This document shows positions 1 through 64,000 of a stretch of 64,000 nucleotides of DNA, piece after piece. Below the pieces are notes generated by a model. The model did not search any database and had not been told where the DNA came from. It worked only from the letters and a program-made list of their open reading frames with translations. Source of the DNA: Paraspadella gotoi (lineage: Eukaryota; Animalia; Chaetognatha); NCBI GenBank assembly GCA_051294375.1, contig JBJCIZ010000239.1, positions 6,033,074 to 6,097,073 on the forward strand. The letters are read 5' to 3'. The first letter of the stretch is position 1. Each line of letters opens with the position of its first letter. A program made the translations under genes and the position numbers.

Positions 1-879
1 CCTTTCCTTTCCTTTTACATCCATCTTTTTTCCTTTCCTCCCTTCCTCCCTTCTCTGGAGTCCGGCACAAATCGGTTCCGACGGCGAACAAAGGAATCGA
101 GAAATAAATTGGATTCGATTGCGGAGGTGGACGTCTTTTGTTTCTTCCATGTCGTGAATCGAGAGCGAGACTCGCGGGAGAAGAACTCGCGCTCCTAGCG
201 ACATCTTTGGAGAATTTTTTTTTTTTCAATAAAGAATAAATGATCATTCCAAGCGGATTTTGTTTGTTTGTTTGCGTCATTTACTATAATTCAACTTTAA
301 CAAGTGTTATAGCATTTTATTAGTTTCCAAATTATAATTTTGGATAGTATTATTCCCATCTAAATCAAGACGATGATAACAGTGAAGCTTGAAAGAAAGA
401 ATTACTGGCCTCATTTTTCCAAAGCGCCCCATTTCATCTAAATTTGATATTAAGTCATTTTTTAAAGGTATGGGTAATGGATTGGGTTATGAATTAGTTT
501 AAGGATAAAGGTTAGGGATTAGGTAAGTGATTAGAGATAGGGTTAAGGTCAGGGTCAAAGATTATGTAAGACGAAGAGTTAAGGATTAAGATTTAAGGTT
601 AAAAAAACAAATTAGGCTTAAATATAAAGGTCAAAATTAAATTTAGGGATAGAGAAACCGAATTGTGGCGGTTTGGGCAAAGAGAGCCGAGTGACGATGA
701 CTGATAGTATCAGATAGTATAGAGAGAATAGATAGATAGATAGATAGATTTCTATATTTCTTTCTTTATTTCTTTCATTCTTTTTTTTTTTTTCCTTATT
801 CTTCCTTCTTTTCTGCTCCTTCATTTATCTCTTTTTCCTTTTCCTTCTTTCCTTCCTTTCTTCTCGCTTTAACAATATC

Positions 880-6578
<5,699 letters not shown>

Positions 6579-7040
6579 CATCGAGTGAAGATATCGAGCG
6601 ATTGACATTAAATGATAGACAACAAGGCAACAACGTAAATCTAGTGACAGAAAAACGAATTATATAGTGACAGACATTAGTGATAGACATAAGGATAAGC
6701 ATCGTGTTACAGAATTCATGAAATCTGCCTCGCAGTTGGAGAAATTTAGTAGCAGAAATGAGAATTCTAACAAATACTACCCCGTAATTCTTTTCTTTTT
6801 ATCGAGAAAGTTTAATCTAGATGTTGAATTTAATCTTAAAAGGGAAAACAAGAACAGGATAATCTTTTTATTTATCTTATTTATGAGTAGATTAGGATCC
6901 TTTTTTCTTTGTTTATATTATCTCCATTTTTTTTTTTTTTTGGCAAAAGTTTGGAAAGAAAACGATTTGACTCTCGCCTGATTTTTTTCATCTCCACGAT
7001 GTTTCGGAGAAAATGTAGTTTTTTAACTAAAAAAAATGAC

Positions 7041-7113
<73 letters not shown>

Positions 7114-7191
7114 CTCTCTCTCTCTCCTCCGTATTTATCTCTCTCTCTCTCTCTGTCTGTCCGTTCCATGTTTTTTCTTTCTTTCTTTCGT

Positions 7192-7222
<31 letters not shown>

Positions 7223-7623
7223 GTCTCTCTCTCTCTCTCTCTCTCTCTCTGTGGAAGGAAGACTTGAAAAATAAACCGAATATGAACAGAAAAAAGGAAA
7301 CGTCCGCTAAAGATGAGAAAACTTTACGATTTTTTCATTTATGCTTGGTTGAATTAATTCCCGATTCGTCATNNNNNNNNNNNNNNNNNNNNNNNNNAGA
7401 GAGAGAGAGAGAGAGAGAGAGACGAAGATCTAATTCTGCCCGGGCAGCAATCAATGTTTATGAGCAGGCTTGCGGCTCCCGGGCTTCGCGCCAAATAGAT
7501 TAACGAGTGGACCAAAGAAAATGGCTGAAAGCTTCGTCTCGCTCCGTTTCTTAGGAGAGGATCTCGCAGAAATGAGTGCGTGCGAGAAAGATAAACAGGC
7601 TGGCGGGCTGGCTTTCTTTCTTG

Positions 7624-7722
<99 letters not shown>

Positions 7723-7909
7723 TTTCTGCTTCTTTTTCTTGTTTGTTAGATGTTTCTTTCTTTTCGTTTTTATTTTGTTCTTTCTTTCTTTCTTTTTTTC
7801 TTTCTTTCTTTCTTTCATTCTTTCTTTATTTCTTTCTTCTTTTTTTCTTTTCTTCCTTCTTTTCCTCCTCTCTTTATCTCTTTCCTTCTTTCCTTCTTCT
7901 CCTTTTATC

Positions 7910-9857
7910 TCTTTCTTGGCAACGAGCGAGGAATTTCCCAGCAAAAAAAAAAAGAAAGAAAATGTATGATGTATGAAAGTACTTCTCTTTGCCAGCGATC
8001 GCCTACGGACTGCGCCCCCCTTTTTTTCCTTCTTAACTCCGCTACATTTCTTTTCCCTTTTCCTTTCCTTTTTCCTTTTCAACTCCGCCACATTTNNNNN
8101 NNNNNNNNNNNNNNNNNNNNNNNNNNNNNNNNNNNNNNNNNNNNNNNNNNNNNNNNNNNNNNNNNNNNNNNNNNNNNNNNNNNNNNNNNNNNNNNNNNNN
8201 NNNNNNNNNNNNNNNNNNNNNNNNNNNNNNNNNNNNNNNNNNNNNNNNNNNNNNNNNNNNNNNNNNNNNNNNNNNNNNNNNNNNNNNNNNNNNNNNNNNN
8301 NNNNNNNNNNNNNNNNNNNNNNNNNNNNNNNNNNNNNNNNNNNNNNNNNNNCCTTTCCTTTTTCCTTTTCAACTCTGCCACATTTGTTTTCTTTTTTCCT
8401 TTTCCTTTCCTTTTTCTTTTTCAACTCCGCTACATTTGTTTTCCTTTTTCCTTTTCCTTTCCTTTTTCCTTTTCAACTCCGCTACATTTGTTTTCCTCTT
8501 TCCTTTTCAACTCCGCCACATTTCTATTTCTTTTCCTTTCTTCTTTCCTTTTTCCTTTTCCTTCTCAACTCCGCTGCATTCCTTTCCTTCTTCTGCTTCC
8601 TTTTACCTCCACCCCCCCATCCCAACTCCCCCCTTTTCCTCCTTTCGCCCACTCCCCCCCCCTCCTCCGCGCAAAGAGAGAGGGGGGGAACCGGGGTTCG
8701 GAAGGGAGCAACTCGCTCACGCGCCATCACGTGAAAAAGCGCGGCGGGGGAGAATTCATTCACGCCTCATGAATTTTTGAAATTCCGCCTTTTTTTTCTT
8801 TTTTGAAGAATCGAGGCGTTTGGCGGGGGTAGAAAAAAAAATGTATCCCGGCAAGAAGTGAAAATAAAAAAAAAATACGCCGGAATGTGTGAGAAAAAAA
8901 TATCAGAGATGGGTAGTATAATTTATGAAAACCTTACGAAACAAGTAGCGGTGGTCTCGTACGACAATAGTTTTCCTTGGAATATTTTATTATAAAATAA
9001 TCACGCGATTTTCCGAGGATAAATATTTTGAATATTAGTCATATCTTTATTCATGGCATATGGTACTACAGTTTCTATTAAGATAATGTCTTGTTATGTT
9101 ATACATAAGTCATACGAATTTAAAACAAACGTAGGAAATTCTGACAGACCGACCGACTGAAAAGAGAATCTAGTTCTTCCACGAGGAATCGCAGCGCAAC
9201 TAAAAAAATTTTTTTCGGCCGAGAAGAATATCACGACAGGGCAAAATAAAAACCGGTAGAATTTGGACGGCGCTTGTTACTATTTGCGTGTGCGTGTGCG
9301 TGGGTGCGTGTGTGCGTGTGTATGTGTGTGTGTATGTATGTGTGCATGTGTGTGATATCTTTTAATTCACTTCTTTTGAATCTTTAATTCGTATATCTAT
9401 TATTCCGATCATTCATTTAAATCTTTTCATTCTTAACATCAATAATTATAAAGTGACTGAGACAGATAGTGAGANNNNNNNNNNNNNNNNNNNNNNNNNA
9501 AACAAACGTAGGAAATTCTGACAGACCGACCGACTGAAAAGAGACTCTAGTTCTTCACGAGGAATCGCAGCGCAACTAAAAAATTTTTTTTCGCCGAGAA
9601 GAATATCACGACAGGGCAAAATGAAAACGGTTAGAATTTGGACGCGCTTGTTACTATTTGCGTGTGCTGTGTGGTGGGTGCGTGTGTGCGTGTTGTGTGT
9701 GTATGTGTGTGTGTATGTGTGTGGTGCGTGTGTTGATATCTTTTAATTCACTTCTTTTGAATCTTTAATTCGTATATCTATTATTCTGATCATTCATTTT
9801 AAATCTTTCATTCTTAACATCATAATTATAAAGTGACTGAGACAGATAGTGAGAGTG

Positions 9858-9952
<95 letters not shown>

Positions 9953-10570
9953 TTTTACATGATAATTCTTCGACCGAAACGACTGACCACTGGTTGTGCG
10001 AATCATTCAGAATTCAGATTTTCCTTTCACTAAATATTTATCATTTGTCATTTTGGTGCAATGAATACAATTGATTATTCATTTATTCAATAAACAAGCT
10101 TTTTTGCCACTGATTTCGAACAGCTATTGCCAAGCTATTTACCTCGTACAAGATAATAACATAGCGGGACCCGGCAAGCTTTTAATCAGTCTAGTTTAGT
10201 TAATCTCGGAGTTCTTGGCTTCCCTCTCAAAGTCAAAGAAGTAATATAATATTTTTTAAATGTTTAAATGGTGTAAAAGGTTTGGGGAATACTCTCCGAT
10301 ATTCCTCACTCGTATCAAAATAACAAGGGGCAAATTAGTAAAACCAATATAAAAATTATCCAATTATACGTCATCCTGTATTCCTACTTATGTATTTAAT
10401 ATTAAATATTAATTAAAGCGAATTATATCCAATCCGAGATGACGCATGGCGAATCCATCGGAAAACGATTATGGGGAGTAATCTTCGTGAGGAAGATCGA
10501 CTGAATATTGCATTTGCAATTTGCGGAAAGGAAAAAAAATGGAGAGGAAAACGAAAGAGATAGATGGAAG

Positions 10571-10662
<92 letters not shown>

Positions 10663-12542
10663 GATAATGTTTATTGTTGAAATTGAGACCGCAAAACAAA
10701 ATTTATTGAGGTTTCGGTACTAAATCGAATAAATTATGTTCCTGAATCCCTGAAGTTAACATAATGTCTCATCCTGGAAAATCTCTATTCCAACCCATAA
10801 TCCCTTGCTTAATCCCGAACCCAGTCCCTAACCCTAATCCCTAACCTAAATCCAAAAATAACCCTAACTCTTAGCATAATCTTTAATTCTAAAAAACTAA
10901 CCCAACCCAGAAATGAGCTTTTGAAAAATACGACTGCCGTTTGCCATCGGTTTTCTTCGATTCGAAAAATTTAGGATATTTGATCTACCGACCGAGAAAT
11001 TTGAATAGAGAAAAAAAATAAATGAATTAAAATGGAATTCTATGCTAGATTATTAGGTTCGCCGCAACTTTTGAAAGCATCTTTTTTCAGTTGGTCCGTC
11101 TGTCGGGATATCTCGATTAAGTTTTAAATACTAATAACTGTTTTATTTATAATTATCTTATTTGATGAAAGAGATATGTGACATTAGATGTTAGTTAAGG
11201 ATTTCACCGGTGGGGGGGGGTACGCAGGATTCCCCCCCCCACATGTACTCATGTGATCATTTCGAAATGCGTCTACCAAAAAAGAAAACTTACTGCGATG
11301 CCTCACCTTAAAACATCCGATTCTTCTTTTTTCTTAATAACTTATGTTTCTAAAAATAAAAAACCCTAGCAAAGTGGCGAAAAGGGAAAACGGGACTGGC
11401 AAAGTGGCAAGTGGCAACGATGGCGCCGCTCCACGCAATTTTCGAATCTGGCCAAAAAAAAAAAATTTTTTTCCCGGCGAAATCGTAATAAAAGTCGAAC
11501 GCAGAAGTTTCCCCAATTCTTTTTACTTTTTTTTGGGGTTTTCTTTTTCTTCTACTTTTCTTTTTCTTTTCCTCTACCTTCTTTTTCCTTTTTCTCTTAC
11601 TTATATTTTCTTTTCTTCTACTTTTCTCTTTCTTTTTCCTCTACTTTTCTTCTTCATTTTTCCCCTACTTTTATTTTTCTTTTTCTTATACTTTTCTTTT
11701 TCTTTTCCTCTACTTTTATTTTTCTTTCTTCTACTTTTCTTCTTCTTTTCCTCTACCTTTCTTTTTCCTTTTCCTTTACTGATATTTTTCTTTTCTTATA
11801 CGTTTCTTTTTCTTTTTCCTTTACTTTTATTTCTTTTTCCTCTACTTTTCTTTTTTTTTTTTTTCTACTTTTCTTTTCTTTTTCTTCTTTTTTTTGGGTA
11901 AAAGTCTCTAAAAGTCCTTTTCCTGCTAAAAGACAAAGTTATTTCATTTCTTTGAAAACAATTTAATGTATTTCCTGATCACTTCACTATGTTTTTTTTA
12001 AATTATTTATATCACTATCATTCTAGATAAAGCTAAAAAACGACTTTTTCTATCAATTATTTAAATCAATTTACTCAATAAATATTCGCGCCGCTTCGAA
12101 TCATGAAAGCGACGTTTTTTCCCCCTCCCCCCGCGAGTACATCGCGTTATAAATAGAAATTTTGTTTCCAATTTCATTCCTTTTCAATTTTTTAACTCAT
12201 TTTATTTTTTCCCGTTTTGTCTACTTTGCGATTTAAATTTCTTTCCTTCTTTCTTTCTTTTTTTTCTTTCTTTCTTTTTCCTTTTCTTTTCTTTTCTTTC
12301 TACTTCCATTTTCACGCATCTAATTTTTCTTCCTCCTTTTTCTTCTTTATTTCCGCCTCCTTTATTTTCTTCCCCCCTTTCTTTTCATTTTCTCTTTTCA
12401 TTTTTCGACGCCATTTAAATCTTTTTATTTTTTTATTTTTTATTTTTTTCTTTTTCTCTCTTTTTTTTGGTTTTTGTTTGACTCAATCGAAAGAAAAAAA
12501 ATGGGAAAAGTTGAAATTTTGACCCGACGAGAAATATGTGAG

Positions 12543-12600
<58 letters not shown>

Positions 12601-12986
12601 GAAGTGGAGATAGATGAGAAAGAAGGAATGAAAGAAAGAGAGAAAAAAAAAGAATGAAAGAAAGAAAAAAGACAGAAAGAAAGAAGAAAAAGATTGAAAG
12701 ATAGCGAGAGAGAAACAGAGAGAGTGAGAGAGAGAGAAGAGAGAGAGAGAGAAAGAGAGACAGAGAGACAGAGAGAGAGGTAGAGACAGAGGACAGCGGC
12801 GTTTGTTTGTATTTTTGGAGGGGGGGCGACACAAGTGACTGTTACCGTGAGGCCTGCGTTTAACGATTGCGGGAAAAAAAATTTTCTTTCTTTTACTTCG
12901 TTTAATGAAATTGAGTTGAAGATTAGGATATCCCAGGTGTAAAGTCAGTTTAATATACGAAAAAGTAACAAAAATAATAATGTTTT

Positions 12987-13041
<55 letters not shown>

Positions 13042-13382
13042 ATCATGAATTACCTTTAATTTACTAGGTTAATGTCTTTCTAACCTGCGTCTTTCTACGA
13101 GAAACCAAGCAATAAAGCAAATATATAGCAAGCTTTAAAAATTCATATAAAAAAAATAAAATTTTTTTCTCATCCATTTAACGAACAAATTTTATCATTT
13201 ATCACGATTCGAGGATTTCTCCTTTTCCCTTTTAAATCCTTTTTTTTTTCCATTTAGATCCATTTTTCATCGGATTTTTGTCCATTTTTCATTTTTTTAG
13301 ACGGAAACCGAGATTCGCTCAACCAAAGGAATTGGAGTCCCTTCGCACTACAGGTTCGTCTCTTGTGCCAAGAGTGTGATAA
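7910..13382 (+). repeat. Copy 2 of the direct duplication
   Basis: See copy 1. It also repeats ~9120-9474 as ~9499-9855 across a short N gap. Confidence 0.92.
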
Positions 13383-16229
13383 CTCTCTCTACTCTGTCCC
13401 TCTAACTCACCCATGGCCCGGCGACGTGGGCGCCTACGAGTAAATGTTGCTCGGGATTCGGAGGATTTCTTGCGCGTTTCAGAATTCGTAGCCCCGCAGA
13501 TTCGACCGTGTCGGAATAGCGGGACCTGAGAGGGCGGAAGTTAGGCGTTGAAGGAGGAGATCAGGACTATGAGAGGAGGAGACGAGAGAGAGAGCACGAA
13601 TAGGAGAGAGAGCGGGAGAGGAGCAGAGATGACGAGAGAGGAAGATAGGAGGAGAAGAGAGATGAGAGAGAGATAGTTTTTTTTTCCGTGTGCGAGACAA
13701 GCACGGGAACTCTAGGGAACCTTCGTCCTAACCTCGGTGCATAATGGATTGTGGAGCTCGAACGGAGGTCTCTGAAACTGTGGGTGTGAATGAATTTAGA
13801 GAGTTTGCGGGGTAGGCGAAGGAGGTTTGGAGGGAGAATGGTGTCTTCGAAAACTGGGCAGGTTTTAAGGATTAGGGGAGAGAGGAGGAGGAAGAGACGC
13901 AGTGAGTGCAGTAAGGCCGGGAACAAGACATCAGGGATCAGAGTGAGTAAAGCGTTTAAGCTGTTCCTTGGAAAAACATTGGCGGAAGGCGAAGGGTAAG
14001 TTGAAATCCTGCCCTTGACGGAACGAGCGAGAGGTAACTGAACTCGAGGTCTCGGAAATGGATCATTATACGTGAAAAAAAAACTTAAAGTTTAATAGAA
14101 AATGAGAAAGTTAAAAGCTGATAATCAGATTATTAGTAGGTAGAGATTTAATATTATGAGTAACGCAGTACAGGAATACGGGTTGAAATGAATTACACCA
14201 GAATCGTCATCTAACATGAAAACAGATTTTGGAATCCACTACAAAGAGCTAGTGTACAACTGACCTTTGTATAGACCCCATTTTTCACGATATTCGAGCT
14301 GATACCTCGAACCATTTCATTCCGATGCGAATCACTTCGTTTAACAAACTTTTAAATCCGCCCAAATTGACGCCACTGTTGAATTCAACGACGCACGCAC
14401 GACCCTGATTTAAAAAGTCTGCCTCTCCGGCGCTGGAAATCAGTAAACCTCTATCAGCGGCGCTGCGTACGTAATCCAAATCGAGGCGTATGGGCGGACG
14501 CCGCTTTTCGCGATATTAAGGCGTGGGCGCCGGGCCATCTTGGATTCGCCCCTTCTCCGCCCTCTCGTCGCCATTCATTCTGCTGCTGGACCTTCGTCCT
14601 TCTTCGCCTTCCGCATTCTGGCGTCGCATTGGGCGACGCGCCCGCCCAGGATTCACGCCGCGTCATGAGGATCCGACGTCGCATTTGGACGACGGCCGTT
14701 TTGACGCGTAGAATTGGAATCCTTAGGATGAATTTTGGTAAATTTAAACAATAGACGCCATTGTTCTTCTGAGAGGCGACATCATTTATAGATTTATAAT
14801 CATTCAAACAACAATTCTTGACCATTATATCCTAGCCTCTAATCTCTTTCTAAAAGTTTATCTAGATGATTAAACCGTTAAGCCTACCCAACCTAATCCC
14901 TAACGCCTAATCCCGCATCCCCATCTCTTAACTCTTAATCAAAACTCTAATCAACCTCTTAATTCTAATCCTATGAAACCCTAATCACCATCTTCGCGTC
15001 GCGATCCCTAACCCCATAATCCAAAATTATTAAAACTAAAAAACAAACCTAATCCCGTAATTCAAGTCGAAAATAAAGGCAGACATAATTTTTTTCTCTA
15101 TAATTAACCATCCTTAATTAAAACCTCCCAATTAACCGTAAAAGTTTAAGTTTAATGGATGAGCAAACAAGTAACGTGCCGAACGGCATTAAATGCTCAG
15201 TTGCCTTGAAACTATATAGTACGATTGAAAGCAAGTAAAAATCAAATATGGATCCCAGAAGTAGAATGAATATACGAGGGGCTTTAATGACGTTAACGAG
15301 AGAGTTTATCTTTTATATTTCACGTTCCAGACTTCTTAGATAAACTCAATACAAAATTTGATGCACAAATATCACTAGTATTAATCATCTTTTGGAGAGA
15401 TTTAAGAAAGGGAGAAAAAAAAGAAATATTTAGAGAATTAATTAACGCAATTTTAGAAGAATATATACTCTCAAGAAACACGAACAATAAAGAATCTTAA
15501 TCAGGAATTTTTTATGATAATAAATAATATAAGTTTAAAGAACAAAGATTAAGACAGTGGTACGTACACGACGCCAGAGAAGACGGAACGAACAGACCGA
15601 CGACACGACGACGACGTAACGACGACGACGGACTAATTACTCCATCCTAATTCTATGTTCTCGCCCGAAACATCGTCTATCAATCCTCTCCGTCAACCTC
15701 TTACATGGAGGGTAGAGGGGAGGAGAGAAAGAGAGATGGATTGGAAGGAAAGAAGGAAATACAGCGACATCGAGGAGATGAGAGACGAGAGAGAGAAGAA
15801 GAGAAAAAGAGACAATAGCAAACATCCCGCGCTAAAGTCACCTGCGTCCCTGTCCTCCCGCGCACTCCCCCCCGGGCGTACTCTCTCGAGAGTCAAACGT
15901 TTCTTTTCCCGCAAACTTTTGCCACCCAAAAAAAATAAAAAAAAAAAAATGGAGAAAGAAAAACATAAACAAAGAAAAAAAGGATGCCTAATTTCTCAAT
16001 AAATAACGATAAATAAAAGGATTATCCTTGTTTTTTTTCCTATTAAGATTAACGTTCATAACATTCTATGTCACGGTAGATTAAACTTTCTCGTAAAGAT
16101 CAAAAATTACGCGGGTAGTATTTGTTTAAGAATTCTCCATTTCTGCCTCTCAAATTTCGTCCAACTGCCTGCGAGCCAGATTTCATGAATTCTGTTAACA
16201 CGCATGCTTTATCTCTTATATGTCGTATC

Positions 16230-16733
16230 ACTACATGTCTGTCACGTATATAATTCGTTTTCTGTCACTAGATTTACGTGTTGCTTGTTGTCTATCATTT
16301 ACATGTCTATCGCTCGATTATCTATGTTCACTCGATGTTTATCTCCTAATGTCTATCCACTAGAGTTCGTCTGTCACCATAATAACTCGACTTTCTGTCA
16401 CTCGATTTATCGTTGTTGCTTCGTTGTTCTTATTCATTTAATGTCTAATTCGCTCGATATCTATCACTCGACTGTTTAATCTCCTAATGTCTATCACAAA
16501 ATGTCTTGTCACTATATATACTCGATTTCTGTCACTAGATTTACGTTGTTGCTTGTGTCTATCATTTAATGTCTTAGTCGCCTGATATCTATCATCGATG
16601 TTTATTCTCCTAATGTCTATCACTAAATGTGCTGTCACTATTTATAACTCGATTTCTGTCACTTAGATCGTTGTTGCTTGTGTCTATCATTTAATTGTCT
16701 ATCGCTCGATATCTATCACTCGGATGTTTATCA
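16230..16733 (+). repeat. ~120-bp minisatellite, about 4 noisy copies
   Basis: Recurring gtcactagatttacgttgttgcttgtgtctatcatttaatgtc. An inverted copy of 16010-16340 lies at ~6575-6900. Confidence 0.75.
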
Positions 16734-17607
16734 NNNNNNNNNNNNNNNNNNNNNNNNNTTTTTTTTTTTTTTTTGGCAAAAGTTTGGAAAGAAACGATTT
16801 GACTCTCGCCTGATTTTTTTTCCATCTCCACGATGTTTCGGAGAAAATNNNNNNNNNNNNNNNNNNNNNNNNNTGTTGCACCCTCCAAACCCGCCACGTC
16901 CCCTTTCACCGTTTTTCCGACCGCTGCTCAGCCACTACTGACCCACCCTCTTTATATATTTCTTATCACCTCAATCCACCTCCGTGCCACCTCACCTAAT
17001 TGTCTCTCCTCTAACGGCGAACCATAAAAAAAAGGACTCGAATTCATTCGCGGAGAACGACGTCGAACGCCAGTTGGCACAATTCCGCTCCCGACGTCCA
17101 TGATCGGCAGCGACGCGCCCGCTGCAGAAAATCTCATTGTGACATATAAGAGATCCGATTTCGATCCCGCTTCGTAAGTCCCTCCCCGACGGCTATTATT
17201 CAAGTTATCCGCAGAAGAAACCGCTGTGATTGAAGAGAGAGGAGAGCACTAGGCAGAGAAGGCACTCTCCTCTTTTTTTACATTTCGCCGTCTCTCTCAT
17301 CTCTCTCCCTCCTCTCTCCTCTCTCTCTCGTCTCTCCTCTCTCCTCTCCTCTCTCTCTCTACTCATCTTCTCCCTAGTGTTCCACCGTCAGAGTAAAATA
17401 CGTAAAATAGGAAACAAAAGAGGGAAAAAATCCTGAGAATTTTTCAGTTGTTATTGCTCCTTACTATCTTTTACTCTGCATTCATGATTTCTATTCTGCT
17501 GGCAGCTCTCTCCATCTCCTAGCTTTCCTTTTGCTCTTTCCATATTTATCTACTCTCGCTGCATCTCTCCTCTCTCTCTCCTCTCTCTCTCTCTCTCTCA
17601 ATCTCTC

Positions 17608-17641
<34 letters not shown>

Positions 17642-20600
17642 TCTCTTCTCTCTACTCTCGCCTCCCTATCCCCCCTCTCCTCCTCTCCCCTCCTCACTCG
17701 ACGAAGCCGCAAAAAGATGTTTTCCCCGTGTCAAATTGATGGTGCGCAATCATCACGTTTGTAGTCAATCCATGTTCGAAAAGAATCGATGCAGTTAATC
17801 GGGTCTGAACTTACCCGAACCAGAAAACTGACACTCGCCTCTGCTAACCTCACCACCACGCCTCCCTCGACCTCGGCATATCTTTCCTACTCTCCCACCC
17901 AGAATTCGATTTTCAAGATTGCGCCCGAAGAACGGCATTCGCGTCACTCCGGGCGTGCACCCGGGAACAGTTGATCGCCCGGATATGCTCGACGTCCGGA
18001 TCACCGTTGACGCGGTATGAAAATTTTATCCAGACGTACGCCGAAACGAGGAGCGAAATTCCTTTTGAAATCTTTTATAAATCCTTGAGAGAGAACGCCG
18101 GCGGAAATGGAATCCGACCTTTACGTATCGTGATACATGCTAAAATAATGCCTTCAGCGTATCACCGAAACTCTCTTCAGAACCCGGTTACGTATCAGCA
18201 GAAAAATTCTCCGACCGAGGCTTCTCCCTGCGTAACGAAAACTAAAACAAATATGCTACATAAAAATATCGCTACGTATACACGCGGAGTTCCAGGAACG
18301 TCACTACGTCTCTCTTTGGATCACTCGCAACTCTTTGGAAATGTCGTGAAATTGATTGCGACAGTGTCAACATTCCGCCGGTCTCTCCTCTCTCTCCGAA
18401 CTCGACTTCACTGCAGAAGTGATTCTCATCACGTTCACAAATATTTATTTGCAACTTCCTACTTCCAGTTCACGCCACGTTAGCGACGGTGGAATTGCAG
18501 GGTTTTTTTCTTAAATAGTCTTTTATCTTATACTTTTAGTTCTCTACATCTTTTTCCCAATTTTCTTTAATATATCCTTTCTTTTTTACGCCCATCTTTT
18601 GTCCCATCTCTCGTCCCATGTCCTGTGCCGTCGGGGCGTCAATCTTCCCACATCTCTTCGTCTTATCTCTTTTCCCATCCTTATTTCCCTATTTCTTTAC
18701 GATACGCATCTCTTACCACATCTCCCTTTCCCATTTCCTCTGTTCTCCGTTCTGTTCTTCTTTCCTAACCATACTCTACCCACATCCCACAAGCAATCTC
18801 GTTCCCATCCGCTATCTCCCATCTCTCCCCATCTTCTCACTCCAATCTTCTTTCCAGTCTCTTCCTCCCCATCTCCCCCATTCTCCTTTTTTCCTCATCC
18901 TCCACAGATTCTCGACAGATTAACAATCTCTCCAATTTTTCTATTGCCATTCCTTTCGACAGCCGAATGAAGACACCGCCTCCCTCCCTGCCTAAAACCG
19001 CTTCAAAAACCTAAGGACCGTACCGCCTTCAAACCTCATTTTGGCTCCTACTATCCCTAGGCCTCCTCCCTCCCTGCCTAAAAACCGCCTTCAAACCAAA
19101 AGTCGCCTTTCAATACTCCATTTTGTCCGCTTTCAGCTCCTACCTTCCCTGGCTAAAAACCGCTTTCAGAACCTAAGTCCGTCTCCTTTAAACTTTTCGT
19201 TTCGTCCATCAGGTTTCCTCTTACCGCTTCTCAAACTTTGCATACTTTTTAAAAAATTTTCTTGCTTAAAAACCGCTTCCAACTTGATTTCGTACTGCGC
19301 TTAAAAACTCACATATTCGGCTTTCAAAACTACCTCCGCAAAGCTTTTGGGTTTATCTTTGTACTCCTACAAAACTAACTTTTCCGCATTTTCAATTCTG
19401 CCACTCGAAAAATCCAGTCCATATCACGCGAGATTCATAACTCTTACTCTCTCTCATCTCTCTCATACTCTCTCTCTCTCTCTCTCTCCTCCACATCCCT
19501 GCCATCTTTCCGCAAATATTTGTCCCCCTCCGACTCTAATATATTCTCTCTCCGCCAAAAGAGATTATAAACCCGCGCCGAATTTTCAATTCTATACCCG
19601 GCCAATTTCTTCCGTCTTTTTATATGTCAAAACGCGCCGCCCACGGTTTTCGAGCAATGTTGCTTCTCAAAAAACTCGTATGTGCTGCGTCAAGTTTTAT
19701 TTTGCCGCCACTTAACGTCGCGTCGTCTTTTTGCGTCAATCTTTACTGTTTTGAGGTAAAATGTTATATTTATTTTGACGCGCCCGTATACTTTGATTTA
19801 CGAAGTTGCCCCCGTTCGGTTTTACCCAAAGAAAAAAAAGCTTTGGGAAAACGGGGCGGGGTTTTTCCGCTTTAAAAAACGTTTCATTTTTCAGCTTATA
19901 GATTTGATATTTTTTGCAATAATAAGTTGTGCCCGCCAAACAAAATTATTTAAAAGTAAAAAAAAAAAAAAAAAATATAATTGAAATAAAATTTGAGGCT
20001 GAAAAAAAAATTTTCGCTTGAATTTTTTTTTCTAAAATTCATTTATTTTTTATTTTACTTTCAGCTCCGGTCTTAAAAAAAGAAGAGCCATTTTTAACTT
20101 CGAGCTCCAGCGTCAAACCGACTCGACTCGGACCAGCCCCACCCTGTTCTCTCGTTCTCTTCCGACTCTCTCGTTTCGAAGCCATTTTTTCAATGCGTTT
20201 CTTTATAAGCTACGGCGTTAGCGGCACGCCGATTCGACTTCCTCGGTTTTTAGCGATTGATATTAAAATTTTGGACACGATGAGGCACGTTAAACCGGAA
20301 ATATCTCTCGTCTTTAATTGATCGAGAGTTAAGTTAAAGTTTAAATACACCTATCTTTTATCAAAACTATCGCTCCAAACAACAATAGTTTCGTTAGTAT
20401 CGGGGAGAACAAAAAGACCTTATTACATTTGGCTTTTCCACCCAAAAACAAATTACCAAACATAAAAATGCAAAAATCGCCCTTTTTTTTTAAAACAAAA
20501 AAAGGAATTATTTTTTGAAAAATGTTCATCTATACTATTTCATTAAGTTTTACTGCTAGTTACTGTTACACGGCAAAAAATTAATAAACAATATGATTTC

Positions 20601-21664
20601 ATTGTAATGAGAATGTCATCAAATTACAGGTTCATATTACAGTCCCACAGATATAACGAGCTTTTAAGAGCGCACTATAATTGTTTGAAAGCGCTCCTTA
20701 ACCTGTTAAGTGTCTGCGTGTTTAAGCCCAAGGGACCCGTCATCTTGGATGCTGGATAAAGGAAGCGGTATAAAAATTATGAGCATACTAGTCTTCAGCT
20801 GCACTTTAAACCTTATATTAATTTTTAATCTGTATTATTAAAAAAAAATTTATTTAATTTCAGAATTCAGAGGCAAAAAGGTTTTTTTTAAAATATTTAC
20901 AATCAAAGAATTTTTTATTATTTAAAAAAGAAAATAAACATGTTACGGCTATAATTCAAGCCTTCCTCAGCACCAAAACGAAATTAAAGTTGAAATAGGA
21001 CCCTTTGGGAAAATAGTGGGAAAGAGGAGCGTTCAATCGAGTCTCCGTCGGCCACCGGGAGGATTGAAAGGCCCCTCGGGATCGAATTTCGTTTCTTTTG
21101 TTTTCTTTGTTTTTTTTTTTCTTTTCGGATTAAAAAAAAAAAAAGGATCGAATTGCGTTTTTTTTTAATCTTTTAAAATCCCCGACGAAAAAAAGGAAAA
21201 AAAAAGAAAGGAAATGAAATTCAAAAGAACATGAATAAACAAACAACGAAAACTGACCACCTGAAAGAAAAAGTTATAGCATCTTAACTCTTTCTCCTAT
21301 TTTTATGAACAAACATTTAAAATGATACAAAAAACCTGTTAGTTTTATTCACACACACTTTTTAAAGCTTTTCATTAATTCCGCATACCAATAATAAAGT
21401 TGTAGCAACTTGCCAGTTTCTCCTGAAGATCTGGAGGACAAAAAGCTTTCGCGAACCAAATGCCATAAATGTTACGCCGTTGTTTCTGACCCACTTCGCA
21501 GACACTTAAAGGCAAAAAAACCAAAACCTTTTGAAGGTTTATCAAGGGGAGTCAACGAAATAGTTGTTCTTCAAGGTGCAACAAAAAAAGTCGATCTGAA
21601 AAAAAATTCGCGTGTCCGATGCTAACTTGAAAGAACAATCTAAAGCTTGGCTTGCTGCTGTGAG

Positions 21665-22286
21665 CACTAAGGCGTAGTGAAAGTTACATACGAAAATTCT
21701 AAAGTCAATTATAAACAACATACCATCAGTGAACATTAATTTGTAAAAAAAATTAATTTTAATGTTTTTTTTAATTTTCGCAGTAGGCTATATTTATATA
21801 TAGTACTATCCTTATAAAAATCGAAAAATTTCAAAATAAGCTTTTCTTATTTTTGATTGCAGATTTGAATTCCTTGTCAAAAGTTAATAAAAGAAAATAT
21901 AAATCATTTTTAAAAATTCTTTCATTAAATGGGTTAAAAATTAAAAAAACTATATTTATAATATATAAAAAGTTAATTTTCAGCTTAAAATATAGCTTTT
22001 TCTAATTTTTGACCCACTTAATGAAGGAATTTTTCAAAAGAGTTTATATTCTTTTTATCAACTTTTTATGACAAATCCAAATCTGCAAAAAAATCTTAAA
22101 AAAACTGTTTTGAAATTTTAACATTTATTGATTTAGTACTAGTATAAATATGGCCTACTGCGTAAATTGTAAAATTTAATATAAATTTTTTTATTACATA
22201 AATGTTCATTAATATAATGTTGTTCGTTCCTCACTTTTAGAATTTTAATTAAAGTTTAAATTTAGAAATTTTACTACGCCTTAGTG
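21665..22286. mobile_element. Foldback/MITE-like long imperfect palindrome (~300-bp arms)
   Basis: Symmetric blocks: cactaaggcgtagt/actacgccttagtg, cgcagtaggctatattt/aaatatggcctactgcg, gcagatttg/caaatctgc. Confidence 0.75.
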
Positions 22287-22371
22287 AGCACTGGGCAGAC
22301 ACTTTAAATTAGCCATGGAATTATGCTACCTATAAAACTAGCACAATTTGTGATTGTATTGCGCTATCAAA

Positions 22372-22373
22372 GA

Positions 22374-22428
<55 letters not shown>

Positions 22429-25222
22429 GAGAGAGAAGAGAGAGAGAGACAAGAGAGAAAGAAGAGAAAGAAAGAAAGAAGAAAAGAAAAAAAAAGAAAG
22501 AAGAAAGAAAAGAACAATAAAAGAAAACAAAGAAAGAAAACAAAGAAGAGAGAAGAAGAGAGAGATGAAGAATGAGAGAAGGGAAGAGAAGGAAGGAAGA
22601 AGAGAGGGATGGGAAAAAGGAAGAGGAAGGGGGAGGAGCAGGAAGAGAAAGAGGAGAGGGAGAGAGAGGGAAGAGGGAGGCAAGGAGAGGAGAGAGAAAG
22701 GAAGGAGAAGGGGTGGGAGGGAAGGCGGAGAGGAGAGGAGAAAGGAGAGAGGGGAGAGAAAAGGGATGGGGGGAGAGAGAGAGAAGGAAGAGAGGAAGGA
22801 GAAGAAGAGAGGGGAGGGAAGAAGGAGAGAAGAAGAAGATAGGAAGAGGGGAGAAGTAGAAAGGAGAAGTAAAAGAGAGAGAGAAAGAGAGAAGAAGAGG
22901 AAGAGGAGGAAGAAGGCGAGGGAAAAATATGGAGGGAGAGAAGAAGGAGAAAGGGAGAAGAAGGAGGAGAAGTAAGAGGAGAGAGAGGAGAAGAGAGGAG
23001 GAGAGAGAGAAAGGTGAAGAATAGAGAGAGGAAAGGAGAGAGGAGAAAAGGGAGGAAGGAAGAAGTGAGAAGAAAGAAGAGGGATGAGGAGAAAGAGAGA
23101 AGGAGGAGGAGGAAGAAGAGAAGGAGAGGAGAGGGGAAAGAGAAGAGAGAGAGAAAGGAGGCAGAGGGAGAGAGAGAAGGGAAGTGGGAGAGGAAGGAAA
23201 GAAGGGAAGGGAAGGAGGGAGAAAGGAGAGAGAGAAGAAGAAGAGAAGGAAGGGAAGAGGAAAGAGAGAAGAAAGGGGAGAAAGAAAAGAAGAGGAGGAG
23301 AATGAAGAGAGAGGAGAGCGGAAAGAGGAGGAGAGGAGAAGAGGGAGAGAGGAAGAGAAGAGGAACGAGAAGGAGAAAGAAGAAGGAGAAGGAGGATAGA
23401 AGGAGGGGAGAAGAGAAGAGAGAAGGAGAACGGAGAGAAGGAGATAGAAGAGAGAGGAGAGGAGAGGAGAGGAGAGAAGAGAGAGAGAAAGAGAAGAGAA
23501 GAAAGAGAGAGAAAAGAGAGAAAATTTCGAATAGTAAACAAAGGAAGGAGAAAGAGAGAGAGAGAGAGTGAAGAAGAAGTAGAGGAGGAGGAGAGGGAGA
23601 GAGAGAGAGAGAGAAGAGAGAAGAGAGGAGAGAGAGGAGGAGAGAGAAGAGATAAGAGTAAGAAGAGAAAGAGGAGGAAAGAGAAGAGAGGAGAGAGGAA
23701 GAAAGAGGGAGGAGCGAGGAGAGGAGAGGAAGAAAGAGAAGAGAGAGAAAGGAAAAGGGAGAAAAGGAGGGGGAGGAAAGAGAGAGAGAGGAAAAGGGAG
23801 AGGGAAGAAGACAGAGGGAAAGGGAGGGGAGGGGGAGTGGAGGACAGAGGGGGGAAGGGAGGAGGAAGAAAGAGAAGAAAAGGGGGAGGAGGGGAAGAAA
23901 GAGAAGATGGGAGGGAGGGGGAAGAGAGGAAGGAGGGGGGGGAGGGAGGAAAGCAGAGGGAAAGGAGTAGAAAGGAGAGAGAAGAGGAGAGGAGGACGAG
24001 AGGAAATGAGAGGAGAAGAAGAGAAAGAGGGAAGAGAGAAAGAGAAGAAGGAGAGAAAAGGAGAATGAGAGAGAAAGAAGAAAGAGAGAAAGAAAAGAGA
24101 AAGAAGAGAGAAGAGTGAGAGGATAGATGAAAGAAGAAGAGAGTAGAAGAGGAAAGAGGAAGAGGAAAGAGAAGGAGAGGAGGAGAGAAAGAGGAAGAAG
24201 TGGAGACGAAGAAGAGAGAGAGAGCGAAGGAAGGAAAGGGCGGAGGAGAGAAGAAGGGAGAGGAGGGAGGAGTGAGAATGAGAGGAACGGGAGAAGAGAG
24301 AGAGGGAAGAGCAAAAAGAAAAGAAAGCGAGAGAAGAGAGAAGAAGAGAGAGAGAGGAAGGAATAGAGGAGAGAGAAGAAAGAGAGAGGGAGAAGAAGAA
24401 GAGAGAGAAGAGAAGAGAGGAAGAGGAGTAAGAAGAAGAGAAGAAGGAGAGAGAAGAGAGGAGAGGGGAAGGAGAAGAAGAAGTGGAAGAGGAGCGAGCT
24501 AGAGAGGAAAGAAGAGGAGGGAAGAAAGAGGAGGAGAGAAGAGAGGCGAGAGGAAAGGAAGGAGAATAGGGAGGGGAGAAAGGGAAGGGGAAGGGAAGGG
24601 AGAAGGAAGAAAGAGAAGAAGGAGAAAGGAAGGAAAGAGAGAGAAGAAGGAGAGAGCAGAGGGAAAAGAAGGAAGAGAGAAGAGAGAGAAGAGAGAGGAA
24701 GAAGAGAAAGGAAGAAGAAAGAGGAGAGGAGAAGGGAGAAAGAGAGAGAGAAGCAGAGAAGGACACAGAAGAGGAAGAGAAAAGAGAGAAAGGAGAAGAG
24801 GAGAGAGGGAGTGAAGAGAAGAAGAGGAAGAGGGAGAGAGAAGGGGAAGAGAAGAAGAATAGAAGGGGAAAAGAAGAAGGAAGCAGAAGAAAAGAAGGAG
24901 AGAAGAGGAGAAGAGAGAAAAGAAGGGATAGGGAAAGAGAAGAGAGAGAGAGAGAGAGGGAGGGAGAGAAGGCGGAAACGAGAAGAAGGAGGAAGAGAGA
25001 GAGAGGAAGAAGAGCAGAGAGAGAGGAAGGGAAGAGAGAAGGAGGGAGAAAAATGAAGAAGAGAGAAGAGAGGAGAGAATAGAGGGAGAGAAGGGATGGG
25101 AAAGAAGGGAAGAAGAGAAGAAAGAAGGAGAGAGAGAGAAGAGGAGAGATGAAAGAGAAGAGAAGAAGAACGGAGAGAAGAGAGAAAGAGGGAAAGAGGG
25201 AAGGGAGAGGAAAGGAAAGAAA
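22372..25222 (+). repeat. ~2.85 kb aperiodic polypurine (G/A) tract
   Basis: Almost no C or T on the + strand. It generates the spurious Leu/Ser/Phe and Arg/Glu ORFs. Confidence 0.9.
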
Positions 25223-25689
25223 GTCCAAAATCGTTTCACACCTCTCGTTTCCAAAACCCCCTCGGCCGCTTTCCTCCTTCCCATTATCCTTCCCGCCGCC
25301 CACCCAACCCAAAAGGAAGAAAAAAGAGAAAAAAAGGAAAAACTCATTGGATAAAATCTTTGACCCCAGAATCCTGAAGCCGTATGACGCTCTTCTGCAA
25401 AAATCCCAATGCGCTCGCCACGCCCCCCCGGCGCGAAGCCGGCGACCACCCCAACCCCCTTAAACTCGAACCCATTCATTCCTGATTTCCCAATCATTAT
25501 CTCCCCAGCTTTTCAAGGTCTTTCCCTTCCTAAAAAATAAAAATGATCCCCGGCTAATCCCCTACTTTCGAGTTTGTATCGCATTTTCTCGTAGCATCCC
25601 CTACCCTTCCTCCGCTCTCTCTCCTCTCTCCCCAATTTTTTTCTGTTCCCCAGTTCCCAATGATCCAAAGTCATTTCCTTTCTTTCCCA

Positions 25690-26110
25690 GCCTCGTATCC
25701 TTTAAATTCCCAGCGATCCACAGCCTCATATCCCATCGATTCCCAGCTTCCTAACCCATCAATCCCAAGCCTTTTACCACATCGATCCCCAACCTATCAC
25801 ATTGATCCCATGCAAATTATCAAAGCAATCCTCAGCCTATTATCCCCTCAATCCCCAGTCTCTCATCCCCTCAATCCCCAGCCTCCTATCCCATCGAATC
25901 CCAGCTTCCTATCCCATCAATCTCCAGCCTCCTATCCCATCGATTCCCAGCTTCCTAATCCATTAATCCCTTTTATCCCTTCGATTTCCAACCTATCACA
26001 TTGATCCCAAGCCAATTATCAAAGCTATCCCCAGCCTCTTATCCCCTAAATCCCTAGCCTCCTATCCCATCAATCCCCATCCTCCAATCCCATTGATCCC
26101 CAGCCTTCTA
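25690..26110 (+). repeat. Degenerate ~22-bp tandem repeat (CCCAGCCTCCTATCCCATCGAT)
   Basis: Visible recurring unit. Confidence 0.7.
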
Positions 26111-26180
26111 TCCCATTTTTTTCCAGTCTCTCCCATTCCCACAATTCCCTCCGTTCAATCCCTGACCCGATCCCCGATTT

Positions 26181-26535
26181 TCACGGAATCCCCGGTTTTC
26201 GCTCGCCGGAAGTCTTGACCTTAACCGTGACCCCGTCGGTGACCTCGGAGTCGTTGCAGCCGTCGTCGTCGTCGTTGTCGTCGTCATCGTCGTCGTCTTT
26301 ATAGTCGTCGTTGTAATCGTCGTCGTCATCGTCGTCGTCTTTATAGTCGTCGTTGTCATTGTCGTCGTCGGCGTCTTCTTCATCGTCGTCGTCGTCTTCA
26401 TCGTCGTTGTCTTTCTCTTCCAAGGCCATTACGAAACCCTTAGTGGAGATGGTTATGGCTTCGATTCTTTGTCGGCCTTTTGCTTCGGGCCACTCTCGAA
26501 GCTGGTCGTCGTCTTCGTCGTCGTCGTCGTCGTCT

Positions 26536-26567
<32 letters not shown>

Positions 26568-26679
26568 TTCGTCGTCGTCTAACCAACAACGGTTTTTTCT
26601 TTCTTGGCGTCGTGGTTCACCTGAACTGTGCAATGTTCGATATGGCAAATTGCCATTCCTCCATTCCTCACCATGGAAG
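26181..26679 (-). CDS. Possible Asp-rich exon (unassigned)
   Basis: Open frame of ~500 nt after acceptor-like ccccttcgtttctcccag. Non-repetitive segments alternate with poly-Asp. No recognisable homology, and (GAC)n tracts are also non-coding elsewhere in this window. Confidence 0.2.
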
Positions 26680-26694
26680 CTGGGAGAAACGAAG

Positions 26695-26746
<52 letters not shown>

Positions 26747-27079
26747 CTTTCCTTTATTACTTTATTATTGAGAATTTCTCCTTTGCCCTACAATTACCTA
26801 ATTCGTTATTCGCTGCGTAAAAACTACGTAAAAGTTCGCCGCAGCAGGCAGCCGTGGCAGCAACGACAGGGGAGGCAGCGGAGGCAGCGGAGGCAGCAGC
26901 GGCAGCAACGGCAGCGAAGGCAGCGACCGTTTTCTCCTTTCTGGGCCGTCCCCTTCCTCTACCCTTTTACTTCCGATCTTCGATATTCTTCTTCGTCGTC
27001 TTAGTCGTCGTCGTCGTCGTCCGATATAATCAGTCCTTGCTTCTTTCCGATCTTTCTTTCCTTTCGTATCATTTTTTTT

Positions 27080-27167
<88 letters not shown>

Positions 27168-27251
27168 TCAAACTTCAAACAAACAAACTGAAAACAATAA
27201 ACGTTAACAACCGTAATGTATATTCATCGAAATTCGCTTCCCTCGAAAATA

Positions 27252-27313
<62 letters not shown>

Positions 27314-30300
27314 TAAAGACGACGGCCACGCGGGGATCCATTCCGAACTAAGATGTCGGAAGAAGGTCGTCGTCGTCGTCGTCGTCATTTTAATCACCTT
27401 TCCCGGCTTTTCCCCCTTCCCCTCCTTCTACTACCCTTACTCTCAACCCCCTTGCCACCAGGGATGTGGAGCCGGAGCTGGAGCCGGACCCGGAACCAGA
27501 ATTTTTATCTGGCCAGAGCCGGNNNNNNNNNNNNNNNNNNNNNNNNNNNNNNNNNNNNNNNNNNNNNNNNNNNNNNNNNNNNNNNNNNNNNNNNNNNNNN
27601 NNNNNNNNNNNNNNNNNNNNNNNNNNNNNNNNNNNNNNNNNNNNNNNNNNNNNNNNNNNNNNNNNNNNNNNNNNNNNNNNNNNNNNNNNNNNNNNNNNNN
27701 NNNNNNNNNNNNNNNNNNNNNNNNNNNNNNNNNNNNNNNNNNNNNNNNNNNNNNNNNNNNNNNNNNNNNNNNNNNNNNNNNNNNNNNNNNNNNNNNNNNN
27801 NNNNNNNNNNNNNNNNNNNNNNNNNNNNNNNNNNNNNNNNNNNNNNNNNNNNNNNNNNNNNNNNNNNNNNNNNNNNNNNNNNNNNNNNGGTTCAGAAAGC
27901 GGCGCCCCGGCGCTCACCTTAGGTCCGCGCCGCCCTCTTGGCTCCGCGCCGCCGCCCACGACTCCCACGCCCACGCACCGGAGTTCGGGGTCGGCTCATC
28001 ATCATCATTATCTTCGTCGTCTTCATCGTCATCATCATCATCGTCATCATCATCATCATCNNNNNNNNNNNNNNNNNNNNNNNNNTCCGTCCGTCTAGAG
28101 ACTTTGAAATTGAGGCAAAAAAACTTTTTATCAAAGCGAAAAAATGTTAGGGGCAAAACTGATTAAAATATAAAACAATCAAAGAGAGATTAATCTATAT
28201 TTTACCTTCCTACTCTAATTGCCGTCTCTTCTCCGAGCTACAAAAAAAATGACAAAGCTGAATAAATACAAAAAAATGTGACAATCGGGCGTTCCAAAGC
28301 AGTGGCAACTGGTTGGCAAACACCGCTCCGAGGTGACGTTTTCGTTCTTCCGTCTTGTTCTGGTCGGGAAGAACCGCTTTGGCGAGGTTGGTTTGTTTTG
28401 TCCTCCTCTCGCTAACAAGAGACCTTGAATCTTTGACTCAACTTCACCTTTTTCTCAACTCCTAGGAAAAACGAATCTGAAAAGAAACTAAAATAAAACT
28501 TTTTGAAATTTAGTGGGTTAGAAACCTAAAATACTAAATAAATCGAAAAAAATATTAATTTTCTAAAAAACGAACAAAGATTATTTTTAAAAAAATATTT
28601 TTATTTAAAAAATACTAAATATTTCTTATCGAAAAATGGCCGTACCCCCCGCACGAACGGAGAGGAACGAAAACCTGTTCTACAAAAAGAAAAAAAATTT
28701 TCGAAAAAGTTCCCAAAATACCAAAGGAGTACTAAACGTAGTTAATGTAATGCTTTGGGGAAACGGGGGAAAACCGCAAATGTTCTCGAGCCCGTAAATC
28801 CGAAATCTTGAGGAAAAAGGCATGATGGGAAATATACACTTTATCCGGAGATAACGAAGCGTTACGATCGGTTTGAAAATTGACGGTTTAACCTGCCAGA
28901 AAACCAAACACACAAAAATAACAATATTACCCTAAAAAAATAAATATTTAATTAAAACTAAAAAAATATAGAAAAAATAAGTATACAATAATTATTTTCA
29001 GGAAATGCCCGCCGCACCAAGACCAGCACGATCAAACGCAACTTTCGAAATGCGTAGCCTCAGCCAGTAATCGTCGTTCACGATCCGAGCGTCACTACGA
29101 ACCGGAAGTCATGTTCATCGTCGCGAAACCGATGTTAACGAGCCATAAACACGAAAACAAGTCATGTTAAATTTACGGCAGCCAATCGACGATGCATCGA
29201 TGCATTCGATGGCCGCGTGACCTAATTCCTTTACCATAAACAAAAATTCTAAAAAATACGATACTTGAAAAAAAAGGCAAAAAAAATCGAGATACTGAAA
29301 TAAGGTTCAATTAGTAATCTTGTGGTAGCGAAGAAGGCTGGAACGGGCCGACTTCCGCACGCACGAACAAGCCCTCCCACGACCTCCCCGCCCAGCCCAT
29401 GAAGTAAACACCCTCTCACAAATGTTCCCTTTAGCGAGGACGGACGTCGACGCAAAGAAAACAAAGCGAGACTCCGTCCAAAGCGCCCCATGAAGTCAAG
29501 GCCGACATGGTGCAGAAATGCGAAATAAACCAAATAAATAAACGTAAAAATTGATCAAAAAATAAATACAGCTTTTGAAGAAGTTTGACGATACTGATAT
29601 TCTACTTTGAGCATTTCAGGGGTATAAAACAATATTCTAAATGCAAAATTTTAAAAAATACGATAAAATCGTTGGGTTACTTTTACTTTGCCGGACCGGA
29701 GGTTAGGGTTAGTTTAAAGTGATTTAGGTTTAAACGGGCTTTAAAGTTAAAATAATTTAAATAATATTTTTTTTTATCATTTTTTTTAAAATAAATATTT
29801 TTAAATAGTTTCAAAAACCGCCAAACCGCTGTCGGCGAAAGTAAAATTAGCAAATCGTTTTTATTGGTAATTTTTATAATTTATGGAGATACATGCTTTT
29901 CATTGGTTGTTTACGGCCACTGGAACCAAATAAAATGGCCAATAAGATTTCCTAAACTGATCTGACTATAAAGATATAAACAATATATACAAATGTATTT
30001 TAATATTTTCTATCTCGATAGATCATGAAAATAAATTTGAGAAACAAAGTTACAAAATCTTTCTTGTTTCACATGCATGGAAGAAGAGCACGAGACTTAT
30101 CGGCTGTCGCGGCGATCAAAATCCGCTCACAGAATTAGTCAGAATACAATGCAGCGAATTCCTTAATCATTCTTTCAACAGACTGTGTTATGAACAATTA
30201 TTAAACTTCGGAATAGTAAAGAGGAACCATTAAAATATTTTTCGATTTCCTGAATACTAAATGTAGGTGCTTTAAAATAACCTCAGTAAAAATCAAATCA

Positions 30301-31163
30301 TCCCCATGACGTAAATGGCCGTTTCAGCAATCGAAGTGAGAGGAGGTTCAAAAGAACGTGGCGAGTTATCTGCCTCTCTCATTCCCAGATGTTTAGCCGC
30401 TTTCTTAGCTATTCAAGATGACGAAGGGGAAGTTCGTTAATGTGTGTGGATCATGCACACGACCACAGGCAATCACCGTCCAATGCAGTGCGATGGGCGG
30501 TGTTAACAGCGAGTAGAATCCTTCAAGCCGATAACCCTTAATACAAATAGATTTACATTAAAAGTATTAAGAATGTTATAAATTTTTAGAGAAAGTTAAA
30601 TACTTTAAAATAATTGTTTAATTCGTACTCACAATTTGATTAAAATTCCACAATAACTACTTTACACTGTCACAATCCAATTTTCGTTCAATAAAGTTGA
30701 TACAATGACCGATATGTTCTGCTTCTCCTTCATTTCTTCCATTTACCCTTCGTCGTATTTATATTTTAAGTTTCTACTTCTTTGCCGTCGACAATGCCAT
30801 GGCGATGCATTGCACGAAAGCTCAGAGCGGATACGCTCGCGGCACTTCATCGAACCTTGTGAGGAATCGATGGCCTTAGACTTGATCCTCATCGGTGACG
30901 ATGCCGTCGTCGCATTGTGATCGGGGGGGGCGGGGGGGGGGGGGTGGGGGGGGGGGGGGGGATGGCGATCATCCGTCGATGCTGCAGGGCCAACGATCGG
31001 CTGTCTCGCGCGCCAAATTGTCGAGCATTGACAATTTTTTCTGGATTTTTCAAAAAAAAATTTTAACGAAAATTAAATCATTTTGATTATTAATTTTTAA
31101 TTATTAATTAATTTTTACTTATTAATATTATGTTATTCCTTTTCTTTTCGTTGTATGTTTATG

Positions 31164-31322
31164 TATTTAGAGAAAACAAAGTTTTGTTTGTTGAAAACAA
31201 TGATTTTTCTTTTTAACATTGGGACATGTTTCGGCTCTTGATTTAAGCCTCCATCAGCGTTTTGTGTTTAAATAAAAAAAAATCGTTGTTTTTCAAACAA
31301 CAACTTTAGTTTTCTCTAAATA
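31164..31322 (-). mobile_element. Inverted-repeat Penelope-like fragment with degenerate hammerhead core
   Basis: Imperfect arms tttagagaaaac...aatgattttt / aaaaatcgttg...gttttctctaaa flank minus-strand CTGATGG-a-ggctt...gagcc-GAAACATGTC (31221-31260). Confidence 0.55.
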
Positions 31323-32603
31323 GTTATTAATAAAAAAAGGTTTTCCTTTCCACATTTATTTTTAAGTCAAAAGAATAACACATAAATACACAAAATCACT
31401 AATACTAACATTTTGATTGCATATTAACTATTTGTTGAAATTAGGGCCTGTTTATATACCATACAGAGTATTATTAAAATATATTTAAGAAATCTAAACC
31501 TAATTGCTAATTTAAAATATTTAAACCAAAGTATATTTAAAATTAAATTAATTTAATTAATTAATTCAATTCAGTTAATTTTCTAACCTATCGGATTCTT
31601 TTTCTTTGACCAGGGAAAAGTCAGTTTCTCTGCCCGATAGATAATATATCGCCAAATTTTCCGTTTCAAAATTTGATTCCCTTGGAGAATTGGGGGTGTA
31701 TTTTGTCGTCCCCGACACCAACGTGCGAGGGAGAAGGCGTAAGAACACAGCCGGAACGAACTCTTTATGGCGATGTCTTTTCATAACGACTGTTCTGGAG
31801 AGAAAGAGAGAAGAAGGAGAATTAATAATCCTGTTTTAGAGGACAATATTAGTTTACTTAATAAAAACTGATTTAAGAAATGAAAGCGCCGCATTAAGAT
31901 CAAGGAGGAGAATAATAATCTTTTTTTGAGCGATTAATAATTAGTCACTTTATTAAAAACCGAATTTAAAAAGGACCGGGCTGCAATTAGATCGAGGAGG
32001 GAATAATAATCTTTTTTGAACACGAATAGTTTACTACCCATAAAATTAAATGGCATTAATTACAATCGGACTAAGCAAAACCTACTAAAAACTAGAAAAT
32101 ACGGCATGGTGGCGTCATTTAATAAAGTAAGTATCTTGTCCCGGACTTTGGACAGGCTTTTGTGTTTAAGGCCTCCACTCACACTTACAGAATAATATAT
32201 ATAATACCACTTCATTTATTATCAATTGGTCCTCCGTCCTTCGTCCTTCGTCGCATGCTAACAAGATTTAAGCAGCGTTAGGCGTCGTTGCTTCTTACGG
32301 AATTTTAGCTTGGAGAAATAGTTTGGAAAAGATTAGACAGTTAACAAAACTGTCTGGCGCTAGGAGGAGGCCAACAATATAATTCAATAAGATTCTAATT
32401 CTAAATTAGAAACATGGTCATCATATTAAGGTAGACAAAATAGTTGATGTTCTGATATACGCAATGAGTCTATTTAAAACATTGAATAATTAAATAAAAA
32501 TATTTTTTAAAAAAAGCTAAATGAAGCGATGCTAAAGTCAAGACGATGTAATGACGCAGGAAAAAGCGCGAGAAATTTAGTTTTTATTCAATGGAAAAGG
32601 ATC

Positions 32604-34069
32604 TACTATGATGGAAAAAAAAAATGTCACGGTTTCTTAACTAAATTTAATCTTAATTTATTCTTTAATCTCATGTTACAAGTGTATATAAGTTTTAAAC
32701 CACCAGAACTTTCAAAAATTTTAAAAAAAATCAATATTTATTAAATGAAAACTTTTATATTTAATTATTAAAAATTTTATAATTCATTATTTAATCATTA
32801 ATATAAAAACCATAAAAATTATTAAAAAATTATAATATTTAATTTTTTTGAATTACTTTTTTTAAACATAATTAAACAATTCAAGGAATTAGATATTTAT
32901 TAGATTTATGATAAAAAATAATTTTAACAAATAAAATTTTTTTTTTAAATTTTATTATATTACACAATAGGGTGAATGATAAAAAGATTTTTGAACATTT
33001 TTTTACTGCCTATGGACATATAATTTAATAAATTTTTAAATACTTTTATAAAAAATTTTTAAATATAACAGTATAATAAATTAAATTTATGTGAAGTAAT
33101 ATCCTAAAAAAAATCACTATAATGTAAAAATTTTTACTATATTTAAAATGTTTTTAAATATTCTGATAGAAGTCTAAAAAAAATTAAACAAAATTATATT
33201 ACAACTTTTTAAAATCTATTAAAATTTTATTTATTAAAAATAACAAAAACTACTAATATTATCGGATTGATATGATAATAATTTTTTTAAATTTTTCTTA
33301 ATTTTAACCCACCTATCATTTAAAAATATTAAAAAAATATTAAATTTAACAAAATTTTAACTATGTTTTTTTTAAACTTTTTATAAAGAATCAAATTCTT
33401 TAATAAAAGCTTTTTTAAAATTTTTTTTTTAAATTTACTATTTTATAAAATATTATTACAAATATATAGATTTTATTATTCTATTCCCGAAACTATATGG
33501 AATAAAATATTTTTTAATAATAACTTAATCATTACTATTTTACCATCTAAATATTTTTACTTAATTACCCAAATATTTTTTTAGTTTTTAACTGCTCTAC
33601 TCTACTGCACAAAGCCAATAAAATATAAATCTTATGATTTTTTATAAATTTTTAATTTTTTATAAAAATTGATACAACCAATATAAAACTTATCTATTTA
33701 TTAATAAATAAAACTATTTTATCCCTGACTATGAACAGGCTTTAGTTAGTTTTAAAACCTTTTACCATTACTTACAAAAAATAAAACATAGCAGCGTCCT
33801 GAAAACATTAATCAAAACTTTTTAATATTATTAATATATCTAAAAATAAAAATATATTTATTTATAAAAAATTTAAATTTTATAATTTTAATAACCATTT
33901 CTTTTTTGGACATATGAATGAAAATTATCCATTGAATCAATTCTTATAAAATAATAATCTTTTCTAATATATTATTCTTAATTAAAAATATAAAAAAAAA
34001 ATATATATAATATAAAAATAAATAATAATTAAACAGTTGCTATAACAATTTTTTTCTTCCATCATGGTA
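32604..34069. mobile_element. Extremely AT-rich degenerate element with candidate TIRs
   Basis: tactatgatggaaaaaaaaaatgt at the left end; acaatttttttcttccatcatggta at the right end is its approximate reverse complement. No intact ORF. Confidence 0.4.
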
Positions 34070-36182
34070 AAAAAACGGAGGACTCCGCAACCCACACACA
34101 TGTTGACACTAGACAAGCGTCAAAATTTCTGATAGATTTTTTCAGTTTTTGTCGTAGCTCGGCGGTCACGCGAACGGAAATTGAAAAATTAAATGAGACC
34201 ACAGAGAGACGTTGAAAAAAGTTAATTTCAGCGACGCCCACAAATGTTTTTCACGTTTTTTCACAAATTCGATGGCGCGATGGCGACCTTGCGGTTGCAG
34301 AAAATTGAAAATTAATAAAAAAACACGTGGCGAATGAATAGGTCGAGAAATTCCATGGCAACTGTGTGAAAGTGATATTGAGGAACACGATAACACAGAA
34401 GAAATTGGTTTTAACGAGGACCCTGATCACGCATTAAGATGATTAGGCGGTGGAAAAAATTTCGAAAAGCGACTAGTAGCGACGAGGAGCGACGAGTTTT
34501 ACGGAAAACAGCGAAAAACATGCGAAAACAGCGAACACCAGTTCCATTAAATAATAAAATTTCACGCATGAAAACCAGGAAAACTACACCTTGTTCCCCC
34601 AGATTGGAAAGTCAGACACTGAACCTATCCAGATGTTCAAATACATAATGGTAAGTTAACGTCATCTTCAGGTGCATTTAATGCCTCCACTTAAAAGTTA
34701 GTTTAGGACTTTTTAATGAAGATAATTTTTAACAAGCAAAATAGCTAGCCGCTGGCAAGACACTAAAACTAAAATATTATGTATTGGACGAGTTCTTCTT
34801 TTATATGAGCGCTTAGACGAGGGACAGTTAAACTTGACATAAATTCTTAAATTGTAGTATTATGCTTTACTTGGCTTTGTTTTCATATCAAGACCTTTAC
34901 CAATTTTCTTTGTCCCGCAAGGAATAAGATACCTAGGAGCGTCTAAGAGGTTCAAATACTAATAACATTTTAATTTATTTGTTAGGATCAGGTGCAAATA
35001 TTGTAAATATAGCAATGAACGCGACATTTTTCGAGTAGAGGACCGGTTTTTTAAAATGCTCAATATTGTACCAGGGACCATTATTTATAGCTTTTTCTTT
35101 TGTATTAGAAATGAGTTCAACGATTGTCTTAGAGTAGAAAACTTGTTAATAAATTTAAAAATATTCCTCTAGATTTACAGTAAAGTATGAAAAGAGACAA
35201 ATCAAAGGAAAACCGCTCGCCGGGTGGAGTAAGTCGTTTTAAATGGCTTTAAATACTACTAACACTATTTCTGGATTTATGTTGTTTCCACCGACTTTAA
35301 TACTAAAAACCATTGTACTATCAAAAAACCATCGTAGGTTGGCAAGTATTTAAAGCGCTACTGGTGCCAACTTTCGTCAATGAACCAAAAAAAGCTGAAA
35401 AAAATTCGATCGCTCGAAATTTTTTTTCTTTCGCGAAGCGACATATCTAATCTTATCCTCTTCACCCCTTAAACCTGAATCTCGTTAATTCACGGACCAA
35501 GATAAAGAGAGAGAAAGAAAGAGAGAGAGAGAGAGAGAGAGAAGAGAAGAGAAAGAGAGAGAGAGAAGAGAGAGAGAGGAGAGACAGAAAGAGAGAGAGA
35601 AGAGAAGATGAGAATATGATGTGGGCCACAGTGGAAAAAAGGAGGACATTTTGAAGGGCAGATGAAAAACAGAGGAACGGTTATTCTCCAAGGTGTTGCG
35701 CCGCATTATTTTTCTTTTTACTTATCTTTTACTCAGCGACAGTAGTCGCTTAGATTTGATTTTTAACAAATGAGCAACAAACTATAGGCAAGTTATAAGC
35801 GTTTTTAACGTAAGTGGGACAGACCGACGGACAGACATACCGACGGACCGACGGACCGACCGAAAAGTGACTTATAGAGTTGCTCCGCGAAAAAATGGGG
35901 AACTCGGAATAAAAAAGGAAAAATAAAGGAGAAAAAGTAAAAGTGTTAAGAAAGAAAGAAAGAAAGAAAGAAATAAAGACAGACAGACAGACTGAAACAA
36001 AAGCCGGAAAGAACTATTGAGAGATAGACAGAAAGAGAGAAAGACAAGAACTCAGGCCAACTGATGGACGTACCGACATCAAGATCGACCGACCGACTGA
36101 CGGACGGATTTTGCGTCTACATCGTTGATTTTGACGAAGACTCTAATGACGTTCTAATGACGCCGCTTCTTTGCCGTCGGCC

Positions 36183-36242
<60 letters not shown>

Positions 36243-36505
36243 CGCCGAAGAAAATGGACGGCGAAAAAAAGAGAGAAAAAAAGACGGCGTCTCTTTCACT
36301 CTCTCTTTATCTATCTCTCTCTCTCTCTCTTTCTTTCTATCTCTTTACAAAAAATGAAAACCACATTGTACAAAGTACATTGTACAATGAGCAAATTATA
36401 AATCAATTCGCCTCTCAGGTTTTAAATTTAATGGTGTTCACACTTGCTTAGTTAATTATTACCTATAATTTATCGTTTATCATTTTATCATTTTATCTAT
36501 CCCAG

Positions 36506-36699
36506 ATATCCTCCGCCCATCTATCCAACCCCCTCATCGACGACTACGGTCAAAACGACGCCGGGGCGCCGGGAGAGGACGGGCGTCAAGCGGCGCTTCC
36601 CGACGCCGCCGACGCCGACCTCAAGGAACGAGAGCGCCGCCTGTTGGAGAAGCATAAGATCAACGTCGTCTTGAGCGACGTCGTTCCTTTGAATAGAAG
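36506..36699 (+). CDS. GALNT: Polypeptide N-acetylgalactosaminyltransferase, stem-region exon
   Basis: Acceptor cccag|, donor AG|gtgagg. Translates ISSAHLSNPLIDDYGQNDAGAPGEDGRQAALPDAADADLKERERRLLEKHKINVVLSDVVPLNR, matching the GALNT stem pattern PGExG...N..SD.I.LNR. Ends in phase 2, compatible with the exon at 53859. Confidence 0.88.
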
Positions 36700-37789
36700 G
36701 TGAGGGAGGAGAGGGAGGGAGAGGGAAAAGGGGGGAGAGAAGGGTAGGGAAGTGAGAGAAGGGTGGGGGATATTAAGAGGGGGGAGGAAATAGGGGCATA
36801 AAGAAGGGCGAGGGAGAGAGGGAGGAAATAAAGAGAGGGGAGTGAGAAAAAGTATAATCATAAAATTAAATGGATTTAAGAGTCGTCACTTATCAAAATA
36901 AAATGGCTACTCTCATTCGGTTAAAATTTTAAAATAATTTGTCATTTATTGGCAATACTTATTTCGATCCTCTCCTCAAAACAACGCGGAACTCCAGCCA
37001 AAAATATTTAAAACTTTAATTATTATTCGGAATTAGCAGAAGTGTAAGTGTAAAATTAAAATGTAAATGTAAAAGGAAAACGTAAATAATCAATAATCAA
37101 CGTATCTTCGGTGCGGTCTTTGTATTCTTTGTGTTCATCGTCGTCGTCGTCGTTGTCGTCGCCGTCCCGGTTCATCCAATTCTAATAAATTGGTACAATC
37201 AAAATCAATCAATAAACAGGCCAACATGCCTCAGGCCTTCGTCCATCCTACTAGATTCCATGGCTTGGCCCTTCAAAATATCCCAATCAATACTTTTTCT
37301 AGGACTAAGCTCTGACGAAAAAACCAGAGGTTTTTTTAAGATATTCTTTTACCGGCCAATGTTGAATGATGGAAATATTGCAATTGTTAAGTTTCAAAAG
37401 AATTCGACCATAAATATAGAAAATATTAAGCAAAATCTTCGGAAAATCCATTCCTTCTTTGGAAGATTTTCGCCATAGAAGATTTTTTCCCGAATCAGTG
37501 CATGACCGCTGTATATTTATTTGACTTATACAGGAAATACCGCAAAATAAAAAAAAATTAAAAAGAATTCAGACTGAGCGGGCGTGTTTATTTTCAGTAT
37601 TTTTTAGTCAAGACGTTTATGGATTTTCTTTGTTCCGGCGGCGTTGGATAGCCCAAACACTGCAGTTTCAGAAATCATCCGTGGTTTTGTAATATTTACT
37701 GCGCTACTGGTGCAAAAATTGCTAGGAACCAAAATTATCAGAAACCGCTTCGTTCTTTCGGATTTTTTTAGTCGGCTCTGCTTATCAGC

Positions 37790-38795
37790 AGATCCCGACT
37801 CTATAACTCACTTTTTCGGTCCGTCGGTCCGCCCCTCAATATTGTCGGGCACACACTTATATCATGTCAGAACATCGAATTATGATAAATTATGCAAAAA
37901 AAATGATGTCCGTCCGTCCGTCTGTCCGTCCGTCCGTCCGTCCGTCCGTCCGTCCGTCCGTCCGTCCGTCCGTCCGTCCGTCCGTCCGTCCGTCCGTCCG
38001 TCCGTCCGTCCGTCCGTCCCACCTTAGCAAAAAACACCAATTACTCGTGATTGGATGGATGGATTTAAATGAAATTTTTTGTGAGGATAGGTAAGTGTGT
38101 GATTGAGCTGGATATGAAGTTTCGATGGAATCGTCCGAGTGGAAATGAGTTTAAATGGAAAAAACAAAAAAAATATATTCACTATTTGAACACCAATTGC
38201 TCATGAGTGGATGGGCTGATTGACCTGAATTTTGTATGTGGGTAGGAAAGTGTTGTGATTGAACAGGAAATCAAGTTTCGAGGAATAGTTTGAGTGGAAA
38301 TGAGTTTAAATGGAAAAAAACAAAAAACCTGTTTTACTAAATGATTATGCTTCTTTTTCCTTTTATATTAAATGTATCTGCAGGATGTATTAATAAATCA
38401 AATAATTAATCAGTTAATTAATCAATTAGTAAATAAATTAATCAATAATTAATTAATTAGTCAATCAATCCGTCCATCCGTCCCATCTTAGCAAAAAGCT
38501 CCAATAACTCGTGATTGGCTGGTTGGATTGGAATTAAATTTTGTGTGTGGGTAGGAAAGTGTGTGATAAAGCTGGATATAAATTTTCGATGGAATCGTGT
38601 GAGTGGAAATTAGTTTAATGGAAAAAACATAAGTCGAATTTACTAAATCTTTTTACTTATTTTAACCAATAAATAAAAGTGAGTGAAGAAGCTAGATATA
38701 AAGTTTTGACGGAATGCAAGTTGAAAAAATTATGCAAGTTGAAAAATGATGCAAGTAAAAAAATCTTAAAAGCATAAGGATCGTCGCTATTGCAT

Positions 38796-38836
<41 letters not shown>

Positions 38837-39235
38837 GAGAGAGAGAGAGAGAGTGAGAGAGAAAGAGAGAGAGTGAGAGAGAGAGAGAGAGAAGGAGACA
38901 TAAAATAAAAAAATCTTAAAAGACTCAAGATCGAGCCAGAGCCACTATCATAGAAAATTAATGAAAAAAACCGGGAAAAAACGAATGAATCATGCGATAA
39001 CGAATTATTGATGTATAGTAATTGATTGAGTAATACTAATTGATTGATGTAACAGTAATTTATTGATGTAATAGGAATTGATTATTGATTCGATGATAAT
39101 CAATTATTGATGCGATGATAGTCATTCACTGCTGTGATGATAGTCATTCAGTGATGCGATGATTGTCATTCATTGATGCGATGATTGTCATTCATTGATG
39201 CGATGATAGTCAATAAAACAAACAAATGCGTGTAT

Positions 39236-39296
<61 letters not shown>

Positions 39297-39316
39297 AAAG
39301 AGAGAGAGAGAAAGAA

Positions 39317-39379
<63 letters not shown>

Positions 39380-39831
39380 AAGAGAAATAAATCCACGAAA
39401 ATCTCGGATGAAAATATGGGATTTTGTATTGAAAAAAAGCGCGGAATAAATGGCAATAATAAAAAGTTTTTAGAAGGAAAAAAATAATCAGAATTTTTCA
39501 AAAAACAAACGATCATGCAAGAGATCGGACAGATAGGGACAGACACACACAGAGAGACAGAGAGACAGAGAGAGAGAGAGAAAAAGAGAGAGAGAGAGAG
39601 ACAGCCGCTGCAGAGAAAAGAGAAAGAAAAAGAGCGATATATAATAATTAAAAGAGAGAAAGAGAGAGAAGCTCTACAGCCCCTTTACTCGTTAAAGAAT
39701 CAGCAGTACTTATGGCGCCGCACGTAGCGTGAGCTATTCTCTACCCAAAGGACCCGGGTTCGAGCACGGTTCGCGGCATCGTTTTTACATTAGTGAACCC
39801 ACATTATATCTAAAAAATTTTTGTTAAAAAA

Positions 39832-39884
<53 letters not shown>

Positions 39885-40375
39885 AAGAAGCTGGACAGAC
39901 GCTGCAGAGCCGGAACTCGTTTTTAGACAAATCAGAAGAAGCAGTGACGGAGAAAAAGAGAGAGAGAGAGAGCGACATATAATTAAAACGTTTTTGTTTT
40001 GTAAATAAAACATAAACAAATACGAATATTGATATGAAACATGAGAATTTTAAAGATCTTGATGATTAAAAGCCATATATGAAAATTCAACTCCCTATGA
40101 TATCACATTTTCAGAAGCCATGATTGCAAAAAAGCGAGACCGAAAGCTAAACCGAATCAAAATCTAGACAGGACGGGCTTTGCCCGCCTGGCTCGATAAT
40201 AGAGGATATTTGTTTGTTTTGATAAAATGTAAACAAAACATTTAATAACTGTCCTGACTCAATTTTAAGGACATCGATGATACAAGCTGAATATAAATTT
40301 AATTAATCTATTAATTAATTAAATAATTAATTAATTATCGTAGGCAGATCCGACATTGTTTGCTCAAACTTGTTC
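37790..40375 (+). mobile_element. Non-autonomous interspersed element with (GTCC)n and ~125-bp internal subrepeats (DINE-1/Helentron-like), interrupted
   Basis: 37790-38460 and 40300-40375 match the reverse complement of 62780-63435. Contains (CCGT)n at 37908-38019. The family assignment is an inference from the GTCY tract. Confidence 0.55.
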
Positions 40376-41050
40376 TAAGCGCGGAGCGATATATCTGTGG
40401 ATTCGATCCCCGAATCTCTGAGCCACGAGTGAATAAACACTGTGAGCTCACATCTGCCTCACTTCTCAAGTTTCTTATATAAAACTTATATCAATTATTA
40501 CTGTCACTTATTTTAGACATATGAACAATCTATTCATACTATATTAACTATGCCATCTAGCGAGTTTAATTATAATTATTGTTGAGTGAAGATAATTCAC
40601 TATTTCTCCTAGTTTCAACTATACAAAATGGAGTCATCTAATTCTACCAATCGTTACCGTTAATTATTGATTTAATAATTGTTATTATGTTAAAATATCC
40701 AAATAAAATATAAAAAAAAATTTAGAGAGCCCTTCAGACATATGGCTATCGGATTTCTGAATTCGAAGTTTATTGTAAAATCACAACATATGTTAAATGC
40801 GTTTACATTGTATTTAAGTTAAGAAATCCTTTTATTTTATAGATAAAAATTGCGTCGAAAATTTGAATCTGAGAGTTTGATGTCAAAATGCTGGTTATTT
40901 GACAAAAGAAAAAAATATGCGAGCCCGGAATTTTTATCAGGAGCGTTTATATTGTTTGGTAGTCGGATTTGAACGGAAAATCTCCACTGAAAAAAAATCT
41001 TCCTCGATCTCTAAGATTAAGAACGACGTCAGCTCCTACTTTTTCGGTCC

Positions 41051-41081
41051 TCAAATGAGAAGCGCCTCAACCCGTAACGTC

Positions 41082-41112
<31 letters not shown>

Positions 41113-41208
41113 TATCGTTTCTTAATTCCACGGCGCCGTCGATCATGCAAGTTCCTTTGATAATATTTTTGCAATCCTCGCAAGTCGGGGCGCAGATGGG
41201 CGGGAGGC
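41051..41208 (-). CDS. Cys-rich gene C, terminal exon 4
   Basis: (ct)n-ag| (G)LPPICAPTCEDCKNIIKGTCMIDGAVELRNDIVVVVVVVVVATLRVEALLI*. Confidence 0.87.
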
Positions 41209-41469
41209 CTAGAGAGAGAGAGAGAGAGAGAGGCAGGCAGAATCGGGGGTACACATTGAATGGCATCAGCCTCGAATCACATCTGTAATAGGGAGGAAAG
41301 AATAAAATTTCATACAGCCCTAATTTGCACTGCCGATTTCTCCCCCCCCCCGTCAGTAATTAATCATCATTGACCATTGGCTCATTGTGTATTGACCATA
41401 ATGTTTTGGGTTCGATCCTAACCGGGCAACCTGCCCCGATGACAGATCTAAGTCAACCACCCACACTAT

Positions 41470-41790
41470 CTAATCCCATACCAATCAAATCCTATGCCAA
41501 TCAATTCAAATTACAATCAAATCCCATACCAATCAAATCCCATACAAACCAAATTCTATGCCAATCAAATCTAATTACAATTAAATCCCATTCCAATCAA
41601 ATCCCATTCCAATAAAATCCCCTGCCAATCAAATCCCTTGCCAATCAAAATCCAATTACAATCAAATCCCATCGAAATTAGAAACAAATCCCATTCCAAT
41701 TTTGATCCGATGCCAATCAAATCTAATTACAGTCAAATCCTATATTAATCAAATCCCCTGCCAATCAAATCCCCTGCCAATCACATCCCA
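41470..41790 (+). repeat. Degenerate ~16-bp tandem repeat (CCAATCAAATCCCAT) in intron 3 of gene C
   Basis: Visible recurring unit. Confidence 0.8.
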
Positions 41791-41838
41791 CGACGAATCA
41801 TAGTTATAACTCAACCCCCCCCCCTTCAAACATCTCAC

Positions 41839-42042
41839 CTTCTTCGTCATGATTCTTTCCTCCTTTGCAGCAAGTCTTAAAGGTAAAGGGCTTCCCGTTG
41901 AATTCCTTTTGCTTCGTGCAGAACATTGTCGATTTGCAATTGAAGATAGTCTCCTCGACTTCGTCGTCCTGATGAGGTTCCACGCATCTGCCTCCGGCGT
42001 TGGTGCAGATACTGCAGTCGGGGATGCACAGGTTGGGCATGG
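41839..42042 (-). CDS. Cys-rich gene C, exon 3 (204 nt, phase 1-1)
   Basis: Pyrimidine tract ctctctttcc...cag| (P)MPNLCIPDCSICTNAGGRCVEPHQDDEVEETIFNCKSTMFCTKQKEFNGKPFTFKTCCKGGKNHDEE, donor G|gtgaga. Confidence 0.9.
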
Positions 42043-43283
42043 CTGGGGGGGGAAAGAGAGCCTAGGGTGGTCGGGTGAAGATTGCCGGGGGGATGACGAT
42101 TGGTGGGTCCGGAGAAGAGCGGGAGTTTAACCTGAGCGTCTCTCTATTCAAGCTTTCTCAGTGTGAAAAAAAAAATCGTCATTTTTCATTATCTTCAACT
42201 GCAAACAAAAAGCTTGACACATTGCTTGTTTATCATAATAAAATTTTTAAAAATTACATAGCTGGCAACATATTTGACAAAGCCAGACATCATTGTGTTA
42301 AATTGTATTAATAATTTTCTTTTAAATATAACAACCTTTATACTTTATAATTCTATTATTCATCATCTATTTTAATTTTTTTTTAAATTTCGCGGAATAG
42401 CCAATTGGAAAGGGTTCATTGACTGACTTAATGATCAAATTGTTTAGGTTTCTTTACTGCCACCATTTCACAAGACATAATAGGTTATGATTATTATGTC
42501 AGTATGTCCAGATTATCTGTACCCTTTCTGCAACCCGCATTCCGAATTTTCTTTTTTCCCCTTTCAAATGTATTAAATAAAAAAAATTATTTGAGAGAAT
42601 GATCGGCGTGGGGGATGCCATTGGTAAGCCTTAGTAACCCCACTTCCCGAACAAATTTTTAAACAAGGTTTTTTTTCCATCTATTTGAGACATGACACTA
42701 ACTATTGGCGATATTATTTTTTTTATTTCTTACAAGATATTTTGCGTAATCCGAGAAACGTTTAGCGTGTCAAAAAAATATGGAAAAAAATAAGAGAAAA
42801 ACGTTTTGACAAATTTAAAAATTTATGGAGGAATCTAATATAAGCTATCTGGCATCCTAACTTGGGACAGGCTATGAAGGGTTAAGGCCTCCACCCACTT
42901 ACAGGGTAATAACCTAACATACATATTATTTAATTTTAACTGAACAAACAGTCAACTTAGAACAAGGTACATCGAGTAATGAGCATCAATTTACGAAGTG
43001 CTAACCGTTATTAAACATTATTTATTTATCATTTTTAAATGTCAATATGATCGAGAGAAAGAATTGCATACTAAAACATATATGCTGTGGTTTCGTCGCC
43101 ACGGGGTTCACACCAGCTGGTCACTTTGTCGTAAGGTCTCTCTTTTTCTCTCTCTTCTGTTATTTAACCTGCCAATAGAATGTATTATGTGCCTCTACAA
43201 TACTTTACATACTTGAATGCTCCATGAAAAAAAAAGAGGAAATCACGAATACAAGAGCTCACAACCCACATTAAATAACTCAC

Positions 43284-43496
43284 GTCTTCCTTCCATGTGA
43301 GCTCCTTTGCAACAACCCTGAAACTTGACTTTTTCTCCCGCGAATTTCGTTTGTGTTTTGCAGAATTTTGCAGACTTGCAATTCCTAACTCCCTCGATGT
43401 CTGGATCCGGGGGTTCCTCTCTCTGCGGCGGATCTTCCACGCAATTGCCAGACAATTCTTGCATGCAACGGTCGCAGTTTTCAGAGCAGACCTTTT
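43284..43496 (-). CDS. Cys-rich gene C, exon 2 (213 nt, phase 1-1)
   Basis: caaacag| (E)KVCSENCDRCMQELSGNCVEDPPQREEPPDPDIEGVRNCKSAKFCKTQTKFAGEKVKFQGCCKGAHMEGR, donor C|gtgagt. Confidence 0.88.
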
Positions 43497-43779
43497 CTGT
43501 TTGTTGGTGGGTGGGTGGAAATGATTTTACAGAGTGGCATTAAATGACTAATGGTTTGGTTCTTTTTTTGGCAGAAAAAAATGGTGAAGTTTTTTTTTTA
43601 ATTACGTTTTTTTATAGAAAAAGTCAGATCAAAATTTAAAAGTTTGGCGTCCGGCGTTTTAAAAGATGAATCATGGTAATTTTTTAGCGAGTATAAAAAT
43701 GAAATAAAATAAAGTATAAAAATACTCAGGATATCTATCTCTCTCTCTGTGACAGAGTCTGTCTGTCTGTCTCACTCAC

Positions 43780-43939
43780 CATTGGACGTGTCGCAACAGA
43801 CATCATAATTGACCATTTTGTCTTCATGATATTCCACTCCTTGACAAAACGCATTTGTCTCACAGTTATTCACCTCCTCGTAAGCTAAGACTACTTTCAA
43901 AAGCAAAGCCAAACCGAGGACGATCACGGGCGTCGCCAT
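43780..43939 (-). CDS. Cys-rich gene C, exon 1 (not in supplied ORF track)
   Basis: aaaATGg start. MATPVIVLGLALLLKVVLA-YEEVNNCETNAFCQGVEYHEDKMVNYDVCCDTSN. Phase-1 donor G|gtgagt. The 5' end is nearly identical to gene B at the DNA level. Confidence 0.88.
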
Positions 43940-44074
43940 TTTGTATTTTTGTTTATAGTTTCTTTTCTCTTAAAGCTAATTCTTTATTAGCCAAAAGTAA
44001 AAAGTAAATGAGATTTTTAGGTCGACTGCGAAATTAGAATTTTCGATGTTCACTTTTAGTATGAAGTCTTTAGA

Positions 44075-44206
44075 GTTTTTGAATTTGTGACAACGATTTA
44101 TTTTATTAGACGGACTTGTTTCGACTCTTTGGGTTCGAGTCTTCATCACCAAAGAGTCGAAACATGTCCGTCTAATAAAATAAATCGTTGTCACAAATTC
44201 AAAAAC
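44075..44206. mobile_element. 58-bp near-perfect hairpin, Penelope-like inverted fragment with hammerhead-like core
   Basis: Arms 44075-44132 and 44149-44206 (one mismatch), 16-nt loop. The minus strand reads gTGATGA-a-gactc...gagtc-GAAAC. The arm resembles the flank of the 62631 motif. Confidence 0.65.
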
Positions 44207-45996
44207 ACTTTGTTTTCTCTAAATATTAAACAACGAAAAGAAAGGATTATCACATGTAGTATGAATTCAAAACAGACGACAAACTTTGTTAAAACAAAAA
44301 AAGCAAAGCAAAGCAAAGCAAAAAATTGGATAAAATTCTTCAAAAAATGTCACATCACTTAGTTTATTTATGACGATCCTATATATACATAATATTACAT
44401 ATACTCGGTTTGATTACAAAGTTAGTCGCTATCGAATCTTAAATATTAAACACAATCGAGGCGACTTAGCGCGAGGCCTTACCTACTCAATTCAACCTTG
44501 AGGGGCTTTGTGGTCAAATATGTAGAAAACATTATGGTACATTATGGTGCGTCTTCCAAGTCACGGGGTGAAGACATCACCCGATAGTTCACGCTCAGGG
44601 CTTTGATCCTGAGATGACCACATGTCACTGGCATTTTCAAACCGACACCATCACATTTCAGAAAGACAGACCGTGAAAGGATTGAACGATGTACTCGAGA
44701 CCGGTAAATGAGTAGGAACCTATTCAAGTCATTGATGCGAAATCTAACAAAAGGCGAATTTAGTATTCATCAAAAAATCATCAAATTGTAGCAGCTCAAG
44801 TGACGATGACAACAACAACATCAAACGACCACGACGATCAAGTTCACTGCCCATTATTCGACCACCTGACCTTGGGTCAGGTTTCACCTCTCTCACTTGA
44901 ACATTGAACATTGAGCATTGTTTTTTCTCTTTTTGGTTTTTACTATTGTTATTGACTTTTCATTATGGTTTACTTTTGGATTATAACCTTTCTTGTTTCC
45001 TTAAAGAAAAATTGCCTCAATATTTTTTGCTTTAGTCAACTACAAAATCAAGAAATTACGAGCAAAACGAGGCTCGAGCTCTATTATTCGAAACGAAATG
45101 CAAAAATTGAAAAAAAAATGTTTATAGAGTAGTATAGAGGAGTAATTTACTACTATCGGTACAATGTGAACTAACAGTCATCAAAAAAAATAATAAATCA
45201 CCAATGAACAATTTTCAGCAAATGTCGTTAAAGAAATTGAACAAAGTAAAACAGAATACGTGTTGTTGTCGTCGTCGTCGTCGTCGTCTTTTTTTTTCCC
45301 GCTCACTTTTATATTTCAAAGTCATCGACCTTATTTTCCAAAAGCATCCCATTTCCGCTTCAAAATTAGATTAATTTTCAGGGTTGTTCTTCGAGTAAGT
45401 AAGGGATTAAGGTTAAAGGTTAAGGACGGGGATTAGGATTAGGATTAGGGTTAGAATTAGCGAAGAGGATTAGGTTGAGGATTGGATTTAAATGAAATTG
45501 GTAAGACCAATATAAAAAATTATTATATTATAAATTAAAATTAAAATTAAGTTTCGGAGATTATGAAATAGAGCATTATTTTTTAAGGACGCCCCATTTT
45601 ATCTTAAATTCTAAATTAAGTTAAGTTTTTTAATTAAATATTAAGTTAAGAATAGTAATTAAGATTAAGTTAAAGATTAGATTAGTAATTAATGTGAGAG
45701 GTTTTGTTTATGATTTGGGTTCATGATTTGGATTAGGGAATAGCTTTAAATGTTAGAGGTTAAGGTTAAAAATTAAGGATAAAGGTTTAGGGTTAGGGTT
45801 TAGGATTAGGTTAAGGTTTGTAATTAAGGTTAAGGATTTGGGTTTGGGATTAGTTTAATAATTTAAGAACATATTTTTTTTTATTATAATATTTTTTTTT
45901 AAATTACGATAAATGGAATAAAACTCTTGACGGAAAAAAAGCGCCAGAAATTGAATGCTTTCGGAAAATAGCGCAAATGTGTTCATCTTCAGGTCT

Positions 45997-46160
45997 TCAT
46001 AATCTCAAAGTCGTTGCTTTCAACATCTCATCGACGACGACGACGACGACAACGACGACGAGAACGACGATTCCGTTTGCCGTGGGTTTCGCGCATGCGC
46101 TGAAACATTTTCCTCCTTCCTTTACGCAGTCTTCACATTTCGGTGTGCAGATGTTTAACA
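45997..46160 (-). CDS. Cys-rich gene B, terminal exon 4
   Basis: ttccccttcatctag| (V)LNICTPKCEDCVKEGGKCFSACAKPTANGIVVLVVVVVVVVVDEMLKATTLRL*. Confidence 0.85.
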
Positions 46161-46298
46161 CTAGATGAAGGGGAATTTGGGGGGGCGGGGACTTCAGGCC
46201 TTATTTTCCTAAAATGCCCTATGTAATCTTAAATTCGGAAATGGGTTAATTTCTTTCAAGTTAAAGATTAGGTTTGAGTTTAGGGTAAGGGATCGAAG

Positions 46299-46512
46299 TT
46301 AGAGATTAGGTTAGTGATTAGAGATTGGGTTAGTGATTAAAGATTAGATTAGTGATTAGAGATTAGATTAGTGATTAGAGATTAGGTAGTGATTAGAGAT
46401 TAGGTTAGTGATTAGAGATTAAGTTAGTGATTAGAGATTAGGTTAGTGATTAGAGATTAGGTTAGTGATTAGAGATTCGGTTAGTGATTAGAGATTAGGT
46501 TAGTGATTAGGG
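46299..46512 (+). repeat. 19-bp tandem repeat (TTAGTGATTAGAGATTAGG), about 11 copies
   Basis: Near-perfect periodicity; follows a MITE-like end at ~46198. Confidence 0.9.
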
Positions 46513-47669
46513 TTAAGGATAAGAGAATTACACGTAAAAAGAAAATCACTGAGGCGCAACGCATTTGATGGACCGATCTTGGTTTAAAATATTAACAATA
46601 TGCATGATCCAATTTACAAAAAACTTAATATCAAGAATATTCCCGTCATTGTAAATAGCTTTAGCGATTTACTTACCCCCCTCCATTAGCTTTAATTTTT
46701 TTCTTCAATTTTTTTTCCATATTTGTAACTTTTGCTACCTACTATGAAGATTTGTCTCTTACTTTTTCTACTATGAGCATTTTTCCTTTACTTTCTATAG
46801 AAATTTGCTCTTCTGTCTGCACCCACTAGATCTTCACTTGCATCGCTTTACACAAAATAGCAAATTTTTGCCTGTTTTGGTCTTAATAAACCAGATGGCT
46901 CCACAAACAAAAGAGCGTTTTTAAAACAAAATAGCAATTAAATTTAGTTTTAGTATATCTTTTCTGAAACAAAAGAACAGTCCTATTAAATCTTCTTTGT
47001 ATTTTCACCCTATTCTACAAGAGGGCTTTACAAATCAGGAGGCTTTTTGTAAGACAAAGAAACATTCAAAAATTTTATCTGCACCCACTGTTTGTAATTA
47101 GGAGCAAGTTTTACAAGGTTTTACAAAAATGTAAAAAAAAGGCACATGATTTATTGCGTCGTATTTAGACATAATTTTTAAAATAAAACAAATTTTAAAA
47201 TTTAAGGGAAGATAATTTCAAAAAGTCAAAGACCCAGACGGTCGCCTTGGCGTTTCCCTCGTGGAAAGGATGAGATGAAATCCATCGAAATTACCATAAC
47301 TTTGGATAGAACTGTTGAGGATTCAAATCCTTCAATTCTTCACCCCGCACAAACTGATATTGACTATGCTATTCAAGCATATTCTATTTAAGATTCATTA
47401 CTACTTTTTCTTTTTTAATCCTCCTTACCTTCATAGGTTTTTAATCCTAAATGATGCAAGTTGAAAAAAAAATTATTAGTGCCACAATAACAGTTCAGCT
47501 TAAGCCCTTGAAAGCGATTTACATGTATTGGCGCAGCCACTGGTTATAAGAATATGACCAAAAACCTCTGGCTTTTTTTTTTCAGGCAAGAGGGCTATGG
47601 GTTAGGGCGGACAGACAGACAGACAGAAAAAAAGATTTAAAATAAAGAAAGAAAGAAAGATAGAAAAAC

Positions 47670-47888
47670 CTGCTTTGTTGACCGGATGCTTTATTCCTTT
47701 ACAACAACCGTCGAAGGTTATCGGTTGGCCGTTGTGTTCTTTCTGCGACTTGCAGAAGTCGGCCGTTTTGCAATCGAGTACAGACTCTTCCATCTGCCCT
47801 GGAGGTTTCTTATGTTCTTCTCCTTTGATGCACTTCCCGTTGTATTTATTGCAGTCGGAGCACTTCACGATGCAAATATTCGGCAACT
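47670..47888 (-). CDS. Cys-rich gene B, exon 3 (219 nt, phase 1-1)
   Basis: (K)LPNICIVKCSDCNKYNGKCIKGEEHKKPPGQMEESVLDCKTADFCKSQKEHNGQPITFDGCCKGIKHPVNKA. The acceptor follows an A-rich tract (atypical); donor G|gttttt is weak. Confidence 0.8.
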
Positions 47889-47978
47889 CTTTTTTTTTTT
47901 TATTTCATTTGTATTTTATTTTAATTTTTATTTAGTTGTTTTTTATTTTTTAATTTAATTTAATTTTTTTATTTATTT

Positions 47979-48012
<34 letters not shown>

Positions 48013-48196
48013 CACGGAAAACATGAGGAAAGATAAGGGGGGCAGGAAGGGGGGGAAGAAGATGAGAGATGAGACGTTGAAGTTGATTTCGAAGATGAAA
48101 TATACATACTGACTAAATCTTTTTCTTTTTTCTTTCTCTCTTGCTCTTTTTATTTTTACACACTCTCTCTCTTTTTCTCTGTCTTTGGCTCTCTTA

Positions 48197-48246
<50 letters not shown>

Positions 48247-48306
48247 CTCTCTCTCTCTCTCTCCCTCTCTCTCCCCCCTCTCCCCCCTGACACCAATTCA
48301 ACTCAC

Positions 48307-48519
48307 TCTCGCCTTCATACGCGGCTCCCTTGCAGCATCCCTCCAACGTGACAGGCTCCCCGTTGAGCTTCATGACACGACCCTTGCAGAACTTGCTTGA
48401 CTTGCAATTTCTGGTGGTCTCCCCGTTGGCATCCGGCGGTTCCTCTATCTCAGCCGGGTCACCCATGCACTTTCCGCCTGTCATACGACAGGCCTGGCAA
48501 CTCTTCGCGCAGGCCTTGC
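48307..48519 (-). CDS. Cys-rich gene B, exon 2 (213 nt, phase 1-1)
   Basis: ctttctatcctctctacag| (G)KACAKSCQACRMTGGKCMGDPAEIEEPPDANGETTRNCKSSKFCKGRVMKLNGEPVTLEGCCKGAAYEGE, donor A|gtgagt. Confidence 0.88.
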
Positions 48520-49380
48520 CTGTAGAGAGGATAGAAAGGTCGTTTTACGTCGTATGAAATTGGTACAACCAATATAAAATTATCCATTTATTAATTAAAT
48601 AAGCTACCATGGACAAGCTTTGATGGTTTAGGGCGTCCATCATTCTCACAAGGTAATCACAAAGCAGGTTTCTGCAAGCTTTCAATCAAAACTCTCTCAC
48701 AGTCTCGTTTATTCACTACCAGAGCACCTGGATTCCCAATCAATGAAGTATAATATTTAAAAGAATGTTTCCATTGTTTAAAGGTCCACTTCATTATATT
48801 ATATGGTACTCCGCGCTCGCATCAAATTACATGGAGCTGAATTTTATTTTAATTTATTGTATTTTAGTGTATGGAACTAGAGCCCACGAATGCTATTGAT
48901 GCACTTCAGATAAGTAGTTGATGTAGATAATTTCGACAAAATATTACCTAAGCTGTTGAAGAGACATCACATGCATAAGAGATAATACTATTATTAATAG
49001 TTTAGTTTAAAGCAATTCGTAGTAGGACCGCCTTGAAAAATGATTCGTCCATAAGATTATTATTAAGAATCGAAATATTGTCAAACAAAAATAAAAATAC
49101 AATTGTAAATCCTACTACGAATTGCTTTCGACTAAACTATTACCAAAGCTATTTATAACGATATTATTGCTCATAATGGAAAATGGTAAATGGATCATTT
49201 CTTCCGACTGTATAATTACATTGACGTTTTCTCATAACTATGATAATTATCAACATTTAAATCATCGCTTCGTGTAACCATGGTGATTGGTGTGGACGAA
49301 CAACTATTACACGCAACCTCGGTCAAATGAATTGACCTTACTTTCAACCTATGGTGGACTAAATCCACCAACCGTTCATC

Positions 49381-49530
49381 AGCGGCCATTGGTGCCGGAG
49401 GCAAGTCATTCGCCTCCCAACCCAAAGGTGGGGTCCGGTGTCTAGCCCGTGGTCGTCTGCAGTAGAGGGACGGGCGCTTCACCCGCCTGTAACACGGTGT
49501 TACAGCCTGATCCGAAGCTCAGGGACTGCT
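49381..49530 (+). mobile_element. tRNA-SINE-like element (second family)
   Basis: tRNA-like head. cccaaaggt...gatccgaagctcagggactg is shared with 53390-53492; similar head at ~39710-39780. Confidence 0.5.
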
Positions 49531-50070
49531 TATATTGAACGGTTTCTGTCACTAACACATAACAATAATTACTGTCTCTTCAAACCTTACCTTCGGTCCT
49601 TTGCTCTTTCTCTTTATGGTCAAACATTGACCTTGTAAACATCCATTGTTATGGACTTAGTATCTGAGCCTTTTGACTCTTATTGTTATTTACTTTGTTG
49701 AAGAATAAATTCATTCTTACTCTGGAACTTGTTGCGTCAACAAGGTTTTTTTAAAGTTTTGCTAAAAGGTTTTTTTTTTCATTTCACGCCAGCAGGGACT
49801 AGCATTCGGTGTCGCCCGCTTTGAATGTCTTAACTTAGGCTCCAAATAAAAAAAAAAGAGTTTCATATTTTCCAGAAACTTTATTATCGATAATTATTCA
49901 CAGGAAACCTGTAAAAACAGGGTTTCCAAAGTGGGTGGACGGATCAAGTGAGTCTTAACAGAAACTAAAAAAAAACGATTTTCAAATATCTCTCTTCCTT
50001 TGAGAATAGACTTATGACGTCACTAAAAATTTAGCCTAAAGGCCGAAACAAGTCAATGATGGTCAACGGG

Positions 50071-50157
<87 letters not shown>

Positions 50158-50158
<1 letters not shown>

Positions 50159-50320
50159 CGACCCCTTCTTGCAACAGACTTCGAAGCTTTGCCCCGATGA
50201 TCCCTCCGCGTTGTCAAGTACTACGTTCGCGCAGTAAGAGTTCGTTTCGCAATCGGTCAGCGACTCGCCGCTCGAGAGCGAGGCGAGACCCAGAACGAGG
50301 ACGATCACGGACGCCGCCAT
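50158..50320 (-). CDS. Cys-rich gene B, exon 1
   Basis: aaaATGg start. MAASVIVLVLGLASLSSG-ESLTDCETNSYCANVVLDNAEGSSGQSFEVCCKKGS. Phase-1 donor G|gtaatg. Confidence 0.87.
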
Positions 50321-50895
50321 TTTGTTCACGTCTTTTTTTTTTCTTTCTCGTTCTCCTTAGTTTCTGTAATCGTTTCGTTTGTTTAAAAACTAAGAGGGAT
50401 TTTCTTCGTCGGATTTTTTTTTAAAAATCTTTTCATTTATCGAGAGAAACTAAAATGAATTACTAAGCTGCTCGCGTATTTACTGAATTGACTCTTACAT
50501 CCTATTCGCTACACGAAAAAAAATCTAATCTCAAATTATTTAACTCAAACCGATTTAAATATTGTATTTAAATTAATGTTAAAACTGTATTATAATATTA
50601 TATTAATCTATCGCTAAATTATAAATCGTTTCCTCAAATTTATCCATTTTAAACTGATTAAAACATAAGATGTAAGAATATTTTAATCATTATCAATTTA
50701 TATAGTTATTTAATTATTTTTTCCTAATCTATTTAATTATTTACTTATTTTTTAAATTTATTTATTAATGTGTTTATTTTTTTTATTTATTAATCGTCCT
50801 AAATTAACAAACGAAATCCGAACAAAAGATCAATGAGGAAACGAGTCAATTTTTCTCCGTCGTAAATTCTTCGCTCTTAAGCTTCTTTCCCTTCA

Positions 50896-50997
50896 AGACC
50901 CAACAGGAGACCCAACAGGAGACCCAACAGGAGACCCAACAGGAGACCCAACAGGAGACCCAACAGGAGACCCAACAGGAGACCCAACAGGAGACCC
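50896..50997 (+). repeat. 12-bp perfect tandem repeat (AGACCCAACAGG) x8.5
   Basis: Directly abuts the predicted stop codon of gene A. Confidence 0.95.
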
Positions 50998-51286
50998 TAG
51001 ATTCTCCCACTTTCGGTCTTTGAACTGCGGACGGAGTTTTTCTTGGGTCTCAAGACCCTCGGGGTCTTCAGCTTTCGGGTTCGGATCTTCGGGAGTCGGC
51101 CTGCAACGGTTCGACGACGGGGGGCCGACGACGATGACGACGATGCTTGGTCCAACGACCCGACGAAGACGACGACGACGACGACGACGACGAGATTCCA
51201 GTGAAGTTCCAAGGTGGCGGCTCCGCAGCAGCCTCTCAGTTCTTGGCATTCCGCGCACGAAATAGTGCAGTGCGGCCTTTTAAAGG
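50997..51286 (-). CDS. Cys-rich gene A, exon 2 (C-half of module + hydrophobic segment + tail)
   Basis: Acceptor tttctctatttgacgtcaacag|, phase 1. (A)FKRPHCTISCAECQELRGCCGAATLELHWNLVVVVVVVVFVGSL...SGRI*. The true C-terminus after the poly-Val is uncertain. Confidence 0.75.
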
Positions 51287-51622
51287 CTGTTGACGTCAAA
51301 TAGAGAAACTTCCGGTGGTTAGAGTACAAGAATCTGTATCAATTTTTTTTTAATCTTTAATTTAGTTTTAAAATTCATGAAATTGGTACAACCAATATAA
51401 TAATTATTCATTCATTGAATAAATAAGCAATTTTGCAACTGACTTTGGACAGGCTTAGGTTGTTTAAGGCCTCCATCACCCTTAAAAGGTAATGACATAG
51501 CAGGTCAATAAATAATTCAGTTTTCAGTTTTTTCATTTTTTCCACTGTATCTTTAATTCTATCTTTTTTCTTCTTTCTTTTTTTTATTCCTTATTTCTTT
51601 TTTCCCATTTTTTCCATATCTA

Positions 51623-51856
51623 TCTGTGGATAAGGCGCTACGTGGGCTGAAGATGACTATCCGTAACTTCTATAACCCCCTCTAGCAGCCATGGAACGGG
51701 TCCCTGGGCTTGGAACCAGGCTTGAGGGTTTGGCACGCCCCAAAGGCGGTTTACGGCCGTCCTCACGCTTCCCGCAGAATAGGTACCGGGTTGAGATTGA
51801 ACCCGGGACCTCGTGGTCATGGTCCGATGGCTTTACTCCATGAGCCGCCGGGTCAC
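51623..51856 (-). mobile_element. tRNA-derived SINE-like element
   Basis: Minus-strand B-box-like aggtcccgggttcaatc. Body ggcttggaaccag...ggttta.ggccgtcctcacgc is shared with 54860-55065. Confidence 0.6.
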
Positions 51857-51936
51857 AACGGAAGTTTTCATGGTAAACCCAGGCAATGCCCGACTACATA
51901 TCTCTTTTTAATCTTTTTCTCTAATCTTTAACTTAC

Positions 51937-52123
51937 CCTTGGTCTTCATGCAGCAACATTGAAACTTTTGCCGCAACTTCTTGCCCTTGTGCTCGGTTCT
52001 GGTTTTGCAGTAGAGATTCGACTTGCAGTTGAAGATGGTTTCTCGGCCTCCGGCGACGACGACGACGACGACGACGACGAGCAAGACGAAGACCACGACG
52101 ATGAATTGGCCGGAGCGAATCAT
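51937..52123 (-). CDS. Cys-rich 8C-module gene A, exon 1 (signal peptide + N-half of module)
   Basis: MIRSGQFIVVVFVLLVVVVVVVVAG-GRETIFNCKSNLYCKTRTEHKGKKLRQKFQCCCMKTK. Phase-1 donor G|gtaagt. Confidence 0.85.
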
Positions 52124-52168
52124 AACGCGTATATTCTCGATTAATAGACGTTGCTCTGAAAAAAATTA

Positions 52169-52375
52169 GGCACTATTTTCCAAAAGCTCCCCATATCTGT
52201 CTTTTTCCCCATTTTCCCCAACTCTAATGCTAAATCCTAATATTTTATTGTAATCTTCTACCAAATACCTAACCTTAATATCCAACCTTATCTGTATCCC
52301 CAACCCTTTTTAAACCTAAAAACTAATTTAATTCTGAGTTCAGGCTAAAATAGGGCGCTTTTTAAAAATATTGCC
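52169..52375. mobile_element. MITE with ~25-bp TIR and degenerate (CCCTAA)-like interior
   Basis: ggcactattttccaaaagctcccc ... agggcgctttttaaaaatattgcc. Related ends near 408, 45330, 46198, 52537-52805, 56091 and 60189-60470. Confidence 0.6.
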
Positions 52376-53858
52376 CGAAAATTAGGTTATTAAGGATGTA
52401 TATACTTTAGAATCGATAGTATTAATTTAAAAGCAATGTTTATTACCTTTGTAACTTTTTTTGATTACCTACGAATTGGAAATCCTTTTGCTCATAAACT
52501 CCACAATCGTTCTCTCCTCAGCCTCCATAGGTTTTTGGGCTTTATTTTCCCAAAAAACCATTTTACTAAATTTTTTTTATTACAATCTATGTAAGAGGTT
52601 AGTAATTAAAGTTACGGATTAAGTTAGTGATTAAGTTATAAATTAAGAATAAATGTTTATGGTTAGTGTTCAGTATTAAGTTATGGTTCACGAATAGAAG
52701 TTAGGGAAAAGTTATAAATTAAACATATTTAGATTAATTATTTAGGTTAAAATCAAATTTCGAGATAAATTTCCGAAAATGGGCCGCTCTGGGAAAATAA
52801 TACCGGTTTGGCCGTAACAAAAAATTAATCTGAAAAACTTAATTTGTCCTACATTCCAGAAAAGTAGAATTTTGGACACTTTGTTTGGTACATACATAAA
52901 TTGTAACATGTAAGAAACCTTTTCTTCCCCCTTCTTTTATTCGGGGTTAAAAAGAATAATCAAAGTTGTTTAAATCGAACAATTTGGGTTCTTTAGTACT
53001 TAGCTATTATAATATAAAAAAAACAGAAATAAAAAAATAATCTCCAATAAACGTTCTCGCGAAATTCCGCTCTTCGTCAAAAAAACGGTAACCGATTGGA
53101 CACGGACGCTTTACGGCCCCGTCACGCGCCCGGTTTACGACGACCCCTGACCTCTTTTCGACGCGTCACGTTCAGACGCCGAGGCTGGCGTCAAATAAAC
53201 TCACGCTCCCTGGCGGCGACCGGAACGTAACCACTTAACGCTGTACGACCCACGTAACCGAAGCGTACGCACAATGACGCAAGTCTTTTATATCTACTAA
53301 AATCCAAATATTCTATAATGTGCTGGTTTAAAATTTACCAGTCGATCACGGTCGGGATTCGCGCCAGACTGGAACCCTCTTCCGTAACGACCCAAAGGTC
53401 CGGGGTTCTGGCCTGGTGACATCCTAGAACTTGTGTAGCACGGAACCCGTCCGTAGCATGGTGCCACATCTAGATCCGAAGCTCAGGGACTGTTGTTTTA
53501 TGGACACTTTATGGAAAACTAATTTTAAATATTCATTCTGTCTTTTCTAATTTTAAATCTTTTCAGTAAAACTTAATTCTGACTCGGCTCTATTCTTTTC
53601 CCCCCACGTTGATTTAAATTAATTTTTTTTGTTTCAACTTTTTTTAAAATGTATTTTTCTCTTTCCCTTTAAAAGAAAGAAAAAACCTTCAAAAATATAA
53701 GAAAACGGTACAAGCATCATAAAAATTATAATATAATATATATTCTAATATGACTATTAAAGTATTAATATTTCCCTCCACCCCTTCTTACCCCTTCTAC
53801 CTCTCCCCCCCCCAACCCCCCAACACTCTGACCGCAACACCCCTTCCACAACCCCCAG

Positions 53859-53969
53859 GGTGCCCGACTCTCGCCATCCACTCTGCGCGTCACGTGACTA
53901 CGACGAGGACCTTCCGGACGCCAGCGTAATCGTCCCCTTTCACAACGAGTGGCCCTCGGTTTTGCTCAG
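53859..53969 (+). CDS. GALNT: GALNT exon, start of GT-A catalytic domain
   Basis: cccccag|...ag|gttcgt. (R)VPDSRHPLCASRDYDEDLPDASVIVPFHNEWPSVLL(R) matches the PD.R...C...Y...LP..SVI..FHNE..S.LLR motif. Confidence 0.95.
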
Positions 53970-54004
53970 GTTCGTTGCGGCGTGCAGGGAGGGGAAGTGA
54001 AGAG

Positions 54005-54420
54005 ACATTTTAGAGAGTGGTTTAGCGAGTGAAGACGTGGTTTAGAGATTGAAGAAGTGGTTTAGAGAGTGAAGAAAAAGTTTAAGAAAGTGTAGAGACA
54101 GTTTTAGAGAGTCCTTTAAAGAGAGAAGAGGTGGTTTAGAGATTGAAGAAGTGGTCTAGAGAGTCAAGAGACAGTTTAGAGAGTGGTTTAGGGAGTGAAG
54201 AGGTGGTTTAGAGAGTGAAGAGGCGGGATAAAATATGAAGAGGTCGTTTAGAGAGTGGGTGAAATTAGAAAGTAATTAAGCAGATGAAGTGAATGAAGTG
54301 AGAAAGTGAGAGAGTAAGTGAAGTTAGAAAGTGTGAACGCGGGTGAAGTGAGCAAGTAGGTGTGGTGACCAAGTGGGTAAAGTGAGAAAGTGGGTGAAAT
54401 GATAAAGTGATAAAGTGAGG
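54005..54420 (+). repeat. Degenerate GTGGTTTAGAGAGTGAAGA-type tandem repeat
   Basis: Recurring unit in the GALNT intron. Confidence 0.65.
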
Positions 54421-54859
54421 TCATCCGCTGGAAAAGGTGAGTTGGACGGAATCGATCCCACCTCCGGCTGTTGTGACGAAGACGAATTCCTCCTTTTGCC
54501 TCTTGAGGTTGTTTTTGTCGTCGTCGTCGNNNNNNNNNNCATCGTCTTCGTTTTCGTCGTCGTCGTCGTCTTTCTCATCGTCTTCGTCTTTGACGTCGTA
54601 CTCCTCTTTGTTGTCGTTTTCGCAGTCGTCGTCTTCTTTGTTGTCGTCGTCGTTTTCCTCGTTGTCGTCGTCGTTGTCGTCTTTATCGTCGTCGTCGTAG
54701 CCTTTTTCGTTGTTTTCCCACTGATATTGCTATCGGTTATTTGCCTCACAGCGTTATCGTGATAGATCATATAAAATTTGTTGAACTGAAATAAAAATTA
54801 TCCGTTCATATTCAAAAAAATAAACTATCTCGACAATGACATACTTAAAAAATAATAAA

Positions 54860-55065
54860 TCTGTGGATAAGGAGCAAAGTTGACTGAAAACTGTATTGCG
54901 AATGCATGCGTATCTTCTGTGCCCCCTCGTCAGCATTGGAACCAGTCCAAGGCTTGGAACCAGCCTTGAGGGTTATCCAGGCCCCCACAACGGTTTAAGG
55001 CCGTCCTCACGCCTTCCCTAGGGTAGGTACCTTTTGGGATCGATCCCGCGTCTTAATGGTCACGA
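54860..55065 (-). mobile_element. SINE-like element, second copy
   Basis: Shares ctgtggataagg, ggcttggaaccag.cttgaggg and ggccgtcctcacgc with the 51623 copy. Confidence 0.55.
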
Positions 55066-58000
55066 GGTCATGTTTTTTTTTTTCGCGAATGAGTCATCGC
55101 GAGTCATGTTTATAGGCAAGGGTCAACTTGTCGCCCAATATTCGTCAAACTCAACATCGCGAACGATTTCGCCTGTCCGTCCGTCCGCCCGCTTATCTAT
55201 CCGTCCGTCCATTGGCAATTNNNNNNNNNNNNNNNNNNNNNNNNNNNNNNNNNNNNNNNNNNNNNNNNNNNNNNNNNNNNNNNNNNNNNNNNNNNNNNNN
55301 NNNNNNNNNNNNNNNNNNNNNNNNNNNNNNNNNNNNNNNNNNNNNNNNNNNNNNNNNNNNNNNNNNNNNNNNNNNNNNNNNNNNNNNNNNNNNNNNNNNN
55401 NNNNNNNNNNNNNNNNNNNNNNNNNNNNNNNNNNNNNNNNNNNNNNNNNNNNNNNNNNNNNNNNNNNNNNNNNNNNNNNNNNNNNNNNNNNNNNNNNNNN
55501 NNNNNNNNNNNNNNNNNNNNNNNNNNNNNNNNNNNNNNNNNNNNNNNNNNNNNNNNNNNNNNNNNNNNNNNNNNNNNNCGTCCGCCCGCTTATCTATCCG
55601 TCCGTCCGTTCGTTTTTAGACATCTTCTATTTCAAAACAGAAGATTCATTCTGTCGATATTCCGCCGTCAATTGTTCCGCTTAAGATCCTCGTCTTACCA
55701 AAATAGACGTTTCCATCGACGCGTCTTTTAAAAAATAAAAAAAAAAGAATCCTCGGCGNNNNNNNNNNNNNNNNNNNNNNNNNNNNNNNNNNNNNNNNNN
55801 NNNNNNNNNNNNNNNNNNNNNNNNNNNNNNNNNNNNNNNNNNNNNNNNNNNNNNNNNNNNNNNNNNNNNNNNNNNNNNNNNNNNNNNNNNNNNNNNNNNN
55901 NNNNNNNNNNNNNNNNNNNNNNNNNNNNNNNNNNNNNNNNNNNNNNNNCTCTCTCTCTCTCTCTCTCTCTCTCTTTCTATCTCGCTCTGAAAATCGTTCC
56001 TTCGCTGAATGAAACATGAGGTCGAGATAAGTAGCTCTGAGGCGGAGAGAGAAAAGGAAAAGAGAAAAATTAAAAGAGAAATAAAAAAAAGGCACTATTT
56101 TCCAATAGTACCCCATTTCTGTTGATATTATTTTAAATATACAACCCTAAACTTAATCCTAATCTTTATATATAAGCCTAACTTAATTCCTAAAATTGAT
56201 CCCTAATCCCTAACCCAAATACTAACTCTAATCCCAAACCCTAATCCCTAACTCTAATCCCNNNNNNNNNNNNNNNNNNNNNNNNNNNNNNNNNNNNNNN
56301 NNNNNNNNNNNNNNNNNNNNNNNNNNNNNNNNNNNNNNNNNNNNNNNNNNNNNNNNNNNNNNNNNNNNNNNNNNNNNNNNNNNNNNNNNNNNNNNNNNNN
56401 NNNNNNNNNNNNNNNNNNNNNNNNNNNNNNNNNNNNNNNNNNNNNNNNNNNNNNNNNNNNNNNNNNNNNNNNNNNNNNNNNNNNNNNNNNNNNNNNNNNN
56501 NNNNNNNNNNNNNNNNNNNNNNNNNNNNNNNNNNNNNNNNNNNNNNNNTCCCAAACCCTAATCCCTAACTCTAATCCCAAACCCTAATTCCTAACTCTAA
56601 TCCAAAAGCCTTATACCTAACCCTTAAACTAATCTTCAAACTTAAATTTTTTTTTTTTAAATTATGATTTGTCGAAAGGGAAAGGGAATCGACCAATCAG
56701 CGTGCAGACAAAGATCATCGCCTCTATCCATCGTCCAACTAATTTAGAGATTGAAAAATTTGACCACGTTTTTAAAAGCTTCAATCTAAAAACCTACGCT
56801 TAGCCAAACACAGACCTCCCACACTCTGCACACCCGAGTCACAGCGACGGGCACACCGCCTGCCAGGCGTACCTTCGTTCTGAAATCGGGATTTATGACG
56901 AACCATTAATTTTATGACCGAAAGAAAACAAAAAAAAACAAAAAAATTACGGGCTCGCGCGTTACCTTTTTTCGTTCTATATATGAAGAAAGGATTAGAA
57001 AAATAAGGAGAGAGAAAAATAAAGAAATTATTTGTTTCAGAGTCATGATTTTGGCAGAAGATTTAGTAGTTAGGAGAATGGATTTTCAGCCAAATGGAAG
57101 AGTAGATACCTTACCTAAAACGTTTTTGTAAATTTTGTGTTATTTTGTTATGCACCTTTGAGGGAGACAAAAGTCTCTGAAGATCAGTGCTTATTTAAAA
57201 ATAAATATTATGTTACTTCCAGAAATAATTTGTTTTTTCTTTTATATTATAGGCATGAAAAGACCAAATCGAACTATTAACTACAAAATAAAGAAAACAG
57301 AGAGAAATTAAGGAAAGGAGAGAAAAAATAAGGAGAGAGAAAATTAGGAAAAGAAAAAGAAATTAAGGAAAGAAGAGAAAAGAATATTTAAATTTTTTTT
57401 TTCTCGTTTCCTAAATTTTTTTGCGCAATCCAATGGATCAACATGAGCCAGATGACCAAAGTGCTCAACTACAAGAATCAGCTAAAAGCTCTCCAAGTTG
57501 ACACTAGAGCATCTGCAGATGAAAAATGATGAAACGAACCGTCGTCTTCACGGCCTAGAGAAATTGGGCCTATTGAATTGAACAGGACTGCTGATGGATA
57601 TTATATGAGGTACCTCACATGACGTGCCTCAGAATCACCTGACAGACTTAAGGGTGACGAAGCATCCGCACCCACTGGGTGTGCCGTGTGGATGAGGGGA
57701 ATACCCGAAAATCTGACACAAAAAACTGAACTGGACGATGCACCAGTGATGAGCAGAGTTTTCCGTCTCTCGCTCACCCTTCTGAGAGTATCAATATCGC
57801 AGAGAGTAATCAGGTAAAATGCCAGTCTTTGGGAATGAACATTAACTAGAACTGGAGGTAAGCAAAAGCAAGCATCGATAGGTAATCAGTGTAACAACGA
57901 TCTTTCAGGTAAGCTCGGCTGAGCGAGGCAAATAGAACCAAAAGTAAACCTTATATAAAATCATCATAAGCACAATATAAACCGTGAACAAATTATATAT

Positions 58001-58613
58001 AAACCCCGACGATGGCTAAATAATATTAATGCAATCTGTATGAAATGAAATAATGAAATAATAATGAATGTTTATAAACAAATATCAATTGTTTATATTT
58101 TTAAACACTTACAAAAAGTAAATAAAATCGACGAACTACGAGAGTTTATGTCCAACAACTGGACTTCATTAGACTTTAGACTGTAGATAACTCTGTAGAC
58201 AACTAGATAGACAACTCTTACAAGATTTACAAATTCAAGGCTCTCTCACAGTCTAGTTAATTAATTAATTAATTAATGCGAATTAGTCACAATCGAAATA
58301 CATAATATATTCTTCCATTTCGTTTCTCATTGGATCTGCCAAAATAAGTAATTCAGACTAGGAATCCTTTATTCGTAACGAATTTTAATTACTCATCCTA
58401 CTTTATTGAGAAAGTTTTCATTGACAAAACGACAGATCGATGTACAGACTGACAGACGGACCGAAAAGTCTAAAGTAATGTCCGACTGTCGCCGTGACTG
58501 AAAAGGATAGAAAAAAAGGATAGAAAAGAAAGTTGGGAGGAGATGAGTAACTAGAACGAGGATAGAGAACATCCGGAGCAAAATCACCTGAGAGATTTGT
58601 CGTTATTTCCGAC

Positions 58614-58660
<47 letters not shown>

Positions 58661-59007
58661 AGAGAGGAGAGAGGAGGAGAGAGAGAGAAGAGAGAAGAAG
58701 AGAGGAGAGAGGAGAAGGAAAAATTGGGCGAGCCTGCTTCGGAAATGGGACGTCGTTTCTCTCGAAAGATTAGGCACCGACGAGCGATGGAAAATTTTAG
58801 GTGGAGGGGGTCAATGTGAGAGTGAGAGTGAAAAAAGAAGAGGTTGAATGTGAAAGAGTGGGTTGCGTTTGGAAACTGTTTTGCGTGAAAATTTCTGAAT
58901 TTGGTTAAATTGAAGATGTTAATAGGAAAAACAAGTTTGGATGTGATTAAAGGGAAAAGGTAGTTTTAAATGGCGCAGGTTTGGCGTTAAATTTGAAGGC
59001 ACAAGTG

Positions 59008-59128
<121 letters not shown>

Positions 59129-59348
59129 CATTGAACATTGAACATATTTATCCCGGTGGGGCTTCAGGCATAGAAAGCAACATAGAAAAGACAAACGTCA
59201 AATTTTCTTTAAGCGATGAAAAAATAAATACTATACTAACTAAAATTGTAAAAAATAAACGTTTCCGGTCATCTAAAGAAAAAGAAATACAGAGACAGAG
59301 ATACAGATAGACACAACCAGACATATAGATATTTTTTTTCTCTTGCAG

Positions 59349-59416
59349 GACAATCTACAGCCTCATCAATCGGACGCCGTGGAAATATTTGAGGGAGATC
59401 GTGTTAGTCGACGACG
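59349..59416 (+). CDS. GALNT: GALNT exon (3' end lost in N gap)
   Basis: ttcttgcag| then (R)TIYSLINRTPWKYLREIVLVDD, matching RT.hS...R.P...L.EIILVDD. Runs into Ns at 59417. Confidence 0.93.
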
Positions 59417-59437
59417 NNNNNNNNNNNNNNNNNNNNN

Positions 59438-59470
<33 letters not shown>

Positions 59471-59991
59471 CTCTCAAAAGGGGCGGATAGCCTTCGTCGG
59501 CACCAGAGGCGGGCAGAAGGGGCAAAGGAATAAAGATCCCCAAGGGAACGATTAAATTTGGCTCCAAGTTTCGGTCATAACCCGGAATCCTAAACCTTCT
59601 TTTCTTTTCCTTTCGGGTTTTGCAGCCAAAAACGTTTTCCGTGTTACATAAAGACAGACAGTTGAAGTCTTGTTCAATTTTTTTATTTCTTACGGGATAG
59701 TCTCTCGGTTGTTTGATGCCCTTTTATTATTGCATTTGTATTTTTGCCGTTAAGAAGTATCTTATTTGATCAAGTATTTTAGACGTAACTTGCTGATTAG
59801 TCAGTCCTTATGACTGTTCCTTACCCAAAGGTATAAAACAGAAGTCCTTACCTAAAACTACGAGGATACGTCGGTTTTATGGTTAAGTTTAAAGTTAATC
59901 TTTTTAATAATCTATAATCTCTCTCTCACACACACGCACTCACTCTCTCTCTCTCTCACTCTCTCCTCCATTTATCCCTTTCTCTATCCAG

Positions 59992-60169
59992 CCTCCCTGG
60001 GCGCCTCTTTCGACGACTACCTCCGAACCCACTTCCCCCAAGGGCTCGTCCGCCTTCTCCGCCTCCGAAGGCGCATCGGCCTCATCAAAGCAAGAAACGA
60101 AGGATGGAGGCAGTCTGAAGGGCGGGTGGTGGTGTTCCTGGACAGTCACATGGAGGTCAATTACGACTG
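59992..60169 (+). CDS. GALNT: GALNT exon containing the DxH metal-binding motif
   Basis: tatccag|...tg|gtgagg. SLGASFDDYLRTHFPQGLVRLLRLRRRIGLIKARNEGWRQSEGRVVVFLDSHMEVNYD(W) contains GLIxAR and FLDSH.E. Confidence 0.96.
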
Positions 60170-60558
60170 GTGAGGAGAGAGGAGTTTAGGCTCTCTTTTC
60201 CAAAAGCACCCCCTTACCGTTCCTCAATCTGGGCCTAATTTATAACTCCATTATTTTATTCGAATGAATTATCAAACTAATAACCCAATTGCGAATCCTA
60301 AATTCTAACAGTTAATCCATCATCTTTAACCATAACCCTTAACCCTAATCTCTAATCCTAATCTTTAACCGCATCACTATTCTAATCCATAATCTTAATC
60401 CTTAATCTTCTATCCTAAACTATTAACTTCTGAAGAGGAAACGGTGTGGGGGGGGCTTTTGGGAAAACCAAAAATAATCATCTGTAATTTTCCTTCATTT
60501 TCTAAACGATGTTCATTTGTCTTTCCAACACTCAGATTTATTTTTTTTTTACTGTCAG

Positions 60559-60684
60559 GCTTCGCCCTCTATTGCAAGAAATCCGCAACGATCCCCACGC
60601 GGTCGCGATGGCGCAGTTGGACTACGTCGATCGAGTCACGTTCTCCTACGACGGAACCGGAAGCGATGGAGCGCCGCTTGCCAG
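60559..60684 (+). CDS. GALNT: GALNT exon
   Basis: ttttactgtcag|...ag|gtaccg. (W)LRPLLQEIRNDPHAVAMAQLDYVDRVTFSYDGTGSDGAPLA(R) matches WL.PLL..I......V...ID.I...TF.Y. Confidence 0.92.
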
Positions 60685-61416
60685 GTACCGTCTATCTTTC
60701 TGTCCGGTTGTCGGTCATTCTGTCTAGCTATCTATCTTTCGGTCTGTTTTTTGACTGGCTGTCGTTCTGTCTGTTTTTTCACTGGCTGTCTCTCTGTCTG
60801 GCTGTCTGACTTTCGGTCTGGCTGTCTATCTTTCTGTCTAATTTTTGTCTGGCTTTTGTTCTGTCTGTCCATCTGTCAGGCTGTCTATCTTTTTGTCTGG
60901 ATGTCTGCCTGTCTTTCTGTCTATCGTTCTTATGGCCGTCTATCTTTTTTTCCGATTGTCTTACTGTCTGCATTTTCATTCTTTCAGTCTCTCTCTCGCT
61001 TTGGTTGTATTTCTGTCTATTTGTCTATTTGTTCTTCCTTTCAATATTGTCTGTCTGTCTTGTCTTTTTTATCTTTCTCCCATTTTATCTTTATTTATGT
61101 TAATTTATCCGAGTATCTTTGTGTGTCTGTATGACTGTGTACATTTGTCAGAGTACACTATACAATGTAAATATATATATATATATATANNNNNNNNNNC
61201 ATTATACAGATTATTTTCGTCTTTCTGTACGTTTGTCTGTCTTGGTCGTTTTTAGTTTCTCTTTTTATTTCGTTATTTTCAATTAATTAAAATAAAAATT
61301 TTCTTAAGATATCATGAAAATTTGAAACAAAATTCTTGTAAAAAATAACTACATGTACGACATTATATATTTATATTATTAATATTATTATTATTAAATT
61401 ACATTATTATTAACAG

Positions 61417-61506
61417 ATTCGGGTTCGATTGGCCGCTCAACTTTTTTGATCTTTCCTTTCGCAAGGATCAACTGAAGAAACAAAAGACGCCAGTCGATTC
61501 TTTACC
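61417..61506 (+). CDS. GALNT: GALNT exon
   Basis: taacag|...cc|gtaaga. (R)FGFDWPLNFFDLSFRKDQLKKQKTPVDSL(P) matches G.F.W.L.F. Confidence 0.9.
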
Positions 61507-61643
61507 GTAAGATGATGATGATGATGATGATGACGATGATGATGATAAAGATGACGAGGTTGAGGAATGAGGAATGAGGATGACTATGACTCGATAGAGC
61601 AACAGTCTCTTTCTCTCCCCCCCCCCACACACATCTACAACAG

Positions 61644-61762
61644 CGGGGCCGTGATGGTGGGGTCGGCCTTCGCCATCAACTCTTCCTACTTCGGTCATCT
61701 CGGCGCCTACGACGAAGGGATGGATATCTGGGGCGGGGAGAGACCTAGAGATGTCATTTCAG
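61644..61762 (+). CDS. GALNT: GALNT exon with Gal/GalNAc-T motif (apparent 1-nt frameshift)
   Basis: caacag| GAVMVGSAFAINSSYFGHLGAYDEGMDIWGGE, then gag-agac-cta-gag-atg-tca-ttt. Removing one base restores WGGENLEMSF. Donor ag|gtcagt. Confidence 0.92.
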
Positions 61763-62630
61763 GTCAGTTGAAAATTGGGATTTTTTGGGGGGTTTTTATT
61801 TGGGGGGGGGGAATCGGATAGAAATGGGATGGAATGGGAAAGAAAAATAAAATACGAAATTGGGGTAATTGAAAAATGGGATTTTTGAAATTTAAAATTG
61901 GAAAGGTTTAAATTCAACATTGGAAATATAAAAAAGGAGTTAATTTAAATTTTAATTTGCGATATATTTCTCTAGTTTCTACTCTTCGCGAAATTTATGA
62001 TTTTTCCCTCTATTTCCTCACGCCTTCAATACCCCTTCTTCCGTCGCGACTTGATTTTTCGGCTAAACTTGACTAAACTATTGTCCGGTTAGATTATGTA
62101 TACGTAATTCTTTGAAATAGGAAACACCAATCCGAGTGATTATTGAATTATAATGACTGTATACATTATGAAACCAGAGACCAAAAGAGGCCTTGTAAAA
62201 ATGTCATCATGCATAGTTCCGGAATACATGCAACTGATGGTAATCCGATTAGGTGAAACGAAGTTTTTTAAACAGGATTGTAGTGGAACGTAAAGTAACA
62301 AAAAATAGTTAATTAGTTATTACTTAGGAACGGATAAGAGAAAAAAAGCTTACAAAAAATAATAAAGTTTACAAAAAGCCAGATTTTTAAAGCCTGAATC
62401 CGAAAAAACTTTGCTCTTGAAATAAAAATCCCTTCACAGCTTCTGAAATTTTTTTTTCTATGGTACTACATCATGCAAACTAGATTTTAGGACAAATTAT
62501 AAATTCGAAAATTGTCTAGAAAATATTACTAGTTTTGCATCATGCATAATGGTTTCTGATACTAGTATTTTTGTTTGTTTGTTAACTTTAAAGGAAAATA
62601 ATTCAGTTCAACAACGATTTATTTACAAGG

Positions 62631-62670
62631 ACGGACATGTTTCGGCTTTGATTCCAGCCTTCATCAGCGC
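62631..62670 (-). ncRNA. Minimal type I hammerhead ribozyme motif (Penelope-like element type)
   Basis: Minus strand gcg-CTGATGA-a-ggct-ggaatcaa-agcc-GAAA-CATG-TC-cgt: intact core, 4-bp stem II, palindromic ACATGT helix III, 3-bp stem I. Confidence 0.7.
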
Positions 62671-62779
62671 TTTTTAGCAGTTGTGAAAAATTAAAAAAAT
62701 TATTTGACAAACATTGAGAGAGAGAGAGAGATAAAGTGAGAAAAGTAAATGAAATTTGGTTAGTGAGAAAAAGAGAGAG

Positions 62780-63435
62780 AAACAAGTTTCAGCAAACAAT
62801 GTCGGATCTGCCCACGATCATTATCGGTAATTAATTAATTAGGCAATTAATTAATTAATTTGATCCGAAAATGTTTTGTTTTGATTGAATAATTGACTGA
62901 TTAATTTTTGTTGTATTAATACATCTTGTATTTACATTTAAAGAAAAAGAAAAAGAAGCATAATCAATTAGTAAAACAGGTTTCTTTGTTTTTCCATTTA
63001 AAGTCATTTCCACTCAAACGATTCCATCGAAACTTGATTTCCAGTTTAATCACACACTTTCTAACCAAATACAAAATTTCAAGACAATAGCCCCATCCAC
63101 TCATGAGTAATTGGTGTTCAAATAGTGAAATATATTTTTTTGTTTTTTCCATTTAACTCATTTCCACTCGGACGATTCCATCGAAACTTTATATCCAGCT
63201 CAATCACACACATCCCTACCCACACACAAAATTTCATTCCAATCCATCCTACCAATCACGAGTAATTGGTGTTTTTTGCTAAGGTGGGATGGACGGACGA
63301 AATCTTTTTTTTTTTTTTTTGCGCAATTTATATAATTCGATGTTCTGACATGATATAAGTGAATGTCCGACAAGATTGAGGGGGCGCACCGACGGACCCA
63401 ACAAAGTGAATTATAGAGTAAAGCAGATCCGACTA
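62780..63435 (-). mobile_element. Inverted copy of the 37790 element
   Basis: Shared blocks include cacttatatcatgtcagaacatcgaattat, cccaccttagcaaaaaacaccaattactcgtgattgg and ggcagatccgacattgtttgct. Confidence 0.6.
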
Positions 63436-63736
63436 AAAATTAAAATTGACTGGCGAATCGAGCTAGAAAACAGTTATAATCCTCCTCCTTAAACTTCAAC
63501 TGAACGAAACCAAAAAAAAAAAAAAAAAATTGTTTATACTTTTTGCTGCTTAAAATGTCTCCGTACCCAAAAAGTCCGATCTTATATTTCAAAGTTTTTT
63601 TTTCCTTCTCGAAATTAATACCGGGAGTCCGATTCGACGTGGTTTTATCACAAGTTTATCACAAGTAGATCGCAACTAAAGAGAATGCCTAGCTTATTCA
63701 CGATTCGACCAGTGAACAGAGGAGAAAAGAGAGGAA

Positions 63737-63893
63737 ATGTTTTCCCTGCCTTTTCTGGTTCTATTTCTGATGGCGTCTGTATCTGCCGAAGAGGAGTCGG
63801 TCACTAATTGCAAGTCGAACATGTTTTGTACCAAAGTCAAAGAATTAGAAGGCCAGCCCATATCTTTAAGCACTTGTTGCCAAAACATAAATG
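63737..63893 (+). CDS. Cys-rich gene D, exon 1 (remainder beyond window)
   Basis: MFSLPFLVLFLMASVSA-EEESVTNCKSNMFCTKVKELEGQPISLSTCCQNIN. Phase-1 donor G|gtatgt. Same C-x5-C-x15-CC half-module. Confidence 0.87.
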
Positions 63894-64000
63894 GTATGTT
63901 TTTTTGTGGCTCTCTTATCCGAGAATTCCCGGTTTCTGTTTTTTTAATTTAAATTCAACCTTAATATATGACCTAAATTTGTTCCGAAACATATGACCCA

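Follow-up and report, generated by a model that had tools for sequence, protein, structure and literature searches.

Three paralogous genes probably nested as independent antisense passengers in one GALNT intron of Paraspadella gotoi

Introduction

Nesting of genes is in itself ordinary in animals, one ctenophore having 2357 nested genes in 1654 hosts, and antisense clusters of paralogues within one intron have already been published. In four insect species, an intron of flotillin-2 (Flo-2) contains a cluster of 12 GMC oxidoreductase genes over 83 kb (PMC1891103). The TipE/Teh cluster lies in the last intron of CG18675, a host spanning about 20 kb in the fly, and is poorly correlated in expression with it (PMC3240667); for the GMC cluster in Flo-2, a host link has been proposed. 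OMGP, EVI2A and EVI2B lie antisense in the 61 kb intron 27b of NF1, and bear little if any relation to the host protein (PMC5480124). Most mammalian nested/host gene pairs show no expression correlation. The literature searched returned no match for nested genes in an intron of a polypeptide GalNAc-transferase (GALNT) gene.

Here we describe such an arrangement in a 64,000-nucleotide stretch of the Paraspadella gotoi genome (hereafter the window), in which three paralogous genes, A, B and C, are found antisense within one GALNT intron and are likely to be independent passengers expanded by local duplication. Like A-C, the GMC genes are tandem paralogues (27-69% identical) that lie antisense in a single large intron, flanked on either side by coding exons of the host, but they form a known enzyme family conserved in four insects, whereas here three genes in 17 kb belong to an orphan family with a fourth copy, gene D, in the other orientation (PMC1891103). 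The TipE/Teh genes are also paralogous membrane-protein genes within one intron, and differ from A-C by their mixed orientations and their known function as sodium-channel subunits (PMC3240667). Three antisense genes also occupy the largest intron of NF1, although the passage of PMC5480124 on these genes does not describe them as a tandem repeat-protein family. The main value of the locus is the nested orphan 8-cysteine repeat family itself, whose internal and tandem duplications can be read clearly.

Results and Discussion

The intron hosting A-C covers 36700..53858 on the plus strand (17,159 nt, GT-AG, phase 2), with GT at 36700 and AG at 53857-53858. It is preceded by E1 (36506..36699, +), the first GALNT exon found, which is bounded by AG/GT, encodes the stem and the start of the catalytic domain and is 44% identical to residues 30-93 of P0001, a full-length GALNT relative. 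It is followed by E2 (53859..53969, +), 64% identical to P0001 residues 96-134. The E1-E2 junction completes an Arg codon and keeps the frame open into the third exon at 59349, confirming the proposal of the initial annotation that the two flanking exons join in frame as one GALNT. Among the 1017 AG sites of the intron, 190 are followed in the correct phase by 36 open codons; compared with the corresponding part of P0001, the best of these alternatives scored 15.8 bits and the true site 59.3 bits.

The remaining exons, all on the plus strand, are E3 (59349..59416), whose 3' end and donor are hidden by an N gap, E4 (59992..60169), E5 (60559..60684) and E6 (61417..61506), the last two recognized by their splice ends and P0001 match, and E7 (61644..61762). 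A GT-A catalytic domain is indicated by Pfam PF00535 on E4 (E=2e-7), by matches to PDB GALNT sequences and by the DxH motif, read as D-S-H in the translation. The five other inter-exon intervals measure 5379, about 575 (containing the N gap that covers the exon end), 389, 732 and 137 nt, so the hosting intron is indeed far longer than its neighbors (0.14-5.4 kb). The cluster takes up 11,073 of its 17,159 nt (65%), and the remaining 6,086 nt compare with 5,379 nt for the next GALNT intron. No tRNA or Rfam match was found in the window.

The seven exons align in the same order as P0001 residues 30-319. P0001, a JGI protein, is the nearest relative (67% identity over 287 residues) and the sister of the window GALNT in a 118-sequence tree (support 0.994); the seven next-best relatives listed are 50-53% identical and belong to an expanded, mostly molluscan clade, which shares with the window gene the GT-A domain, DxH and exon order. 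Scanning metagenome contigs with P0001 gave 50 loci with best-segment identities of 26-55%. When 120 relatives were searched against the window by tblastn (E<=0.01), matches were confined to the seven exons, with no second GALNT exon set, and the top three relatives (P0001, P0005 and P0036) were identical for both flanking exons. The exons flanking the intron thus belong to one gene rather than to different paralogues.

It is highly improbable that the arrangement reflects a misassembly, with a foreign A-C block inserted between adjacent GALNT exons, or flanking exons drawn from different GALNT copies. Such an origin would fit the draft state of the assembly, here with 13 N runs and a duplicated block rich in indels; a misjoin could be concealed in the very high-copy repeats near 37.7-38.8 kb, and no single contig covers 36300-46900. 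Against it, the intron has no N run, the single exon set is perfectly colinear, and DNA contigs cross the intron donor (36700) in 3/3 DNA runs examined, from two studies. Moreover, paralogue D lies 10 kb further on, indicating that the family lives at the GALNT locus.

Unlike its clade, the window GALNT contains, as assembled, a +1 frameshift just after 61740 in E7, inside WGxENxE; this motif, kept in 117/120 relatives, is not intact and the frame of E7 is not open. P0001 residues 327-568, as well as the C-terminal ricin-type lectin domain and the N-terminal membrane anchor of GALNT, had no match within the window. Together, the frameshift and the unmatched 3' half suggest that the host may be broken. 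If it were a recent pseudogene, A-C would lie between dead exons, with no working intron and no interplay between host and nested genes; the same-strand paralogue D 2 kb downstream, where the 3' half is missing, and, to a weak extent, the lack of any GALNT-exon piece among the pieces listed of run X9 (see below) would agree with this. We consider this unlikely, because the other six exons are open, have canonical splice sites (the E3 donor being under Ns) and share 44-83% identity with P0001, and because sequence elsewhere in the window is rich in indels: a duplicated block aligned over 4,079 columns has 170 gap openings against 106 mismatches. The latter suggests unpolished long-read fill, in which single-base insertions would be common. 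A possible tie between gaps of 25 N and long-read gap filling found no confirmation in the literature consulted. As the frameshift may be an artefact, the locus is filed as a GALNT gene or pseudogene. Gene finders may split GALNT across the nested cluster, which calls for caution in annotation.

The coding exons of A-C are all on the minus strand and fall within 41051-52123, inside the single 17.2 kb intron as far as coding sequence is concerned, as first noted. Gene A (244 aa) comprises exon 1 (43780..43939), exon 2 (43284..43496), exon 3 (41839..42042) and exon 4 (41051..41208), and gene B (252 aa) has the same three-repeat layout, with exon 1 at 50158..50320, exons 2 (48307..48519) and 3 (47670..47888) supported by the gene model and profile search, and exon 4 at 45997..46160. 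In both, exon 1 carries the ATG, a predicted signal peptide and the first half of repeat 1, each internal exon links the second half of a repeat to the first half of the following one, and exon 4 encodes the second half of repeat 3, a hydrophobic tail and the stop. Gene C (158 aa) has a single repeat: exon 1 (51937..52123), with ATG, predicted signal peptide and first half-repeat, is matched by a gene A profile at 6e-10, while exon 2 (50997..51286), the least certain, is based on an AG acceptor, phase 1 and cysteine spacing, and contains a divergent second half-repeat, a short hydrophobic stretch, a basic tail and the stop. The 8-cysteine repeat follows the spacing C-x5-C-x15/18-CC-x7/14-C-x3-C-x2-C-x5/7-C and is cut at an identical place by phase-1 GT-AG introns (7/7). 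AATAAA occurs 112-215 nt beyond each stop, a weak indication as this signal is common in AT-rich DNA.

Hydropathy peaks at both termini of A and B, in agreement with a signal peptide and a hydrophobic tail; in C, a basic tail of some 55 residues comes after the second hydrophobic stretch and makes a GPI-type tail ambiguous. A-C are predicted to be cysteine-repeat proteins of the cell surface with a signal peptide and a likely GPI anchor, the GPI assignment coming from hydropathy and small residues judged by eye.

Contigs from sequencing runs were compared with 36300-46900, the left 10.6 kb of the interval, which covers E1, gene A and B exon 4. None of the 9 runs is recorded as RNA, and X9 was guessed to be a probable RNA run. 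Two X9 contigs have exactly the ends of A exons 2 and 3, and so end on all four predicted splice sites, where DNA contigs continue through. X9 also includes intronic pieces, and no joint across gene A introns was seen among the 15 pieces listed of 440. The 8 X9 pieces listed for this region left the GALNT exon uncovered, and no transcript across 36699-53859 was seen in the region compared.

The initial annotation had also raised transcriptional interference or co-regulation with GALNT. This receives no support, since the A-C proteins have no mucin-like tract (8-15% Ser+Thr) and the nested clusters described so far mostly fail to follow their host. It is accordingly very unlikely that function keeps the nesting, with GALNT and the surface proteins co-expressed in mucus-secreting cells, or mutually exclusive via antisense transcription, even though both products belong to the secretory pathway, family members occur at two places in the GALNT locus and the host's relatives form an expanded group; among the precedents cited above, the host link proposed for the GMC cluster favors such a tie, and the TipE genes, the three NF1 genes and most mammalian pairs speak against it. 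As independent passengers, A-C would each use a separate promoter and poly(A) site, and splicing would excise the whole block from the GALNT pre-mRNA, so that no functional tie to GALNT would be needed.

The A-D family is an orphan, with no credible relative in any search run. Relatives were sought with single exons, which correspond to half repeats and thus limit sensitivity. Pfam gave no match at cut-off for 11 single family exons, with only a sub-threshold match to PLA2_inh for 1/11 exons (E=0.088). A four-exon alignment used in a word search of longer proteins gave 398 candidates and no credible relative, none of 198 pattern matches was confirmed in metagenome contigs, ESM Atlas gave no usable match for 2/2 exons and PDB sequences none that was credible (best E=0.24). 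HMMER against 1.84 billion representatives returned one match, P0121 (E=8.6e-10), a bacterial-looking repeat protein of 1093 aa whose score adds up short CxxxxFC matches that have neither CC nor the second half-repeat; it was rejected on these grounds. Resemblances to Furin-like/VSP and ShKT were limited to partial spacing, with no Pfam match. An AlphaFold model of the four-exon alignment (pLDDT 49) was uninformative, as was the Foldseek search with it, which gave no match.

Ly6/uPAR proteins combine a signal peptide and a GPI-type tail with one or three small cysteine-rich repeats, each interrupted by an intron, and their genes form tandem clusters. A-C are similar in all these features, but their repeat has neither the opening CxxC nor the closing CC-x4-CN of the Ly6/uPAR pattern, and they are not assigned to this family. 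The literature searched on GPI-anchored cysteine-rich repeats in Lophotrochozoa gave no match. The family may have a lineage-specific role at the surface, in adhesion or in recognition. A bolder and decidedly unlikely proposal is that A-D are an undescribed GPI-anchored 8-cysteine-repeat family with its own fold, settled in both orientations in two introns of a mucus-type GALNT, the locus acting as one secretory-cell unit through shared enhancers or antisense switching.

Paralogy was assessed by held-out profile searches. A profile built solely from gene A picked out B, D and exon 1 of C from 2445 six-frame segments; a profile combining just A and B failed to recover C exon 2. Exon 1 of gene D (63737..63893, +) is matched by the gene A profile at 2e-12; it lies on the GALNT strand and ends with a phase-1 GT donor, the remainder being beyond the window. 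The intron thus holds A-C and not, as had been stated, the whole gene cluster. In the repeat tree, which is short and not fully resolved (support for A3-C1, 0.11), the best-supported pairs are A1-B1 (0.93) and A2-B2 (0.85). These pairs, the common layout of A and B and the share of the intron taken by the cluster partly uphold the suggestion of expansion by local duplication; the first copy may have duplicated in place, or the genes may have arrived as a block.

A founder with one repeat and two exons, like C or D, may have entered the GALNT locus. Unequal crossing-over would then have copied the repeat along with its internal phase-1 intron, which would explain why internal exons straddle two repeats, and A and B would be tandem copies of the three-repeat gene. 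Matched repeats of A and B are 30-52% identical, which would place this duplication long ago. Gene D would be a further copy in the orientation opposite to A-C, 2 kb beyond E7 and likely within a later GALNT intron. Both this same-strand fourth paralogue and the frameshift in E7 had been overlooked in the earlier reading of the locus.

Three genes nested antisense in a GALNT intron

The initial annotation had joined the exons ending at 36699 and resuming at 53859 in frame, across an intron far longer than the others of the GALNT host gene, and both points are borne out. The splice sites are canonical, with a GT donor after 36699 and an AG acceptor before 53859, and the predicted phase 2 junction keeps the reading frame open through the third GALNT exon at 59349. 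The intron (36700-53858) measures 17,159 nt, against 137-5379 nt for the remaining five GALNT intervals, and all 13 N runs of the window lie outside it. Among its 1017 AG sites, 190 open an in-phase 36-codon frame, but none of these is similar to the GALNT segment expected there (highest score 15.8 bits, vs 59.3 at the true acceptor). The coding spans of genes A, B and C occupy 8,340 nt (49%) of the intron and their cluster 11,073 nt (65%), leaving 6,086 nt, similar to the next GALNT intron. The antisense nesting is real and its location correct. The claim that the whole cluster lies in this intron holds for A, B and C only, because the fourth family member, gene D (63737-63893, + strand), has the same orientation as GALNT and starts 2 kb downstream of exon 7; if GALNT continues downstream, D would be a same-strand nested gene.

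The identity of the host was established with one GALNT exon that matches Pfam PF00535 and has four GALNT hits in the PDB. A search with this exon gave 69 candidates but one full-length relative, P0001 (568 aa, JGI), which has the architecture of a GT2-plus-ricin GALNT. The seven window exons are colinear with P0001 residues 30-319, with 67% combined identity over 287 residues. In a 118-sequence tree, built once the 3 of the 120 relatives that aligned over no more than 230 residues had been removed, GALNT is sister to P0001 (support 0.994). The best-matching named relatives of P0001, at 48% identity or less, are mainly from molluscs. When all 120 proteins were used in tblastn, matches in the window were confined to the seven exons, and both intron-flanking exons had the same three top-ranking proteins, which argues against their belonging to different GALNT paralogues, a possibility raised in the initial annotation.

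Nine sequencing runs contain part of gene A, with RNA on record for none of them; contigs from four were compared, with 36300-46900 only. The GALNT donor is crossed by contigs from each of the three DNA runs: X1, possibly the sample behind the assembly itself, and X5 and X6, both of a second study. The entire 36300-46900 interval is not covered by any single contig, so that contiguity is probable rather than certain. We consider misassembly or a junction of two GALNT paralogues very improbable. Two contigs of X9, which is RNA by guess, sit exactly on 41839-42042 and 43284-43496, corresponding to four predicted gene A splice sites (leftover letters, 30 and 139), whereas DNA contigs continue through all four points, indicating that gene A is probably spliced as modelled. 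Their depths are 70 and 88, and those of six other X9 pieces shown 4-19, although the depth of a contig is no basis for ranking parts. Of the 15 joints shown of 440, none crosses a gene A intron, and the 32 pieces shown of 71,612 include no X9 piece on the GALNT exon.

The nesting architecture is of an ordinary kind. In published examples, Flo-2 holds twelve antisense GMC genes in an 83-kb intron (PMC1891103), as compared with three in 17,159 nt here; NF1 intron 27b holds three antisense genes (PMC5480124); the nested TipE cluster correlates poorly with its host (PMC3240667); 2357 nested genes are reported in a ctenophore genome (PMC8527503); and nested genes favour the largest intron, most pairs being uncorrelated (bioRxiv 10.1101/2023.05.02.539096). 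One literature search for genes nested within introns of GalNAc-transferases retrieved nothing.

An eight-cysteine repeat family and its likely origin

The minus-strand gene models comprise two exons for C (158 aa) and four each for B (252 aa) and A (244 aa), and all seven introns are GT-AG and phase 1. The N-terminus is hydrophobic in all three; a second hydrophobic stretch lies at the very end of A and B, and in C a basic tail follows it. The repeat, C-x5-C-x15/18-CC-x7/14-C-x3-C-x2-C-x5/7-C, is present once in C and three times in A and in B. Its intron always falls directly after CC, so that every internal exon joins the closing half of a repeat to the opening half of the following one. 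We infer that the repeat was duplicated together with its intron, which would produce this arrangement.

Pairwise repeat identity is 25-52%. In the repeat tree the first repeats of A and B pair together (A1-B1, support 0.93), as do the second (A2-B2, 0.85), whereas A3 and B3 are 46% identical yet unpaired. A profile built on gene A alone recovered, among 2445 segments, two of the three first halves of B, C exon 1, D, and all three second halves of B, one weakly (0.45); C exon 2 was missed even by an A+B profile. The half-repeat of D is most similar to the third repeats of A (53%) and B (50%), and no further copies were found in the window.

We favour, as the probable reading, that A-C are independent passenger genes. 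A founder gene would have inserted into the GALNT locus, its repeat would have tripled within the gene, the gene would then have duplicated in tandem, and GALNT pre-mRNA splicing would remove the entire A-C block with the intron. Functional coupling between GALNT and A-C appears quite improbable: with a Ser+Thr content of 8-15% and no mucin tract, the predicted proteins are not obvious GALNT substrates.

The main interest of the locus lies in this orphan repeat family. With single-exon queries, no credible relative was found in Pfam, word search, metagenome contigs, ESM Atlas or PDB sequences. As such queries split the repeat, these negative results are weak evidence that the family may be novel. 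The sole HMMER match over 1.84 billion representatives, likewise with single-exon queries, was a repeat-summed score on a bacterial-looking protein and was not retained. No usable structure model was obtained (pLDDT 49). The layout of the A-C proteins works like that of Ly6/uPAR proteins, but the cysteine pattern of A-C does not fit membership in that family. The poly-valine stretches of the predicted anchors or signals in A, B and C are encoded by trinucleotide runs (41083-41112, 46032-46049, 51168-51191 and 52054-52080), accounting for 4 of the window's 13 such runs with five or more units.

Integrity of the host gene

Exon 7 (61644-61762) carries a +1 frameshift just after 61740 (61741-61744, + strand), within the WGxENxE motif kept in 117 of 120 GALNT relatives, which may reflect an assembly error or a pseudogene. 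Neither a 5' anchor exon nor a match to P0001 residues 327-568 was found in the window. A tandem near-duplicate block (2606-6577 vs 9500-13382; 90% identical, indel-rich, beside 25-N gaps) is possibly an assembly artefact. Its 170 gap openings against 106 mismatches suggest incomplete polishing in parts of the assembly, so that the frameshift may be an error, and a dead host GALNT is considered unlikely.

Other features of the window

Asp-rich open frames occur at 54421-54729 and 26181-26600 (both minus strand) and may be exons of a gene for an acidic protein. The former, antisense within the next GALNT intron, has A as the second base of 50 of its 52 core codons and looks more codon-like than a decayed microsatellite. 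Inverted copies, 87% identical, of an element of about 450 nt lie at 38007-38458 and 62845-63299; the first is within a very high-depth region, and the element is therefore likely a dispersed repeat. Two imperfect, MITE-like palindromes were found at 21693-22246 (74% over 567 nt) and, just upstream of gene A, at 44072-44209 (91% over 139 nt). A very AT-rich island (GC 0.20) spans 32001-34000.

Follow-up and report, generated by a model that had tools for sequence, protein, structure and literature searches.

Half-offset exons in a cluster of eight-cysteine module genes of Paraspadella gotoi: probable duplication of a module carrying a mid-module phase-1 intron

In this work, we describe a small gene cluster found in a stretch of 64,000 nucleotides, here called the window, of the genome of the chaetognath Paraspadella gotoi. 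Three of its genes, A, B and C, are best read as complete and separate units, encoding one, three and three eight-cysteine modules, respectively, with exons offset by half a module; this offset would result from duplication of a module already containing a phase-1 intron near its middle. We give this reading a probability of roughly 0.7. For each gene, collinear splicing of its own exons is most likely the main form, and the order C1-C2-C3 was indeed observed in one run.

Organization of the locus

Genes A, B and C lie antisense within one 17-kb intron of a GALNT-like (sugar-transferase) host gene, at short distances from each other: about 680 nt separate the stop of A from the start of B, and about 2 kb lie between B and C. 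Each of them has its own start, hydrophobic leader, hydrophobic tail and stop, followed by AATAAA 110-220 nt past the stop. Gene D is found on the opposite strand, with exon 1 alone inside the window. A profile search of the 64-kb window found no additional exon of the A-D family, and an Rfam scan of positions 36000-64000 gave 0 matches. Features are listed in Table 1.

Table 1. Exons of the A-D family and of the host gene, in window coordinates
Feature	Position	Strand	Content and observations
A exon 1, coding part	51937..52123	-	Hydrophobic leader and N-half, 5 Cys (one extra); phase-1 donor
A exon 2	50997..51286	-	C-half with an additional Cys, 5 in all; hydrophobic poly-Val stretch; basic tail of ~50 residues; stop
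B exon 1	50158..50320	-	Predicted signal peptide and N-half; phase-1 donor
B2, internal exon, 213 nt	48307..48519	-	C-half, 20-residue linker, N-half
B3, internal exon, 219 nt	47670..47888	-	A-rich acceptor, weak donor
B4, last exon, coding part	45997..46160	-	C-half and hydrophobic tail stopping 7 residues before the stop; GPI-signal-like
C exon 1	43780..43939	-	Predicted signal peptide and N-half; contig joint to C2 (run X1)
C2, internal exon, 213 nt	43284..43496	-	Contig joints match at both ends (run X1)
C3, internal exon, 204 nt	41839..42042	-	Joined to C2 in run X1; contig ends flush at the C3 donor
C4, last exon, coding part	41051..41208	-	C-half and hydrophobic tail stopping 4 residues before the stop; GPI-signal-like
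D exon 1	63737..63893	+	Predicted signal peptide and N-half; phase-1 donor
Host GALNT-like exon	36506..36699	+	Donor opens the 17-kb intron containing A, B and C
Next host GALNT-like exon	53859..53969	+	Closes the 17-kb intron
Five more host GALNT-like exons	59349..61762	+	D1 lies in the intron after these exons

Cysteine module and predicted proteins

The module contains eight cysteines, including one double Cys. Its N-half is spaced C-x5-C-x15-CC and its C-half C-x3-C-x2-C-x5-7-C, with 7-14 residues between the CC and the C-x3-C-x2-C group. Gene A, composed of a single N-half and a single C-half, features one extra Cys in each, so that its module contains ten. The linkers inside the internal exons, 15-20 residues long, consist for 37-60% of P, D and E. 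In gene A, which lacks internal exons, pairing of the two halves is possible only across the intron; in all three genes the folding unit would span the intron.

Signal-peptide and GPI-signal calls were made on hydropathy alone; on this basis A, B and C likely encode secreted, membrane-anchored cell-surface proteins, those of B and C being most likely GPI-anchored. For the tail of A, about 50 residues long, a membrane-spanning form appears a better fit than a GPI anchor. Judging from sequence, the products are most likely small disulfide-bonded binding modules exposed at the cell surface.

Intron position and phase

The seven introns of A (650 nt), B (1638, 418 and 1509 nt) and C (283, 1241 and 630 nt) are all GT-AG and phase 1, and the D1 donor, after position 63893, is also in phase 1. 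The donor follows the CC by 4 codons in A1, B1, C1 and D1, and by 8, 10, 8 and 9 codons in B2, B3, C2 and C3, respectively. In run X1, contigs cross the joints C1-C2 and C2-C3 precisely at the predicted bases, the remaining 5 of the 7 junctions being predictions. The weakest splice sites are those of B3, with pyrimidines making up 10% of the acceptor tract and a GTTTTT donor; the reading frame was used in part to assign the phase of this exon. In the host gene, by comparison, 5 of the 6 placed donors are in phase 2.

These results bear out, at every site placed, what the sequence-only reading had reported: phase-1 introns in A-C, and a phase-1 donor in D, 4-10 codons past the CC, internal exons of 213, 219, 213 and 204 nt, all multiples of 3, and a strand and phase common to A, B and C. 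Eight donors, all in phase 1 and all 4-10 codons past the same CC, point to one homologous site: as the introns would be copies of one ancestral intron, the phase-1 pattern represents one event, not eight. Similarly, the divisibility by 3 of the internal exons is an arithmetic consequence of equal flanking phases.

Origin of the half-offset exons

The half-offset arrangement may be explained by tandem duplication of a two-exon, one-module gene similar to A, with breakpoints within the coding sequence. With such breakpoints, the last exon's 5' part and the first exon's 3' part would become joined, producing a symmetric exon made of a C-half and an N-half, and later copies of this exon would inherit both the position and the phase of the intron. 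A second duplication would lead to two internal exons, and the resulting four-exon gene would then have been copied as a whole, giving rise to B and C.

This last step is deduced from exon-by-exon kinship. B1 groups with C1 (support 84), and B2 and C2 are split from B3 and C3 with support of 92-95 for whole exons, 77-91 for C-halves and 76-82 for N-halves, the latter in a tree from which B1 is absent. Among the last exons B4 and C4 are the closest, at 49% versus 32-40%, and the loops across the introns, of 7, 13 and 14 residues, are the same in B and in C. The half trees are poorly resolved overall, many supports being in the range 27-70. B and C thus look, by sequence, like whole-gene duplicates, matched exon by exon, both halves agreeing. 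Comparison of trees for N-halves and for C-halves had been proposed as a check: for the internal exons the two trees agree, both separating B2 and C2 from B3 and C3.

Splicing of the three genes

The RNA data are contigs of a single run, X1, only probably RNA, which cover gene C and B4 only. Contigs drop rare forms; 15 of the 18 X1 joints are listed, and there are 274 loose ends besides. In the runs X2 and X3, matches were mainly to simple repeats. The C1-C2 joint is bridged with 139 letters on the short side at depth 88, the C2-C3 joint with 30 letters at depth 70, and no contig break is seen at the acceptors of C2 and C3. Both exons being joined in one contig, C2 and C3 are not mutually exclusive.

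Exon skipping is the likeliest of the alternatives. All of the collinear joins possible in the locus, 45 out of 45, are in frame and Cys-complete, those produced by skipping included. As in progranulin, a module hybrid but complete would be left when an internal exon is skipped, which would be a mere by-product of the symmetry of these exons. Regulated, functional skipping might be common, B and C then giving also products of one or two modules, hybrid ones among them. For progranulin, according to a passage in S3 Text of PMC4527844, hybrid modules formed by skipping of internal (cn) exons were proposed in 1992, and hybrid granulin transcripts have been reported. The very weak B3 sites would favour such an event, as would the X1 contigs whose ends coincide with the donors of C2 and C3. 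The break at the C2 donor, however, is explained equally well by an unspliced intron and by a C2-C4 skip, pieces of introns 2 and 3 of C being covered at depth 5-6. At the C3 donor, the contig end is flush, even though intron 3 and exon C4 both start with G, and could reflect a third splice partner. C4 itself is thinly covered (bin depth 3), simple repeats there having been skipped, and no C3-C4 joint is present among the 15 of 18 listed; this was not counted as evidence. Skipped and cross-gene joints, sought as the sequence-only reading had suggested, are likewise missing among these 15 joints, which concern gene C and B4 only, and the depth of C2-C3 is 70 against 88 for C1-C2. We consider common, regulated skipping unlikely. 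What had been claimed from the sequence stands in part: exon duplication explains the number of modules and the joins preserve frame and cysteines, whereas a combinatorial system is unsupported. The outcome that was to refute the sequence-only reading, only collinear isoforms along with congruent half trees, is largely what was seen, in contigs of one run over C and B4.

Searches for relatives and folds

The module has no credible relative in the searched libraries, and appears to be an undescribed orphan family. For the four internal exons, homologs were found neither among 398 longer candidates nor among 11 candidates of similar length; a metagenome scan gave 198 pattern matches, none of which was confirmed, and 50 GALNT-related metagenome loci (28-55% identity) contained no exon of the A-D family, the best E being 0.17. 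HMMER over 1.84 billion representatives returned a single match, P0002, which was rejected: this protein has repeats and an N-terminus of the cell-wall type, and shares the short C-x5-C word only, without CC doublet and C-half. ESM Atlas had no usable match for C3 or B2, NCBIfam matched 0 of 4, and PDB sequences gave no match below E 0.2. A likeness of the module to beta-defensin, ShK and furin-like motifs was also weighed; Pfam gave no match to them in the nine single-exon pieces, and the idea was dropped. No description of the A-D family, or of a similar cluster inside a GALNT intron, was found among the papers listed by the literature searches. Since animal genomes are sparse in the searched libraries, blank searches are no proof of novelty; the family nevertheless seems undescribed there, and merits annotation.

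Models and fold searches were run on exon products, not on spliced modules. The B2 product was modelled at pLDDT 54.5, with no Foldseek match. AlphaFold models of the C3 product featured one compact unit in 1 case out of 5 (pLDDT 78.5, the others 50-53), with two helices, the linker being its low-confidence segment. With this model Foldseek found nothing at E 0.001, defensins appearing only at E 6.7-9.4, and among 48,161 chains VIA reached a Z of 2.0 at best. No three-finger chain was listed in the searches with either model. Complex prediction of the two halves of A scored 0.02 and was not counted as evidence.

The compact C3 model might suggest that each internal exon of B and C is a folding unit by itself, a phase 1-1 exon corresponding to one domain, perhaps of a reduced Ly6/uPAR-type fold, and that the two ends carry half-units. 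A weak Pfam match points the same way: in one of the nine single-exon pieces searched, B2, residues 2-64 match PLA2_inh at E 0.088, scoring 13.9 bits where the cut-off is 22. In gene A, however, the halves, both of which gained a Cys, must pair across the intron; the exon would enclose a linker rich in P, D and E, the B2 model is poor, and two helices do not fit a three-finger fold. This interpretation is thus improbable, and a module split by its intron remains our preferred one.

Joins between genes

It has also been considered that half-offset exons serve a regulated repertoire, in which skipping in B and C and read-through from A and B would place up to 45 hybrid-module chains on the cell surface. 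A new protein family would then act as a compact diversifier for recognition or immunity, having its first trace in the branch at the C3 donor. We regard this as very improbable.

The sequence-only reading had loosely compared the locus to clustered protocadherins or Dscam, any first exon being in principle able to join any downstream internal or terminal exon. In such a locus, transcripts from the A, B or C promoter would run into the downstream genes, and be spliced to their internal or last exons. The common strand and phase, the Cys-complete joins, the short gaps and the flush contig end at the C3 donor are compatible with such a system, as is the contig cover seen in places between B and C, of depth 17, 9 and 2; this cover, being unstranded, may correspond to 3' UTR, host-intron pre-mRNA or DNA. 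Only three units are present, with no shared constant exon, and a separate last exon, stop and AATAAA belong to each gene. If a second upstream partner were abundant, contigs should break at the acceptors of C2 and C3, yet they continue through both. The 400 nt upstream of each ATG have in common AT-rich words of 10-11 nt and nothing longer, so that no shared upstream element is seen, although 5' non-coding exons may exist. Self-comparison of the 7 introns and 2 gaps showed no docking- or selector-type pairing, the matches being an AT-rich one of 16 nt, hairpins of local extent and dispersed repeats; short selectors might escape such a search. With C2 and C3 in one contig and concordant half trees for the internal exons, a combinatorial locus of this kind is the least probable of the readings, and the comparison is not supported.

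If cross-gene splicing or regulated skipping were true, the locus would be a very compact case of surface-protein diversification in an animal, and the idea of hybrid modules put forward in 1992 could easily be tested on it.

Comparison with known systems

Ly6/uPAR proteins contain one or three small Cys-rich domains, with phase-1 introns inside the domains, a signal peptide and a GPI tail; their 8-10 cysteines end in CC-x4-CN, and the three-finger fold is all-beta. The A-C set is similar in the number of its small Cys-rich domains, one or three, in its phase-1 introns inside the modules, in its predicted signal peptides and, for B and C, in the GPI-like appearance of the predicted tails. In contrast, the order of cysteines is different, the modules lack the terminal CC-x4-CN, and the sole PLA2_inh match is far below the family cut-off. 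In Dscam1, alternative exons encoding part of a domain can yield chimeric domains; unlike in the Drosophila gene, no array of alternatives for one position is found here, and a single contig includes both C2 and C3. The sDscam genes of chelicerates and the clustered protocadherins of vertebrates feature tens of 5' variable cassettes, each with its own promoter, spliced to constant exons that they share (PMC4835542). Tandem, same-strand surface-protein units, in which loss or gain of an internal exon keeps the frame, are common to these clusters and to ours, which differs in containing three complete genes, each ending in a last exon and stop of its own, and in lacking a constant region.

The closest likeness is to progranulin. 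Granulins are defined by a 12-cysteine motif with four double Cys, and in progranulin genes the sn exon encodes the signal and an N-half, the cn exon a C-half, a Cys-free linker and an N-half, and the c exon a C-half; paralogs vary in cn number, from sn-cn-c in tilapia to sn-cn-cn and further in coelacanth (PMC4527844). The same layout is found here, as sn-c in A and sn-cn-cn-c in B and C. The progranulin intron lies four residues past a double Cys, as in A1, B1, C1 and D1 (8-10 in our internal exons), and C-x5-C-x15-CC coincides with the granulin N-half minus its first double Cys. The modules themselves are different: 12 cysteines against 8 (10 in A), four double Cys against one, and a C-half with two double and two single Cys against C-x3-C-x2-C-x5-7-C; no Granulin match was found by Pfam in the nine single-exon pieces. 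The mid-module intron is in phase 0 at three junctions of one progranulin gene and in phase 1 in A-D, the A-C proteins have a hydrophobic C-terminal tail, and the C3 model contains helices, whereas granulin is a stack of beta-hairpins. The cluster thus provides an independent case of the progranulin-type design in another module, with 8 cysteines, phase-1 introns and a likely membrane anchor, suggesting that one mid-module intron and duplication suffice to produce it: the A-C family is an orphan module with an already known sn-cn-c exon design.

Gene models and genomic setting

The window comes from an animal genome; it contains spliceosomal introns and numerous microsatellites, and its GC content is about 35%. 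A profile built from four internal exons (B2, B3, C2 and C3) and searched across the whole window in six frames recovered ten family exons at E <= 0.011; the last exon of A, A2, scored E 3.3 and was identified instead from its Cys pattern. The proteins of the neighbouring Cys-rich genes A, B and C open with a hydrophobic leader and carry a hydrophobic stretch near the C-terminus, with 7 (B), 4 (C) and 50 (A) residues from this tail to the stop. The repeat unit is C-x5-C-x15-18-CC, 7-14 residues, C-x3-C-x2-C-x5-7-C.

All three genes lie in antisense orientation inside a single intron of a GALNT-like host gene, a position absent from the sequence-only reading. Host exons were mapped with P0001, a protein with Pfam PF00535 and PF00652, 74% identical to one of them. 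D1, the first exon of D, lies within a later host intron, on the host's strand. The frameshift in one host exon reflects either a mistake in the assembly or damage to the host gene.

With exon-sized queries, no credible relatives of the A-C family were found by word-indexed or full HMMER search of libraries thin in animal proteins, nor in the similarly animal-poor Atlas, NCBIfam, PDB sequences and fold searches; the sole full-HMMER match was rejected as a relative. Given such queries and libraries, "orphan" means not found in the libraries searched. New here are the protein family and its nested position in the GALNT-like intron.

Features of the window and their coordinates
Feature	Strand	Positions	Description
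Gene A	-		2 coding exons, 158 aa, complete
Gene B	-		4 exons, 252 aa, complete
Gene C	-		4 exons, 244 aa, complete
Gene D	+	from 63737	first exon only in window
GALNT-like host gene	+	36,500-61,760	seven exons matched by P0001
Host intron with A, B, C		36,700-53,858	17 kb, between exons matching P0001 residues 93 and 96
Host intron with D1		61763-64000	
Host exon		61644-61762	one-base frameshift ~61741, inside conserved GGE-x-LEMSF motif
B3 donor	-	47662-47669	GTTTTT
A-rich tract	-	47889-48012	~120 nt, upstream of B3 acceptor
Splice acceptor	-	52156	good; 33 nt ahead of A ATG
GTC microsatellites		52054-52101 (A leader); 51161-51193 (A tail), 46032-46070 (B tail), 41083-41112 (C tail)	encode hydrophobic poly-Val
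12-nt tandem repeat		50896-50997	perfect, 8.5 copies, starting directly at A stop codon
Dispersed repeat		51377-51505, 48554-48669, 33637-33752, 32115-32187	~130 nt; near 3' end of intron 1 in A and B, also in C intron 2; some copies outside cluster
Palindrome		44072-44209	139 nt, near-perfect (91%), ~130 nt upstream of C ATG
Inverted element		38007-38458, 62845-63299	460 nt, 87% identical, in two separate host introns; internal period ~155 nt
Low-GC segment		32001-34000	2 kb, 20% GC vs 35% background
Open frame	-	26181-26753	long poly-Asp runs; possibly contains another gene's exon
Direct duplication		2606-6577, 9500-13382	4 kb, 90% identity

Introns and the module

Phase 1 holds throughout, as the sequence-only reading had it: all seven A-C introns are GT-AG and phase 1, and the D donor is likewise phase 1. 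Within the 4-10 codons claimed, each of the four first exons has its donor 4 codons past the double Cys (CC), and the distance is 8-10 for the internal exons, whose lengths (213, 219, 213 and 204 nt) also stand. This pattern of phase and position is one event, the sites being homologous, and the internal lengths are divisible by three because the flanking phases are equal. Equal-phase runs are not rare even without homology; five of six placeable host donors are phase 2. B3, whose acceptor has no pyrimidine tract, is the least secure exon and would be the best candidate for skipping. The acceptor ahead of A suggests a further-upstream non-coding first exon.

The introns, claimed to cut the eight-Cys module in its middle, probably do so; we infer the module frame, since folds and scans used exon products rather than spliced modules. 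Within internal exons, N-half and C-half are separated by a linker of 15-20 residues (37-60% Pro/Asp/Glu), which in the C3 exon model (residues 21-30) has mean pLDDT 64 vs about 85 on both sides. A contains a single N-half and a single C-half, each with one extra Cys (10 Cys in total); these may hint at pairing across the intron, weakly so because B4 too has a fifth Cys, close to the tail. Against the frame, the C3 exon product folded as one unit in one of five model runs, and a weak match to Pfam PLA2_inh extends across B2 (E 0.088).

Duplication history

Judged by sequence, B and C match exon for exon. A tree of the four internal exons, B1 being absent, separated B2+C2 from B3+C3 with support of 92-95 for whole exons, 76-82 for N-halves and 77-91 for C-halves; a separate tree grouped B1 with C1 (support 84). 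B4 and C4 are 49% identical, as against 32-40% to A2, and B and C alike have intron-spanning loops of 7, 13 and 14 residues. An internal exon duplication would have come first, followed by the whole-gene duplication giving B and C, an order under which N-half and C-half agreement is expected. The conflict between half-trees sought on behalf of the combinatorial proposal did not appear, the halves being concordant wherever signal exists; trees of all halves are otherwise poorly supported (27-70), so that older shuffling is possible.

Splicing and the combinatorial proposal

In principle, free in-frame joining was borne out, all 45 possible collinear joins being in frame and Cys-complete, which is the outcome of any phase-symmetric tandem family. 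The proposed combinatorial system like protocadherins or Dscam is unsupported: the three genes have no constant exon in common, and each carries its own AATAAA, 110-220 nt past the stop. Sequence comparison found no upstream element shared by A, B and C, and no docking-type pairing, only dispersed repeats and local hairpins. The palindrome near C looks like a miniature inverted-repeat element.

Contigs of one run, X1, presumed to be RNA, were compared with exons C1-C4 and B4. C1-C2 are joined at the predicted bases in one contig (depth 88) and C2-C3 in a second (depth 70); these contigs and one small intron piece explain the depth of three bins. None of the 15 joints shown, out of 18, skips an exon or links two genes. 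Each contig continues without a break through its acceptor, which would argue against an abundant second upstream partner for C2 or C3, contigs being prone to drop rare forms. Both stop exactly at a donor (C2 and C3, respectively). The end at the C2 donor may mark a skip to C4 or unspliced intron, pieces of C introns having a depth of 5-6. Since the C3-side intron and C4 share an initial G, a simple branch at the C3 donor should end one base further on; the flush end could reflect a third partner, an allele or paralog merge, or truncation by the tool at a repeat close by, and is the sole result leaning toward the sequence-only reading. For a regulated cross-gene repertoire from A, B and C we estimate a probability of about 0.06.

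Comparison with known systems

The half-offset exon mechanism is ordinary and has precedent. Half-domain exons occur in Dscam1. In sDscam and protocadherins, according to the passages cited from PMC4835542, variable 5' cassettes are spliced onto constant exons, which those systems require and A, B and C lack. Granulin itself was rejected as the identity of the family, since Cys count and intron phase disagree; its N-half minus the first double Cys has the same spacing as the A-C N-half, and remote descent from it is improbable. Progranulin genes, in the passages cited from PMC4527844, have sn, cn and c exons, exactly the design found here; their intron lies four residues past a double Cys, and their paralogs include sn-cn-c and sn-cn-cn-...-c. 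S3 Text of the same source credits Bhandari and Bateman 1992 with cn-exon skipping that yields a hybrid module, and Plowman 1992 with the observation of hybrid-module transcripts.
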